In this document: in pieces, positions 1 through 64,000 of the stretch | Position numbering within the stretch: the first letter of the stretch is position 1 | Layout: each line of letters begins with the position of its first letter | Source: Scenedesmus sp. PABB004 | Lineage: Eukaryota | Direction: 5' to 3' | Assembly (NCBI GenBank): GCA_014905635.1 | Contig: JABVCE010000011.1 | Span: 434,001 to 498,000, forward strand | Length of the DNA stretch: 64,000 bases | The notes under the pieces: model-generated | Database searches by the model: none | Told to the model about the DNA's origin: nothing | Seen by the model: only the letters and a program-made list of their open reading frames with translations | Translations under genes and position numbers: made by a program

Positions 1-193
1 ACGCGCAGGGAGCTCGCCGGCGCCGCCAGCGCGCGCGCAACTCACCGACGCTGGCGTCCCACCGTCCGTCGCCCGCGCAGGCGCCGCGCCGAGCCACCGC
101 GCCCCCTTCCTCGGCTGCGTGCGCCCGGGGCTGCGGCTGGGCGGCCCGCCGGCGAGCCACGCGGCGGCGGCGCTGCCAGCGGGACGGCTGGCC

Positions 194-3100
194 ATGCCCC
201 GCTGCGAGGGCCTGCAGCACCGCCGCCGGCTGGCGAGCAGCACGGCGCCGCCCGGCGGCGATGAGCAGCGCCAGCGCAGCAGCAGTGGCGGCGGCGGCGG
301 CGGCGGCGGCCAGCGCGGCAGTGTGACCGCGCGCGCCGCGGCGAGCGCGACGTGGGACCAGCCCCACGACCACGGGGCGGCGGGCGACGCGCGCTCGCAC
401 GGCCACGGCGACGAGGGCGGCAGCTGCGGCTGCGGCGGCGGCGGCGGCGGCGGCGAGCACAGCCACGCGGAGGGGCACGGCCACGGCCACGGCGCGCACA
501 GCCACGGCGCGCACAGCCACGGCGCGCACGGCCGCGGCCACGCGCACGGCCACGCGCACGGCCACCACCACCACCACGGCGCGGGCGGGCACCACCACCA
601 CTTCCACACCGACTCGGCCGCACTCAGCAGCAGCCCGCTGCTGAGCGCGCTGGCCAAGACGGGCCTCTTTGGCCTGGCGGAGCACCTCGAGCACCACACC
701 GCCTACACGGTTGCCTCGGTCTCCGCCTTTGTCGCCGCGCTGCTGCTGCGGCTCGCGGCGGCGCAGGGCCTGCTGACCGCCGCCACCGCGGGTGCGCGCG
801 CGCGCGCGCTGCCGCGCGCCCCCTGCCGCGCGCCGCGCGCGCGCTCCCGCCTCCCCTCACCCTTCTCTCCCTCCACCTCACCCCTCCCTCTCGCCGTCGT
901 CGCCCCCACCCACCCACACACACACGCACGCAGCGCTGCTCGCCAAGGCGGCGCTGGGTGTCACGTTTGCGCTGTCGGGCGTGCCGCAGCTCGCCGAGAC
1001 GCTCGGCGCCGCGGCGGCGGGGCGCGTGGACACGCACGTGCTCATGAGCGCCAGCGTGCTGGGCACGCTCTACATGGGCATGGCCCAGGAGGTGCGGCGG
1101 GCCTTGCGGGGCTCAGGGCTCAGCAGGGCTCAGGCTTCAGGGGTTGAGGCGCTCAGGGCTTGGAGCTGAAGGCGGCGCAGACCTTGGAGCTCTTGCGCTC
1201 ACACGCGCGCGCCGCGTCCCCGCCGCGTCCCCGCCGCGTCCCCCCCCCCCCCCCCCGCAGGGCGCGCTGCTGCTGCTGCTCTTCCGTGTGTCGCACCTGC
1301 TCGAGGACCGCCTGACCGCCAAGGCCGCCGGCGGGCTGCAGCGCCTGTTCGACAGCGTGCCCGACACCGCGGCGCTGGTCGAGGTCGAGCCGAGCGGCGC
1401 GCCGCGCGCCGCGACCGCGCGCCAGGTGCGCGCGCTGCGCCCGCCGCGCGCCGCGCGCCGCGCCCGGCGCGCACGCCCGCGGCCCGCGCCGCGCCGCGCC
1501 GCGCGCCCACGGCCCACGGCTCGCACCGCCGCCGCCGCCGCCGCGGCAGGTGCCGGCCGGGGACGTCGCGCTGGGCAGCACGTGCTCGTGCGGCCGGGCG
1601 AGCAGGTGCCGCTGGACGGGACCATCTCCTGGGGCACCGCCAACCTCAGCCTGCAGCACATCAGCGGCGAGGAGCAGCCGGTCCGGCTCGGGCCCGGCCA
1701 GGAGGTACCGGCGGGGTCGCTCAGCACCGACGGCCTGCTCGTCGTGCGCGTGCAGGCGACCGCCGCGGACAGCACGCCCGCGCGCATCGCCCAGATGGCG
1801 GCGCAGGCGCAGGTGGGGCCGCGTGCGCGCGCGGGCGTGCGGGGGCGCGGCGCCTGGGGCGTCCGGGGGGTGGCACCCCTCCCGCAGCAGGCCCAGTGCC
1901 CGCGCCCGCCCGGCCGCTCACCGCCGCCCGCGCGTCGCCGCGTCGCGTCGCCGCCGCCGCAGGCGGCGCGCCCGCAGCTCACGCGCTGGCTCGACGGCGT
2001 CGGCGCGGTGTGGAGCAAGGCCGTGATCGGCGCGACGCTCGCGACCGCGGCGCTGCTGCCGCTGCTGGGCGTGCCCTTCCTGGGCGACCGCGGCGCACTG
2101 TACCGCGCCATGGGTGTGCTCACCGCGGGTGCGCGGCGCGGGGGCCTGCTCCGGGCCCGCGCCGGGCGAGGGCCGCGGCGGCGCAGCGGGCGCGCCGCCG
2201 GGGGTGGCGTGGGCGGCGGCGGCGCCGCGAGGGAGGGCCTCGAGCCAAGCGCCGCGCCGCCGCCGCCACGCCGCCGCCGCGCGCCGCGCCGCAGGCTCGC
2301 CGTGCGCGCTCGCGCTCGTGCCGCTCGCGTATGCGTGCGCGATCGCCGCCATCACCGGCCGCGGCATCCTCATTAAGTCGGGCGCCGCGCTCGACGCGCT
2401 CGCCGGCGTGCGCACTGTCGCGCTCGACAAGACCGGGACCATCACGACCGGCAGCCTCAGCCTCGCTGAGGGCTACGCGCTCGAGCTCGGCACGCCGCCG
2501 TCGGACGGCGCCCCGGCCGCGGGAGGCGGCGGCGGCGGCGTGCGCGCGATGGCGGGGCTGCGCGAGCTCTGCGCGCGGGCGCCGCCGCCGCGCGGGGTCG
2601 CCGCCGCCGGCGGCGCGCTCGGCACGACGACGGGCTTTGGCGCAGAGGCGGACGGCGCCGGCGGCGCCGACGGCGGCGGCGCCGCTGACGGCGGCTTTGA
2701 CGCGCTCGCGCTCGGCTGCGCGGTCGCGCTGTCGCGGCTGTCCAACCACCCCGTGTCGCGCGCGATGGTCGACTCTGCGCCGGGGCTGGACGGCGGCGTC
2801 GCGGTGCTGTCGTTCGAGCAGGTCCCTGGCGCGGGCGTGCAGGGCGTGTGCCGCGTCGGCGGCGGGCCGCCGCTGCACGTGCGCTTCGGCGCCGCCGACT
2901 GGGTCGGCGCGCAGCTCGACGGCGCCGCCGGCGCGGCGGAGCTCGGCGGCCTGCTGCGCCAGCACTCGGACCGCCCGAGCCGCGCGACGGCGCTGCTGTC
3001 GATCAACGACGCGCTGCGGGGCGGCGGCGGCCTGGGCGGCGGCGGCCCCGGCAGCGCTGACATGGCGGTCGTCATTGACGACGGCGACGGCGGCGGCGCC

Positions 3101-4436
3101 AGCCCCGGCGCCGGGGGCAGCGCCGGCAAGGCGGCGGCGCGGCTGCGCGGCAGCCACACCAACCGCGACGGCTCGCTCTCATTCGAGTTTGATGTCGCCG
3201 CACCCGACGCCAGCAGCGCCCCGGGCGCGGCCGGCGACGCCGCCGGCGCCAGCGTGGCAGGCGGCGCGGGCGGCGCCGGCGGCGGCGCGGGCGGCGCAGG
3301 CGCGCCGCGCGGCGTGGTGCTGCTGTGCTTTGATGACGTCATCCAGCCGGGCGTGCCCGGCGCGGTCGCGGCGCTGCAGCGCGGCACCTGGGCGCGCGGC
3401 TGGCGCGCGCGCTGGCTCGGCCCCGGCGCGGGCGACGCCAAGGCCGTGGTCATGCTCACAGGTGGGTGGGTGGGTGTGGGGCGGGGGCTGGGCGCGCGGT
3501 GCGCGCGTGCGCGTGCGCGCTTGGCGGGCGCCGCGCGCCGACGCCGCCGCGCGCTGCGCCGCGCGCGCAGGCGACAACCAGCGCGTCGCGGCGGCGGTCG
3601 CGGGCGCGGTGGGCATCGAAGACTTCCGGGCGGGCTGCGCCCCGAGGACAAGCTCGCCTACGTCACGGCCGCGGCCGCGCACGCGGCGGCGGCCGACGCC
3701 GCCGCGGGCGGCGCGCGCCGCGGGGGCCTCGCGCGCGCGCCCGGCGGGCTGCTCATGGCCGGGGACGGCATCAACGACGCGCCCGCGCTCGCGGCGGCCC
3801 AGGCGCGCGGCGCGCGGCGCGCGGCGCCCGCGCGGCGCCGCGGCCCTGCCTCGCGCCCCGCGGCCGCCGCGCCCCCGCTCCGCGCAGCCAGCAGCGCCTC
3901 GGCGCCGCCGCGCCGCCGCTGCGCCGGCGCCGCGCGTCTGCGCAGGTGGGCGTGGCCATCGCGTCGACGCCGAAGGACATGGTCGCCGCTGCCGCTGACA
4001 TCATCGTGTTGAATGGCCAGGGCGTCACCAGCCTGCCCTGGCTCTTCCACGTCGCCGACCGCACGCACACAATCCTCAAGCAGGCGCGCGCGCGCGGGGC
4101 CCGGGCGCACGCGCGCGGCGCGGGCCGCCGCGGCCGCGGCCGGCTGCTGACGGCGGCGGCGCGGCGGCGCCGCGCGGCGGCGCGCAGAACCTCGCGCTCG
4201 CGCTCGCGTCGGTCGCGGTCGCGACGCTGCCCACGCTCGCGGGCGTGTTCCCCCTCTGGCTCGCCGTCACGCTGCACGAGGGCTCCACGCTGCTCGTCGC
4301 GCTCAACTCGCTGCGCCTGCTGCTCGAGGCGCCGCCGCCGCCGGCGGCCGCGGCAGGGCAGGACGAGCGGCGCGCGCCGCGCGCCGCGGGCGCGGGGCAG
4401 GCCGCGGGGCAGGCCGCGCACGCGCACGCGCACTGA
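194..4436 (+). CDS. HMA1: P1B-4-type heavy-metal transporting ATPase, HMA1-like (multi-exon; start uncertain and may lie upstream)
   Basis: Spliced translation gives a His-rich N-terminus, A-domain VRPGEQVPLDG..ISGE, TM6 SPC motif, DKTGT phosphorylation site, SNHP, MLTGDN, GDGINDAPALA and TM8 LHEGSTLLV. Stop TGA at 4434-4436. Apparent 1-nt frameshift near 3632. Confidence 0.9.
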
Positions 4437-4639
4437 GGCTGCTGGCGGCGCGTGTCGAGAGGCTTGGCAAGCCCGAGCCGCGAGCTGCGCCGCGTGCGCT
4501 TCACCGGCGGCGAAACGCGGTCGCCGCCGCGCCGGAGCAGCAGCCCGCCGCCCGCCCGTCGCCGCGCACTCTCGCGCCGCCGTCCACCCCGTCCACCCCG
4601 CCGTCCGCCCCCGACACCCCCCGCCCCTCCCCGCTCCAA

Positions 4640-5387
4640 ATGGCCGCCCTCCTGGCCCGCCCCCAGCCCCGCGTGGCCGCGGGCCGGTGCTGCGCGCCCA
4701 CAGCGCCCGGCGCGCGCCGTGTGGTCCGCGCGCGCAATGCGGCTGCGGACGCGGCGCAGACGGCGGTCATCGACGCGGACGCGCCGGCTGGCAGCGTGGT
4801 CGCCATCACGGGCGCCTCGTTCGCGTCCTACCTGGCCGAGAACGAGCTGGTGCTGGTCGACTACTACACGCAGTGGTGCGGGCCCTGCAAGGTGCGCCCA
4901 CGGACCCCTGCGCGGCGGAGGGTGCCGCCGGGATGCGCCCGACCTTGCCCTGTCCGCATCCGCACCCGCAGATGATCGCGCCCCACCTCGAGGAGATGGC
5001 GCAGCAGATCAAGGGCGTCAAGTTCGCCAAGCTCGACTGCAGTGAGCCCCGCGCGCGCCGCGACCCCGCCGCCGCTGCTGCCGCCGTTGCTTCCGCCGCC
5101 GCCGCCGCCGCCGCCCACGGCGCGCGCGGCGCCGCCGCGCAGCCACCGACGCGGAGGCCAAGAAGATCGCCATGGCCGCCGGCATCAAGGCGCTGCCGAC
5201 GTTCCAGGTGCGGGCTGGCCCGCGCGGGGTGCGGCGCCGCCGCGCTCTCGCCGCGCCCGCCGCCGCGCTCCCACCGCGCGCCCGCCGCCGCGCGCGCGCG
5301 CAGATGTTCCGCAACGGCGAGCGCGTGGGCGTGTTTGTCGGCAGCAAGCACGTGCAGCTGCGCAAGTTTGTCGAGGAGTACGTCTGA
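4640..5387 (+). CDS. TRXf: Plastid thioredoxin, f-type (4 exons)
   Basis: Arg/Ala-rich transit-peptide-like N-terminus, DYYTQWCGPCK active site, KLDC extra Cys typical of Trx-f, and the LPTF cis-Pro motif. Confidence 0.85.
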
Positions 5388-6255
5388 GCCGGAGACAGGG
5401 CTGCTGAGCCGGAGCGAGGGCTGCTGCTGCGCCGGAGAGCCGGAGCCGCGCCGGAGCGGCGCGGCGCGTGGGAGCGCTCGAGGAGGAGGGCCGTTTGCGC
5501 GTCGTCGCCGTCGTTGTCAGCGTGGTGGCCCCGACTGTACTAGTACCTGCAGCGCGCGCCGCGCTGGGGCGGCACCGCCCCGCACCGCGCCGCGCTGCGC
5601 GCCATTCCTTGGTCGCGCGACGGCGGCGCGCCGCCAGCCGCGGCGCGCTGTACTGTTGTGTAGATCGCGAGAGCGCGGCGCGCGACCCCCAAGAACTGCG
5701 GCGGCTGTACCTGTAGGGCCCCGGTTGTGCATGCCCCGGGCGCCGCTGCCGGGCGTCGCTGAGCGCACAGCGGTCGTGGCGCGGGCGGCTGGCCGCGGGC
5801 GGCCACGCGCGCCACGCCGCGCCCCTTTTTGGTGCCTTGGAACGAAACTGCGCGGAGGCCGGTCTGTTCGTGCGAGGGCTGGCGAGGGCGCGGAGGGAGG
5901 GAGCGGCGGGTGGGCGGCCCTGGAGCGCGCGCCGCCGCAAACTGAATTGAACTGGAGGGCGCGCACTGCTGCTCGGCGTGAGGTACCCTTGCTCGCCGCG
6001 CGTGCTGTGCGCGGCGCGCGTGCCGTGCCGGCGGTGTGCAACGGCTGAGCGGTGGGCCTCCCTACGCGCCCCGGCGATCAACAGCCAGGCGCAGGCAGTC
6101 TAGGAGCAGCCTGCACCAGCCGTGCGCCGCCGCTGCGCGTCAACCTAGGTTTGAACGGCCGCCCGCGTGCGCCCCCACCTGCCGGCGCCCCCGCCCCGCG
6201 CACAGCCCGCCCCCGATCTGCACTCTCAGCACGCCGCAGCACCGCCCGCAGCAGC

Positions 6256-8062
6256 ATGGCGACCGGGAGGAGCGCCGAGCGCGGCGCGGCGCCGCCGGGC
6301 GCGTGCGTGCTGCTGCCGGCCCTGGAGGCGCTGGGCGAGGCGGCCTGGGGCGCCGCGCTGGTGCCCAAGCTGCTGGCGGACCGTGGCAGCGCGCCCGCGT
6401 TCGCGCTGGCCTGCAGGGCGACGCGGCGCGTGGTGCACGGCGCGGTCGCGGCGCTCAAGCTGCCCGGCGGCGACTGCGAGCGCGCGGCGGCGCTGCAGGG
6501 CGGGCTGTTCGCGTCCTGCGCCAGGGTGGAGGTCACGCTGGCCAGCCGCGAGGACGCCGCGGTCGGCCTGGCGGCCGCGCTGCCGGCGCTCGCGACGTGA
6601 GCGCGCGCCCGGCGCTGCTGCTGCTGCTGCTGCTGCTGCTGCGCGCGCGGCCTGCGCCGGCATGCCGGCCGCCCACACAGCGCCGGCTGCTTGGTGGCCG
6701 TGGCGGCGTGCATGCGCCCTGCGCCGCCCACGCAGCGTGCCCGGTCGACGGCTGACGCGCGCCGCCCGCCGCCCGCCCGCCCACCGCACAGGCTGCCGCA
6801 GCTGACGGCGCTGGGGCTGCTCGTCGCGGACCGCGGTGCCAGCAAGCCGCTCACCCTGGCACTTGTGCTGGGAACTGTGCGTTATGGCCTGCCCGGCCTG
6901 CGCGAGCTCGAGCTGGGCGTCGCCGCCGGCTGGGCGGGCAGCGACGCGGCGTGGCGGGCGCTGGGCCAGGCGACGCAGCTCACGGCCATCACTGTGCGGT
7001 TCCGCAAAGGGCTGAAGGTGCCTGTCAGTCTGACGCACTGCTCGGCGCTGACCCAGCTCAGCGGCCTGGCGAGCCTGGAGGTGTCTGGCGGCAGGTTCAC
7101 CAACAGCCCTCAGCAGCAGTACGACTGGCTGGGCGGCCTGGCGCCGGCGCTCACGGTGCTGCGCCTGCCCCTGGTCTGCAGCCGCCTAGGCCTGGCGTCT
7201 GTGGGCGCCTGTACGCAGCTGCGGAGCCTTTTCCTGCATCCGTGGAGCGACGACATCACCGGCGAGGCTGTGTGGCCGACGCTGGGCGGCGACGAGTGCG
7301 CGGCGCTCGCGCGCCTGGTCGCGCTGACGGAGCTATGGTTGCCAGTCAAGCAGGGCTCTGACCCGCGCCTGCTCGCGGTGCTGGGCGCGTTGACCGACCT
7401 GCGCGTGCTGAGTGTTCATGGCCTGTCGCGTGCTTCCCTGCCGTGCCTGGCGGGCCTGAGCCGGCTGACTCAGCTGGTCGGCGAGTGGGTGGAGGGTGGC
7501 GAGGGCGCGGCCGTGGCATGCCCGTCGGTGGTGGAGCTGTGGGGCAGGGGGCCGGTGCCGTTTGCGGCCTTTCCCTGCCTGCAAACGGTCGGGCAGCGGG
7601 CGTCCTGGTCGCCGGCCACGCTGCGGGAGCTGGCCGAGCACTGCAGCGAGCTGCAGTCAATAAGGCTTCGCAAAATCAATGCAGAGCCCCAGCCTGCAGC
7701 TGCAGGGCGAGGGCGAGGGCGGTGGCGAGACGGCGCGGCGTGGCGGCGGCGCGGTCGCTGGCGCGCCTGCCCGCGCTGCGCCAGCTCGCATTTGCAGCGG
7801 GTCACGACGCAGAGGTTGCGGCGCTGGCGGGCATGCGCGCGCTGCGACTTGTGTGGCTGCACCTGTTGGGGCTGGAGCTAGCTCCAGCCCGGGGCAGCGC
7901 TGCCCCGGGCGGACGCGCGCGCGGTGCTGTGCGGGCTGTCGTTTGTCAACAGGCTGTGTGTGGGAGAATGTGGCGGAGGCGCAGGAGTGGTGGGCGGCGG
8001 CAGCGGCGCTGACCGCAGCCGGCCTGCCGCGGCCCGCCGCGGTTGATCTCGTGTCTGTCTGA
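6256..8062 (+). pseudogene. F-box-like/LRR (RNI-like) protein, frameshifted paralog of 22463-24289
   Basis: Exon 1 6256-6596, intron 6597-6791, exon 2 with LxxLxxL repeats. After about 7670 the homology to the second copy jumps between frames several times, and a block of about 27 codons is missing. Confidence 0.7.
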
Positions 8063-8175
8063 GTGAGGGGCGACGCGGCCTGCGCCGGCCCTGCTGCGGG
8101 ACGCAGCTGCGTGCGGGCCGGCCCGCTGGTGGTCGCGCGGTGGCGCCATCGATGGAGAGTTGAGTTGACAAACGG

Positions 8176-11100
8176 TCACACAGCCCCGCCCCGCTCACCG
8201 CGCGCGCGCGCCTCACCGCGCGGCGCCGCCTGCGCCGCCGCGGCGGCGGCCGCGGCCTTGGCGGCCGCGCGCGCCGTCGCCTTGGCCGCGCGCGCCTTGA
8301 GCCACTCGCGGTCGGGGACGCCGCCAGGCGGCTCGTCCGCGTCGGCGCTGCCATCGCTGTCGCTCTCGGCGGGCACGTCCCCCGGCGGCGTGAAGCCGAG
8401 GATGCGGCTCAGGTCGGGCCCCGCCGCAGCGGCCTCTCGCGCCCGGCCCTTGCGCTGCCGCGCGCCTGCCGCGCCGCTGGGCGCAGCGGCTCCCGGCCCC
8501 AGCAGCGGCGGCGGCGCGCCGACAGCGTCCAGCCAGGGCGCCCCTGTCCAGGTGCGCCTGCGGCGGCGGGCGGTCAGCGGGCGGTCAGCGCGCACAGCAG
8601 CCTCGACGGCGCGCGCGGTCCGCCAGCCGCCCCGCGCAGCGGCAGCGCGGCCTCACCGCTGCAGGCCCTTGATCAGCGCACGCTCGCTCTCAGGGATGGT
8701 GACCACGCCAAAGCTGCCCAGCGCCAACGCGGGCACTGCGGGCGCCGCGGGCGTCTCCGCTGCGGCGCCCTCGCTGGCCGCCGCGCCCGTGCCGCTGGCG
8801 GGCCGGCTGCCGCCGCTGACCGGCGCGTCCAGCGGCGCGGGCGCGGCATCGCCCTCCGCGGGCGCCTCGCCCGCAGCTGCGCTGGCCTCGCCGCCGCCGC
8901 CCGCCGCGCCTGCGTCTCCCTCCTGCGGAGCAGCGGCCCCGGCCTCCTCTGCCCCCACCTCGCCGCCCTCGTGCTCCTCCGCCGCCTCCTCGGCGGCCGG
9001 CGCGCCGGGCTCCGCCTCCGGCTGCGCGCCGCCCTCCGAGTCGCGCTCGTCTGCGCCGGCCGCCACCGCCGGCTCTGCCTCGCTGGCGCCGGCCTCGCGC
9101 GGCGGGGCGCCGCCCAGCTCGGCCGCCCCCGCCCCCGCCCCGCCGGCCGGCCCGCCGCCGCGCGGCGAGGGCGCCGCCGTGCCGTCGGCGCTGCCGCCGG
9201 CGCCGGCTGCGGGCGGCGCGCGCGCGCCGGCCGCGGCCGCCGCGGCGCGGATGGCCGCCATGTCAGGGAGGTCCCCCGCCGCCAGCAGGCGCTCCAGGCG
9301 CGCGGTGACCTCGGACAGCAGGGCCGGCAGGGCGTCGAAGAAGCTGTCGTCGTCGATGGTGTCGCGCCCGCGCGACGGCAGCGCCGGCCGGCCGCTCGGT
9401 GGCGCAGGGCTCGGCAGCGCGAGCGGCAGGCCCGGCAGCGGCAGCCCGCCGGCGACGGGGCCCGGCCCGGCGCTGCCCTCGTGCGCGAGCGAGAGCGCGC
9501 TCGCGCCGCCGCCGCCGAGCGCGTGCTCCGCGCGTGCGGCGTCGCGCGCGCGGCCAGCGTTGAGCCTGCGGCCGCCGGGGCGTGGGCGGGCGCGCGGCGG
9601 TGCGACGGGCGGGCGCTGCGGCGCACGGCGCAGCACGTGCCGGCGCGGCGCGGCGCGGCGCGGCGCGGCGCGCACCTGTTGGCCTTGGAGGCCAGCGCGG
9701 CGTCGGGGCCGCCGCCGTCGCGCGCGCCGTGTGCGCTGCCGCGGCCGCTGCCCGGAGCGCCGCCGCCATTGCTGTGGCGGCGCATCGCCTCGGCGGCGGC
9801 GGGGGCCGGGCGCGCCGCGGCGCCGCCGGCGCCGCCCGGCGAGGCGTGGCCGCCCGACAGCGGCGGCGAGGCGGCCGCCGGCGGCGGCACCTCCTCGAGC
9901 GCGACGGCGAGGCGCTGCAGCAGCGAGCGCATGCCCTGCTCCGCCGCGACGCAGATGCTGCGCAGCTTGCCAAACTGGACCTGCGCCGCGTCCATGCGCC
10001 GCTCCGCGGCCTCGATGCGCGCCGCCGCGGCCTCGCCGCCCTCGTCGCCGGGCTCCGGCGCGCCGTCGCGCTCGCGCGCCGCGTCGGCGGCCGGCGCGGT
10101 CGCCGCGGCCGCCGCCGCCGCGGCAGCGCGGCTCGACTCGAACATCGCGCTGCGCGCCGCGAGCAGGCGCCCGATCTCCGCCTTGCACGCCGCCTCGCGC
10201 CGCTCCGCGAGCGCCACGAGCTCGCGCATGCGCGCCTCCTTGGACTTGAGGCCTGCGCGCGCACGGCGGGCGCGGCAGCGCTCGGCCGGCGCCTGCCGTC
10301 GCCGCGCTGCGCGTCCCCCTGCAACCCGCCGCCGCGCTGCGAGTCCCCTGCAAGCCGCCGCCGCGCCGCACCCTGCCAGTACTCCACCACCTCGCCCGGC
10401 GTGTCGGCGCCGCTGATCGCGCGCAGCCGGTTCCAGCTCGCCTCCAGCGCCTCAATCTTGGGCGCGAGCGCCGCGACCTGGCCGCGCGCGGCGGGGCGGG
10501 CGGCGCGAGGGCTCGGCGCCCGCCCGCCGCGCGCCCGCCCGCCGCGCGCTGCCGCGCGGCCGGCCGCGCAACGCCGCGCAAAGCCGCGCAGCCGCGCCCG
10601 CGCCGGGCCCCACCTGCAGCTGGTATGCCTCCTGCTCCATCTTGAGCCGCGCCGCGGCGGCGCGCTCCGCCTTCTCCTTGTCAAGCGCGCGCTCGCGCGC
10701 CTTGACCTCGCGCTCGCGCTCCTTCTGCTGCCGCCGCTTCAGCTCGCGCACCTGGCGGCGCGCACGGGGTGAACAGCGACGCGGCGCGCGCGCACGAGTC
10801 AGGGGGGGGGGGCGCTGCGCCGGGCGGCCCTGCCGGGGCGGGCGGCGCCCGCAGCCGCGCGGCACGCCCGCTCGCCCGCGCACCTCGGCGCGGCGCTCCC
10901 GGATCTTGCGCGTCCAGTCACTCCGCGCCTCCTCGACCTGCGGCGCGCGCGCGCGCGCGTTGTTGTTGCTCAGCACGGCGCGTCGCCCCCCAGCCGCCGC
11001 GCCCCCACTCCCACTCTCCCCCCTTGGGCGCGCGCTCGCCTGGCGCTTGGTCTTGGCCAGCTCCTTCTCCGCCGCCTCGCGCGCGCCGCGCGTCGCGTTG

Positions 11101-12375
11101 AGGTGCGCGCTGAGGTTGCCCAGGTCCTCCAGGCACGCGCGCCGGCTGTCCTGCTTGTCGCGCACCTGCGGGACGGCGCGCGCGCGCGGCGGCCGCGTGA
11201 CGCGCGCGCGCCCCGGCGGCCGCAGCGCCGCGCCGGGCGCGGCCGCCCGAGACAGCCCCCGTGCACGCAGCAGCCAGCAGCATCGCGCGGGCGCGCGTGC
11301 CTTTTGGTCGATGGTCAGGTGCTCGCGCCGCGTGCGCTCGTGCAGCAGCTGGTACAGCCGGTTCTTGGCCTCCGCCTCCTGCAGGTCCTCCTCCACGCGC
11401 GCCATCTCGTCCCGCAGGCTCTGGGGCGGCAACGGCGGCGGCGGCGGCGGCGGCGGCGGCGACGGCGGCGGCGGCGGCGGCTCGGCTGGGGACGCCGCGC
11501 CGCCGCCCTCGGCCGCGGCGGCGGCCCGGCCGCGGCCAGCGCGCGCGCGCGCGCGCGCGCGCGGCGCGCCCGTCGCCGCGCCTGGATGTAGGCGTTCTGC
11601 TCGACGCAGCCGTCGGGCGTGAGGCGCTGCGCGTCGGCGTCGGCGTCGCGCACGCGCGCGATGGCGGCGCCCGCCTTGCGGCTGTCGCCCTTGAGCTCGT
11701 TGAGCTTGGCCTTCTTGAGCTCCAGCTCCTTCAGCAGCTGCCGTATGTCCGCCTGCTGCGCCTCGCCGCCGGCGGTGCCTGACGCCGGCGGCGCGGGGCG
11801 GCGGCGGCGGCGCCGCGCGGCGCGGCGCTGGAGCGGCGGCTCGCCGCACGCGCAGCCGCGCCGGCGCAGGGCGGCGGGGCGGCGGGGCTGCCGACACCAG
11901 CAGCGGCGCGCACCCGCCTCGGCCTTGACCTGCGCGATCGACTCCAGCAGCTGCTGGCGCTCGCGCTTGACGCTCTCCAGCTCGATCGCCAGCTCCTGGT
12001 CGACCGTCAGCGGCTCGTCGCCGAAGCCGCGCGGCGTGTCGAAGGCCGCCGCGGCGCGGCCGGCGCTGGCCGCGCGCGGCAGCGCGCCCGCGCCGCCGCC
12101 GCCCGGACGCGCGCCGCTCGGCCGGGCGGGCGCGTGCGCCGACATGCTGCGCGCGCTGTTGGGGTCCTCGCCGAGCAAGAGCTTGTTGAACAGCTCCGGC
12201 GACGTCTGCCTCCCCCCGCGCGGGGCGGCGCGCGCGCGTCGGCCGCCTGCGCGCGTGCCGCACGCGAGCAGCGCGGCGCGCCGCCCGCCGCCGCCCGCGT
12301 CCGCCGGCGCGCCTTGAGCAGCTCATGCTTGGTGCGCAGGCGGGGCAGCTTGATGGAGGCGTTGCTGCCGGCCAT
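8176..12375 (-). CDS. ODA3: Outer dynein arm docking complex subunit DC1 (coiled-coil, multi-exon; 3' end less certain)
   Basis: Spliced peptides KLPRLRTK, DTPRGFG, GTAGGEAQQ, ELELKKAKLNEL, EAEAKNRLY, ERTRREHL, VAALAPK, ISGADTP match Chlamydomonas ODA3/DCC1 in order, as recalled. Confidence 0.88.
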
Positions 12376-12769
12376 CGCGGCGTCCCCGCGGCGACCGCGC
12401 GAGCGGCGGTCAACACACCGCGCCGTTCGCCGCCGCCTCCGCGCGGGCGTCTGGCGCGGCCTAACCCTGGGTGGCCTCGCGGCCGGTGCGCTGGGCGGGG
12501 CTGGGCTGGGGGAGCGGTCTTTGGTTGCTCGCGGGCGGCGGCGCCTGGGGAGGCAGGCGGGCGGGCGGCGCTGCTCGTCGTGCGTGCGCCGCCGCGCGCG
12601 CTCCGCAGCTGGCGCCGGGAGCTCCAACACCGCGCCGCACTCCCCTGGCGCGCCAGGCAGGGGCGCTCCCCGCTCGCAACCGCCCCGCGCCCGCTGCTGC
12701 CCGTCCCGGCCCTCCCGATCGCGCCATGGCCGCGTGAGCGCCGGTGCGCACACCCTCCCAACCGCCACG

Positions 12770-14378
12770 ATGCCGGGCGAGGCGCGCTTCACGCGCCTCT
12801 CCAAGGTCCTGGCGGGCGTGCTGCTCGCGCTCTACGCCGTGGGCGCCCTGGCGCCCAGCAGCCGGGCCTACCTCGCGCTCGTGCCGGGCAGGTGCGGCGT
12901 GGCCGGGCGCCGCGCCGCGACGGCCCGCCGGCGCGGCGCGGCGGCGGGCAACACCTGCCGTCGGCGCTGCTGCCGCGCCGCGCCGCCGGTGCCGCAGGAC
13001 GCTGCCGTGCGTGTGGAACCTCATCACGGGCGGCCTCCTATCCACCAATGTCGTGGAGGTGCGCCGGCGGCCCCGCGCGGCGGCGGTTGGCGGCCGCGCC
13101 GGCAGTGCGGCGCGGCGGTTGCGCGCCGCCCACGCGGCCAGTCGCCGGCGCCGGCCCGCCGCCGCCGCGCCCAGGTGCTGCTCATGTGCGTGTCGCTGCT
13201 GCTGCTCGCGCGCGTGGTGGAGCCGGTGTACGGGAGCACCGAGTTCCTCAAGCTCGTGCTGCTCGTCGACGGCGCGGCGTGCGCCGCGACGTTTGTGATG
13301 GCCTTCCTCATCTTCCTTGCCGCGCCCGCGGAGCGCAAGGGCCGCACGCTGTGAGCGCCGCGCGGCGCGCGGGCTCGGCTCCGGCGCGCGCCCGGGCGCC
13401 GTCGCGGGCAGCGGTCGGCGGCGGCGCCCGCGCCCACGCCGCGCCCTGTCGCTCGCGCCCCGCTGTGCGCAGGTACACGCAGTTCACGGGCTTCCACGGC
13501 GTGCTCGCGGGGCTGCTGGTCGCGGTCAAGCAGATCATGCCCGACCACGAGGTCGTGCTCGGAGGCATGCTGCGCCTGCGCGCGCGGGTGCGGCGCGCGG
13601 CGCGCGATGCGGCGCGGCGCCGCGCGGCGCCGCGCGGCGGCGATGCAGGCGGCGGCGGCGGGGCGCGGGGCGGGAGGCAGCGGCGGCGCCGGCGGTGGCG
13701 GCGCCTGGGCGCTGGGGCGGGGGCGCGCCAGTGTCGGCGCTCACCTCCGCCGCCGCCGCCGCCGCGGCGCCGTGCGAGCAGTACTTTCCCTCGGCGTACG
13801 TGCTGACGGTCACCGCGCTCGCGCTGCTGTCGCGGGCGTGGGCGGCGCTGCCGTTCCTGTGGTTTGGCACGTACGCGGCGTGGCTCTACCTCCGCTTCTT
13901 CCAGGCGCAGCCGGAGACGAGCCTGCGCGGCGACCCGAGCGAGGACTTCAAGTTTTCCAGCTTCTTCCCGGACGCGCTCGCGCCGCCGCTCGACGCCGCG
14001 GGCGGGCTGCTGTCGCGCGCGCTGCGCCTCCGCCGCGACGGCGGCGGGCCCGACGCGCGCGCGCTGCTGCCGACGTCGGCGCTGCTCGGCGGCAGCTCCG
14101 CCGACGCGAACCGGCGACGGTGCGCGCGCGTGCAGTGCGCCTGTGCAGTGCGCTCTGGCAACCGTGCCTGCGAGCGGCAGCAGCCGCGCCGGGCGGCCGG
14201 CGCCTGCCGGCGGCGCTCATGCCTGCCCACGTGCGCGCGCAGGGAGCGCGGGGCCAAGGCGCTGGAGGAGCGGCTGGAGATGAAGAAGCTCGCCGACGCG
14301 CCCGCGTTGGAGAGCGCGGCCGCGGCGGCGGCGAGCGGGCTGCCCGGCAGCGGCGACGGCGGCGCGCAGCTCGCGTGA
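12770..14378 (+). CDS. TMEM115 / rhomboid-like protein 19 (DUF1751) membrane protein
   Basis: LALVPGRTLPCVWNL, EPVYGSTEFLK, GFHGVLAGLLVAVKQIMPD, WLYLRFFQ, RGDPSEDFKFSSFFP, ANRRRERGAKALEERL. Confidence 0.88.
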
Positions 14379-14683
14379 GCAGCCGCGGCGGGCTGGGCTG
14401 CGCTAGGGGGCGGGGGAGGACTGCTCATCGGTCGGTCAAGCCCTGGCGCGGCGCCCCGCGCGTGCGCGCACGGAACGGGGGGCGGGCGAGCGGGGGCGGG
14501 CTGCGGCGCGGCACTTGTGAACCGCTGAACTGTGCGCCGGCCCGGCGCCTACCTCAACGCTGCGGCCAGATGTCCCGTCTGCACTTTGGCCGCCGCCCAA
14601 GCTCGCCAGCAGCACACAGTGTGCGCGCCGGGCCGCCGCACAGCGCCGCTCGCCGCCGCCGCCGCGCACACAGAAAAGCCGCC

Positions 14684-16853
14684 ATGCAGGCTCGTTGCTC
14701 ATGCAGGTGAGCCAGCGAGCGGGACGCGAGGCGCTGATGCGGCTGCAGAGCGGCCCACGCGGAGCGCGGGGTCGGGGCGCCCGGGCAGCGCTGGTGCCCC
14801 GCGCGAGCAGCGCGCGCCGCAGCGCCAGCGCTGGCCAGCGGCCCGCTTGCAGAAAGCTGCAGCTCCTCGGCAGCTGCGCGCGGTCAGCGGACGGCCAGCG
14901 GCGGCGGGGGCGAGCAAACGGCGGCGTGGCGCGCCGCGGCGCGCCGCGACCGGCCGGCAGGCGCATTGCAGGCGCGCCAGGGCGCACGTCGCGGCGCTTG
15001 ACCCTCCCGCTCCGCACGCCCGCAGCGGGCGCGCCGCGGTCTTCCGCGGCGCGCGGCCGCTGTCGGCGCCGTCCGCGCCGCGCCGCGCCTCGCGCCGCGG
15101 CGCCGTGCAGGCGCGCGCCGCAATGCAGGCGCTCGTTCTGGACTGCGACGGTGCGCCCGGGGGCGTTTTTCTGCGCCCGCGGGCCTGCGCGCGCCGCCGT
15201 CGCGGCCGCCGCGCGGCGCGCGCCCCGCCCGACCCCGCCCCGCCCGACCCCACCTCCTCCGCCAGGCGTGATCCTCGAGTCGGAGGACCTCCACCGCCGC
15301 GCCTACAACGCCGCGTTTGAGAACTTTGACGTCCGCGGTGTGCGCCCGCGCGCGCTGCTTGAACAGCGCCGGCCGGGGCTCGGCGGCGCACGCGAGCGCA
15401 CCCGAGCGCACGCGCCCGCGCTGCCCTGCCGCGCGCAGTGTCGGGCGCCGTGGTGAACTGGAGCGAGTCGTTTTACGACGTCCTGCAAAACACCGTCGGC
15501 GGCGGCAAGCCCAAGATGCGCTGGTGCGGCGCCCCCGCGGGGCTGGGCCGCCGCCGCGCCCGCATCTGGGCTGGGCTTGGGCCCCAGCCTGGCACCGCGC
15601 GCCGAGCCCCGCGTCCGCCGCGGCGCCGCCGCGGCGCCGCAGGTACTTTGGGCGCGAGGGCTGGCCGACGTCGAGCGTGCTCGGCGGGCGCGTGCCGGCG
15701 AGCGAGGAGGAGCAGGCGCTGCTGGTGGACACGCTGCAGGAGTGGAAGAGCGACAAGTACCGCCAGATGGTCGGGTGAGAGGGACAGGGGGCAGCAGGGA
15801 GGGGCAGCAAGAGTGGCAGCAGGGCGCAGCAGGGAGGGACGGGAGGGTCGGGAGGGACGGGAGGGACGGGAGGGGCAGGGAGGCAGAGGGCGCTGCGGCT
15901 GCGGCTGCGGTCGTGACGCACGCGGCGGCGGCGGCCCGACGCGCGCCGCCCGCAACCGCGCGCCGCCAGCAACCGCGCCCCGCCGCGCCGCGCGCAGCTC
16001 GGGCGAGGTCCCCGCGCGGCCGGGCATCCTTCGCCTCATGGACGACGCGCGCGCGGCGGGGCTCAAGGTCGCCGTGTGCAGCGCGGGGACCAAGGACAGC
16101 GTGATCTTCACGCTCACCAGCATGCTCGGCCCCGAGCGCTTCGCCGCGCTCGACTGCTTCCTCGCGGGTGCGGCCCGCCGGCGGCCCGCCGGCAGCCCCG
16201 CGGCGGCCCCGCGGCGCCGTCGCACCGCCGCCGGCCCTCGGCAGCACGCGCCCACACCCGCCCGCACACAACCATGCCCACGCGCCCATCCGCACACACC
16301 CACGCCCGCCCGCCCGCCCGCCCACACGCGCCCGCCTCGCCCAGGCGACGACGTGGACAAGAAGAAGCCCGACCCCGCCATCTACGCCCTCGCCGCGTCC
16401 CAGCTCGGCGTGCCGCCGGGCGACTGCGTGGTGGTCGAGGACTCCATGATCGGCCTGCGCGCCGCGCTCGGCGCGGGCATGCGCTGCGTCATCACCTACA
16501 CGCCCTCCACGCGCGAGGAGGTGCGGCGGCTCCAGACGCGGCGCGCGGGAGGGAGGCGCTGGGCGCGGGAGGGCGCAGAGCACAGGCCGGGCACGGGCGA
16601 GCGTTGTGGTTGGGTTGTGGCGGCGCGCGCCGCGTGCGCGTGTGCGTGTGCCTGCCGCGTGCTGCGAGCGCGCTGCCTGGCCGCGTGGCGCGCGTGGCGT
16701 GTGTTTTGACCGGAGCGTGCCGCCCCCGCGCCGCAGGCGTTTGAGGGGGCGGACGTCGTTGTCGCGGAGATCGGCGACGCCGTGACGCTCGCCGTGCTCG
16801 CCGAGCGCCCCGCGGCGCCGCTCGACGACCGCGTCGCGCCCATCGCCGCCTGA
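14684..16853 (+). CDS. CbbY-family HAD-like phosphatase with plastid transit peptide (At4g39970-like); isoform with proximal last exon 16737-16853
   Basis: Motif I LDCDGVILESE, GGGKPKMRWYF, RPGILRLMD, AGDDVDKKKPDPAIY, VVEDSMIGL. A short first exon 14684-14706 splices in frame to an Arg/Ala/Ser-rich leader. Confidence 0.88.
15781..15885 (+). repeat. Intronic purine-rich (GGGAGGGAC)-like repeat
   Basis: Run of GGG tracts separated by short loops inside a CbbY-family gene intron. Confidence 0.7.
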
Positions 16854-16914
16854 GCGGCGCCGCCGCCGCCGTGGCCTTGCCCTTGCCCCGCCTCCGCCGC
16901 CCTGCAACGCCCAG

Positions 16915-17079
16915 GAGTTCCCCGGCGCTGAGCGCATCGTCGCGGACGTGGCGTCGGCGGGAGTGACCATCCCCGAGCTCATGGCTCGCCGGATCGTGCA
17001 AGACGATCGCGTAGAGTTCTCGGTCACTGACTCCGCGCTGCTGTTCGGCTCGCCGCAGCGCGGCAGCGGCGCGATGTGA
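16915..17079 (+). CDS. Second, homologous alternative terminal exon of the CbbY-family gene
   Basis: CAG acceptor at 16912-16914 in phase 0. Encodes EFPGAERIVADVASAGVTIPELMARRIVQDDRV..., which aligns with proximal exon AFEGADVVVAEIGDAVTLAVLAERPAAPLDDRV. Confidence 0.7.
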   Translation, partial: EFPGAERIVADVASAGVTIPELMARRIVQDDRVEFSVTDSALLFGSPQRGSGAM

Positions 17080-17226
17080 CCGGGCCGCAGCGGCGGCGGC
17101 GCGGTGCGACGGGGCCGCGCCACGCGCGCGGCGCTCGCGCGGGTGTCACACGGCCGCGCATGTGGCTTGCAACTGTCCCCGCCCACCTCTGTGACACGGC
17201 TGGCTGGCTGCAGCACCCCGCCCGGC

Positions 17227-19406
17227 TCACGCGGGCCCGCCCGCCGCCAGCGCCGCCGGTCCGCGCAGCGCGCGGTCGGCGGCGCTGGCCGCCACCAGCA
17301 GCCGCTTGGCCAGGCCAAGCAGCGTCGGCGCCTCGCCGCCAGCGCCACAGCCGTCGCCGGCCGCCCACGCGCGTGCCAGCCAGTCGCCGCACAGCGCCTC
17401 GACGCGCGGCGCGGCGGGGCCGCCCGGCGCCGCCGCGCCCAGCTGCAGCGCAGCGTTCGCCAGCTGCACGGCCGCCGCGGACATCGCGTCCACTCCGTCC
17501 AGCGCGGCGCACGCCGTCGCCGGGTCAGCTGCGGCGTGCAGGGCCGCCGGCAGGCACAGGCCGAGCGCACGCTCGCCGCAGCCCAGGAGCACGTCCCGCT
17601 GCTGCAGCAGCGCGAGCGGGAGGTCGACGCCCGCCAGCCACGCCGAGGGCGCCGCGGCGGCGAGGGCGCCGGGCCTGCCTCCGCTGGGCTCCGGCGGCTG
17701 CCCCCCGCCCAGCGCCAGCCGCCACGCGGCCAGCAGCGCCTCGCAGCGCGCCTGCAGGTCCTCGCTGCTGATGCTGCTGCTGTCGGCGCCAGCGAGCGGC
17801 GCCAGCAGCTGCTGCTGCAGGCCGCGCTGCCTGCAGGACGGGGCGGCGGCGCGGTGGCGACGGTGGGGCGCGAGCGGGTGGAGCGGCGGCGGCGAGCAGG
17901 CGCCGCGCTCGCCTGGCAGCCCGCCGCGCGCTCACCTGGCGCAGTCGAACGGCTGCTGCACCCACGCCACGAGCGCGGCCGCGTGCGCCGCCGCCTGCCG
18001 CAGCGGCGCGGCCTGGGCCGCCGCGCCCTGCCCCCGGCGGCGAGGCAGCACCGCGCCAGCTCGTGGCAGGCAGCCGCGTACCAGGGCCGGTGCTGCGCCA
18101 CGAGCCGCCACGCGGCCCGCACCGCAAGCGCGTCGCCGCGCGGCGGCGCCGCGCCGCGCGCCGCGCCGTGCCCGCCCCACTCCGCGGGCGAGGGCCAGCC
18201 CTCGTCCGCGGCGCCGGGCTGGGCGCCAGGCTCGGCGCCGGGCTCCTCGCCCGCGCCGGCGACGCCCGGCAGCAGCGCGAGCAGAGCGCGCAGGCCCTCC
18301 GCCGACGGCTCTGTCGCCAGCTGCTGCGCGAGGCGCTGCTGCCAGGGCTCTGGGCACAGCAGCGCAAACGCGCCCGCGAGCTGCTGCGCCGCGCCGCCCT
18401 CGCCGCCGCTGCCGCCGCGCTCCGACGCTGCCGCCGCCGCCGCCGCCGCCGCGAGCTGCTGCCACGCGGGCCGCGCCGCCAGGCTGAGGAGCTGCCAGAG
18501 CCGCTGCTGGCCGCTCGCCTCCAGCCACGCCAGCAGCGTGTCCGCCGCCTGCGGCGGACAGTGCGAGGCGCCGGGAGCCCTTAGACCTGAGATGCCTGCG
18601 CGCGGCGGGGGGCAAGGCAGGAGCGGCACGGGCGCGGGCGGCGCGGGCCGCCGCACCTGATCCAGCAGCGCCGGGCTGGCCGCCAGTGCAGCCGACAACG
18701 CGGGCCACCAGGGCAGGGCGCCGCCGGGGCTCAGCGCCGCGCGCGTGCTGCCCGCCGCGCCCTGCCGCAGCACCGCGGCGGCGGCCTGCTGCAGCAGCGG
18801 CGCGAGCAGCGCCGGGCGCAGCACCAGCGCCTGCTGCAGTCCCTCCCCGGGCAGCTGCGCCGCTGCGCGCGGCCGAAGAGGGGGGAGGGAGGGAGGGACG
18901 TACGGGTGAACGAAAGCGCGGCGGCGGCGAGGGCGTGCGTGCGCGGCCCTGCGGCCGCAGCGTCCGGCGCGGCGCGCCCGCGCCGCTCGTCGCGCGCGCC
19001 CACCCGCGTCGCCGGGCTCGAACAGCGCCAGCGCCTCGCCCGCCGCCGCCGCCCAACGCCGCTGCTCCGCCGCAGGGCGCGCCGGCGGCGGCGCCGCGTC
19101 GGCGTCGCCGACCGCGAACTGCAGCAGCTGCGCCAGCACCCCCGCCGCCGCCGGGCACGGCGCCTGCCGGGCGGGCGCGCCCGCGCCGCCTGCCGCGTGC
19201 TGCTGCTGCTGCCCCTGCAGCTGCGCGAGCTGCTCCCGCGAGCGCGCGAGGCCCTCCTGCACGTCGGCGCAGCGCTGCGGCGGCGGCGCCGCGAGGCCCG
19301 CCGCCAGCGCGGCGAGCGCACGCTCCACGGCGCCGGGGGCGCCGCCGTCGCCGCTAGCAGCCGCTGCCGCCGCCGCGACGCCGAGCTCGGCGATCGGCGA
19401 GGCCAT
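17227..19406 (-). CDS. Hypothetical Ala/Leu/Gln/Trp-rich helical protein (multi-exon)
   Basis: Coding-like segments with GT-AG boundaries (MASPIAELG..., LQQALVLRPALL..., LLAWLEASGQQRLWQLL..., LLGCGERALGL...). Apparent 1-nt frameshift in a G5 run near 18031-18035. No family recognised. Confidence 0.6.
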
Positions 19407-19712
19407 CGCGCGCTCGAGCGCACGGCGGAGCAGCGGCGGTTGCCGCGCGTGTTCTGGTGTGTGCGTGCGAGATGACGGTGGTGCCGCGGTGAGGAGACGG
19501 CAGGGCGGGAGCCCCCGGGAGGCCGGCAGGCGCCGCGAGTGAGAAGCGCCGTTGCGCCGCCGAACCCCGCCGCCGCCGGCACAAGGCCGTCGGGCCGGCG
19601 CGGCCCTCACAGCGCCGCCACACACTCTCTGAGTTGCAGCGCGCCAGCTCCGCGCGGCCCTCCACCCCCCGCCGGCGCCCGGCAGCGCCGCGAGTTCTCG
19701 CCGCCGGCCGCG

Positions 19713-22355
19713 ATGACCATCAAGGTGCGGGGCGCGCCCGCCGCTGCGGCGCGTCGAGCGCATGGGTCCCTGGCGCGCCGGCCAGGCGGTCGGGCCGGCC
19801 GCTGGCGGCGCGGGCCGCGAGCAGCAGCAGCGGCGGGCGCGGGTGCCGCCGCCGCTGCCGCCCGCGCGGCCGCCGCGCCACCGCCGGACCGCGCCCCAGC
19901 AGCTCCGCCGGATGCCGGCCGCGCAATCGGCCCCACCCGCCGCCGCGAAGACGCCGCGCGCCGCGCGCCGCCGCAGGTGCACAAGCTCGGCGGGTCGGAC
20001 CTCGAGGTCCCGATCTGCTGCCTCGGCACGATGACGTTTGGGGAGCAGAACGACGAGGCGCAGAGCTTTGAGATCCTTGACTACGCGCTCAGCCGGGGCA
20101 TCAACTTCCTCGACACCGCCGAGCTGTGCGCCGCGCGGCGCCCGCCTGCGCGTCCTGCAATCGCGCGCTTGCAGGACGCCGCGTGCCGGCGCCGGAGCAG
20201 CAGCCGCCGCGCAGCGCCGCGCCCTGACATGCCCTGCCGCTGCCGTCGCCGCCGCCGCCGCCGCCACCGCCGCCGCCCGCGCGTGGCACCCACCACACCG
20301 GCAGGTACCCCGTGCCGCCGAGCGAGAAGAACAACGCCCGCACCGAGCGCATCATCGGCGCGTGGATGGCCGACCGCGCCATCCCGCGCAGCAAGGCGCG
20401 CGCTGCCAGACGCGGCGCCCGCGCCGCGCCGCCCCGCGCGCGCGCCCGCGCCGCCATTGAAACCCCCGGTCCGTGAGCCGCTAAAACCTTAAACCCCGCG
20501 CCCGCCCGGCGCTGTCTCGCCCGCCGCAGGTTATCATCGCCACCAAGGTCGCGAGCTGCATGCCCGGCGCCGACCGCAGCTACATCGTGGCCAACCGGTG
20601 CGCCCGCGGCGCAGCCCGCCGCGGGCAGCCCGCGGCGCCACGCCGCGCGCGCTGGCACCGCCGACCCGCGCGCACGACCCGCCCGCCGCCGCCCGCGCGC
20701 CGCACCGCCGCGGCGCAGGTCGGACCCGCCGCTCGCGTCGGCGCCGCAGCCGGCGCTCACGCGCGACCAGATCCTCGCCGCCTGCGACGGCAGCCTGCGC
20801 CGCCTGCGCACCACCTACATCGACCTCTATCAGCTCCACTGGTGCGCGCCGCGGCGTGCAGCACCGCGTGCATCTTGCTGCTGCTGGCGCGGCGCCGTCC
20901 GGCCGCGCCGCCGCACGCGGCCAGCCCCCGGCGCCGCGGGCCGCCTCACGCCGCTGCGCGCCGCCCCGCCGCCGCCGCCCTGTCGCTGCGCGCCGCTGTC
21001 AGGCCGGCGCGCTACGCGCCGATCTTTGGCAGCCGGCAGTTCTCCCCCGACAAGGCCTGGACCGGGCACCCCAGCATCGACGAGCAGGCGCGCCGCCGCC
21101 GCGCCGCCGCTGCCGCCGCCGCTGCGCCCCCGTGCGCCGCGCGCACGGCTCGCGGCCGCCTAGCTGCGCGCCGGCGTGCGTCAAGCCTAGAACCCCGGCC
21201 GTGGCCGCAGGTCGGCGCGATCGGGGAGCTGATCAAGGCGGGCAAGGTCAAGCACTGGGGCCTCAGCAACGAGACCGCGTTTGGTGAGGCCGCGGCGGCG
21301 AGCCAACCAGCCGCCGGCCCCTCCCCCCTCTCCCGCCCGCCCCGCGTCCGCGGCGGCCGCGCGCTCGCCGCTGCGCGGGCACCCGCCCAGCGCCGCCTCG
21401 CCGCCCGCGCCGGCGCCGCCAGGCGTGTGCTCGTTCTGCGACGCCGCGCGCCGCCTGGGCGTGCCGGCGCCGGTGTCGATACAGAACGACTTCTCACCCT
21501 TCCTCCGCACCTTTGAGGGCGACCTCGCCGAGGCGTGCGCGCCCGGCAACCACAACATCGGGTGCGCACGCCGCCGCGCACGCCCGCGCGCGCCTGCGCG
21601 CGCCTGTGTGAGCCTGCGCGCTCGCGTGCGGCGGGCGGGCGCGGCCGCCGCAGGGCGCGCGGCGCCCGACCCGACGCCCGCCCCGCCGCGCGCCCCGCGG
21701 CGCTGCCCCTCCCGCCCGCAGGCTGCTCGCGTATGGCGTGCTCGCCGGCGGCACGCTCAGCGGCAAGTACCTGCCCGGCAGCGGCGCCGACACGTCGCGC
21801 GCGCGGCACGCCGCGTTCCCCTGGTTCCAGCCGCGCTACATCAACGCCCGCACGACCGCGGCCGCGGCCGACCTGCGCGACCTCGCCGCGTCCAAGGGCC
21901 TCTCGCCCGCGGTGCTCGCGCAGGCCTGGGCCGCGAGCAGGCGCGCAGCGCAACGGGCGCGCGGCGCGCGGGGCGGCCTCGGCGGCGCCCCGACGCGCGC
22001 GTGCGCAGGGCGAGGGCGTGCGCCCAGCCCCGCGCGTGTCCGTGGCCCTCACGCCGGGCCGCGCCCTCGCCGCGGCCCCTGCAGGTGGTACATGGGCGCT
22101 GTGATCATCGGCGCGACCACCCTGGAGCAGGTCAAGGAGAACATCGACGCCTGCTGCACCGCGCTCGACGGCGACACGCTGCAGGCGCGGCGCGGCGCGG
22201 CTGCACGCGCGCAGCTGCGCGGAGATCGCTGCCTGCCGCGCGCGCGCGCCGTCGCCGCCGCTGACGCCAACTCACGTGCGCGGTGTGGCGCCCGTTGCGC
22301 GCAGGCCATGGATGCGCTGTTCCTCAAGCACGGCAACACCACGCTGGCTGACTGA
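19713..22355 (+). CDS. Aldo-keto reductase, Tas-like (multi-exon)
   Basis: LGTMTFGEQN, GINFLDTAELYPVP, VIIATKV, SLRRLRTTYIDLYQLHWP, GKVKHWGLSNET, LAGGTLSGKY, IIGATTLEQVKEN. Confidence 0.92.
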
Positions 22356-22462
22356 GCGTGACCAGGGGGACGGGCGGGGCGTTGCGGTGCGGTGCTGGCC
22401 ACGCGCAGGTGTCGGGCCGTGCAACTCACACCAGGCCGCCCGCCAGGCCCCTCGTTGCCCCC

Positions 22463-24289
22463 TCACGCCTGCAGCACCGCCGCATTGACCACAGGCAGTG
22501 ACAGGCCGGCTGCGCGCGCAGCCGCAGCCGCCGCGTGCCACGCCTGCCTCGCCTCCTCGCGCGGCATGCAAACCCTCAGCACGTTGAGAAACGACAGCCC
22601 GCACAGCACCGCACGCGCGTCCGCCTGGGACAGCTCCAGCCCGCGAAGCTCCAGATCCACCTTGTGCAGCGCGCGCATGCCCGCCAGCTGCACCAGGCCC
22701 GCGGGCGTGGCCTCGCTGCCGGCTGGCACGCTCACTAGCAGGGAGGTGACCTGCGTGCAGGTGGCCAGCGCCGCCAGCTCTGCATTATCGCGCACTGCAA
22801 ATTGGAGCTGGCGCAGCACGGGCAGGCGCCCCAGCGACCGCACCGCCGCCACGCGTGCCGCCTCGCCGCCGCCCTCGCCCTGCAGCAGGCTGGGGCTCTC
22901 TACAAACTCACCATCAAGGACCAGCGCCTGCAGCTGGCGGCAGTGCTCGGCCAGCCCCTGCAGCATGGCCGGCGACCAGGCCGCCAGCTGCCCGACCGTG
23001 CGCAGGCGGGGAAAGGCCGCAAGAGGCACAGGCCCCACACCATAAAGCTCCATCACCGAGGGGCACGCAACGGGCTCGCCCTCGCTGCCGCCCTCCACCC
23101 ACTCGCCGCACAGTTGAGTCAGCCGGCTCAGACCCGCCAGGCACGGCAGGGAAGCACGCGAAAGGCCGTCAACACCAAGCACGCGCAGGTCAGTCAACCC
23201 GCCCAGCGCCGCCAGCAGGCGCGGGTCGGAGCCCTGGTCCATTTGCAGGTGCAGCTGCGTGAGCGCGACCAGCCGCGCGAGCGCCGCGCACTCGGCGCCG
23301 CCCACCGTCGGCCACACAACCTCGCCAGTGCTGCGATTGGGCCGCGGATGCAGGACCAGGCTCCGCAGCCCCGTGCAGGCGCCCACAAACGCCAGGCCTT
23401 GGTGGCTGCAGACGAGGGGGAGGTGCAGCGACGTGAGCGCTGGCGCCAGGCCGCCCAGCCAGCCGTACTGCTGCTGAGGGCTGTTGGTGAACCTGCCACC
23501 AGACACCTCCAGGCTCGCCAGGCCGCCCAGCTGGGTCAGCACCGAGCAGTGCGCCAGCGTTGCAGGCACACTCAGCCCTGCACCAAACTGCACGGTGACG
23601 GCTGTGAGCTGCGTCGCCTGGCCCAGCGCCCGCCACGCCGCGTCGTTGCCCGCCCAGCTGGCGACGTCCAGCTCCAGCGCGCGCAAGCCGGGCAGGGCAA
23701 AGCGCACGTTGCCCAGCACAGGTGCCAGGTTGAGCGGCTCGCTGGCGCCACGGTCCGCGATGTCCAGGCGCAGCGTCGTCAGCCGCGGCAGCCTGCGCGG
23801 CGGCGGGCGGGCGGCGCGCGTGCGCGTTAAGTGAGTGTTGCAGGGTGCATGCGCGCCGGCACGAACACCCAACAGCCGGCGGTGCAGGCGGCAAGCACGC
23901 CTGCGCAGGCGCTGCGCGCAGCAGCAGCAGCGCCGGGCGCCCGCTCACGTCGCGAGCGCCGGCAGCGCGGCCGCCAGCCCGACCGCGGCGTCCTCGCGGC
24001 TGGCCAGCGTGACCTCCACCCTGGCGCAGGACGCGAACAGTCCGCCCTGCAGCGCCGCCGCGCGCTCGCAGTCGCCGGCGGGCAGCTTGAGCGCCGCGAC
24101 CGCGCCGTGCACCACGCGCCGCGTCGTCCTGCAGGCCAGCGCGAACGCGGGCGCGCTGCCGGGGTCCGCCAGCAGCTTGGGCACCAGCGCGGCGCCCCAG
24201 GCCGCCTCGCCCAGCGCCTCCAGGGCCGGCAGCAGCACGCACGCGCCCGGCGGCGCCGCGCCGCGCTCGGCGCTCCTCCCGGTCGCCAT
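22463..24289 (-). CDS. F-box-like/LRR (RNI-like) protein, intact copy (2 exons)
   Basis: Exon 1 24289-23949 with degenerate F-box-like start (LPALEALGEAAW..FALACRTTRRVV). Exon 2 23792-22463 is an open frame with LxxLxxLxL repeats. Codon usage is less GC-skewed than in neighbouring genes. Confidence 0.75.
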
Positions 24290-24807
24290 GCTGCTGCGGG
24301 CGGTGCTGTGGCGTGCTGAGAGTGCAGATCGGGGGCGGGCTGTGCACGGGGCGGGGCATGCGCGCCGGGAGGTGGCGGGCGGCAGTGGCGGCCGGCCGGT
24401 CGCCTCTGCGCCTTCGCCTGTCGCGCGCGGCGGCGCCCGGCTCCTGCAGGTGTGCCTCTGGCCTGCCTGCAGGCGGGGGAACCACGACAAGCTGCCTGCT
24501 GCCCGGACGGGGACGGGCAACGTTCACGGGCGTTGACCAGTCGAGCGGTTTCTCAGTGCACCGCTCGCGGCCGATCGACGCTCGCGGCCGCTCACACGGG
24601 GGCCAAGCACATCCAACTCACTGCCGCGGTCGGCGCCGGATGCCGCTCGCGGGTGGTCAATGCGCGCAACGAGCGCGCTAAACATGGCTGTTGATTCGGT
24701 CCACGCGCGCCAGCGCTTGGCACGCGGCCTGCACAGTCCGCAAGGCGCCCACGGGCGCGCCATCGAGTCGGGTCCCATCCCCCCAACACCCCACGTCAAG
24801 TCTGCGC

Positions 24808-27526
24808 TCACTCGCGCCCCCCCGGCGCTGCCTGGCCGCTCTGCTCGGCCGCGGCCGCGGCGGCGGCGGCGGCGGCCGCCGCCAGCGCGTGCGCCGCGGG
24901 CGGCGCGTGCGCCGCGCCGTGGCCCGCGGCCGCGCTCAGCACCGCCGCCCACGCCGCCGGCGACAGCCCCGCGCCCGCGGCGGCGGCCGGGTGCGGCGCC
25001 GCGTCGGCGCCCGCGGCCGCGCAGCACGCCGGCGCGGGCGGCGGCGCCGCGGCCTTGCCGCCCTGCCGCGCCGCCGTGTTGCCGAGGGTTCGGAACTTGA
25101 TCTTGCGAATCTGCGGGGTTTCAACGGCGAGCGTGCCGGCAGGGGTTGAGACGGCGAGCGGGCCGGCAGGGGTCAGCGGGGCCGGCGGCCGCGCGGCGCC
25201 CGCTGCGCCGCCGGCCCCCGGCGCCCCGCCCCGCGCCGCGGGCGCACCTGGCCCATGTTGAGCTCCAGGCCGGGGTACTTTGCCTGCATGTCCTTGATGA
25301 CGCAGTGTGTGTAGCGCTCCGGGTTTGCCGTCACGTGGTGCCGCACGCTCGCGACGAGCTCCGCCATCTGCACGCCGCTCAGGCGCTGCCGCTTGGCCGC
25401 CGGCGCGGGGGGCGCCGCCGCCGCCGCCGCGAGCTGCGGCGCCGCCAGCTGCGCCGCGGCCGCCGCGGCGGCGGCGAGGCTGCCCGCGCTCGCGCTGCGG
25501 TGCGCCGCCTGCAGCTGCAGGCCCGCCGCCGCGCCAAGCGCCTGCTGCACCGCCGCCGCGCCGAGCGCCTGCTGCACCGCCGCGACCTGCTGCAGCTGCA
25601 GCGCGGAGGGCCAGGGCAGCGCCTGCGCGGCGGCGGCGGCCGCCGCCGCGCTCGGTGCCCCAGCCAGCGCCGCGGCCACCGCCGCGTCGACGCTCGCCCG
25701 CAGCGGGTCGCCGGCCCCGCCGGGGCCGGGCGAGGTGTCGTGCTTGCGCTTCAGCCCGCCCCCGCCGCGCGGCGACGCGGGGCCGGCGACGCGCCGCCGG
25801 GCGGCGGCCGGAAGCCCGACAGCAGCGCCATCGTCTCCGCCGCCGCCGCGGTGGCGCTGTCCACGGCGGCGCCGTCCTCCGAGGCCTTGGCGCCGGCCCG
25901 CGGCGCGAGCAGCGGCGGCGGCGGCGGCGGCGCCGCCGCGGCGCCCCCGCCCGCCGCCTCGGCCGCGGGGCCGGGCTCGAGCGAGGGCTCGCGGCTGCTG
26001 CTGAACGCGTCGTCGTCGCCGTCGAGGCCCGACCCGGGCGCCGCCGACGCGCTGCGCTCGCGGCCCGGGTCGCCGCCCGCCGCCGCGGCGGCCGCGGCGG
26101 CGGCGAGGCCCGCCAGCCCGGCCGCGTCCTGCGAGCCGCGCCGCTCGGGGCCGCCGCCGGCCTTGCTCGCCTCGTTGGCCCTGCGCGCGCGCGCGGAGCG
26201 GGCGCGCGTGAGCCGCGGGCCGGCTGGCCGGGACGCGCAGCGGGGCGCGGCTGGGCTGCTCGCCGCACGGCCGAGCCGCCCGTGCTGCCGCGGCGGCGGC
26301 GAGGTCAAGGTCCTCACCTGAACTTGATCTTGCGCACGCAGGCGTTGTTGATCTCCAGCCCCGGCCACCGGCCCTGCATCTCCCGGATGACGAGCTCCGT
26401 GTACCTGGAGGCGCCCGGCGCGGGGCGGGGCGGGCGTGGGCGCGGGGCGCGGGTGTGTGGGCGCGTGCGCGGGCGCGCGCCGCGCCGCGCCGCGACGCCA
26501 GGGGCGGGGCGGGGCCGGGCGCCGGCCGCGCCGCCGCGGGCGGGGCGGGGCGCCGCGCGCACCGTCCGGGGAAGGCCGCGTAGTTGCGCTCCACGCTCTC
26601 CAGGATCGCCGCGTGCTGCTCGCGCGTGAAGCGCGGCTTGCGCGCCGCGGCCGACCGCCCGGGCGGCGCCGCGCCGAGCGCCGCGAGCGCCGCCGCGTCG
26701 TGGTACGGCTGCGCCTGCGCCTGCGCCTGTGCGGCGGCGGCGGCGAGCGCCGGCCAGGCGGCCTGCTGCGCCGCCGCGGCGTGCATGGCGGTCACCAGCG
26801 CCGCCTGGCCGGGCAGCCCGCCGGCGCCGACGAGGCCCGCCGCGGCGGCGAGCTCGGCGGCGGCGGCGGCCGCCGCGGCCGCGTCCGGCGCGGGCGCGAG
26901 GTCCAGCGGCGCGAGGTCCAGCGGCGTGATGGGCAGCAGCTGCTGCTCCGGCTGCGCCCGCCGCGCCTGCTCCAGCGCCTGCTCCAGCACCGGCGCGCCG
27001 GCCGCGGCCGCGCCGCAGCACGGCTCCGGCTTGGGCGTCGGCGCCTCCTCCGCCGCGGGCGAGGCGGGCGCGGGCGCGGCGTCGCCTGCGGGGCGGGGGG
27101 CGGCGGCGCGCAGGAGAGTGGGCGGCGGCACGTTCCGCGCGGCGGCGCCGTTCCGGGCGCGGCGCACACGGGCGCCGCCGCGGCGCCGGCAGCTGCGCCG
27201 GCGCGCCGGGGGATGCGCGCCCGCCCGCCGCAGCGCCCACCTGCGGCCGCGGCGCCCGCCTGGGCCAGCTCTGCCGCGAGCTCGCGCAGCAGCGTGACCT
27301 GCACGCCCGCCACGATGCTGCGGGCGCTGGCGGCGTCGATGAAGGCGCAGAGCTTGGCGTAGGCGTCCTCAGCCCGCGCCGCGGCGGCCCCCGGGGCCCG
27401 GGCGGCGGGGCGGGCCGGGCACGGGGGGCCCGGCTGCTGTTTGGGGCCGCCCGCGCCCGGCAGCGCCGCGCCGGGCCCGCCAGGCGCGGCTGGCACTCCC
27501 GCGGCCGGGCCGGAGCGCTCCGTCAT
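24808..27526 (-). CDS. Hypothetical nuclear protein with two related ~55-aa HTH-like repeats
   Basis: Spliced repeats RKPRFTREQHAAILESVERNYAAFPGRYTELVIREMQGRWPGLEINNACVRKIKFR and KRQRLSGVQMAELVASVRHHVTANPERYTHCVIKDMQAKYPGLELNMGQIRKIKFR, set in Ala/Gln/Pro low-complexity linkers. Confidence 0.7.
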
Positions 27527-27642
27527 GGGTTCGGTGGCGTGGGGGCGCGGCGGGGGGCGTGCCGCTCGGGGGCCGCGTCGCGCCGGCGGGGTCGCGCCGG
27601 CCTCAACAGCGCCCGCAACAGGCGCAACACGGGCTCTCCCGG

Positions 27643-28149
27643 GGCGCGGCGGGCGGCGCGCTGCGTCGCGGCGTCGGCATCGGGCGCTGCGCGCTCGTGC
27701 GGCGCAGCGGGGCGCCGGTGCGGGCTGGATTTGCGGGGAACGGCGGCTCGCGAGGCGCGGCTGTGGGCGAGGCGTCGCAGGGCGGGGCGGAGGGGGCGGC
27801 AATCCAGGCGCGCGAGGGGCACTTGCGACGCGTTCCACGGGCTGTTAGAATGACCCGCGGCGCAGCCACGGCGTGCCTCGGCGCCGCAGCCCGCCAGGGC
27901 GCCCGGGGGCTGGCGGCACCGCGCGGAGCGGCGCGGCGCCGCGCGCGGCGCTGGGCGCGGCCCGCGCGGCGGCGCCGTCGGGCGGCGTAGGAGAGTCGGG
28001 GCGCGCCGCGCGTGGCGTGCCGGCGCGCGGGCGCCCCTGGACGTGTGCAGCGCCCGCGCACGCGCACTGCGCGCCGCCCCGCGTGGTCCGAGCGGTGCCG
28101 GGGGCGCCCCGGTCCGCGCGGTCCGCCTGCGCTGCCCGCACACAGCACG
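27643..28149. repeat. Left arm of 507-bp inverted repeat
   Basis: Reverse complement of 28407-28913. Three mismatches seen by eye. Confidence 0.95.
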
Positions 28150-28250
28150 CCGGCGGCGCCGCGTGGCCGCGCCCGGCCCGCGTGCCAGGTACCGGCGCGC
28201 CAAGGCCGAGGCTCAGTGCTCAGTCAGGCGCGGTGCCCGGGCAGGGCGCG

Positions 28251-28413
28251 CCGCCGCGCCGCGCCGCGCCCGCAGTCGCCCAACTCGCCGCTCGACGTCT
28301 CCGTGTCGGCCGACCTCTGGCCGCTGCTCAAGTTTGCGACCGCGGCCAACACCTTCCTGCCCGCCGCCGCGGGCAGCGGCGCGGGCGGGCTGGTGCTGCT
28401 GCCGGCCGTGCTG
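28251..28413 (+). repeat. Captured gene fragment (intron 3' end plus part of an exon) from about 32646-32808
   Basis: Encodes SPNSPLDVSVSADLWPLLKFATAANTFLPAAAGSGAGGLVLLPAVL, identical to the minus-strand exon except one GTG>GCG change. Includes the upstream CAG acceptor. Confidence 0.95.
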
Positions 28414-28913
28414 TGTGCGGGCAGCGCAGGCGGACCGCGCGGACCGGGGCGCCCCCGGCACCGCTCGGACCACGCGGGGCGGCGCGCAGTGCGCGTGCGC
28501 GGGCGCTGCACACGTCCAGGGGCGCCCGCGCGCCGGCACGCCACGCGCGGCGCGCCCCGACTCTCCTACGCCGCCCGACGGCGCCGCCGCGCGGGCCGCG
28601 CCCAGCCCCACGCGCGGCGCCGCGCCGCTCCGCGCGGTGCCGCCAGCCCCCGGGCGCCCTGGCGGGCTGCGGCGCCGAGGCACGCCGTGGCTGCGCCGCG
28701 GGTCATTCTAACAGCCCGTGGAACGCGTCGCAAGTGCCCCTCGCGCGCCTGGATTGCCGCCCCCTCCGCCCCGCCCTGCGACGCCTCGCCCACAGCCGCG
28801 CCTCGCGAGCCGCCGTTCCCCGCAAATCCAGCCCGCACCGGCGCCCCGCTGCGCCGCACGAGCGCGCAGCGCCCGATGCCGACGCCGTGACGCAGCGCGC
28901 CGCCCGCCGCGCC
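28407..28913. repeat. Right arm of 507-bp inverted repeat
   Basis: Reverse complement of 27643-28149. Confidence 0.95.
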
Positions 28914-30190
28914 GCGCCGGCGCGCACGCGCGCAACACCCCGCCGCGTGCGGGCGGCTGGCAGCACACCGGGCGGGCGCCGCGCTCGCTCAAACGTCGGA
29001 CGCGGTGCCGGCCGGCGGGCGCCGCCGCGCCCCCGCGCGCGGGCGCGCGCTGCCGCCGGCACGCACACTGCAGCGACAGACTCTTGGGGACAACGTGCCT
29101 GCACCGCGCGGCGCACGGGTCGCCGCTCCGCCTGGAGCGGCCGGGAGCGTGCCGCGCTGCTGCCGGCCGGCCGCCAACGTCCCCCGCGGGGTGCTGAGCA
29201 CGCCGCCGACAGGCGGTGGCGCCGCCGCGCGCTGCCGGCCGGCGGCCGCGCCGACGGCGGCCGCGCCCAGGCGCGGCCCGCGCGCGCCTGGCCGACTCGG
29301 GCGGCTGCCGGGCCCGGCGGCCTGCGAGAGGGCTCGTCGCTGAAGCGCTCGGGGCGCGCTGCGCGCCGGCCAGCGCGCCCAGGGCGACCTCGAGGTGCGC
29401 TGAACCCGGCAAGGTCATCAGCTGCTCGGCGCCGGCCCCCGCGCGCCCCCGCGCCGCCCACTCTGCCCCCGCGCGCCGCTCCCACGGGTCGCCCCGGCAC
29501 GCCGCGCGCCCGCACGCTGCGCCTCCAGCCCGCGCGCCCGCTCGCGGCCCGCCCGCCGTCGGCCCACGCCCCGGCGAGCCGTCCGAGCGCGCCCGGCGCG
29601 CAGCAGGCGCTGCCACGCAGCCTCCCTGAGCGGCACGCGCCCCGCGGCGCATCCCGCGAGCCCCCCGGCCTCGGTCCTCGTCAGCCGCGAACCGGCCCTC
29701 CCAGGAGCACCCCAGGTGCGCGGCGCATGCGCGGACGCGCGCACGGGCATCGCGGCACGCCGGCGGGGCGCGGCGCGGCGTCGCGGCCGGGGGCCGGCGC
29801 GTGCCCGAATCTCCGCCGTTGCGCGCGCTGGGGCGGCAGCGGACCGCGCATTCGGGGCGGCGCGCCGCCCCGCCATCGCAGCTGGCGCGGCGCGGGCGGG
29901 CGGGGCAGGGGCGCGCCGGGCCGCGGCATGGGTCCGCCGCTCCTCGGGGCGGGCGCCCCCGGCCCCGCGAGCGGCTGCCCGGCCCGCCCCTCGCGCGCCC
30001 GGCCCGCTGCACGTGCGACGGGGCATAGGGGCCAACGCGCGGCGCTGCCCCGGCGCGGCGGCGGCGCAGCAGCGGCGGCGGCGCGCGCGGGCGGTGCCCT
30101 TTTTTTGGGGCCCAACCGCTGCCGCCTCTCTCTTTTCCGCCTTGCCCTCACTCGCCCGCGCCACGCCGCGCCCGCGCAGGCCCCGCCACG

Positions 30191-30646
30191 ATGCTGGGCG
30201 ACCTGGAGATCGTGCACAGCGCGCAGCGCGACGCGCCCACGATGCGCCGCCTCTCGCTCGACCTCATGTCCTCCCACTCCCAGGCCGCCGCGGCGGGCGG
30301 CCGCGCGAGCGTCGACGGCGGCGGCGCGTTCAGCCTGCGCCGCCTCTCGACCAGCAGCGTCGCATCAACTGCCTCGGCGAGCTCCGCGGGCAGCCCCAGC
30401 TACTCCTCCTCGCTGCCCACGAGCGCCGGCCTCTGGCCGGAGCGCGTCACGGGGCTGTCCGGCCTCTTCCGCGCGACGAGCATGCCGCCACCGCGCGCGG
30501 GCGGCGGCGGCGGCGGCGGCGGCTCGCCGACCGCGCCGACCGCGCTCGGCCACAGCGCGTCGCTGCGCGCGCCCGGCGCGGCGCCCGAGGCTCGCATGCC
30601 GGCGCTCATCCGGAGCCTCTCCAAGGGCATGGACTCCTTCCGCTGA
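30191..30646 (+). CDS. Small Ser-rich disordered protein (151 aa, single coding exon)
   Basis: ATG-started ORF with strong C/G third-position bias and a non-artefactual composition. Preceded by a pyrimidine tract and CAG (possible 5'UTR intron acceptor). Confidence 0.7.
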   Translation: MLGDLEIVHSAQRDAPTMRRLSLDLMSSHSQAAAAGGRASVDGGGAFSLRRLSTSSVASTASASSAGSPSYSSSLPTSAGLWPERVTGLSGLFRATSMPPPRAGGGGGGGGSPTAPTALGHSASLRAPGAAPEARMPALIRSLSKGMDSFR

Positions 30647-31737
30647 GCCCCCCGGCCGAGGCCGGCCGGCGCGCGGGCGCCCTTCCTCCCGCACGCGCGC
30701 GCTCGCCTGGGCGCGCGCGGGCGCGCCGCGCTAGAGCCCCGCCGCGCCGCCGGCGCGCCCCGCGTCTGCGCGCGGGCGCCGGCGGCGCGGCCGGCTGTAC
30801 ATAGCCCCCGCAGCACTTGATGACACACGAGCGGAGCCCCCGCTGCGCTGCTGCTGCGCCGCAGCAGCAGCCGGCCAGCCGCATGGTTGCGGGTTCACAC
30901 ACCGTTTGATGGGCGAGAGTGGAGCACCGACGCGTGCCTGTCGACTGACTGATGCGGCGGCGTTCCCGCCGGCCCGACGCCGCCCGCGCGCGGCGCGCGC
31001 CTCCGCTCGTGCGCCGCCGCCGCCCCTGCGCGCAGCGCTCTGGGGCGGCGGCGCGCGCGCGCGCGCGCGAGCGCGCGGCCCGCGGCGGCGCCGACGCCTA
31101 CCGTGCCGTGTGCGCCCCGCGCGCGAAGAAAATTTGCTTGCGACGAGGCTAGCTGGGGCGTGCCGGCCCTCTCCTTCCTGTCTGTGCCCCCCGCGGCACG
31201 CGCACTTGCTTGCTTGCGGCTGGCGGTGGGCGGTTGGGGCCCACGCGGCGTAGGGCAGCGCCGCTCCCGGCGGCGGCGGTGGTGGGGGGCGATGACGACA
31301 GCGGCGGCGGCGCGGCCTCCTGCGAGTCCCCCCCTTTGGCTCCCACGTGGCGTCGGCTGCGGCCCGCCTGCTGCTCCCTCTGTGTGATTGATCGCGTGCT
31401 GCGCTCTCCTGCGCTGTGTGTGGGCCCCCGCGTCGCGGCCGTGCCGCGACGCGCGCGGGCCGGGGGCGGTCTGGGGGCGGTGTGGGCAAACCTTGTCTGC
31501 TCCTGCACGTCGGCGAGCTGCACTCCTTGCATGCACTGTTGAGGCACGCTCCTTGGGCTCGAGGGGGGCTTGGGAGGGCTTGTCCGTGGGCTCGCCCGCT
31601 GCTGCGGGCTCCCTGTGAAATCACCGCGGCGGCGGCCCCCTTTTCCAATGGCGGGGACGCGCCATGTATACCATGTGCACAGGCGGCGGTTGGACGGCGG
31701 TCGATCGCGGCGGGCGGACGGCGGGCATGTGTTGTGT

Positions 31738-31742
31738 TGTAA
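31738..31742 (+). terminator. TGTAA polyadenylation signal, probably for 30191-30646
   Basis: UGUAA is the established chlorophyte poly(A) signal. It lies in a lower-GC stretch between convergent genes. Confidence 0.5.
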
Positions 31743-31924
31743 CAAGCCCTCGCGCGCGACGCCCCCGGCCGCGCTCCGATCAGGGCCAGTGCGATGGTGA
31801 TGCTCTCTCTCGCGCGCGTGCCGCAGTGCTTACGAACGAAAGGGCAAAGGCAGCCGGTGTACACCCCCGCACGACGACGCACGCGCGCCGCCGCAACCCG
31901 CCCCCATGGCCAGCGCCCCAGCGC

Positions 31925-34900
31925 TCACGCGACGGCCGGCGCCGGCGCCGCGGGCATCGGCACGAGGCGCAGGCTGTACACGACGCGGCCGCCGCCCACC
32001 GCGCCGCCCGCGCCGGCGCCCGGCGCGCGCCGCCCGCCGCGGCCGCCGCCGCGGCCGCCGCCGCGGCCGCCGCCGCCGCCGCCGCGAGCGGCGCCGCCGC
32101 CGCCGCCGGGGGCCTCGCCGCCGCCGGCGGCCTCGCCGCCGCCGCCGAGCGCTGGCGGTGGTGGCGCGGCGAGCGTCTCGGCGTAGGGCATGACGCCGAC
32201 GTCGAGCGCGGCGCCCTTTTGCTGCAGCCGCACGCGCGCCGCCGCGACCGCCGCCATCGCGATCGTCAGCAGCGGCGGCGTGCGGCCGAGCGGGCCGACG
32301 AAGCGCACGGCCGCGGGCTGCTCCTGCAGCACCTTGGCCACGATCGCGTCGCGCAGCTTGATGGGGTCGGTGCTCAGCGACACGCGCAGCTGCGCCGACT
32401 CGTCGACCTCCAGGCCTGCGCGGCGCGTACGTGCGGCGGGCAGGCGCGCGCGTCAGCGGCGGCGCGGCCGGGCCGCCGGGCCGAGACAGGCGCCTGTGCC
32501 CGCGCGGCGCGCCCGCGCGGCGCGCGCGCGCACCGCCGGGGAGCGCGCCGGCGAAGCGCTGCAGGCGGATGGCGTACGGCACGAGCGTCTGGCGGGTGTC
32601 GTCAAAGCGATAGTCCGACGCGACCGCCGCGGGCTCGGGCGCGGGCAGCACGGCCGGCAGCAGCACCAGCCCGCCCGCGCCGCTGCCCGCGGCGGCGGGC
32701 AGGAAGGTGTTGGCCACGGTCGCAAACTTGAGCAGCGGCCAGAGGTCGGCCGACACGGAGACGTCGAGCGGCGAGTTGGGCGACTGCGGGCGCGGCGCGG
32801 CGCGGCGCGGCGGGGTGGGCCGCGGGAGGGTCGCGGCGGCGGCGGCGCTGCCGTCGCTGCAGCTGGCCGCACAGCCGCTGCGCGCGCGCGCAAGCGGCGG
32901 CGCACCTGCAGGATGCTGCGCGCGATGTCGCTGTCGCGCACCACCAGCATGCGCAGGCGGCAGCCCGGCTCCTGCTCCGGCGCCGCTGCCGGCTTGCCGC
33001 GCTGCTGCTTCTTGCCGCGCGGCTGCCGCTGCTGCTTGCCCTTGTCCGCGGGCGCCGGCTCGGCGCCAGCCGCGGCGGCCGCGCCCGGCGCCTCGGCCAC
33101 CGCCGGCTCCTCGGCCGCCGCCGAGGCGCCGCGCTTGCCGCGCGGCGGCGCCTGCGTGAGCGGCTGCACGTCCACCAGCGCCAGCAGCCCGCCCGCGCCG
33201 TCGGCGGCGTCCATCTTGCGGCTGGCGGCCAGCAGCGCCTCCCACGCCGCCGCGTTGCCCGCGGGGCTGCCGTCGCTCCAGAGCCAGGCCGCGCCGGCGC
33301 GGCTCACGCGCGCCTCCACCGCGCCGGCGAGGCCAGAGACAGAGGAGTCAGTCGTCGCGACCGCGGGGCGGCGGTCCTCCTTCACGCCGTGCCCGCTGCG
33401 CCCCGGCTGCGGCGCCGGGACCGCCGTGAGGCGGCTGCGGCGCAGCTGCAGCTGCAGCAGCGGCTCGCCCGCGCCCGGCGCCGGCGCCTCCGGCTCGGGC
33501 GCCGGCGGCGGCGCGTCGTCGCCGTCGGCCATGGGCGCGGCAAAGGTGTTGAGCGACTCCAGGCTCTCCAGCAGCTGGTCAGCAGTGCTGGGCGGCCACA
33601 CCAGCAGCAGGCCTGCGCGCGCGCGGGCGGGCGCCGGGGGCAGGCGGGCGGGCGTCGACGCGCTGTGCGCGGCGTGGGGCTGCGGGGCGCGCGCGAGCCC
33701 ACGCACGCGCGCGCGCGCCCAGCGAGCCGGCACTCACGCTTCTTTGCCTCGCGCGCCTTGACGGCGGGCGCCCGGTCCGCGCCGGCGCCGGCGCCGGCGT
33801 CAGCGCCCGCGACCGCGCCCGCGCCGCCCGCCTCCTCCCGCCCCGGCAGCGGCGCCATCACGCGGCCGAGCAGCCCCGAGAGGCGCCCGACCTGGCCCGG
33901 CGGCAGCAGCAGCGCGACGCGGCGCTGCTTCACGAGCATCGTCTGCGCCGCCGCTGCGGCGGTCGCGAGCGGCTTGGCGTCGCTGCGCGGGAGGTTGACC
34001 TTTGGCACTGGCAGCTCCTGCAGCACGACCTGCTGCGCCAGCACCGTGATCGACGTGCCCTCCTCAAAGCGCGGCAGCACGCCGACCTCGTAGCCGCGGC
34101 TCAGCAGCTGCCCCCGCACGGCCAGCAGCGCCGCGGCCGCGCGCGCCGTCGCGGCCGCGCCCGCCGACAGCAGCGTCGCGCTGCCCGACTTGAGCAGCTC
34201 GAAGCTCAGCGTGCGCGCGAGGTCGCCCGCGTCGGTGGTGCCCTTGACCGTCAGGCGCGGCGCGCCCGCGCCGTCGCCCGTGCCGGGCGCGCCCGCGCCG
34301 GCGGCGGCGGCGCCGCCCGCCACGCTCGCGCGCGCCGGCAGGACGATTGCGGTGAAGGCCGCCGACTTGGTGAACGGCACGAACAGCAGCACGCGCCCCG
34401 GCTGGCCGAGCTGGCCCTGCGCCGCGGCGATGGTCGCGATGGTGCGGTACGTGTGCGCCTCGCTGCCGCTCGCCGCGCGGATGACCGTCTGCGGCGACTG
34501 CGGGGGCGCGGCGCGGCGGGACGCGCGGCGTGAGCGCGCGCGGCGGGGTGGGGCGCGGCCGGCGGCGCGGGCGCGGCGTGGCAGCCTGCCCCGCCGCGCG
34601 CACCTGCTCCAGGCGGCGCAGCAGCGCGTTGGCGGCCTTGCCGTCTCCGACGATGATGGCGCGCTCGCTCGGCGCGCGCTCGCTGCGGCGCGCCGCCGCG
34701 ACCGCCTGCTGCCCCGCCGCGGCGTGGCCGGCGTCGGGCTCCGGCGCCGCCGCGGGCGCGGCGTCCACGCTCACGGGCTCCACGGTCGCCGTGGCGGCGG
34801 CGCCCGCGCGGCGCGGCGCCCCGCTGCGGCGTCGTGCATCGCTGCGCAGCGCCGGCCTGCGGCGGCGGCGCCGGCGCGCCGTCAGGGCCCAAGCTCGCGA

Positions 34901-35145
34901 GCCGTCACTGCTCTCCCGGGGCGACCAATGCGCGCGCCGGGGAGCCCGCGGCAGCCCCAGGCGCCCGCGCCAGGCCCGCGCTGGCCGGGCGCGCCCCGGG
35001 CGCTGCGCGGGCTCCCGGGGCCCGCGCGCGCCGGGACAGGGCGTGCCCCTGTGACGTCGGCGCACCTGTGGGGGCCGCTGCCGACCGCAGGCCCGTGCGC
35101 GCGCCGCGCCGGCGTCGAGGGCGGGCGGCTCCGCGACGGCAGCAT
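31925..35145 (-). CDS. Multi-domain SpoVS/Alba-like putative nucleic-acid-binding protein with organelle transit peptide (multi-exon)
   Basis: Exons splice in frame from MLPSRSRPP.. to ..VYSLRLVPMPAAPAPAVA. Repeated units such as LTVKGTTDAGDLARTLSFELLKSGSATLLSAGAAATARAAAALLAVRGQLLSRGYEVGVLPRF follow the SpoVS pattern. Confidence 0.65.
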
Positions 35146-36222
35146 CGCGTTCTATGACGGAAACGTCGCACCCACGCGAACTGTCGTGGGCGGAGCGCGA
35201 GGCTGGCTAGAGCCGTGCCGGCCGCGGGAGCGGAGCAGTCGTGGGTGAGGCCAGCGCGAGCCCTGGCTCAGGGCCACCGTGCAGGCCCAACGCTGCCCCA
35301 GGAGCTGCTGCCGGAACACGCGCGCGCGACCGACCGTTGCCGCTGCGCGTGCGCCGCGCACAGAGAGCGCGGCGGCGCGGCGCGTGCCGCGCGGGTGTCA
35401 GCGCCCGCTGACCAGGCCGCCGTGGCCGCACGCCGCGCCGCTCACACAAGCGCCGACGCAGCTCCGGCCGGCCGACTCAGGCGCCAGAGCCCTCACTGGG
35501 CACCAAGTCTGGCAGGCAAGCCCCGCCGCTGCGCTGCCGAGCAGCCGAGCAGGGACGGCGCGCCGCTGCACAGGGGACCCCCGCCAGGGCGCGCCGGCAC
35601 GCGCCGCCGCTCCACCCCGAGGGAGCGTGCTGCAGGCACCTGCGGGCGCCCGGCCCGGCTCGCCGCACGCCGTCGGCTGCTGCTGCCCCGCAGCGGCGCC
35701 GCCTGCACCCGCTTCACGGCGCGGGCCAGGCCGAAGGGCTAGGGACAGCTGCGACTCGCGACGGCGTAGCCACCTGGCGGCGCAGGCTCGGCAGCTTGCT
35801 TGCTCCGACCAGCTGGCATCAGCTGAGCGTGACGAAGTGACCTACAGCAACAAAGGGAGAGCGGCTGGGGTGAGCACGCAGACGCACCCGGGCCAGCGGG
35901 CCTTGGCCGCCTGGGGTGAGCGCGCCGCGAGGCGCAGCCGCTGGTCGCTAACGCCAGCAGCAGCTGGCTGGCGAAGACAGAGCCACCGCGAGGCCGGGGC
36001 GTGCGCAGTGCAGCGACGCCCTAGACGCCGCGCTGCCCTGCCTCGGCCCCCCTGGGCGCGCCGGCGCCCGCCGGGCGGCCGCCTGCGGCGGCGCCGCCGC
36101 CGCCCGCCGCGGCGCGCCGGCCTCACCTGCGGCGCGCCCGCCCGCCCGGCCGGGCTGCTCGCAGCAGCCCGGCGCGGCCGGGCCGGGCTCCGCGGGGCCC
36201 GCTGAGGCGGCCCCGCATCCCC

Positions 36223-39200
36223 TCATCCGCTGCGCATGAGTGCCTCCATGAGGTTCTTGGCCGTGTTGCACTGCGCGTCGCTGCCGGCGAGCAGCACCTC
36301 GCGCGCGCCGCCGTCCAGCATGTGCTCCGAGAGCGTGATGACCGCGCCCGACAGCTGCGGCGGGGGAGGGAGGCGGGGCGGGGTGGGGCGCGGCGGCGGG
36401 CGGCGCGCGGCGGGCTCGCGGCGCCGCCCAGGGCCCGGGCCGCCAGCCGAGCGGCGCGCGGCCGGACGCGGCGGCGGCGGCGGCGGGCGCGCCGCGGCGG
36501 ACGCGGCGGGGGCCACGCACCGCCGACAGCTGCGCCGTCTGCTGCGGGTCGTCGAGGCGCAGCCGCACGACCTGGTCCTGCGTGAGCAGCACGCGCGCCT
36601 TGGGCACCGGCGGCGGCGCGACCGCGGCCGCGACGCTCGCGACCAGCCCCGCCAGGCCGCCGTAGCCGGAGCTGCTGCCCGGCCCTGACGCGCCCGGCTG
36701 CTGCAGCCCCGGGGCGCCGCCGGGCGCCGGCTGGCCGCCGGGGCGTAGATGTAGGCGACCTGCGGCTGGCCCTGCGCCTGCTGCAGCTGCGGCGGCGCCT
36801 GCAGCACCTGCTGCTGCTGCTGCAGCTGCTGCGGCGGCGCCTCGACGTACTGCTGCGGCTGCTGCGCGTAGACCACCATCGGCGCGCTGCCCGCCGGCGG
36901 CAGGCCCTGCTGCTGCACGACGTACTGCTGCTGCGGCGCCGCCATGCCCTGGCCCTGGCCAGCCGGCGCCTGCACGACGTACTGCTGCTGCGGCGCGCCG
37001 TACTCGCCAGGCGCCGGCGCGTAGCCGCTGTGCGGCTGGGCATAGACGACCTGCTGCTGCTGCGGCGGCGGGGCCTGCTGCATGTACTGCTGCTGCGGCG
37101 CGAGCGCCTGCTGGCCGCCCTGCTGCACGTACTGCGCGCCGGGGTCGCCGTACGCCTGCTGCTGCGGCGGGCCGCCCATGCCCGGCGGGCCCTGGTGCAG
37201 CATCTGCTGCTGCGGCGGCGGCGCGCCCTGCGGCGCCACGGGGCTGTCCGAGTCCCAGCGCGAGCGGCTGCGCTGCGGCGGCGGCGCGCCGCCCGGCGGC
37301 GGGCCGCCCAGCTGCTGGTGCGGGTGCGGCTGCAGGCGCGGGTCGGGGCCGGGCGGGCCGCCGTAGCCGCCCGGCGCGTGGCCGCCCGGCGGCGGGCCCA
37401 TGCCGCCGTGGCCGCCGTGGCCGCCGCCGTGGCCGCCCTGGGGCGGGGCCCGCGGCGTCGGCGGCGGCGCGCCCGTGGGCGGCGGGTAGTGGTAGATCAG
37501 CTGCCCGCGCGCCATGTTGCCGCGGATGGCCACCAGCGCGACGTGCGTCGCCAGCAGCGCCGCGTCGCGCGTGCCGCGGATCGTGAGCACCTGGCGCGCG
37601 CGCGGCAGCACGGGGCGCGCGCGTGAGCGCCGGGCGCGCGGGGGCGCGACGGCGCGGCGGAGGGCGGCGGGCGCGGGCGCACCTCCTGGCCCTGCTTCAC
37701 GCAGCGCGGGACGTCCGGGAAGGTGTAAATCTCAACCCCCGCGCCGGTCACGGCGCGCAGCTCCCTGCGAGGGCGCGGGCGCGCGGTCGGCCCGCGGCGG
37801 GGGCGCGCGGCGCGTCGGCCGCCGGCGGCCGCCCGTGCCGTGCCCGGACCGGGGCTCACTTGATGCTCGAGCCGCCCTTGCCCATGATCGCGCCGACCTG
37901 GCTGTGCGGCAGCACGATGCGCACGCTCGCGAGCGGCTCGCTCACGAGCTCGTCGTGCACCAGCTCCTGCGCGCGCGCGCGCGCGCCGGCGGCGCCGCGG
38001 CGACGGCGCGGGGCAAAGCGTGGGCAGACGGGGGACTCGGTGGCGGCAGGCGGGGCCGCGCGGCACACGCCGTGCGCCGCGCGCCGCGCGCCGTGCTTCC
38101 GCGGCGCGGCGCACCGTGATGCAGTCCATCGCCGCGTCAAACGCGGCGCAGCGCGGGTCGGCCACGTCCTCGGTCGACATGACCTGCAGCACGCGGTCGG
38201 TCGACCCCGGCTCCTCGTCAAACAGGTGCAGCCGCGCGCCGGTGCGGGCGCGGATGTCTTTGATCACGCGGCCGCCCGCGCCGAGCACGACGCCGCTGCG
38301 GCGCAGCGGGACGAGCACGCGGTACTCGGTCGTGGTGAGGCCGAGCAGGCCCTCGGTCTTGACGCTGTCGTTCGACGCGAGCACGCTGCGCGCGGACGGC
38401 GGCACCGCCATCGCCATCGCGTTGCCGCCCGGCGGCGGCCCGGGCCGGGGCCGGGGCCGGGCGGGCCGCCGCGGCCGGGCGGCGGGCCGGCGTCCCAGCC
38501 TGCGCGGCGCGGGGCGGCGAGCGCGGCGACGGTGGGCAGCGCGCGGCGGCGCGGCTATAGCCGGCGCCCCGGGGCGCGGCGGCGCCACGCGCGGGGGCCC
38601 CGTGCCCGCAACGCACCCGGCTCGCCGCCGCGGCTGCGCGGATCGTCGGGCCCACGGATGCGCTTGGGGTCGGGCCCCGGCCCGCGCGGGTCGTACGACC
38701 CGCCCGGCGCAATGCCGCCGCGCTCCATCGGCGGCGGGCCGTGCCCGTACGGGCCGCGGTCCATGCCAGGCCCCGGCATGCCGCCGCCGCCCATGGGCGG
38801 GCCGTTGCCGCCCATCATCGGCGGGCCGCCGACGCCCATCATCGGCGGGCCGCCGCCGCCAGCCATCACGGGCGGGCCGCCGCCGCCCATCATGGGCGGC
38901 CCGCCGGCCATGGGCGGGCCCGCGCCCGCGATGCCGCCGCCGCCAAAGCCCAGCACCTGGCGCAGGCGGTCGCTGACCATCGTGAGCGCGCCCATGGTCT
39001 GCTCGGGGCTGCCCACGATCTGCGGCGCGGCGGCGGGCGGCGCGGCGCGGCGGGGGGTCGAGCGCGGGCGCGCGTCGGAAGCGCGGCGCGGGCGCGGGCG
39101 CGGGCGCGGGCGCCGCGCCGCGGCGGCGCGCGCCGCGCCGCACCGTGAGCAGCTCGTCGCCGACGTCGGCCGGCGGCACGACGGGCGCGCCCGCGGTCGG

Positions 39201-40067
39201 CGCGGTGAGCTTGATGCTCGCGCCGCTCTTGGAGCGCAGCTCGGTGATCGCCGCGCCCTTCTTGCCCATGATGATGCCGATCTGGGGCTTGGCGAGCAGC
39301 AGGCGCAGCGTGCACTTGGGCGGCATGAGCATCGCGCCGCCGGGCCCCTCCTCGCCGACGATGCGCTCCGCGGTGCGCAGCAGCGCCTCCTGCACGCCCG
39401 CGACGGGCTTGCCGGCCCTGCGCCGGCGCGGCGGCGGGCGCGCCGGCGGCGGCGGCGGCGGCGGGGGCGGACGCGGCGCGTGAGCGCGCGCGCGCGCGGG
39501 TTGGCCGCGCCGCGCGGCGCGGCGCGCGGACGTCCTGCAAGCTGGCAGCGGCGCTCACTCGTCGAAGCCCTGCACGTGCACCAGGCGGTCCTCAAACGTG
39601 CCAAACGGCTTGTCCACGCCGACCTTGGCGCCGGTGGCGACCTTGGTGTTGTTGATGAAGTCTCCACCCTGCAGGCGGCCCGGCGGCGCGGGACGGCGGC
39701 GGTCGGCGCTGCTGCTGCGCCGCGGCGGCGCCGCAACAGGCGCTGCGCGCGGAGCCGCCGCCGGCGCCACCGCACCTTGCCGATCACGGAGCCCGCCTTG
39801 CGCAGCGGGACGAGCAGGCGGAAGTGGAGCAGGGGCGGGGGCGGGCCCCCTGCCCGCGGGAGGTCTGGCCGGCCACTCCACTCCTGTGTGGGCGCGCAGA
39901 GCGGCTCAGCGACGGCCCATCACGGCGGCCAGCGGCCCGGCCGTCGCCCCGGGCAGCGGGCGGACCTGTTCGTGGGCGGGGCGCTTCCCCAGCAGCCCGC
40001 CCTGGTCGTGATGAGGGCCCCCTGGCATCATCCCGCCCCCAGGCACGCCGCGCGGGTCCCAGGCCAT
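36223..40067 (-). CDS. KH-domain RNA-binding protein (HEN4/PCBP-like, four canonical KH plus one degenerate)
   Basis: GSVIGKGG, GIIMGKKG, GVVLGAGG and GAIMGKGG GxxG loops. The C-terminal KH-like unit lacks GxxG. Gly/Pro/Met and Gln/Tyr low-complexity linkers. Confidence 0.9.
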
Positions 40068-40506
40068 GGCGTCTGCGTGCTGCTGGTGCCACGTGCTCAG
40101 CGCATGATCGGGCGGGCACGCTGCACAACAGGAGGACCGCTGCGCCGCGGTGGCGAGCGGCGAGCGGCGGCGGCCCGGTGCTGCTGGCGGCCTGCCTAGC
40201 GCTCTCTCTGATTGGCGCCCGGAGTGGGTCTGGGGCTGGCGGCGGTCGGGGCAGGCCTTGACCACACGCGCCGTCACGACGGCGCCGTCGCGACAGCGCC
40301 GCGCTGCCTTGCAAGCGCGGCGGCGTGCGGCCGCCCCGCCACAGCCGCCCGCGGTGCTCAGGAGCGCTGGCACTGCACCGGCCAGCGCGAGCAGCAGCGG
40401 CAGCAGCAGCAGCAGCGGCGGCGCAGGCTGCACTGGGCGGGCCCGCCTGCCCTCCCAACGCACGCCACGCAGGCCGGGGCTAGGCCTGTCCGCCCGGCTC
40501 GGCGCC

Positions 40507-42324
40507 ATGGCGGCGCAGCAGCTGGGCGCGCCGGCGGCGGACGCGTGGCTCGCCGAGTACGCGGCGCTGGTGCCAGAGCTGGGCGCCCTGCAGCGGTGCG
40601 CGTGCGCTGGCCGGCCGGCGCGCGCGGCGACGGCTGCGGCGGCGCACGCGGCGCACGCGGCCGACGCGGCGGGCGCGCGCCGCGCAGGTCGCGGGCGCCC
40701 CCGCCGGCGCTGCGCGTGCTGCGGTCGAGCCAGCTCGACGCGGCGCGGCTCGACGCGGAGCTCGGCACGATGCTGCGCGAGCAGTTCATGGCAGCGTTCG
40801 CGCTCTTCCAGCCGGTGCGGCGCGGGCAGGGCAGGGCAGGGCAGGGCAATGCCTGGGCCGCGCGCCGCCGCCGACGCCCCAACGCGCGCGCCGCCGCGCA
40901 GGGCAGCGTGTCGAGCCTCGCGCCGGAGCTCAACCTGCTGCTGGCGTCGCTGGTGCGCAGTGGCGGCGGCGGCGCGCACGCGCACGGCCCCCGGCCGCGC
41001 CACGCCGCAGCGCGAGCCAGCGGCGGCACACGCGGCATGGCGACGCGCCGCGGCGCCGCCCGCGCGTGGCCCTAAACCTGAACCCTGCTCGCCAGGTGTA
41101 CTACCTGTCGGTCTGGCGCGGCCGCGCCACGCCCGGCAGCGAGCTCATGGGCCTGCGCTACCGCGACGAGCGCGCCATGGCGGCCGCTGCTGCTGCTGCT
41201 GCTGCTGCTGCCGCGGCGGCGGCGGGCGGCGACAGCGCTGCCGCTGCGGCGGCAGCGCCGCCCTGGGTGAGCGTGCGGGCGGGCGCGGCAGCGGCGGCAA
41301 TTCCGCCGCCCGGCCGCTTACGTGCGCCGCCGCCGCGCCGCCGCCGCAGCTGCACGGCGGCCGCAGTGGCATCGAGGGCCCCGGGCTCTCGCAGGCGCAG
41401 CGGCTGGGCTACGCGCTGCTGCTCGTCGCCGCGCCGTACGCGTGGGCGCGCGCGGGCCGGCTCGCCGCGTCGCGCGGCTGGGGCCCCGGCGCGGCGGACC
41501 GCGGCGGGCGCGCCGCGGCCGCGTGGCGGGCGCTGCGCTGGGTCGACGGCGCGCACAAGCTGGGCGTGCTGGTCAACCTCTGGGTCTTCCTGTGGGAGGG
41601 AAAGTACCGGTGCGCGGCGGCGGCGGGGCCGCTGCCGCCGCGGCGCGGGCACCGCGCGGGCGCCGCGCGGCGCAGCTGCACGGCGCAGCTGCACGGCGCA
41701 GCTGCACGGCGCAGCTGCACCGCGCGCGGCCGCGCGACGCCGGCGCCGCGCCGCGCCGCGCCGCCGCCGCGCAGGAGCCTGGCGGAGCGCGCGCTCGGCG
41801 CGCGGCTCGTGTACGGGCAGGCCCACATGTCGCGGCTCATCTCGTTTGAGTACCTCAACCGACAGCTCGTCTGGCAGGAGCTGTCCGAGTTCCTGCTCTT
41901 CCTGCTGCCCCTCATCGACGTGGGCCGCGTCAAGCGCGCCGTGCTGCGCCTGCTGCCGCGCGTGCCGCTCGGCGGCGGCGCCGCCGGCGGCGGCGAGGCC
42001 TACACGCGCGCGCCGCCACTCGCGGGCGCCGGCGCCAAGGGCGGCGCCGGCTCGGAGCCGGGGGCGGAGCAGCAGCAGGCGGCGGGCGGGGACGCGGGCG
42101 CGGCCGCCGGCGCCGGCCCCGCCGCGCCGCCGGGGCCGTGCCCCATCTGCGGCGCGGCCGAGGTGCTCGTGCCGTTTGCGGCGCACCCCTGCCGCCACGT
42201 CTTCTGCTACTACTGCCTCGCCGCGCACTGCGCCGCCGACGCGGGGTTTGCGTGCCCGCTCGACGGCGCGCGCGTGGACGCGATCGCACGCTACGCGCCC
42301 GCCGCCGCCGCCGCCGCCGACTGA
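40507..42324 (+). CDS. PEX2: Peroxin 2 (Pex2/Pex12 domain plus RING)
   Basis: QLDAARLDAEL, TPGSELMGLRY, GIEGPGLS, YRSLAERALGARL, ISFEYLNRQLVW, CPIC..PCRHVFCYYC. Confidence 0.93.
   Translation: MAAQQLGAPAADAWLAEYAALVPELGALQRCACAGRPARAATAAAAHAAHAADAAGARRAGRGRPRRRCACCGRASSTRRGSTRSSARCCASSSWQRSRSSSRCGAGRAGQGRAMPGPRAAADAPTRAPPRRAACRASRRSSTCCWRRWCAVAAAARTRTAPGRATPQREPAAAHAAWRRAAAPPARGPKPEPCSPGVLPVGLARPRHARQRAHGPALPRRARHGGRCCCCCCCCRGGGGRRQRCRCGGSAALGERAGGRGSGGNSAARPLTCAAAAPPPQLHGGRSGIEGPGLSQAQRLGYALLLVAAPYAWARAGRLAASRGWGPGAADRGGRAAAAWRALRWVDGAHKLGVLVNLWVFLWEGKYRCAAAAGPLPPRRGHRAGAARRSCTAQLHGAAARRSCTARGRATPAPRRAAPPPRRSLAERALGARLVYGQAHMSRLISFEYLNRQLVWQELSEFLLFLLPLIDVGRVKRAVLRLLPRVPLGGGAAGGGEAYTRAPPLAGAGAKGGAGSEPGAEQQQAAGGDAGAAAGAGPAAPPGPCPICGAAEVLVPFAAHPCRHVFCYYCLAAHCAADAGFACPLDGARVDAIARYAPAAAAAAD
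41671..41720. repeat. Intronic tandem repeat, 13-bp unit CGCAGCTGCACGG, about 4 copies
   Basis: Directly visible in a PEX2 intron. Confidence 0.85.
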
Positions 42325-42403
42325 GGCCGGCACGGCGGCTGAGCACGCTGGGCGCTGCGACACGCGCCAGGCGGGCCCCGGTAATTCCCTTGGTGGCGGC
42401 CCG

Positions 42404-42408
42404 TTACA
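42404..42408 (-). terminator. TGTAA polyadenylation signal for IFT172
   Basis: TTACA on the plus strand, about 17 nt past the IFT172 stop codon. Confidence 0.55.
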
Positions 42409-42424
42409 CACGCCGCCCGCGCGG

Positions 42425-45400
42425 TCAGTGCAGCGGGCTCGCGGGCGCGCCGGTGACGGGGTCGGCGCGCAGCGCGCCGACCCAGGCGTTCCAGTCGTCG
42501 CGCCGCGCGACGAGCCCGGCGCACGCGCGGCCCGGCGGCGCGACGGCTTCGCCGGGCGGCACCGGGTACCCGGTCACGACGCACGCCGGCCACGCCTCGC
42601 CGCAGGCGTGGCAGGCCAGGTTGGCCTCAAACGTGTCGACGGCGCAGCGCGCGCAGCGCCGCGTCGGCAGCGCCTGCGCGACGCGCGCGTCCATGGAGAC
42701 CTCCAGCACGTAGTTCCGCGCCTGCGGCGGGCACGCAGGGACCGGCGGCGATGCGGGGCGCGTGCTGTGTGTGCGGGCGCTGCATTGGTGGCCGCGCGCC
42801 GCGAGGCACGCGCTGTGCGCGCGGCGCACCTCCTCACGCGCGGCGTCGCCCGCGTAGGGCGCGCCCGGCAGCGGCGCGTCGAGCGGCAGCTCGGTGCCCG
42901 CAAAGTCGGCGCCCTCGAGCGCCGCCGGCGCGGCGGGGTCGTCGAGCGCGTCGGCGAGGTCGAGGAAGCGGTTGAGCAGCACCGACGCGGCGCTCGCCCC
43001 GCCCGCGGCGCGCCACGCGACACCCGCCTCGTAAAACGCGCTGGGGTTCAGGGGCGGGCGAGGCGGAGGTTGGTGTGCGGCGGCGGCGCGGCGCCTCGGG
43101 GCGCGCGGAGGCACGGCGCACACAGCGCGGCGCGCACCGGTCGGCGGGGATGATGCCGGCGTAGCGCAGCGCCGACGTGAGCTGCCGCGCCGCGAGGTGC
43201 AGCAGCCCCGCGGCGCGCGCGCGGTTGGCGAGCGCGGTGTAGTGCGCCGCCCAGCGCAGGCGCCCAAAATCGGCCGCGTCCTGCGCCGCGGCGGCGCCGG
43301 CGCGGCCCTCCAGCAGCGGCACCAGCCGCCACAGCAGCGCCCTGCGCGCGCGCGCGCGCGGCGCGGGCGGGCGCGGCGCGTTGGCCGCCGCGCGCTGCGC
43401 CAGCGCGCCCGCGGACGCGCGGCGGCGCGGCGAGCGGGCGCGCACCGCGTGTGCTCCTCGGCCGCCTCGCTGCGCTGCGCCTGGCTCGCGCCGAGCACCT
43501 CCAGCGCGACCTCGCGGCAGAGCTCCAGGCAGCCGGGGTCGGCGCTCACGCCGTGCGTCGCGAGCACCTCCGCCGCGGCCGGCCAGTCGCGCTGGCGCGC
43601 GAGCAGGCCGGCGTGGCGCACCGCGAGCGCCGCCGCCAGCTCCGGCCCCGCCTGCGCGGCCTGGCGGGTGCGGGCGGGCGGCGGGCGGCGTCAGCCCCCG
43701 GCTGGCGCGCGTGCGGGCGGGGCCAGCGGCTGCTGCGCAGCGTGCGCGACGCCGCGCACCAGCTTGTGCGCGCGGGCCCAGTTGCCCTGCGCCGCGAACA
43801 TCTCCACCGCCGCGCCCGCGTTGCCGCGCGCGGCGAGCTGCTCCGCGTCGTTGGCCGCGACCAGGGACGCCGTCTGTGCCTCCTCGACCGCCGCCAGCAG
43901 CTGCGGGTTGCCGCCCGCCGCCGCGCGCGCGCAGTCAAAGAGCCCGCCGCCGCACAGCGTGGCGATCGCGCCTGCCGCGGTCGGCGCGGCGGGGGCGCCG
44001 TCAGCGCAATCGCCAGCGCTCAAAGGCGCCTCTCACAGGCCCAGCGCCCGCCCCACCCCTGCGCGCCGGGGCCCACCGTGCACGTCGCCGGCGCCCTCCT
44101 GCAGCTCCGCCGCCGCGGCGACGCGGCCGATGCCGACCAGGCGCTGCGCGACGGCCGCGACAACCTCGGGCAGGCGGTGCCGCTGCTGCTGCATCACGAC
44201 GTTGGCGGCCTGCAGCGCGCGGGCGCGCGGCGGGTGGGCGCCGGGCGCCCTCGGGCCACAGGCGGCGCCGCCGGCCGGCCGCCCAGCGCACGCCGCGCGC
44301 GCGCGCGCTGCGCGCTGTGCCCGTGCCCGTGCCCCGACCTGCTCCCAGCAGCGCTGCAGCGCGTCGGGGTCGGCGCCGTCGCCGGGCGACGCGCTGAGGT
44401 AGGCCTCAATCGCGCGCGCGGCGTCGTGGCCCCGCTCAAACGCGCGGCCGCGCGCCAGCGCCGCCTCGGCGCCGCCGCCGCCCGCGGCCGGGGCGCTCGC
44501 CATCTCCAGGTGAATCTCCTGCGCGCGGCGCGGGGGCAGGCCGTTTGGTGGCGCAGCTCCCGCTCGCGCGCCAGTGCGCCGCGCTGCCGCCCCGAGCACC
44601 ACCAAACAGCCACCCAGCCCAGGGCCCCCCGGGGTCGGCGCGCCTGGAGCTTGCCAGGCAGGTAGGCCTGGGCGACACGCAGCGCGGCGTCCCAGTCCCC
44701 CGCAGCGCGGTACATCGCGAGCGCGCCCTCGGGGCGCTTCGCGCGCAGGTAGAGCGCCTCCGCCGCGCCGTGCTGCCCCGCCGCCGCCGCCGCCGACGCC
44801 TGCGGCGCGGCGCGCTGCGTTGCCCGCCGCGGGCGCGCCGGCGCTGCTCCCAGCTCGTGCCCCGCGCAGCGCTGTGGTCAGGTCATCAGCCCAAGGTCCG
44901 AGCCCCAGCCCCAGCCCCGGCCCGCGGCGGCGCACGCGCCTGGGCGCCAAAGATGTCCATGATCGCCGTCGGGTCGTAGCCCTCGGCCACGCGCAGCGCG
45001 GCGTCCCAGTCCTGGCAGTGGAGGTGCATGTCGATCGCCTCGCGCGGCTTGCCTGCCGGCGGCGGTGGGCGCAGCGTCAGCACGCAGCACGACGACTGCG
45101 CTGCGCGCGCCGTGCAGACATGACCGTGCCCGGCGCACCCGCGGCCACAAACTCGGCCTCCGCCTCGGCGAAGCGCCCCGCGTCCTCGAGCGCCATCGCG
45201 TAGCGCAGGTGCACGTCCGGCAGGCGCGCGCGCGCCGCGAGCTCGGCGAGCTGGAACGCGTGCGCCCACGCGCCCGCCTCGACCGCCGCGTCGACCGCGC
45301 CCTCGCCCAGCCCCAGGCGGCGCAGCAGCGCGGCGGCGTCGTCCTGGCTGAGGCTGATTGCCCACGCGTACGCGACCTGCGGCAGCATGGTGGCGCCACG

Positions 45401-48400
45401 GTGCAGGCCGGTCAGCCGGCCGAAAGCGCGGCGGCCCGCAGCCACGCACGCCCGCAACCCCCCCCCCCCCCCCCTGCTCGCCTGCTTGGTGGCGGCGAGG
45501 CCGCCGAAGACCTTGGCCACGCGCAGCGCGTCCTCCCACGCGCCCTGGCCGCGGTGCATCGCGACCGCGGCCTGCCAGTCCTTGGCCTCGCAGAAGTGGC
45601 GCTCCGCGTCGCGCCACGCGCCCTCGCCCTGCAGCGCCTGCGCGCGGCGGCAGTGGCTAGGGGTTGGCCAGAGGCCGCTCAGCCGCCCCGCGCCCGCCCG
45701 CAGCTGCGCCCAGCCGCGCCCGCCGCGCTGGCAGCCGGCCGCGCACCTGCGCGACGAGCACGTGCGCCGCCGCGAGCCCCTCGCGCCGGTGCGCGGCGAC
45801 GAGCTTGAGCATTGCCGGCCAGGCCCGTGCGCGGCGGTGCATCGCGATCGCCGCGTCGACCTCGCCGCCGGCGACGTACGCGCGCTCCGCGTCGGCCCAC
45901 GCGCGCGCCGCCTCGCACGCGCGCGCGCGGCGGGCGTAGAACGCGGCCAGCTCGCCCTCGGACAGGTAGCCGCGCGCGACCTTCTGCGCCGCCTCCCACG
46001 CGTCTGCGCGGCGCGGGCCGGGCCGGGCCGGATGAGCGCGCTTCAGCATGCCGGAGGGCCACACACCGAGCACGGGGGCGCACCGCGCCGCCGCACCCGC
46101 GCGCAGCCACATCTCCACCGCCTCCATCGGCGCGCCCGCGCGCAGCAGGAAGCGCTCCGCCTCCTCCCTGCACGCCGCGGCGGCGGCGGCGGCGGCGTGG
46201 GGCGGGCGTGCTGTGCGTGCTGTGCGTGCTGTGCGAGCGCGCAGCTCGGCGTCGCCACGGCCGCGCCTGTTGTTGGCCTCCTCGTGGTGCTGCGCGATGC
46301 GTCGGAAGAAGGGCGCCGCCTTGGCGGGCTCAAGGAAGTCAACGATGCCTGCAGGCGGGGCACGGGGCGGCGCGGCGGGAGCGGTGATGATGCGGGCCCG
46401 ACGCCTCGCGCGGCGCCGCCCACCAGCCAGGAGGGCGCGCGAGGGGGCGGCGCGGCGCGGCGCGGCGCGGCAGGAGCGCGGTCGCGCGTGCACCGCGTCG
46501 CACCCGCGGCCTTGCTGAACTGGCGCGCCGCGATGGCGGCATCGATCGCCTTCAGCGTCGCGCCCGCCTCAATGAAGTGGTTGATCGCCGCGTCCATCTG
46601 CGGCGCACGGCAGGGGCGGCAAGGCGAGACCCGGCCGCGTCACGCGCAGCGCTGGCAGCGGGCTGCAAGCGAGCAGCGCGCGCCAAGGGCCGGCCCCAGC
46701 CCCAGCGCCGGGCGCGCAGAACGAGGCGGCCGGGTGCCGCTGCCCAGGTGCCGCGCCTGCTTCTGGCCCGCGAGCCAGTCGCCCCACTCCTCCTCCAGCG
46801 TGATGACGCTCGCCGGCGCGGCGCTGCGCGCGAGCTCCACCGCCTTCCTGCGCGGCGTGGCGCGGCGCGCGGCGTGCGCGCGGCTCGCGCGGGCACCGCC
46901 GCACGGCCACGGAGCGCGCCGGCGACGAGCGCAGCGCGCAGCGTGGCGCGCCGGGAGCGTATGCGGCGGCGCCCCCACCTGAAGGCGTGGCCCTTGCGAT
47001 ACGCCGCCAGCGCGTCGGCGGGGCGGCCGAGGTGGTGCGCGAGGTCGCCGGCGCGCTCGTGCAGGCCCGCCCGCGCGAGCGCGGCGGCGATCGAGTCGAG
47101 CAGCGCGGCGTCGTACGAGCCGCCGTGCACGATGACCACCTGTTGTCATCGTCGGCGGCAGCGGCGGGAAGGTCGGTGGCGGCGGGGCTGGCAGAGGGTC
47201 CAGCTGGCTGGCAGCGCAGCACGCGGCTGGCGGGCGAGGACGGGGTGACACCCCGCAGAGCACCTGCGCCGCGCGCGCAGGGAGGCCGGCCTTGAGGTAG
47301 AGGGCGATCGCCGCCAGCAGCTCGCCGCACCGCTCCTTGACCGCGCCCGCGCGCTCCTCCTGCCCGCTCGACAGCAGCCACGACAGGTGCGCGGCGCGCA
47401 GCGCCTCGGTGCCCGGGTGCCGCGCGGTGTCGGAGACGCGGATGGCGTCGTCCCACCTGCGCGCGCGCGCATAGGGGAGTGGGGTCTCGGCCGGCGGGGC
47501 GCCGCGTCTCGGCCGAGGCACCGGCCCAGGCCCCCGGCCCCGGCCCCAGCGCACGCCCACGCGCCTGTGCGCGTCCTTGCACGCCGCGATCGCCTCGTCG
47601 ACCTGGCCCTGCGCCAGCAGCAGCGCCTCTGCCGCCGGCCAGCGCCCGCCGAGCAGCGTGAGCTGCGCGCGCACCGCCGTCGGCAGCGGCGCGCCCGGCG
47701 CGCCATCGGGCGCGGCGCGCCGCGCGGCCTTGACCAGCTGCGCGGCGGGGATGCGGGCGCGGGGGCGCGGGCGCGGGTGAGGGAAGGAGGGACCCTCGGG
47801 GCCGCAGCGGCGCAGGCCCTGAGCTCGGGGCAGGGCCGCGCCTTGTGCAGGTAGCGCGCGCGCGGCAGGTCGCCGAGCGCCGCGTAGCACCGCTCCGCCA
47901 CCGCGAGCGCCTCCTGCTCCAGCGCGACGCCCGCGAGCGCCGCCCACTGGGCCTCGGTCTCGGCGCTCAGCGGCAGCGGCTCAAGCGTGGCGAGCGCGCG
48001 CTGCAGGTCCTGCGCGCCGCGGCGCGGCGCAAGCCGCGCAGCGTGGGGCCGCGGCGGGGCATGCTGCCCGCCTGGTGCAGCCGCGGCGGCTGCGCGCTGT
48101 GCCGCGCCGCGCCGTGCCGTGCCCCGCAGCCCGCGCTCGCCGCACCAGGTCCTCGAGCGCGGCACCAAAGTCGATGAGCGCCTCGTCCAGGGGCACCGCG
48201 CACGTCGCGAGGCCCTCGTCCACGAGCACCACCGTGCGCCCCGGCGCGCGCTCGATGCCCTCGACGTCGCCCTTGATCGGGATCGTCGTCACCCTGCGCG
48301 CGCACGGCGCGCGCGCAGCACGCACAGCGCGCGCGGGCGTGGCCGGGGCAGGCGGGCGGGCGGGCCGTCTCGCAAGGGTGGTGCCCGGAGGGGCCGAGCA

Positions 48401-51108
48401 GAGGGCCGGCCGGCCGGCCTCTGCGCGCGCGGCCGCCGCCGCGCCTGCCGGGGTGGCTCGCGCTGTACCAGACGCAGAGCGAGGCCCGGCTCTGCGCGAC
48501 GACGACGTCGCTGCGCGGGACCCACTGCGCGTACTGGCAGAAGCCCAGCAGCGTGCACCGCGCGCCGCTGGCCAGGTCCAGCAGGTGCAGCGCGTGGCGC
48601 TTGTCGCGGAAGAGCAGGTGGCTGCCGCGCAGGTTGAGCTCCTGCGCGACAGACACGCGGCAGCACGGCGTCAGCTGGTGGAGGGCGAGCGGCGCGGCGG
48701 CAGCGGCGGCGGTGGCGGCGCGAGCCCGGCGCGCGGGCGCGGCGGCGCGCACGAGCCAGTCGATGCGCGCGTCGTGCGCGACCGTCGCGAGCGGCGGGCC
48801 GCCCGGCGCGAGCAGGTCGAGCACGCGCAGCGTCTGCGCGTCGATGAGGTATGCCAGGCGCTTCGCGGCCGGCGCGACGCCGCGGCGCGGCACCGCGGCG
48901 AGGCTGAGCGTGAAGCTGCTCATCGCCTCGGTGCACGGCGCGGCGAGGGGCTCGTTGATGCCATACTCCACCACCGACAGCTCGCCCGCGCGGTGGACCA
49001 GGCAGAACTGCGGCGCCGGCGGCGGGCCGTCAGCCGGGCCGTCAGCCTGCGCTGGCGCGCTCGATGCTGAGCTCGCGAGCTTGAGCTCAAGAGAGCCGAG
49101 CTCGGCAGCTCGGCCCAGCTGCGGCGCACGCGCCTTCTCGTGGTCGAAGCAGAAGCGCTCGCGCCCGTCGGCCTCCCACGCGACCTCGCTCATCGCGCAC
49201 GCCTCGAGGTCGCCCAGCAGCAGCGTCGACGGCGTGCGCGCGACGACGAAGCGGCCCTGGTAGATCTGCAGGCCCTCGACCGCGTAGCCGTACGCTGCGG
49301 CGCGGCGGCGGCGCGGCGAGGCTGAGAGCCGGTGGCGGCGCTGGACTGGCAGCGCGCCCGTCGGAGCGGCCGAGCCGCGGCTGGCGGCGGCGCTCGCACC
49401 CGACGTGACCGCCGCCTGCGCGCCCGTGGCGAGCGTCTTGACGACGACCGCGCTGCGGCTCACGTAGCTCAGCTCAAACTTGTCCCTCACCCTGCGGCCG
49501 GCAGGCGGGCGCGCGCGTCGCACGCCGGCGCCGCGGGCGCGTGCCAGCCTGCTGCCGTGGCAGCGATGCGGCCTGGCGCCCCGGCGACGTGGCGCGCGCG
49601 CCTGACGCGGCGCTGGCAGGCGTCGTAGATGTCGAGCGCCCCCGCGAGCCCGCCCGCCGCGACGCGGCTGCCGTCGGGCCGCCAGGCGAGCGCGGTGGTG
49701 CTGTAAAAGTTGTCGACCTGCGGCGGGCGCGGGTCGCGACGCGTGCGTGTCAGCCGCTGCGCGCCCACCGCGACCCCCGGGCCGGCGCGCACCCCACCTT
49801 TCCGCCACGACCGCACCTGCTTGATCCCGACCTGCTCCCAGCAGCCCCGCGCCGCTTGCAGGGCAAAGACGAGGAGCCGCCCGAAGCCGCCCACGACCGC
49901 AGCCTCGCCCGACGGGCTGAACGCGGCGCAGCGCAGGTCGCGCGCGCCGGCGTCGCCGCCGCAGTCGAACGCCGTGAGCTCGCGCCCGGTCGCGGGGTCG
50001 TAGAAGGCTACCTGCGCCGCCCGGGCGCAGCGCGGAGCGGCGCGCATCAGCCAGTCCCCGCTGCTGTGCGGCCACCGTGGCCGGTGCCGCGCCGCGCCGC
50101 CGCACCCGGCAGTCGCTGGTCGCGACCAGCAGCGCGGCGCCCCACGCGAGCGCCGTGGGCGCCGCGCCGAGCTGCAGCAGCCGCGCCGCCCTGCCGCCGC
50201 CGCCGCCGCCGCCGCCGCCGGGGTCGGCGTCCGGGAAGGTCACGCGGAACACCGAGCCGTCGACGTGCGCCGCCGCTACGGCGCCGCCGCCCGGCGCCGC
50301 CGCGAGCGCGGCCACGTAGCTGCCGTCGGGTTGGGCGTACAGTCCAAGGGACCGGTTGGTCCTCAGCTGCGCGAGCCGCACGCCGCCGTTGGCGAGGCCG
50401 AGGACGAGCTCGCTCGGGCGCCCGTCCGGCCACGCGACGCAGGTCACGGGCGCCGCCTGCGCAAACTTGTTGCAGATGCTCTTTTTCTCGCTCCAGTCCG
50501 CGCCCAGCCTGCGTGTGCGCGGCGCGCGGCGCGTGCGGTCCCCGCTGCCGCGCCGCGCGCCGCGCCGCCGCCGCGCGCCAGCATCCCCGCCGGCAGGCCG
50601 CCAGTGTGCGCCGCTGCGCAATCGCAATCCCTGCACAGCGGCGGCGGCGCACCGGTACACGAAGACGATGCTGTCGCTCTGCGCGACCGCGAGCTTGCAA
50701 GAGTCGGGCGCAAAGGCCATGCCGGTCACGAGGTACGCCCCGCCGCCTCCCCCCGCCGCGTCGGCGGGCTTGGTCTTGAACTTGTCCCGCCGCTCGCCGG
50801 CGTCGTCAAAGAGGTGCACCACTCGGTCGTGCGTCGCGGCCGCGAGCTTGGCGCTGCGCGGCGCGGCACGCGCGGCCGCCGCGGTCGCGCGCGAGCGGCG
50901 CGCGGCAGCGGCGGCGGCCGCGGGCGCGGGCCGGCGCGGGGGCGCACGGCGCCGGGCCGCGCCCTGTAGCCGCTGCCCTCGCTCTGGCGTCGTCGCGGAG
51001 GGCCGGGCGCCGGCGCGCTGCGCACCTGTTGGGCGCCCACGCGAGCGCGCTGACGTTGGCGATGCCATCCCCGGCCTGCAGCAGCGTCTGCAGGTGGGCC
51101 AGCTGCAT
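42425..51108 (-). CDS. IFT172: Intraflagellar transport protein 172 (WD40 plus TPR-like solenoid plus C-terminal Cys cluster)
   Basis: ERRDKFKTKPAD, KLAVAQSDSIVFVYRLGADWSEKKSICNKF, YAQWVPRSDVVVAQSR, VITLEEEWGDWL, DAAINHFIEAGA, IIPADRAFYEAG, ACVVTGYPV. Confidence 0.96.
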
Positions 51109-51500
51109 GGCGACCCGACACGGCTGGCCAACGAGTCCGGGGGCCGCACGGCAGCGGCTGCTGCGGCCCCAGCGCGTCGCGCGGGCGCGGCGACCGGCGG
51201 CGCTGCTGCGCGCAAAGACCGCGCCGTGCCGGCGCGTGGGGGCGTGGAAGGCAGGTCCGCGCGAGCCGGAGCCGCGTGTGAGAGCGCTCACCGGCGCCTG
51301 GACCTGGCCCCGATGCGCCGGGGTGGCCGCGAGACACAAAGCCCTGCGCTCGGAGCGCGCGCCGCCGCCGCTCGCCGCAGCCGCCGCCGGCGCGCCCGCG
51401 GCGCCGCAGCCGCCATTCTCGCGGCATCAGCAGGGATCGTGGGGCCTCTGTCAGCGGCAGCATGGCATCCGGCCCGCCCCCACCGCGCTGATGGGCGAGC

Positions 51501-54500
51501 ATGGCGCGCCCCGCGCTCACCGTGAGCGCCGACCTGCTGCTCAAGCAGTACATACGGCTGGCTCAGGACTTCACGGATGCCGCGACGCCCCAGGTGGGCC
51601 ATGGCAGGCGGGGCCAGGGGTGATGGCGAGGGCCCCAACCACCACCTCGCCCTCCGAGAGCAGCAGCGCCGGCAGCTGGCGCCCTGGCGGGGCGGGAGGC
51701 GCACGGTCGTGCAGCATGGCGTGCAGGCGGCGTGCGGGCGCGGCGCCGCGGCGGCGGCGCGGGCCGCCAGCAGCGCCGCGGCGCGCTGCTGTGCTGCTGC
51801 GCGCGGCGCGGCCGACCGGCGGGCCGCACGGCGGTGCGCAGGACAACTTCCTGGCCACCATCTCCAGCGACTGGCGCTATGAGCGCGCGCTGCAGGGCAT
51901 CCGGCTGCTCGCGCACCACCACCTCGGGCAGCTCGTGCAGGCGCTCATCGCGTGGCGCCAGGCGGTGAACGAGGACATCAAGAAGAACTTCAGCCACAAC
52001 AATGTCGTCAACGTGCAGGGCGTGTGCAAGCGGGTGCGGGGGCGGGCGGAGGGGAGGGGGCGCCGCGCAGCAGGCGCGCGCGGCGGCGCGGCCCGGCGCG
52101 GCGGCGCTGCGCCGCCCGGCGGCGCGCGCTGCCCACGCCGCGCCGCACCGTCGCCGCCGCTCGCAGGCGGCCATGGAGATCCTCTTCCTCGAGGCCGCCG
52201 CGCAGGTGCTGGACGAGTTTGTGCCCGCGTTCTGGCGCGACCGGCAGTTCCAGACCTTCTTCGACAGCATGCAGCAGTGAGCGCCGCGCCGCTGCCGCTG
52301 CGCCGCCGCTGCGGCGGCGGGTGCAGCGCCGGCGGGAGGGCGGCTGCGGGCCGCGTGCGGCTGTGGCCGCAGCGAACTGCAGCAGCCTGGCGGCGGCTCG
52401 CCGAGCTGCGCCGCGCCGCGCCGCGCCGCGCCGCGGCCCGCAGCGTGTCGTTCCGCTGGCTGCTCAACGCCGAGGAGTATGTCCCTCACGCGGAGCTCAG
52501 CCTCGTGCGGCAGCACGTCGTGCTCGTCAGCGGGCGCATCGTGGGCGCGCTGTCGCGCATCCGGCTCGCCGACGTGGCCGCCACGTTTGTGAAGAAGCTC
52601 GAGGAGCGCGTCGCGCCGCGCAAGGACCCCACGCCGCGCGCCGACCAGAGCCTGCTGCGCGCGCAGGCGCTCAAGCTCTGCGCAGGTGCGGCGGCAGCCG
52701 GCGCGGCGCGGCGCGGCGGCTGCTGGCGGCGGATGCTGGCTGCGGCGGCGGGCGCGCGACAGCGGCAGCTGAGCAGCAGCTGAGCTGCCTCGCCGCGCCG
52801 CCGCGCCCCGCAGGCATGCGCGGCGTGGTGCTGAGCTTTGACAGCGACGCGCAGCTGGAGCAGTCGACGCGCTTCCTCGCGCGCGCGCACCCTCTGGCCT
52901 ACACGGCGGCGGTCAAGAAGAGTCAGCTGCACCACGCGCTGTGTGAGATGCTGACCGACATCCTCACGCCCCTCGTGCGCGGCAACCAGCCGCCGCCCGG
53001 CGCGGGGCTCAGCAGCGCGCTGCTGGCGGAGTGGTACGGCCAGGTGCTGCGGCTGAAGAACGAGATCGGGCAGTGGGCCAACAAGCACAACAAGCACATC
53101 CCGGTGCGCGCCGCGCACGCGCAGTCGACCGCGGCGGCGCCGCGCTGCGCCTGCGCCCCGGCCGACCTCGCACCTCGCGCCTGCGTGCCGCCGCGCGCGC
53201 AGGTGGGCTACCCGCTCGTGACGGTGCTGGTGTGCCTCGTGGACGCGGCCAACTACAACACCCTGGTCGACAGCATGGCAGACTTCCTGGCCAAGCAGAT
53301 GAAGAACAAGGAGTACAGGTGCGAGGGTGTGCGGACGTGGGTGTGGGGACGCGATGTGTCGTGGCACCCGCTTCCGCTTCCGCCGTGCCCACGCCCCGCC
53401 CGCCGCCGCCGTCGCCGCCGCCGCGACCGCCGCTGCTTCAGGTCGCTGTGCTTCAAGTGCCTAAACCAGCTCGTCATCAGCAGCCTCGTGCGCAACCGCG
53501 CCGCGCCGTGCGCGCCCGCGGTGCTGGCGTGGCTGGACAAGATCGTCAAGCCCGGCCTCGCCGCCGCGCGCAAGGGCGGCATCCCCCTCGCAGAGCAGCA
53601 GGCGCGGCGCGCGCGGCGCGGCAGCGGCGTGCTTCGCAGCAGCGCGGGGGCGCAGCGCCGCCCGCGCGCCACCGCCCGACGCCGCCGCCCCGGCGCCTGC
53701 GCGCCTGGCGGCGCAGGAGTTTGTGGGCGACGTGGCGGACCTGAGCCCCGAGTACTGCGTCGGCAGCATCCTGCCCGACCTGCTCGCCCCCGAGTCGGGC
53801 CCCGAGGCGCAGCTCATCGCGCTGCGCACGCTGCACCAGGCGCGGCGACGGCGGCGGCGGCTGCGCGCAACGGCACGGCTCGGCGGGCGGTTCGCGTGCC
53901 GCGCGCTCGTGACACGCCCGCGCCCTCTCTCTGGCGCAGGTCGTGACGTCGGTGCCGCGCGACAGCGCCGCCGCGCTGGAGCTGCGCGCGAGCCAGGCGC
54001 GGCGCAGCCTCGCGCTCACGGGCGCCAGCGCCGGCGGCGGCGGCCCGGGCGGCAAGCGCATGGTGCAGGTGCGGCGACCGCCGCGCTGCGCGCCGCCGGC
54101 GGCCGCGCCGCGCCGCGCGCGCCTGCGCCGCGCTCGCGCCCACCCGCACGCGCCCGCGCGCTGTCCGCGCCGCAGCTGCCGGCGCACCAGGTGCTGCAGC
54201 TCATCCGCGCGGGGCAGCACCCCTTTGACCTGCAGGGCATTGCGCACCTGCTGCCGCGCGTGCAGCACGCGCTCGCGGGGCTGCTGGCCGGCTTCCACCG
54301 CGCGTTTGGCGGCTGCCTCGCGTACGCGCCCGACGCACCGCTGCCCAAGGACCGCGCCGCGCAGCTCGCCCTCTTTGGCGGCGTGCTGCGCCTGGTGCCC
54401 TACCTGCGCCCCGAGCAGTGGCCCAGGCCGCGCCCGCTGGAGCTGCTGCCCGCGTGCGTGGCGTGCCGCGCCGCGCCGCGCGACGGCCGGCCGCCGCGCG

Positions 54501-57327
54501 TCCGCGGGCCGCGCGCGGCGCCGCGGCGTCCGCTCAGCCGCCGCTGCGCTCACGCGCTCACGCGCGCGTACCCCGTCGCCCCCCTGCACGCCCCGCGCGC
54601 AGCTACACGGCGCACGCCGAGGGCGGCGTGCGGCTGTCGGCCTTTGACGCCCTCATGGGCGTGCTGCGCGGCGCGCCGGTGCTGCGCGGCGCCGTGCTGG
54701 CGGGCATGGCCGCGCTCCTGGCCGCCATCCCCGACGAGGCCACGCAGGCGCGCCCGCCGCGCGTGCGGGGCCGGGGCTCGCGGGCCGCGCCGCGCGGTGC
54801 GACGCCGCCGGCCACCGGCGACCGACGCCGCCGCCGCGGCCGCCCGCCGTTGATATCGCCGCCGCGGCGCGCCGCGCAGGCCATCCGCGAGTGCCTGCTG
54901 CAGCTGCGCAAGCTCATGGAGGCCTGGCTGCGGCTGCTGCAGGAGCAGCGCCTCAGCGCGAGCCTGCTGCGCGCGGACGCGCCCTCGCCGAGCAGCAGCA
55001 GCGCCAGCGCCAGCCGTGGCGGTGCCGGCGCCGGCGCTGCGCCGCCGCGAGGCAGCCGCGAGGCGGGCGCCGGCGGCGACGCCGCCGCGCTCGCGGCGAG
55101 CCTCGTGCTGGACGTGCACCGCCTTGAGGGCGTGCTCTTTGTGCTGCTCTGCTCATTTGATGAGGCAATCCGGCTCGACGCGCTCGCCACGCTCGGCCTG
55201 CTGCGCACGCTGCACCAGCAGCTGCTCGCGACGTCGGCGCAGCTCGGCCTGGCCGGCCTCGCGCCGCCCGCGCCCGCGCCCGCCCCGCCGCCCTCTGCGG
55301 CGGGAGCGCCCGGCGGCGGCGGCGGCGGCGGCGGCCTCGCCAGCCCCGGCGCGGGCGCCGACGGCGCGCCGCTGCAGCCCGCGGCCAGCGCGGGCTCCGG
55401 CACCGGCTCGGGGCTGCTGCTGCGGCACAAGCCGACCATGTCGCGCGACTCCGTGGATTTCGTGCAAACACTGGGTGCGCGCGCCGCGCGCCGCGCGAGC
55501 CGCCGCGACGCTGCGGCGCTGGCGCGCTCGCTCGGGCGCGCGCGTGCGCCCGAGCGCCGCGCCACGCGCTCGCGCACGCGCTCGCAGGCCAGCTGGAGAT
55601 GCCGGGCGCGGACGCGACCAGCCTGATGGACGTCCTGGACGAGGTGCGGCCGCCGCTGGGGCCGCGCCGCTCGCGCGCCGGGCCGGCCAGCGGCTCAGCG
55701 GGCCGTGCAGCGCGCGCGGGAGGCGCCGAGCGCTGAGCGCTGGGCGCTGCGCGGCGCGTGGCGCGCGCGCGGTGCGTCCCGGACCCGCGCGCAGGTGGGC
55801 ACCGACGTCGCGCGGCGGTGCTACTGGGACTTTGGTGACTGGAGCGACGTCTGGCGCGACACCAAGCACGTCCCGCTCGACGCCACGCTGCAGTCGGTGC
55901 TGGGGGCGCGCGACGAGGTCGGCCGGCTGCGCTGGCTGCGCTGCGCCGTGGAGCTTGCGCGCGCGGCGTGCCACATGTGCCCCACGAGCATGGGCGTTGC
56001 GTACATGGAGCTGCTGGCCAAGCTCTCGCGGTGCGCGGCGCTCCAGGGGCCCCCTTGCACGACTGGCCGACGCGCGCGGCGCGCCGGCGCCCGCGCCGCC
56101 GCGGCGCGGCGACCGGCTCGGCCGCCGCGCCGCCCCCTGCGCCAGGCACCTGCCGCGCGACGCGTCGGGGCGGCTGTCGATCCCCGCGGAGGCGTCCGAG
56201 GGCCGGCGAGGCGAGGCCTGGAAGGCCTTCATCGTGGTCGCCTGCGCCTGCCCGCCCTCACTGTCGGAGCGCGTCGAGCGCGCCGCCGCGCGCAGGGTGC
56301 GGCACGCGCGCGGGGCGGGGGCGCGACGCCGGTGGCGTGAGCGCGTCGCGCGCTGCGCGTCGCGCTCCGCGCCGACCCCCCGCCGCCGCCGCCCGCCGCG
56401 CGCAGGGCGCGGCGCTGACGGCGCGCGAGCTCATCCGCGCGCTGCTGGCCTCCCTCACCGGCGGCGCGGCCGTCTCGCAGCAGGCGCGCGCGCGCGCGCG
56501 CGCGCCGCGCCTCCCCCTCCCGCCCCCGGCCGTGCTGCTCGCTCACGCCCCGTCGCTCCGTCGCATGGCGCGCCCACTCACTCAGGTCTGCCTCATGGCG
56601 CTGGGTCACGCCAGCCCCGAGCACTACCCCGCGCTCTTTGAGGAGCTGCCCGGCGCAATGGACGAGTACCAGCGGCCCGGCAAGGCGCGCCGCGGCAACG
56701 CGCGCCCCGAGGAGGTGCGCGTGTGTGCGTGTGCGCGTGCGCGGCGCGCGGCGGCGGCGGCGGCGGAGGCGGCGGCGCCCGCGGCGCCCGCTGCGCTGCC
56801 CCGGCGGCGGCCACCCTTGGACTGCAACCTTGAACCTAACGCTCTGTGGTCTCCGTCGCCGCGCAGGCGCGCAAGGTGGTGGCCAATGTGATGCGGCTCG
56901 TCGCCGACGCGATGCCGCCCGGCGCGCTCGCCGCCGCGCCCGGCGTGCGCGGCCGGCTGCTCGAGTGGCTGCGCGACACCGCGCTCTACCTCCGCTCCCT
57001 GCCGCCCTTCGGCGAGGCGTTCTGGGAGGTCTCGCAGGCGCGGCGCCGGCGCCGGCGGCGGCGGCGGCGGGGTTTAGGGGCGTTTGAACGAGGGCGGGCT
57101 GGCGGGGTGGCCGCGCGGGCCGTGCGGCACGCGTGTGCGCAGCCACCGAGGCGCGCGCCGCCGCCGCCCCGCGCCGCAGGTCGCGTACTGCCTGTGCACC
57201 GTGTGCCGCTGCGTCGCGGGGCAGCTCGTGGGGCCGCTCACGCTGCCGCTGGCGATGCTGCGCGACGCGCCCGGCGGCGTGCAGCGCGCCGCGAGTGGCC
57301 GGAGCGCCGCGAGCGAGCCGAGCACGC

Positions 57328-57358
<31 letters not shown>

Positions 57359-60300
57359 GCTCGGCGACACGAGCCACCACAGCAGCGTCGCGGCGGGCGG
57401 CGGCGCCGGCGGCGCCCCGGGGCAGCCCATGGCGCGGAAGCAGCTGTTCGAGATGTTTGCGGCGTGGTGCGAGGAGGGCACCCCGCGCGGTGAGCGCCCG
57501 CGCGCGCACGCGCCGCGGCCGCCGCCGCCGCCGCCGGTCCAAGCCTTGCGCGCCCGCGCCCGCCGCGCCGCGCACCCGCGTCCGCAGCGTCCGAGTACCA
57601 CGCCCGCCTGAACGCCGGCATCTCCGGCGCGCTCGCGCGGCTGCGGGACTACGACGCCGACGCGCGCGAGGGCCTGCGCCTGGAGCTGGTGCAGGCGGCG
57701 GCGCTGCTCGACCAGGCCGCGCGGCTGGCGATGGCGGCGATGCTGCAGGCGCGCCGCCCCCGCGAGGATAGGCGGCAAGGGAGGGGGGGGGGCTGCTTGC
57801 TGCCGTGGGGGCGCGCCGGCGGCGCCTCTCGCCTTCCCGGGTTCGCCGCGCGCCGCGCGCGGCTCACCTCGCCCGCCGCGCCGCGCAGGGTCCGGTGTTT
57901 GACACCGACGCGCGCCGCCCCGCGGGCCCCGTGCTGGCCTGGGTCGACCGCCTGCTCACGTCGCCGCCGCTCGGCATCGCCGCGGGGCACGCGCCCGCGG
58001 TGCCCAAGGCGTCCGTCGGCCGCGCCGCGCTGCTGCACCTGCTCTGCGCCAACCCAGACATGTTTGCCGTCGCGGTGGACCGCTGCTACGACAACGACGC
58101 GCGCGTCGCGACCGCGTCGTTCCAGGCGCGCCGCGCTGCACCGCGCGCGGGGGCGCCGCGCCGCGCGCGGCGCTCGCACGGCGCGCGTGAGCACGCGCGC
58201 GGCCTGAGCGCGCCGCGCCGCGCGCGCGGACGCGCACAGGTTGCGAGCGAGGCGTACGCGCTGCGCCCGGTCGCGGCGGAGCCGCACATCGTGCTCTCGC
58301 TCGTGCTCTACAAGATTGTCGACCCGAGCGCCGAGGTGCGCGAGGACGCGCTGCACATGCTCCACGTCCTCTCCACGCGCGAGTGGCAGGCCGTGCCCGC
58401 CGGCGGTGGCGGCGGCGGCGACGGCGCGGCCGCGCTCGGCGGCGGCGGCGACGAGGACAGCGGCGGCGCGGTGGTCGTGCTGGGCGCGCTGCAGGACAGC
58501 TACCAGCAGTTCCAGCTGCAGCTCGCGGAGAAGCTCGCGCGGTGAGCGATTGTCCCCGGGGCCAGGGGGCGATCGCCGCCGTCGCCGCGCGCGCTGGCGC
58601 GGCGCGCGCCCGCCGCCGCGCCGCGCCTAGCCGCACACCCTCGCCGCCGCGCGGCGGTCACCGCCAGGGACCACCCGGAGCTGAGCGAGGCGCTGTGCGA
58701 GGAGATGATGACGCGCGCGCTCGAGCGCGCGGACAAGGTGCTGCAGCACCCCGTGCTGAGCTGCCTGGTGCCCTGGATGGACAACCTCACCATCGCGGGC
58801 CACTGGAAGGGCACCTGGTGCGAGCGGCTGCTCAAGAGCATGTACTACGTCACGCTGCGGTGCGGCGGCGGCCGCGGCGGCGGCGGCGGCGCCCAGGGGC
58901 GGGAGGGGCGGCCAGGGGGGAGCGCGCTGCGCAAGCGCCGTGCTCGTTGGAGCACGGCAACGGCGCGGCCGCCCCGGCGGGGTGCCGGTGGTGTTGGAGT
59001 GCGCGCCGCGAGCCCCCGCCCGCCGCCGCGCCGCCGCGCCGCCGCGCCGCGCGCCGGGTGGCGCAGGCACGGCGACGAGCTGCCGCTGGAGATCGAGCGC
59101 CTGTGGAGCACGCTCGCGGGCAACCGGCGCAACATCATCCCGATTCTCGACTTCCTCGCCTCCCTCGGCAGCCACATGGCCTACCAGGCGCGGCGCCGCC
59201 GCCGCGCGACGACGCGCCGCCGCGCGACCGGCCGCAGGGCCGCCGCGCCGCGCCGCGCGCCGCCGCACCGCGCGGCCGCAGGGCTGCCGCCCGCCGCGCG
59301 GCGCCCACGCCCACGTGGCGCCCACGCCCACGCCCGCGGGTCCGCGCAGGAGCTGGGCGCGCTGCTGGAGTACCTGGGCGTTGGCAAGCGCATCTGCCTC
59401 TACCTCGCTCGCATCAGCCCGCAGCAGACGATCGACCACCTGGTGTACGAGGTCAGCCTGCAGCTGCACGAGGACGACCCCGGCGGCCCCGGCGGCAGCG
59501 GCACGTCGACGCTCGCGCCCGGCGGCAGCGGCGCCGGCGGCGGCGGCGCGGCCGCGCGCGGCGGCGCGCCGCCGCTGCGCTTCGCGGCGGCGCTCGCGGG
59601 CGAGCCGGGTGCGCGGCGCGGCGCGCGCGCGGCGCGGCGCCCGTGCGGCGCAGCGCGCCCGCCCTGAAGCGCCGCGCCCGCCGCGGCGCACCCGCCGCGG
59701 CGCACCCGCAGGCGTCGAGCCCGCGCCGCCGCAGCCCGCGTGGCTGGCCGCGGCGGCGCCGCCGCCCGCCGACGGCGGCGCATTGCTGCGCTCGTCGGCG
59801 GGCTCCTGGTGGGCTTACAGCAGCACCAGCTCGCTCGCGTCGTCGCTGCCCGGCGGCAGCCTGCTCGGCAGCAGCACCTTCCCGAGCGGCCTGCTCGGCT
59901 CGGTCGCCGCGAGCGCGTCGGGCCTGCTTGGCGGCGGCGGCGGCGGCGGCGGGCAGCAGCAGGTCGGCGCGCCGCCGGCGAGCCCGTACGCGACGCAGGC
60001 GCCGGCGCCGACGGGCAGCGGCGGCGACGGCGGCGTGAGCCGGGCGATGCGGCTCAGCTCCACCTTCACCTCCGCCCTCGGCCTGGGCGGCGGTGGCGGC
60101 GGCGGCGAGCTGCGCGAGGGCACGCTGCTGGGGCTCGGCGGCGGCGGCGGCGTGCGGCGGTCCGTGACGGAGCAGAGCGACAGCAGCCGCAGCAGCGTGT
60201 CGCTCACGGGCCCGGGCAGCGCCACCGCGCCAGGCGAGGGCGGCAGCCAGGGCGGCGCGCTGAGCGCGAGCACGGGCAGCCTCGCGCCCGCCACGCCCGC

Positions 60301-61969
60301 GGCCGGCGGCGGCGGCGCCGGCAGCGCGGCCTCGGCGGCCACGCCCGGCGGCCTGCCCACGCTGCCGCGGCCCATCAACACGCGTGCGCCCGGCGGCGAG
60401 CTGGGGGCGGCCGCGGCGCCGCCGGCCGGCGGCTTCAGCCTCAGCAGCTATTTTGGGACCACGCCGCGCAGTGCCGGCCCCGGCCGCGCACCCTCGGCCG
60501 GCGCGCTGCTGGACGAGGCCGGCGCCGGCGCCGGCGGCGGCCGCCGCGCGTCGCCGGACCGCCGCGGGCGCGAGCCGCCCTCGCCGGTGCTGCGCGGGCT
60601 GATGACACGCCCCGAGCTGGCGCTGTGCCTGCTCACCGAGGTGCGCCCGCGCCCGCCCACGCCGGCCGATCGGCGAGCAGGCCCGCCGGCGGCGCGCACT
60701 ACGCGCGCGGGCCCTGCGTTGCCCGCCGCGCCCGATGCCCGCTCGCCGTCCGCCCGCCCGCGCGCGCGCCGCCCGCCAGGTCGCGTACGAGCACGACGAG
60801 GACTTTGCCAGCCACCTCGCGCTGCTCTGCCACGTGTCGCTGCTGCTCGCGGACCACGAGGAGCGCCTCGTCGCGTCGGCGGCGGCGGGGCTGCTGGTCC
60901 ACGTGCTCTACTCCCTCACCGCGCGGCACCTCGAGGTCGCGCAGGGCGACGGCCGGCAGCTTGACACCCCGCAGGCGCGCGCGCCGCGCCGCGCGCCGCG
61001 CCGCGCCGCGCGCGGGGGCGGCGGCCGGCCCCTGCGCCCGCCCTGGCCCGCGCCGCGCCGCCGCGCGGGGCCGGCCGGCCGCTCGCCGACGGCGCCGCGC
61101 CGCGCCACGCCGCGCCGCGCCGCGCCGCGCCGCGCCGCGCCGCGCCGCGCCGCGCCGCAGGCCACGCACCTGATCAGGTACCTGCAGGGCATGCGGGGCC
61201 GCCGCCTGTGGGCGTACGAGGACCTGGCGCTGGGCCAGCAGGGCGCGCTGCCCAGCACGGCCGCGCTGGCGGGCCTGGCGCAGCACTGCCTCAGAGCGCT
61301 CTCGTTCGAGCCGGACCTGCCGGCCGCGTGGTGCGGCGTCGCGCTGGACTGGGCGCTGCACGCGCGCAGCCGCCACCTCGCGTGCCGTTCGCAGCAGGTG
61401 CGCGCCGCGCCGGCGGCGGGGAGGCAAGAGGGAGAGGGGGGGGGACATGCGCACACGCACGCGCGCGCGCGCTCGCCGGCAGCGCGCCACGCCCCCGCGC
61501 GCGCCGCCCGCGCCCGGCAGGTGCTGCGCGCGCTGGCGCCGCCCCTCAGCGCCGACATGTGTGCGACGCTGCTGGCGTGCCTGCAGCAGTGCCTCGGCGC
61601 CGCGGAGGGCTCGGGCGTGGCGCGCGAGGTCGCGTTGGAGCTGCTGCTCACGCTGCGCAGCCTGCTGGAGGCGCTGCCGCCGCGCAAGCTGCTCCTATAC
61701 CCCCAGGCCTTCTGGGCGGCGCTGTCGCTGCTGTTCAGCAGCTACGTGCACATCCACCAGCAGGCGCTGCTCCTGCTGCACACCGTCCTCGCGCGGCTGA
61801 CCATGCACGACAGCACGACGCAGAACGTGCTGCTCGCCGCCGCGCCCGCGGCCGACGCGGGGGAGCTGCAGGCGGTGCTCTCGCGCATGGCCCTGGATGA
61901 TGCCGCGGCGGCGGCGGACGGCGGCGGAGGTGTCGGCGCCAAGCCGCCGCCCGCCGGCCCGGGCAAGGC

Positions 61970-62005
<36 letters not shown>

Positions 62006-63409
62006 GGACGCGGCGTCCTCCACGCCCGCCCGACCGGGGCCCCGGCACGCGCGCGCGCAGTCGGTCTGCAGCAGCGCCGCGAGCCTGGTCGGCGGCGTCG
62101 ACGCAGACGGCCGGCCCATGCGCTGGGCGGTCGGCGCGCTGCTGCCGTGGCCCGAGCGCGGCGCGGACGGGCCCGCGCACCACGTGGTGGCGGTGCAGCA
62201 GGCGCTGTTCAAGGGCCTGCTGTTCCCCGACACGCAGCTGCCCACGGTGCGCCTGTTTGCGCTGCTCGCGCGCGGGCTGTGCGAGCTGCCGGCGCCCGCG
62301 GCGGCGGCTCCGCGCGAGCCCGGCGACTGCGAGTGGGGCAGCCACGACCAGGGCTTCTATGAGGGCCTGGCTGGCCCGCCGGCGGCAGGGCCGTGCGCCG
62401 GCATGCCCAGCGGCAGCGCTGCCGGCAGCCGCGCGGCCACCGGCGGCGGTGCGCTGTCGCGCAGCAGCAGCCGCGACGGCCCCGCCGGCGCGGGGCTGCT
62501 CGGCGGCGCCGCCGGCGGGGGCACGCTGGGCCGGCCGCGCAGCGCGCGGGTGGCCAGCTCGCTGCAGCAGGAGCACCTGCTTGCGTCGCACAGCGACGCG
62601 GGGCAGCAGCCGCAGGCGCAGCAGCCGGCGCAGCCGACGCCAGAGGAGCTGGGCGCTCCGGACGGGCCCGGCAACGCGAGCGCGCCGCTGCAGCAGCAGG
62701 ACGAGGACGCCGCGTCGCTGTCGCGCAGCGCGCCCGAGCTGCGCGGCATTGGTGCCGGCGGCCGCGGGGGCAGCGGCGGCGGCGCGCGGCTGCCGCCGGA
62801 CGCGTGGCAGCAGGCCGTGCGCAGCAGCGGCGGCGCGCGGCGGCATCGGGGCAGCAGCGGCGAGGGCCTCAGCAGCAGCTGGGGCGTCTGGTCGCTGCTG
62901 GCGGGCGGCGGCGCGCCGGGTGCGCGCAAGCTGCCGGGCAGCCGCGCGGTGGTGCAGACCCTGCTGGGCCACCGCCACGCGCAGCTGCTGGTCAGCCTGG
63001 CGGCGCTGGTCCCCTTCTTCTGCAGCCAGCTGGGCGAGCTGGAGCCGGACTCGGAGCTGCTGGACGCGCTGCAGGTGCGTGCGCGCACGACCGGCTGGGC
63101 TGGCCGGCGGCGGGCGGCGGCGCGGGGCGAGCGGCTGGGGCGCCGCTGTCCGGAGGGAAGCGAGGGCGCCAGCCTCACGCCCGCCTGCCCTGCCCGCCGC
63201 CTGCCCGGGCGCCGCTCCCTTGCACACACCTGTGTGTGCAGGAGTGCATGGCCACGCTCTCTGCGGCCTGCGCCACCCAGGGCCTGGGCGAGCTTGGCAG
63301 CAGGCTGCAGCAGCTCACCGCCAGCCTCAACGTCAACTGCAGCGCAGCAAGCAGCAGCCCGCAGCAGCGGCAGCCGCCGCACGGCCGGCCAGCGCCCAGG
63401 CTGGCGGCC

Positions 63410-63462
<53 letters not shown>

Positions 63463-64000
63463 TGCCGGCGTCATTGGCGGCAGCACGAGCCAGAGCCTCT
63501 CCGCCGGCGGCTGCTTCCAGCAGCACGGCCCCGACAGCCCCAGCCACGCGGCGCTGGTGCGCCTGCTGCAGGGCCTGTGCAGCGCGATGTCGCGCGCGCT
63601 GCTGCCGACGTTTGGCGAGTGGCTGCTGCGCTTCTGGGTCGGCCTGCTGCTGCTCCCGGGCGCGGCGGCGCTGCACCCCCACGTGCTGCTGCTGCTGCGC
63701 TGCCTCCTGGCGACGCCGGGGCTGGCGCTCGGGCCCGGCGCGGCGCTGCTGTCGGACGGCGCCTTTCTCAGCCCCATTGTCGGCCTCTCGCAGGTGCGGC
63801 GCACCAGCCGGCGCGGCCGGGGCTGGTCGCCCGCGGCCGGCGCGGCCGGGGCTGAGCCGCGCCGCTGCCGCTGCCTGCCGCCGCCGCCGCGCGCAGGGCC
63901 CGCTTTGCCAGCACGCGCTGGACGCGTTGGATGCGATCATGCAGCTCACGCTCACAGCCGGCGCGGAGCAGCAGCAGGCGCAGCAGGCGCCGCAGCAGGG
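51501..64000 (+). CDS. Furry/MOR2/PAG1/Tao3-family cell morphogenesis HEAT/ARM scaffold (truncated at window end)
   Basis: Plant Furry-like peptides LVQALIAWR, FRWLLNAE, KKSQLHHALCEML, GYPLVTVL, LVLYKIVDP, DSYQQFQLQLAEKLARDHPELSEALCEE, LLKSMYYVT, IERLWSTLA, QQTIDHLVYE, SRHLACRSQQV. Confidence 0.92.
61093..61157. repeat. (GCGCC)n pentamer microsatellite at an intron 3' end
   Basis: About a dozen near-perfect units directly before the CAG acceptor. Shorter arrays occur in many introns of the window. Confidence 0.85.
63413..63460 (+). repeat. (CAG)16 encoding a polyglutamine tract in the Furry-like protein
   Basis: 48 nt of pure CAG, in frame with exon ECMATLS...LAAEQQQ. Confidence 0.9.

Follow-up and report, generated by a model that had tools for sequence, protein, structure and literature searches.

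A long inverted repeat around a donor gene fragment, probably built by serial microhomology-mediated template switching

Complex rearrangements of the FoSTeS/MMBIR kind were reportedly put forward by Lee, Carvalho and Lupski in 2007 and by Hastings et al. in 2009. The cases described are mostly human disease or cancer variants, and their sizes fall either in the tens of bases or between kilobases and megabases. Such events (see also PMC8421209) proceed by serial microhomology-primed switches, copy nearby sequence in either direction and retain their templates, and the same features are found at the locus reported here. Unlike most of these cases, it represents a 653-bp, fixed or assembled germline-type event in an alga-like genome of ~80% GC, and unlike the described ones, its switches use a (GCGCC)n microsatellite, with an enzymology that is putative. 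The analysis covered the whole window of 64 kb, and the locus probably arose by a single templated insertion of 653 bp, which was microhomology mediated and involved three template switches of the FoSTeS/MMBIR kind. On our best reading, the insertion is fairly recent, and its site is a non-coding stretch flanked by two divergently transcribed genes. It adds one more instance to a known kind of event and reveals no new mechanism.

Double-strand breaks in yeast, as outlined in PMC11724301, yield foldback inversions as well as distant templated insertions via microhomology-mediated template switching. The likeness to this system lies in a microhomology-primed foldback next to a break, combined with an insertion from a distant locus in inverted orientation. 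According to the same source (PMC11724301), yeast foldback duplications are mostly ~5 to 34 bp, whereas the foldback tract here is 507 nt, and distant and local tracts occur in one product. ODIRA (PMC10766183 and PMC4689423) offers a further parallel, in which a nascent strand copies the opposite fork arm and leaves an inverted copy beside the original. ODIRA yields large, origin-containing inverted triplications via an extrachromosomal intermediate. Here, by comparison, a 0.5-kb inverted duplication is accompanied by an ectopic fragment.

Inserts made by Pol-theta or SD-MMEJ are typically a few to a few tens of bases long, are templated within ~100 bp of the break and show overlaps of 1 to 6 nt. 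In snap-back synthesis of this kind (compare PMC2943611), a 3′ end turns back onto its own strand through a short microhomology, here ~100 nt upstream. Only this snap-back geometry fits the present locus, where the tracts are ~150 and 507 nt long (147 to 162 and 500 to 507 nt when the overlaps are allowed for), one of them comes from a site 4.5 kb away, and the overlaps are 7 to 15 nt. A Pol-theta-type origin, offered as an alternative in an initial annotation of this DNA, thus fits poorly, because the 507-nt copied tract is too long by what is generally held about the size of such products. Pack-MULEs and foldback transposons, as they are commonly pictured, also have long inverted arms around a gene fragment that includes intron sequence; the present structure differs from them in having no target-site duplication, no second copy in the window and one arm that is read as resident.

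Plant MIRNA and hairpin siRNA loci are proposed to arise by inverted duplication in a model that reportedly goes back to Allen et al. in 2004. As at our locus, inverted duplication of local sequence then yields a young, near-perfect long hairpin (compare PMC2582634). In that model, the stem comes from the coding sequence of the future target, whereas the stem here is non-coding DNA upstream of a gene (gene X), and the gene-derived piece lies in the loop.

The inverted repeat and its neighbours

The inverted repeat is located in non-coding DNA between the divergent genes X (minus strand) and Y (plus strand), where the local GC content is 84%. Its parts and flanking genes are as follows.

25176..27526, minus strand: gene X, beginning at the first in-frame ATG (27526), an inferred start codon; minus-strand codon periodicity
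27643..28149, no strand assigned: left arm, taken to be the ancestral, resident copy; no codon periodicity
28150..28250, no strand assigned: unique spacer U, read as ancestral, the left arm continued to the insertion point
28407..28913, no strand assigned: right arm, read as the newly made inverted copy of the left arm
30191..30646, plus strand: gene Y, a 151-aa ORF in a single exon, with the repeat on one side and the donor gene on the other

Base-by-base alignment of 27643-28149 with 28407-28913 showed that the two arms are reverse complements that differ at 3 of 507 positions (27668, 27946 and 27949 in left-arm coordinates), the very coordinates and mismatch count that the initial annotation had proposed by eye. 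A repeat search gave slightly longer arms of 510 nt (27640-28149 and 28407-28916), 99% complementary and separated by 257 nt. Counted upstream from the first in-frame ATG of gene X, the left arm occupies nt 117 to 623. The whole 64-kb window contains only three repeat pairs that are 40 nt or longer and at least 97% identical, namely, the inverted repeat, the donor copy described below and an unrelated 439-nt pair; the matches of both the arms and the donor copy far exceed chance. For spacer U, no match of at least 40 nt was found elsewhere in the window, and since U is taken as ancestral, no orphan sequence is left in the model. This segment structure is directly observed. A search of Rfam with 27000-30300 at E values up to 1 yielded no matches.

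The translation of gene X contains a repeated domain of ~50 aa. A protein search with 53 conserved residues retrieved nine relatives, with 84 to 90% identity over the repeated domain, while a word-index protein search with a low-complexity exon of the gene retrieved none, and its exons matched no Pfam family. The gene models of the nine relatives do not locate the 5′ end of gene X. For gene Y, the ORF from ATG to stop matches a block of codon periodicity, and a representative protein library holds an identical 151-aa protein along with nine relatives of 122 to 209 aa (47 to 61% identity). No Pfam family was matched by gene Y, and none of the 597 pattern matches obtained for its relatives in a metagenome collection was confirmed by tblastn.

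The loop fragment and its donor gene

Between the arms lies a fragment whose source is still present in a gene about 4 kb away.

28252..28413, plus strand: donor-derived fragment in sense orientation; codon periodicity on the plus strand
32646..32807, minus strand: donor template, the 3′ end of an intron and the start of the next exon
32162..34783, minus strand: donor gene with SpoVS-like domains, collinear with its ortholog, open and intact

The region 28252-28413 is the reverse complement of 32646-32807 over 162 nt, with a single mismatch (28343/32716) and 99.4% identity; a loop copy of about 160 bp from 32646-32808 had been anticipated. In the repeat search, the match stretches to 28247-28413 and 32646-32812 (167 nt, 98%). 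The gene structure of the donor was deduced from an ortholog (P0001), a hypothetical protein of 722 aa from Scenedesmus sp. NREL 46B-D3 that carries PF04232, matched at an E value of 2.2e-51 and aligned by tblastn with a low-complexity filter. The donor exons are collinear with this protein, the alignment stopping at ...SILQ (32906) and restarting at SPNSPL (32783). The intervening donor intron (32784-32905) is 122 nt long and of the GT..AG type, and the reading frame is preserved on splicing. Two donor exons gave weak SpoVS matches, which scored 21.2 and 23.9 bits where the cut-off is 24. Since the donor gene is intact, the fragment was copied from it rather than cut out or moved, and the retained donor is plainly visible in the window.

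With the donor splice site fixed by the Scenedesmus ortholog, the copy begins with 24 nt of intron tail (28252-28275) and continues with 138 nt from the start of the exon (28276-28413). The donor exon itself extends to ~32535, beyond the copied part. The notion of a captured exon is too broad in that only 138 nt of a longer exon were copied. When the ortholog protein was compared with the loop by tblastn, it matched 28273-28362 with 93% identity; a Pfam search with the copied fragment found no family.

Because the copy crosses the ortholog-confirmed 3′ splice site into the intron tail, its template was DNA and not spliced RNA, as had been claimed at the outset. A retrocopy was considered and rejected, given the intron tail kept in the copy, the splice site set by the ortholog and the absence of poly(A). 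As for the make-up of the intron tail, 15 of its 24 bases fall inside the junction microhomology, and the other 9 (CGCCCGCAG) are unambiguously donor derived; three of these nine differ from the end of the upstream exon, that is, from the expectation for a spliced transcript. The intron evidence is narrow in this sense, comprising 9 bases beyond the microhomology, 3 of which discriminate against a spliced transcript.

Junctions, proposed template switches and competing origins

Three junctions delimit the copied tracts.

28251..28266, plus strand: junction 1 (departure), first copy of the 16-mer CCGCCGCGCCGCGCCG
28407..28413, plus strand: junction 2, CGTGCTG, 7 nt common to the donor copy and the right arm
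28904..28919, plus strand: junction 3 (return), second copy of the 16-mer CCGCCGCGCCGCGCCG

The 16-mer is present at both predicted sites, 653 nt apart. At junction 2, the overlap is directly observable, as both source alignments pass through 28407-28413. At junction 1, positions 28252-28266 are common to the donor and the inferred empty allele (15 nt of microhomology), and at junction 3, positions 28904-28913 (CCGCCGCGCC) would be shared by the arm copy and the ancestral allele (10 nt). Microhomology at all three junctions, as proposed in the initial annotation, is thus seen directly for the 7 nt and holds for the 15 and 10 nt given that allele. In 400,000 random joins of the window's own sequence, overlaps of at least 7 nt arose with P ~0.006, those of at least 10 nt with P ~7e-4 and those of at least 15 nt with P 3-9e-5, the latter two being conditional, like the overlaps they refer to, on the inferred empty allele. 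The (GCGCC)n microsatellite makes up the 16-mer, which has 7 matches in the window versus 0.14 expected; the 15-mer GCGCCGCGCCGCGCC has 28 versus 0.82 expected. Since this microsatellite is common in the window, the 16-mer and junction 1 carry less evidential weight, and the overlap at junction 3 falls within it as well.

The following order of events would account for the structure. A growing DNA end in a short (CCGCG)n-type microsatellite (~28251-28266) would leave its template and anneal, via as many as 15 nt, to an intron's matching (GCGCC)n tail at a distance of ~4.5 kb. There it would copy ~147 to 162 nt, passing through the 3′ splice site and on into exon sequence. A second switch through 7 nt (CGTGCTG/CAGCACG) would then bring the end to a site on the same strand ~100 nt behind where it had departed, with its own folded-back strand or else the sister strand as template. 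Copying 500 to 507 nt backwards from this site would produce the inverted arm, and a third switch, through 10 nt (CCGCCGCGCC), would return the end to the microsatellite it had left earlier and thereby duplicate the 16-mer. The product would be identical if the mirror-image order had been followed on the other strand, and the direction of synthesis is not readable from it. The enzymology would be either replicative switching of the FoSTeS/MMBIR type or synthesis-dependent break repair. The empty allele reconstructed in this way comprises the left arm, U, one 16-mer and then 28920 onward, and it would be 653 bp shorter.

Each copied tract has the opposite orientation to its source. The sources lie ~0.1 kb and ~4.5 kb from the insertion point, and the templates for both (the left arm and donor 32646-32807) are still present, all within 5.2 kb. 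We also considered the right arm as ancestral, with the left arm and U inserted, and rejected this reading because it leaves U sourceless and offers no overlap at the outer left junction.

Divergence is 0.59% (3/507) for the arm pair and 0.62% (1/162) for the donor pair. Such equal values would be expected if both pairs date from one event, a comparison that is statistically weak with only 3 and 1 mismatches. Three of the four differences are CpG transitions (P ~0.01 under uniform errors). At the two sites where the arms differ by a CpG transition, CpG stands in the left arm and TpG or CpA in the right one, and at the one position that differs in the donor pair, the copy encodes Ala, as does the Scenedesmus ortholog, while the donor encodes Val. 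With this CpG-transition excess and the ortholog residue kept in the copy, the differences look like real mutations that occurred after copying. The 99.4% identity of the arms cannot by itself date the event, since gene conversion between close inverted arms is possible. Taken together, the retained donor, the three microhomology junctions and the equally diverged pairs all fit the FoSTeS/MMBIR-type event that had been suggested.

A chimeric or fold-back molecule carried into the consensus, with only the shorter allele present on the chromosome, is an unlikely source of the structure. Such a molecule could stem from template switching by a polymerase in vitro or from a missed adapter; strand-displacing polymerases are in fact able to make inverted chimeras with microhomology junctions in vitro, and a GC content as extreme as the local 84% makes this DNA hard to sequence and to polish. 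The structure is, however, internal to the 64-kb stretch and not at a contig end, with the flanking genes in normal order, and a lone chimeric read would rarely win the consensus. The four differences between copies and sources also speak against an artefact: three are CpG transitions, and one preserves the ortholog residue in the copy while the donor has changed, a pattern to be expected if the copies had evolved, but not if a chimera had formed from the same DNA.

Highly improbable is a Pack-type or foldback transposon, in which the 507-nt arms would be terminal inverted repeats and the element would have captured a gene fragment before inserting. The layout agrees superficially, with long inverted repeats around a DNA-level fragment that has intron sequence, but the window carries no transposon hallmarks. 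No exact direct repeat of at least 7 nt flanks the inverted repeat when 6 nt of slop is allowed on each side, the longest being the 6-mer GGCGCG, whose left copy falls inside the left arm; the absence of a target-site duplication disfavours a foldback transposon. Neither blastn (word size 11, E 1e-3) nor the repeat search (seed 16, minimum 90) detected another copy of the arm, or of a part of it, in the 64 kb, and an arm 26-mer had no exact match in the metagenome collection. The initial annotation had likewise preferred a non-transposon origin. Moreover, the source of the captured fragment is only 4.2 kb distant, the fragment joins the arm through a 7-nt overlap, and the direct 16-mer repeat brackets the donor fragment and one arm only, which would be a coincidence under a transposon model. 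We also regard it as very unlikely that the structure arose in two steps, with the inverted duplication first and the donor fragment later, or by end joining of free DNA fragments at a double-strand break without templated synthesis. Green algae and plants are known to take up genomic fragments at breaks, and mismatch counts of 3 and 1 make equal divergence a statistically weak sign of one event. In a two-step course, however, the second event must strike the earlier junction exactly, classical end joining does not usually leave 7 to 15 nt of overlap at each junction, and both templates are local and retained. The single templated insertion with three switches thus stays the preferred reading.

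Hairpin potential and what the insertion would mean

The minimum-free-energy fold of 27630-28930 consists of one continuous stem of ~507 bp at -1549.7 kcal/mol, an absolute value without shuffle comparison. In line with the hairpin potential that had been claimed, either strand, if transcribed, is predicted to fold into one such long hairpin. That the insertion newly created a hairpin-RNA gene, a putative proto-siRNA or proto-MIRNA locus at birth, is a speculative and rather improbable extension. If it were true, the stem would duplicate 0.5 kb of the control region shared by gene X and the divergent gene Y, and read-through or promoter-proximal transcription would generate a perfect double-stranded RNA of ~507 bp. 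Small RNAs derived from it would target the leader or promoter of gene X and lead to transcriptional or post-transcriptional silencing or to local methylation, and the loop would offer a 3′ splice site and an open exon fragment of 138 nt for exonisation. The mutational mechanism behind the birth of a hairpin-RNA locus would then still be readable.

The insertion, if real, is an unusually legible natural case of serial microhomology-primed template switching, because its templates are retained and local, its three junctions are readable and almost no later decay has occurred. A single error of replication or repair would have built, within a promoter region, a long repeat able to form a hairpin and, at the same time, relocated a splice site and an exon fragment, with a presumably genome-wide intron-tail microsatellite, (GCGCC)n, serving as the annealing point. 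The locus could serve as a worked example and as the starting point for finding similar events across the genomes of extremely GC-rich algae.

Structure and surroundings of the inverted repeat

Base-by-base comparison of positions 27643-28149 with the reverse complement of 28407-28913 gave 3 mismatches in 507 (left-arm sites 27668, 27946, and 27949), in agreement with the initial annotation. The features discussed below are as follows.

27643-28149, left arm, reverse complement of the right arm (28407-28913)
28150-28250 and 28252-28413, the unique part (U) and the donor copy, the two parts of the 257-nt spacer between the arms
25176-27526, minus strand, gene X, first in-frame ATG at 27526 (putative start)
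30191-30646, plus strand, gene Y, 151 aa, an ATG-to-stop open reading frame that coincides with the codon-periodic block
About 32162-34783, minus strand, donor gene, exons collinear with the 722-aa Scenedesmus protein P0001

The donor copy, read as the reverse complement, differs from 32646-32807 at one position in 162 nt, in keeping with the loop copy of about 160 bp described initially, and its final 7 nt (CGTGCTG, 28407-28413) are at the same time the initial 7 nt of the right arm. For U, self-comparison revealed no match of at least 40 nt elsewhere within the 64-kb window. The 16-mer CCGCCGCGCCGCGCCG was located at both positions claimed for it, 28251-28266 and 28904-28919, and the 653 bp bracketed in this way consist of the donor fragment and the right arm. 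The first description of the structure was right nearly to the single-base level. When the window was compared with itself at high stringency, just one repeat pair other than the arms and the donor copy was at least 40 nt long and at least 97% identical, so the inverted repeat and the donor copy do not belong to a repetitive background.

A larger inverted duplication, 6189-7656 and 22928-24356, has arms about 15 kb apart and codes for near-identical protein segments. Its 439-nt core (6189-6627 and 23918-24356) is 98% identical and its flanks are 82 to 87% identical, a pattern suggestive of a recent gene conversion tract within an older inverted gene duplication.

The G+C content is about 80% over the window and 84% near the inverted repeat, every 2-kb bin falling within 74 to 84%. 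At this extreme composition the six frames are mostly open and lists of open reading frames are uninformative; coding blocks are marked by third codon positions of 95 to 100% G+C, and introns are short and of the GT..AG type. By codon periodicity, the repeat lies in a noncoding gap of about 2.7 kb between two divergent genes, X and Y, with the left arm 117 to 623 nt upstream of the putative gene X start. The gene X product contains a motif of about 50 aa (...PERYTHCVIKDMQAKYPGLELNMGQVR-like) in at least three copies; this domain is 84 to 90% identical in nine algal-type proteins (jgi/lgn sources) and matched no Pfam family. For the small, Ser-rich product of gene Y, the representative library contains an entry of identical sequence plus nine relatives (122 to 209 aa, 47 to 61% identity); this product likewise matched no Pfam family. 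The order is repeat, gene Y, donor gene; the donor, taken initially for a neighboring gene, is indeed nearby, but gene Y intervenes.

A partial exon copied from DNA

The donor gene's top protein match comes from Scenedesmus sp. NREL 46B-D3, a hypothetical protein with 61% identity (E value of 2.2e-51), which points to a chlorophycean green alga or close relative as the most likely origin of the DNA. Alignment with P0001 breaks at ...SILQ (32906) and restarts at SPNSPL... (32783). The 122 nt in between have GT and AG ends, and their removal restores the reading frame, which identifies 32784-32905 as an intron. Copied into the loop were the final 24 nt of this intron and the initial 138 nt of the next exon. 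Since that exon extends to about 32535, the phrase "captured exon" was too strong: the copy is a partial exon with its 3' splice site. Junction microhomology covers 15 of the 24 intron bases; of the remaining nine (CGCCCGCAG), three are not shared with the end of the upstream exon. Modest as it is, this short tail suffices as evidence against spliced RNA as the template. A retrocopy is ruled out by it, and the earlier reading of a DNA-level copy including intron sequence holds with the ortholog-based splice site. The donor gene is intact, indicating that the fragment was copied, not moved.

Two donor-gene exons gave weak matches to SpoVS (PF04232) of 21.2 and 23.9 bits (cut-off, 24), and the 722-aa ortholog bears the PF04232 label too. 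SpoVS is a bacterial sporulation-protein fold, found here as SpoVS-like regions below or at the Pfam cut-off in a eukaryotic, green-alga-like nuclear gene; we know of no function for it in such genes.

Junctions, history, and rival explanations

Microhomology had been claimed at all three junctions. The 7 nt common to donor and arm (28407-28413) are the sole overlap seen directly, whereas those at the departure into the donor (up to 15 nt, 28252-28266) and at the return from the arm to the original site (10 nt, 28904-28913) are conditional on a reconstructed empty allele, the pre-insertion state of left arm, U, and one 16-mer followed by 28920 onward. Among 400,000 random joins of window sequence, overlaps of at least 7, 10, and 15 nt arose at frequencies of about 6e-3, 7e-4, and 3e-5, respectively, and at 7e-3, 7e-4, and 9e-5 in a second draw limited to 26000-34500. 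Both conditional overlaps sit in a (GCGCC)n-type microsatellite common in the window; this abundance reduces their weight and would also account for annealing at such a site.

The 15-mer GCGCCGCGCCGCGCC has 28 matches in the window versus 0.82 expected, and (GCGCC)n of at least three units occurs at 14 loci, for example:

32789-32808, minus strand
41743-41762, plus strand
52408-32, plus strand
61112-61156, plus strand
9642-9671, minus strand

In at least four native loci the repeat is on the local gene's strand and is followed within 12 nt by a 3' splice site (...GCAG), and (GCGCC)n may be the polypyrimidine-tract equivalent in this genome.

In the most economical history, the left arm, U, and one 16-mer would be ancestral, and the insertion would consist of the donor fragment and, after it, the left arm copied in inverted orientation, giving three junctions. 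One strand would have served as template for both copied tracts. On it, the second switch would land about 100 nt back from the departure point, as in a fold-back or when synthesis moves to a sister or lagging-strand template. The product does not reveal the direction of synthesis; the acting polymerase, and a fork or a break as trigger, are matters of inference. Taking the right arm as ancestral was rejected, since U would then have no source and the outer junction no overlap. We consider a genuine single templated insertion probable. Divergence is compatible with one event, being 0.59% for the arm pair and 0.62% for the donor pair, over a total of four differences. CpG transitions make up three of these (P of about 0.01 if differences fell uniformly), and at the donor difference the copy and the Scenedesmus ortholog encode Ala versus Val in the donor, so the donor seems to have mutated after copying. 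Without amounting to proof, these observations favor a real allele that has evolved for a short time rather than a chimeric molecule; the arms could also look younger than they are as a result of gene conversion between them.

A Pack-type or foldback transposon, with the arms as terminal inverted repeats, needs a flanking target site duplication, but none of at least 7 nt was found around the arms when up to 6 nt of slop was allowed at either side. Moreover, the window holds no further arm copy, and the existing direct repeat brackets one arm only plus the donor fragment; a transposon is disfavored. Were the inverted duplication and the donor insertion separate events, the second would have had to hit precisely the junction of the first, and overlaps of 7 to 15 nt are not what classical end joining of captured free fragments would be expected to leave. 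The initial proposal of FoSTeS/MMBIR or Pol theta rather than a transposon is supported as regards a template-switch insertion; a Pol theta-type snap-back agrees with the geometry but is unlikely, because tracts of about 150 and 507 nt do not match typical Pol theta insert sizes.

Hairpin potential and relation to known rearrangements

Folded as RNA, 27630-28930 is predicted to form a single uninterrupted stem of about 507 bp (-1549.7 kcal/mol, the absolute energy of the native sequence alone), in line with the long hairpin suggested at the outset; no Rfam family matched at the repeat locus. Because the gene-derived piece lies in the loop, Dicer products of the stem, if any arise, would correspond to the region upstream of gene X rather than to the donor gene.

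FoSTeS/MMBIR events are microhomology-mediated template-switch rearrangements, and they are the closest known kind. Also close are the yeast events reported in PMC11724301, which describes microhomology-primed foldback duplications beside breaks and templated insertions from distant loci, with inverted pairs attributed to template switching. The yeast foldbacks given there are mostly 5 to 34 bp, in contrast to the 507-nt arm in Scenedesmus. We regard the insertion as a new, well-preserved case of a known template-switch kind and not as a new mechanism.

What the first reader, a model, noticed from the sequence alone, without database searches (positions are those of the whole stretch)
31925..35145. 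Organelle-targeted protein made of tandem SpoVS/Alba-like domains
The spliced protein has an Arg/Ser/Pro/Ala-rich leader followed by repeated beta-alpha-beta-alpha-beta-beta-like units. The best units are about 34258-34025 (LTVKGTTDAGDLARTL..SAGAAATARAAAALLAVRGQL..VGVLPRF), about 33370-33165 (TDSSVSGLAGAVEARVSRAG) and about 32390-31965 (LRVSLSTDPIKLRDAI..FVG..AMAAVAAARVRL..VGVMPY). Up to three more degenerate units lie between them. Bacterial SpoVS is a small single-domain protein with an Alba-like fold, linked to nucleic-acid binding. A concatenated algal version suggests an uncharacterised plastid or mitochondrial RNA or nucleoid factor. The match is by eye.
Basis: inference. Interest (0 to 1): 0.7.

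Follow-up and report, generated by a model that had tools for sequence, protein, structure and literature searches.

The report
Six-unit SpoVS/Alba-fold eukaryotic protein
This is a real spliced nuclear gene for an 846-residue protein made of an import-type leader and six small Alba-type units, three of them true copies of the bacterial SpoVS domain, and it probably binds RNA or DNA inside an organelle, though nobody has studied the family.

Summary
On the minus strand, 35145-31925, six GT-AG exons join in frame into an 846-aa protein.

- U2: a profile of its orthologues hits Thermus SpoVS (2eh1/2ek0) at E 1.7e-6. Nine of 10 U2-bearing orthologues pass Pfam's SpoVS cut-off.
- U6: matches U2 by hhalign at 96% probability, E 3.8e-9.
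- U4: the window's own exon 4 folds as beta-alpha-beta-alpha-beta-beta. Its best structural matches are SpoVS, Z 10.3-10.9.

The units in between are weaker. In a 986-aa homologue, U1 and U3 fold with the same topology (pLDDT 82.6, pTM 0.75). They show no significant SpoVS sequence signal. U5 looks shortened and was not modelled.

Overlapping uninterrupted ORFs from other contigs link all units into one gene.

Organelle targeting rests only on leader composition. Nucleic-acid binding rests only on fold analogy. I found no paper describing the architecture. This scan had already noted a two-SpoVS-domain haptophyte gene on other DNA (e1-2578640).

Verdict: a new variant of a known domain family, of moderate interest.

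The parts
35066..35145 (-). Exon 1: start codon and first 26 codons of the Arg/Ser/Pro/Ala-rich leader
   Evidence: First in-frame ATG after a stop. The GT donor at 35065 joins in frame to exon 2. The exon 2 frame has no Met upstream of U1. No homologue supports this junction, so it is the weakest exon.
34604..34856 (-). Exon 2: rest of the leader, a low-complexity spacer, and beta1-alpha1 of unit U1 (AIIVGDGKAANALLRRLEQ)
   Evidence: The exon 2/3 junction is read without a break in P0010/P0032 (..ANALLRRLEV-APQTLVRA..) and in P0022.
33738..34497 (-). Exon 3: U1 beta2-beta4, all of U2, and U3 beta1-alpha2
   Evidence: P0001. It has 26 representative homologues. The orthologue profile hits PDB SpoVS 2eh1 at E 1.7e-6.
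34324..34663 (-). Unit U1 (aa 92-169, spans intron 2): conserved beta-alpha-beta-alpha-beta-beta unit, not SpoVS by sequence
   Evidence: Strongly conserved (..LLYVPFTKSxAFTA..). The homologue model gives E12-15 H21-30 E33-38 H43-63 E65-75 E78-87. Its best structural match is an IF3 chain, Z 7.5. hhalign against U2 gives P 0.07 and against U6 P 0.027, not significant.
34012..34260 (-). Unit U2 (aa 191-273): SpoVS domain
   Evidence: Pfam SpoVS at 20.4 bits in the window. Nine of 10 U2-bearing orthologues score above GA 24. The profile hits 2eh1/2ek0 at E 1.7e-6. The homologue's U2 matches SpoVS structures at Z 14.5-14.8, rmsd 1.7-1.9 A over 81-85 residues.
33416..34005 (-). Unit U3 (aa 276-430, spans intron 3): beta-alpha-beta-alpha-beta-beta unit with low-complexity inserts, not SpoVS by sequence
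   Evidence: Eleven orthologue fragments cover beta1-alpha2. The homologue model gives E181-185 H191-203 E206-211 H216-234 E238-246 E252-260. Its best structural matches are SepF at Z 7.5 and IF3-C at Z 7.0-7.3. hhalign against all other units is not significant.
32906..33612 (-). Exon 4: U3 beta3 and tail, and all of U4
   Evidence: P0003, with 7 homologues. P0055 begins 5 residues before LLLVWPPSTADQLL, as expected at an acceptor.
32906..33373 (-). Unit U4 (aa 445-600): SpoVS-fold domain with a 66-residue disordered insert between beta3 and beta4
   Evidence: The AF2 model of the window's own exon 4 has core pLDDT 86-91: E83-85 H91-105 E107-112 H116-137 E142-150, insert, E217-225. The top 4 of 27 Foldseek hits are SpoVS. 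VIA gives Z 10.3-10.9 over SpoVS residues 1-86/90, against Alba at 8.1-8.9. hhalign against U2 gives P 0.0015 over 42 columns in register, with a reversed control at 0.42.
32963..33160 (-). Lys/Gln/Arg/Ala-rich insert in the U4 beta3-beta4 hairpin
   Evidence: pLDDT is below 50. In 8 orthologues the insert is 43-85 aa and Q/K/R-rich. Six of the 8 are net positive and 2 net negative.
32534..32783 (-). Exon 5 = unit U5 (aa 601-684): shorter conserved unit, read by eye as beta-alpha-beta-beta; fold not tested
   Evidence: Conserved in P0061 and in P0047/P0066 (36 invariant columns). P0061 reads across the exon 4/5 junction without a break. hhalign against U4 gives P 0.011 over 21 columns only.
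31952..32413 (-). Unit U6 (aa 685-838, exon 6): SpoVS domain with a Gly/Arg-rich insert before beta4
   Evidence: Pfam SpoVS at 18.7-19 bits in the window. Thirteen of 20 orthologues hit SpoVS at E <= 0.1, best 4.2e-5. hhalign against U2 gives 96% probability, E 3.8e-9, over 63 columns. An independent U2 HMM hits it at iE 0.0016. It is the most conserved part, up to 90% identity. P0047 carries U5 and U6 in one ORF.
31988..32179 (-). Gly-rich insert with the run GRGGGRGGGRGGRR in the U6 hairpin
   Evidence: The length varies from 20 to 65 aa in 20 sequences, of which 14 are net positive, 2 neutral and 4 net negative. The RGG run is seen only in the window's sequence.
31925..31927 (-). Stop codon (TGA)

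Best explanation
A six-exon nuclear gene of a very GC-rich eukaryote encodes an 846-aa protein. It begins with a leader of about 90 residues that is basic, hydroxylated and Ala/Pro-rich.

Six small alpha/beta units of the IF3-C/Alba type follow, with topology beta-alpha-beta-alpha-beta-beta:
- The even units (U2, U4, U6) are members of the SpoVS domain family.
- The odd units U1 and U3 share the topology but have diverged beyond sequence recognition.
- U5 is shortened.

Long disordered low-complexity loops are inserted at the beta3-beta4 hairpins of U4 and U6.

Proposed mechanism (inferred): the leader imports the protein into an organelle, plastid or mitochondrion. There the covalently linked units stand in for the dimer or oligomer that free Alba/SpoVS proteins form, and so make an extended surface that binds organellar RNA, or less likely nucleoid DNA. 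The hairpin inserts lie where Alba arms touch nucleic acid.

My odds: architecture and SpoVS membership about 0.9; organelle targeting about 0.6; nucleic-acid binding about 0.5.
For: Shown:
- An in-frame GT-AG gene model.
- Uninterrupted ORFs from other contigs read across four of the five junctions. These are P0010/P0032 and P0022 for exons 2/3, P0022 for 3/4, P0061 for 4/5 and P0047/P0066 for 5/6.
- P0022 carries all units in one 986-aa ORF on a 4.3-kb contig.
- Fragments of U1-U2, U4 and U6 report the same longest-contig length in six cases: 17708, 13286, 77098, 4945, 24117 and 19747.

SpoVS membership:
- (Pfam and PDB sequence hits).
- hhalign U2-U6 at 96% probability.
- A single-sequence phmmer search with the window's U2 pulled in U2, U4 and U6 of P0022 (alignment list).
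- Structure: the window's U4 against SpoVS gives Z 10.3-10.9. The homologue's U2 against SpoVS gives Z 14.5-14.8.

Other points:
- The three-unit homologue model has pTM 0.75, which suggests defined packing between neighbouring units.
- The leader has 11 K/R against 1 D/E in its first 50 aa.
- Fold analogues bind nucleic acid: ALBA2-DNA 3u6y, Alba-RNA 3wbm and Rpp20/25-RNA 6lt7 appear among the matches.
- SpoVS was predicted to be DNA-binding and dimeric (PMC2732212, passages read).
Against: - No targeting predictor, expression data or binding assay was available.
- The window's own U2 and U6 score below Pfam's gathering cut-off: 20.4 and 18.7-19 bits against 24.
- The U6 orthologue profile found no PDB chain at E <= 10.
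- U1, U3 and U5 show no significant profile similarity to SpoVS units, P 0.03-0.8.
- The structural matches of U1 and U3, Z 7.0-7.5 to IF3-C and SepF, lie in the range the tool calls common for unrelated models.
- With an independent HMM, the window's U4 is not significant by sequence, iE 0.61.
- The inserts are not uniformly basic. In U6, 4 of 20 are net negative, and in U4, 2 of 8.
- By eye, the unit cores are not markedly basic.
- Exon 1 and the start codon have no comparative support.
- Bacterial SpoVS itself has no demonstrated biochemical activity (PMC2732212).
Confidence: 0.55

Rival explanations
1. The architecture is the same, but the protein is an organellar nucleoid (DNA) architectural protein. 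It would coat or bridge DNA as archaeal Alba does, and would not be an RNA factor.
For: Archaeal Alba chromatin proteins and an ALBA2-DNA complex are among the structural matches, Z 8-10.7. Rigden and Galperin predicted SpoVS to be DNA-binding (PMC2732212).
Against: Nothing here separates DNA from RNA. Most eukaryotic Alba-fold matches in the same lists are RNA-bound (Rpp20/25, Pop6/7, IF3-C). No nucleoid-type DNA-binding motif was found by Pfam.
Confidence: 0.2
2. The protein is not imported into an organelle. It would be a cytosolic or nuclear RNA-binding protein whose N-terminus is just low-complexity sequence.
For: In an 80% GC genome, Arg/Ala/Pro/Gly-rich stretches arise everywhere. RGG runs are typical of nuclear and cytosolic RNA-binding proteins (recalled). 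Exon 1 is unsupported by homologues. Orthologue N-termini are not conserved in sequence.
Against: The leader is nearly free of acidic residues, 1 in the first 50, and precedes a conserved mature part. P0032 and P0022 also begin with basic, acid-poor stretches: 7 K/R against 0 D/E and 6 against 2. The RGG run is not conserved in orthologues.
Confidence: 0.15
3. The units are a protein-protein scaffold, for example SepF-like self-assembly or a docking platform, with no nucleic-acid binding.
For: U3 matches SepF as well as it matches IF3-C, Z 7.0-7.5. One PDB entry models B. subtilis SpoVS in a protein complex with YunD (9a7h). No biochemical activity is known for SpoVS.
Against: The closest and widest set of fold relatives are nucleic-acid binders. 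The SepF matches lie in the score range the tool warns is common.
Confidence: 0.08
4. The gene model is an artefact. The region would hold two or more separate genes, or chance open frames of a GC-rich genome.
For: All six frames are largely open at 80% GC. No RNA run could be listed.
Against: Every exon except exon 1 has homologues in the chosen frame at 37-90% identity. Four junctions are bridged by uninterrupted ORFs elsewhere, and P0022 holds all units in one ORF.
Confidence: 0.02

Closest known systems
Bacterial SpoVS (Pfam PF04232; B. subtilis SpoVS, Thermus thermophilus SpoVS, PDB 2eh1/2ek0)
   Same: U2, U4 and U6 share the domain. The evidence is profile hits and structural matches: full-length superposition at Z 10.3-14.8 with the same beta-alpha-beta-alpha-beta-beta order.
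   Different: SpoVS is a free protein of 86-90 aa, reported in Firmicutes, Chloroflexi, Thermotogae and Deinococcus-Thermus (PMC2732212). Here there are three copies plus three divergent units in one 846-aa spliced eukaryotic protein, with a leader and with 20-85-aa loops inserted before beta4. Identity to the solved chains is only 16-26%.
Alba superfamily (archaeal Alba/Sso10b, eukaryotic Rpp20/Rpp25 and Pop6/Pop7, plant and trypanosome Alba)
   Same: The fold is the same: Z 8.1-10.7 for U2 and U4. These proteins act as dimers or heterodimers on DNA or RNA, which is the model for how linked units could work here.
   Different: No Pfam Alba hit was found in any unit. SpoVS chains score 1.4-4 Z units higher than Alba chains. 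Alba proteins are not known to me as six-unit arrays (recalled).
Two-SpoVS-domain haptophyte gene noted earlier in this scan (e1-2578640)
   Same: It is an intron-containing eukaryotic nuclear gene with more than one SpoVS domain. That note describes it as part of a widespread, unstudied eukaryotic family.
   Different: It has two domains against six units here. I did not compare the sequences, and a word look-up with U6 found no look-alike window.
Chlamydomonas RBP40/RB38, chloroplast psbD translation activator
   Same: It is a nuclear-encoded chloroplast RNA-binding protein that binds a U-rich 5' UTR element (PMC3555230, passage read). I recall, from no call, that it was described as four repeats of about 70 residues with no known RNA-binding motif. 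That would fit SpoVS-sized units.
   Different: It is a lead only.
Helical-repeat organellar RNA-binding proteins (PPR, OPR, TPR)
   Same: They are nuclear-encoded, leader-bearing, tandem-repeat proteins of green-algal organelles. This is an analogy of role only (PMC8635915, listing only).
   Different: The fold is entirely different: alpha-solenoid against alpha/beta units.

Membership tests
SpoVS domain family (PF04232) | Significant sequence similarity to the family profile or to a solved SpoVS | tested here: met
   U2: the orthologue profile hits 2eh1/2ek0 at E 1.7e-6, and 9 of 10 U2-bearing orthologues score above GA 24, up to 44.7 bits. U6: 13 of 20 orthologues hit at E <= 0.1, best 4.2e-5, and hhalign to U2 gives 96% probability. 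Caveats: the window's own single sequences score 18.7-20.4 bits, below GA, and the U6 profile found no PDB chain.
SpoVS domain family (PF04232) | beta1-alpha1-beta2-alpha2-beta3-beta4 fold that superposes best on SpoVS structures | tested here: met
   Window U4: Z 10.3-10.9 over SpoVS residues 1-86/90, ranked above all Alba chains. Homologue U2: Z 14.5-14.8, rmsd 1.7-1.9 A. U6 was not modelled.
SpoVS domain family (PF04232) | Membership of the odd units U1, U3 and U5 | tested here: inconclusive
   U1 and U3 have the same topology in the homologue model. hhalign P values are 0.03-0.8, there is no Pfam hit, and the best structural matches are IF3-C and SepF at Z 7.0-7.5. U5 has no model.
Bacterial SpoVS protein (orthologue of B. 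subtilis SpoVS) | Free-standing single-domain protein of about 86-90 aa | tested here: not met
   846 aa, six units, spliced eukaryotic gene. It carries the domain but is not a SpoVS orthologue.
Alba family (PF01918) | Match to the Alba sequence profile | tested here: not met
   No Alba hit at E <= 1 in 4 window ORFs or 14 homologues. Only the fold is shared.
Organelle-imported proteins (transit or presequence) | N-terminal targeting peptide recognised by a predictor or by an import experiment | not testable with these tools
   Composition only: 11 K/R, 1 D/E, 11 A, 8 P and 6 S in the first 50 aa.
RBP40/RB38-type chloroplast RNA-binding proteins | Sequence homology to Chlamydomonas RB38 | not tested
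   The sequence is not obtainable here. The repeat description is recalled.

The most novel reading that the evidence does not exclude
These proteins would be a so far unrecognised class of organellar nucleic-acid-binding repeat proteins: an 'Alba/SpoVS oligomer in one chain'. Pairs of a divergent unit and a SpoVS unit (U1-U2, U3-U4, U5-U6) would form three pseudo-dimers that bind a defined stretch of organellar RNA. That would parallel what PPR and OPR solenoids do, but with an alpha/beta fold taken over from bacteria or phages, not from the cyanobacterial ancestor of plastids.
Probability: 0.2. Interest if true: 0.8.

Novelty: new variant of a known kind. Interest (0 to 1): 0.5.

Why it matters
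SpoVS is treated in the literature I could search as a small bacterial or phage protein of unknown activity (PMC2732212; PMC11621453). Here it appears three times, alternating with three same-fold units, in a conserved eukaryotic protein with an import-type leader.

If the protein is organellar and binds RNA or DNA, it adds an alpha/beta-fold family to the factors of organelle gene expression. The known ones in algae are almost all helical repeats. It would also give SpoVS, whose function has been open since 1995, a tractable eukaryotic relative.

The family is invisible to routine annotation. The sources call the fragments 'hypothetical protein', 'SpoVS' or, wrongly, 'termination factor Rho'.

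Tried and rejected
- **Self-comparison by blastp** of the spliced protein gave no off-diagonal hit. The units are too diverged for pairwise search.
- **phmmer against PDB sequences.** P0001 found nothing. P0002 found only Gly/Arg low-complexity matches. The U6 profile (A2) found nothing at E <= 10.
- **The search for homologous proteins.** A narrower one (residues 1-60, longer) found none of 185 candidates, so full-length annotated orthologues were not obtained.
- **Metagenome scans.** Two scans matched patterns, but no stretch was confirmed by tblastn. One alignment query was unsuitable. Related loci could therefore not be fetched, and co-linearity in relatives rests on shared contig lengths.
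- **Sequencing runs.** None was listed.
- **Complex prediction** for U5 with U6 was not available.
- **No whole genome** is held for the window.
- **Alignment A4** stacked the U6 and U4 fragments onto U2 and was not used for folding.
- **The U4 HMM hit U3 fragments** at iE 8e-17 to 9e-4. I rejected this as an Ala/Gln low-complexity artefact, because hhalign U3-U4 gives P 0.92.
- **The first U2 HMM contained P0022's own U4 and U6**, so its E-values for them were circular. I redid it without P0022 and the window protein.
- **Conserved RGG box:** rejected. The run occurs only in the window's sequence, and insert charge varies.
- **Triplication of a two-unit module:** not supported. The odd units do not resemble each other, P 0.03-0.52.
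- **TGTAA as a green-algal poly(A) signal:** 5 in the window against 2.1 expected, and none downstream of this gene on its strand.
- **Pfam on five neighbouring long frames:** nothing.
- **Literature.** 'SpoVS' with chloroplast, Chlamydomonas or algae, 'Alba-like' with Chlamydomonas, chloroplast and RNA-binding and 'PF04232' found no description of such a protein. The only trace is a volvocine marker gene labelled 'SpoVS' (PMC4856071: table passage, one supplementary figure legend and one primer row).
- **RBP40 papers.** The passages read give no domain description. PMC2174876 is not held.
Full report
**Observation.** The region lies in about 80% GC DNA. All six frames are largely open there: 139 stop-free frames of 280 aa or more occur in the 64 kb window. 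ORF length therefore proves nothing.

Reading the minus strand, I placed five GT...AG introns of 209, 106, 125, 122 and 118 nt. The six exons join in frame from the ATG at 35145 to the stop ending at 31925, giving 846 aa. The exons are 35145-35066, 34856-34604, 34497-33738, 33612-32906, 32783-32534 and 32415-31925.

The exon 2 frame has no Met upstream of the first unit, so a spliced first exon is needed. That exon is the only one without comparative support.

**One gene, conserved elsewhere.** A full-library HMMER search with exon 3 found 26 representatives at E <= 1e-3, of which 14 were at <= 1e-10 and 7 at <= 1e-30. A word-seeded search with the first 85 residues of exon 6 found 19 proteins at 48-90% identity. 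One with exon 4 found 7.

Nearly all are short ORFs called on Logan or JGI contigs. They are named 'hypothetical protein', 'SpoVS' or 'termination factor Rho'.

Uninterrupted ORFs bridge four of my five junctions:
- P0010/P0032 and P0022 read across exon 2/3.
- P0022 reads across exon 3/4.
- P0061 reads across exon 4/5.
- P0047/P0066 carry U5 and U6 together.

P0022 is a 986-aa ORF on a 4.3-kb contig and holds the whole array. Fragments of U1-U2, U4 and U6 also report the same longest-contig length in six cases. I take this, as inference, to mean the same multi-exon gene. No RNA run could be listed for direct proof.

**SpoVS membership by sequence.** The window's own U2 and U6 hit Pfam SpoVS below the gathering score: 20.4 and 18.7 bits against 24, at E 4e-4 and 1.5e-3.

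Their orthologues do better:
- Nine of the 10 U2-bearing proteins scanned pass the cut-off, at 26.4-44.7 bits. One scores 22.2. The 4 U3 fragments in the same call hit nothing.
- A profile of 19 U1-U2 sequences finds Thermus thermophilus SpoVS (2eh1/2ek0) at E 1.7e-6 over chain residues 2-71 of 90.
- For U6, 13 of 20 orthologues hit SpoVS at E <= 0.1, best 4.2e-5. The U6 profile found no PDB chain.
- The protein atlas listed SpoVS clusters first, at scores of 0.80-0.85, which is lead level only.

**Unit against unit.** I cut the model into six units: U1 92-169, U2 191-273, U3 276-430, U4 445-600, U5 601-684 and U6 685-838. I built an alignment for each from the fragments plus P0022. I then ran hhalign on all 15 pairs, each with a column-reversed control.

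| Pair | Result |
|---|---|
| U2-U6 | 96% probability, E 3.8e-9, 63 columns in register (reversed control P 0.46) |
| U2-U4 | P 0.0015, 42 columns in register (reversed control P 0.42) |
| U4-U5 | P 0.011, 21 columns only |
| The other 12 pairs | P 0.027 to 0.92 |

By sequence, then, the protein has two certain SpoVS units, one probable unit and three unproven ones.

My first U2 HMM had absorbed P0022's own U4 and U6, so its E-values for those were circular. The fact that a single-sequence phmmer search with the window's U2 pulled them in is itself informative. An HMM of 19 sequences without P0022 or the window protein gave the following:
- window U6: iE 0.0016
- window U4: iE 0.61
- P0022 U4: iE 1.2e-4
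- P0022 U6: iE 1.3e-5

**Structure.** AlphaFold2 on the window's own exon 4 with 8 sequences gave mean pLDDT 61, but 86-91 in the core. The elements are E83-85, H91-105, E107-112, H116-137, E142-150, then a disordered 66-residue insert, then E217-225.

Foldseek's first four of 27 matches are SpoVS chains (E 0.009-0.02, probability 1.00), followed by Alba proteins at E above 1. VIA-align gives Z 10.3-10.9 over SpoVS residues 1-86/90, spanning the insert. Alba chains reach 8.1-8.9.

For the odd units I folded residues about 92-362 of P0022, with 27 fragments as the alignment. The model has pLDDT 82.6 and pTM 0.75. It shows three consecutive beta-alpha-beta-alpha-beta-beta units.

| Unit in the P0022 model | Best matches |
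|---|---|
| U2 | SpoVS at Z 14.5-14.8, rmsd 1.7-1.9 A over 81-85 residues; Alba at 8.4-10.7 |
| U3 | SepF at Z 7.5; IF3-C at Z 7.0-7.3 |
| U1 | an IF3 chain at Z 7.5 |

The U1 and U3 values lie in the range the tool says is common for unrelated models. What is shown is the shared topology, not homology.

**Other features.**
- **Leader.** The first 50 residues hold 11 K/R, 1 D/E, 11 Ala, 8 Pro and 6 Ser. P0032 (7 K/R, 0 D/E) and P0022 (6 K/R, 2 D/E) start similarly, but P0030 does not (2 K/R, 1 D/E). This fits an organellar presequence but is not a test.
- **Inserts.** The beta3-beta4 hairpins of U4 and U6 carry low-complexity inserts of 43-85 and 20-65 residues. Fourteen of 20 U6 inserts and 6 of 8 U4 inserts are net positive. 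The GRGGGRGGGRGGRR run occurs only in the window, so I do not treat it as a conserved RGG box.
- **Context.** The window holds ordinary eukaryotic nuclear genes: a P-type ATPase, a HAD hydrolase, a KH protein, Pex2/12 and MOR2/PAG1. Whether the organism is a green alga was not tested.

**What is known.** Papers I could search treat SpoVS as a bacterial protein of unknown activity with a predicted Alba fold. It has been proposed to be a dimeric DNA binder, and it was reported from Firmicutes, Chloroflexi, Thermotogae and Deinococcus-Thermus (PMC2732212, passages; PMC11621453, passages).

Searches for SpoVS with chloroplast, Chlamydomonas or algae, for Alba-like with Chlamydomonas, and for PF04232 found no description of a eukaryotic multi-unit protein. 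The only trace is a volvocine linkage marker labelled 'SpoVS' (PMC4856071).

This scan had already noted a haptophyte gene with two SpoVS domains on other DNA (e1-2578640). I did not re-test it.

From memory only, Chlamydomonas RB38/RBP40 was described as four repeats of about 70 residues without a known motif. Whether those repeats are SpoVS units could not be checked here.

**Mechanism and rivals.** My best reading is an imported organellar protein in which covalently linked Alba-type units replace the dimer or oligomer of free Alba/SpoVS and bind RNA. The hairpin inserts would sit at the arms that contact nucleic acid in Alba complexes.
- Shown: gene structure, conservation, SpoVS membership of U2, U4 and U6, and the topology of U1 and U3.
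- Inferred: import, unit pairing (hinted at only by pTM 0.75) and nucleic-acid binding.

The rivals are a nucleoid DNA protein, a non-organellar RNA-binding protein, a pure protein scaffold and a mis-joined gene model. Their odds are given in the Rival explanations section.

Noticed in passing
window 37500-39554 (-), perhaps continuing to about 36223: The upstream neighbour on the same strand has KH domains (KH_1, E 2.1e-17). It is followed by a Gln/Pro/Gly-rich frame that ends about 1 kb before this gene's ATG. An RNA-binding gene next to a putative RNA-binding gene is probably coincidence.
   Followed up: no
window 40108-42321 (+); 51883-63998 (+); 1048-4009 (+); 15363-16706 (+): Pfam hits to Pex2/Pex12 (1.5e-14), to the MOR2/PAG1 'Furry' N, middle and C regions (down to 2.9e-30), to the E1-E2 ATPase (7e-20) and to a HAD hydrolase (8e-11). 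These show an ordinary eukaryotic nuclear context.
   Followed up: no
whole window: GC is about 72-86% in every 500-nt bin examined. There are 139 stop-free frames of 280 aa or more in 64 kb. Open frames on both strands overlap every real exon, so gene calling here must rest on homology and splice sites.
   Followed up: partly
P0055 and P0068 (JGI fragments of the U3 tail plus U4): The source names them 'transcription termination factor Rho'. This is probably a mis-annotation driven by the Gln/Lys-rich insert. No Rho family hit was seen for the window's equivalent.
   Followed up: no
orthologue fragments P0004-P0017, after the ..PRFxEG motif of U2 (the window equivalent is about 34060): Most orthologue ORFs diverge into unrelated sequence right after this motif, whereas the window's exon 3 and P0022 read on. 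This suggests relatives have an extra intron there that this genome lacks.
   Followed up: no
window 31738 (+), and 4 other sites: Only 5 TGTAA pentamers occur in 64 kb, against 2.1 expected. None lies downstream of this gene on its own strand. The one at 31738 is on the opposite strand, just beyond this gene's stop.
   Followed up: no
P0028 (1341 aa, weak hit, E 3.4e-4): It is a protein made of about 15 near-perfect tandem copies of a unit of about 80 residues. It matched exon 3 weakly in 15 stretches. It looks unrelated and was left out of all alignments.
   Followed up: no
PDB 9a7h_B: An integrative model pairs B. subtilis SpoVS with YunD. It ranked first in Foldseek and VIA-align for U4 and third in VIA-align for U2. 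It hints that bacterial SpoVS has a protein partner.
   Followed up: no
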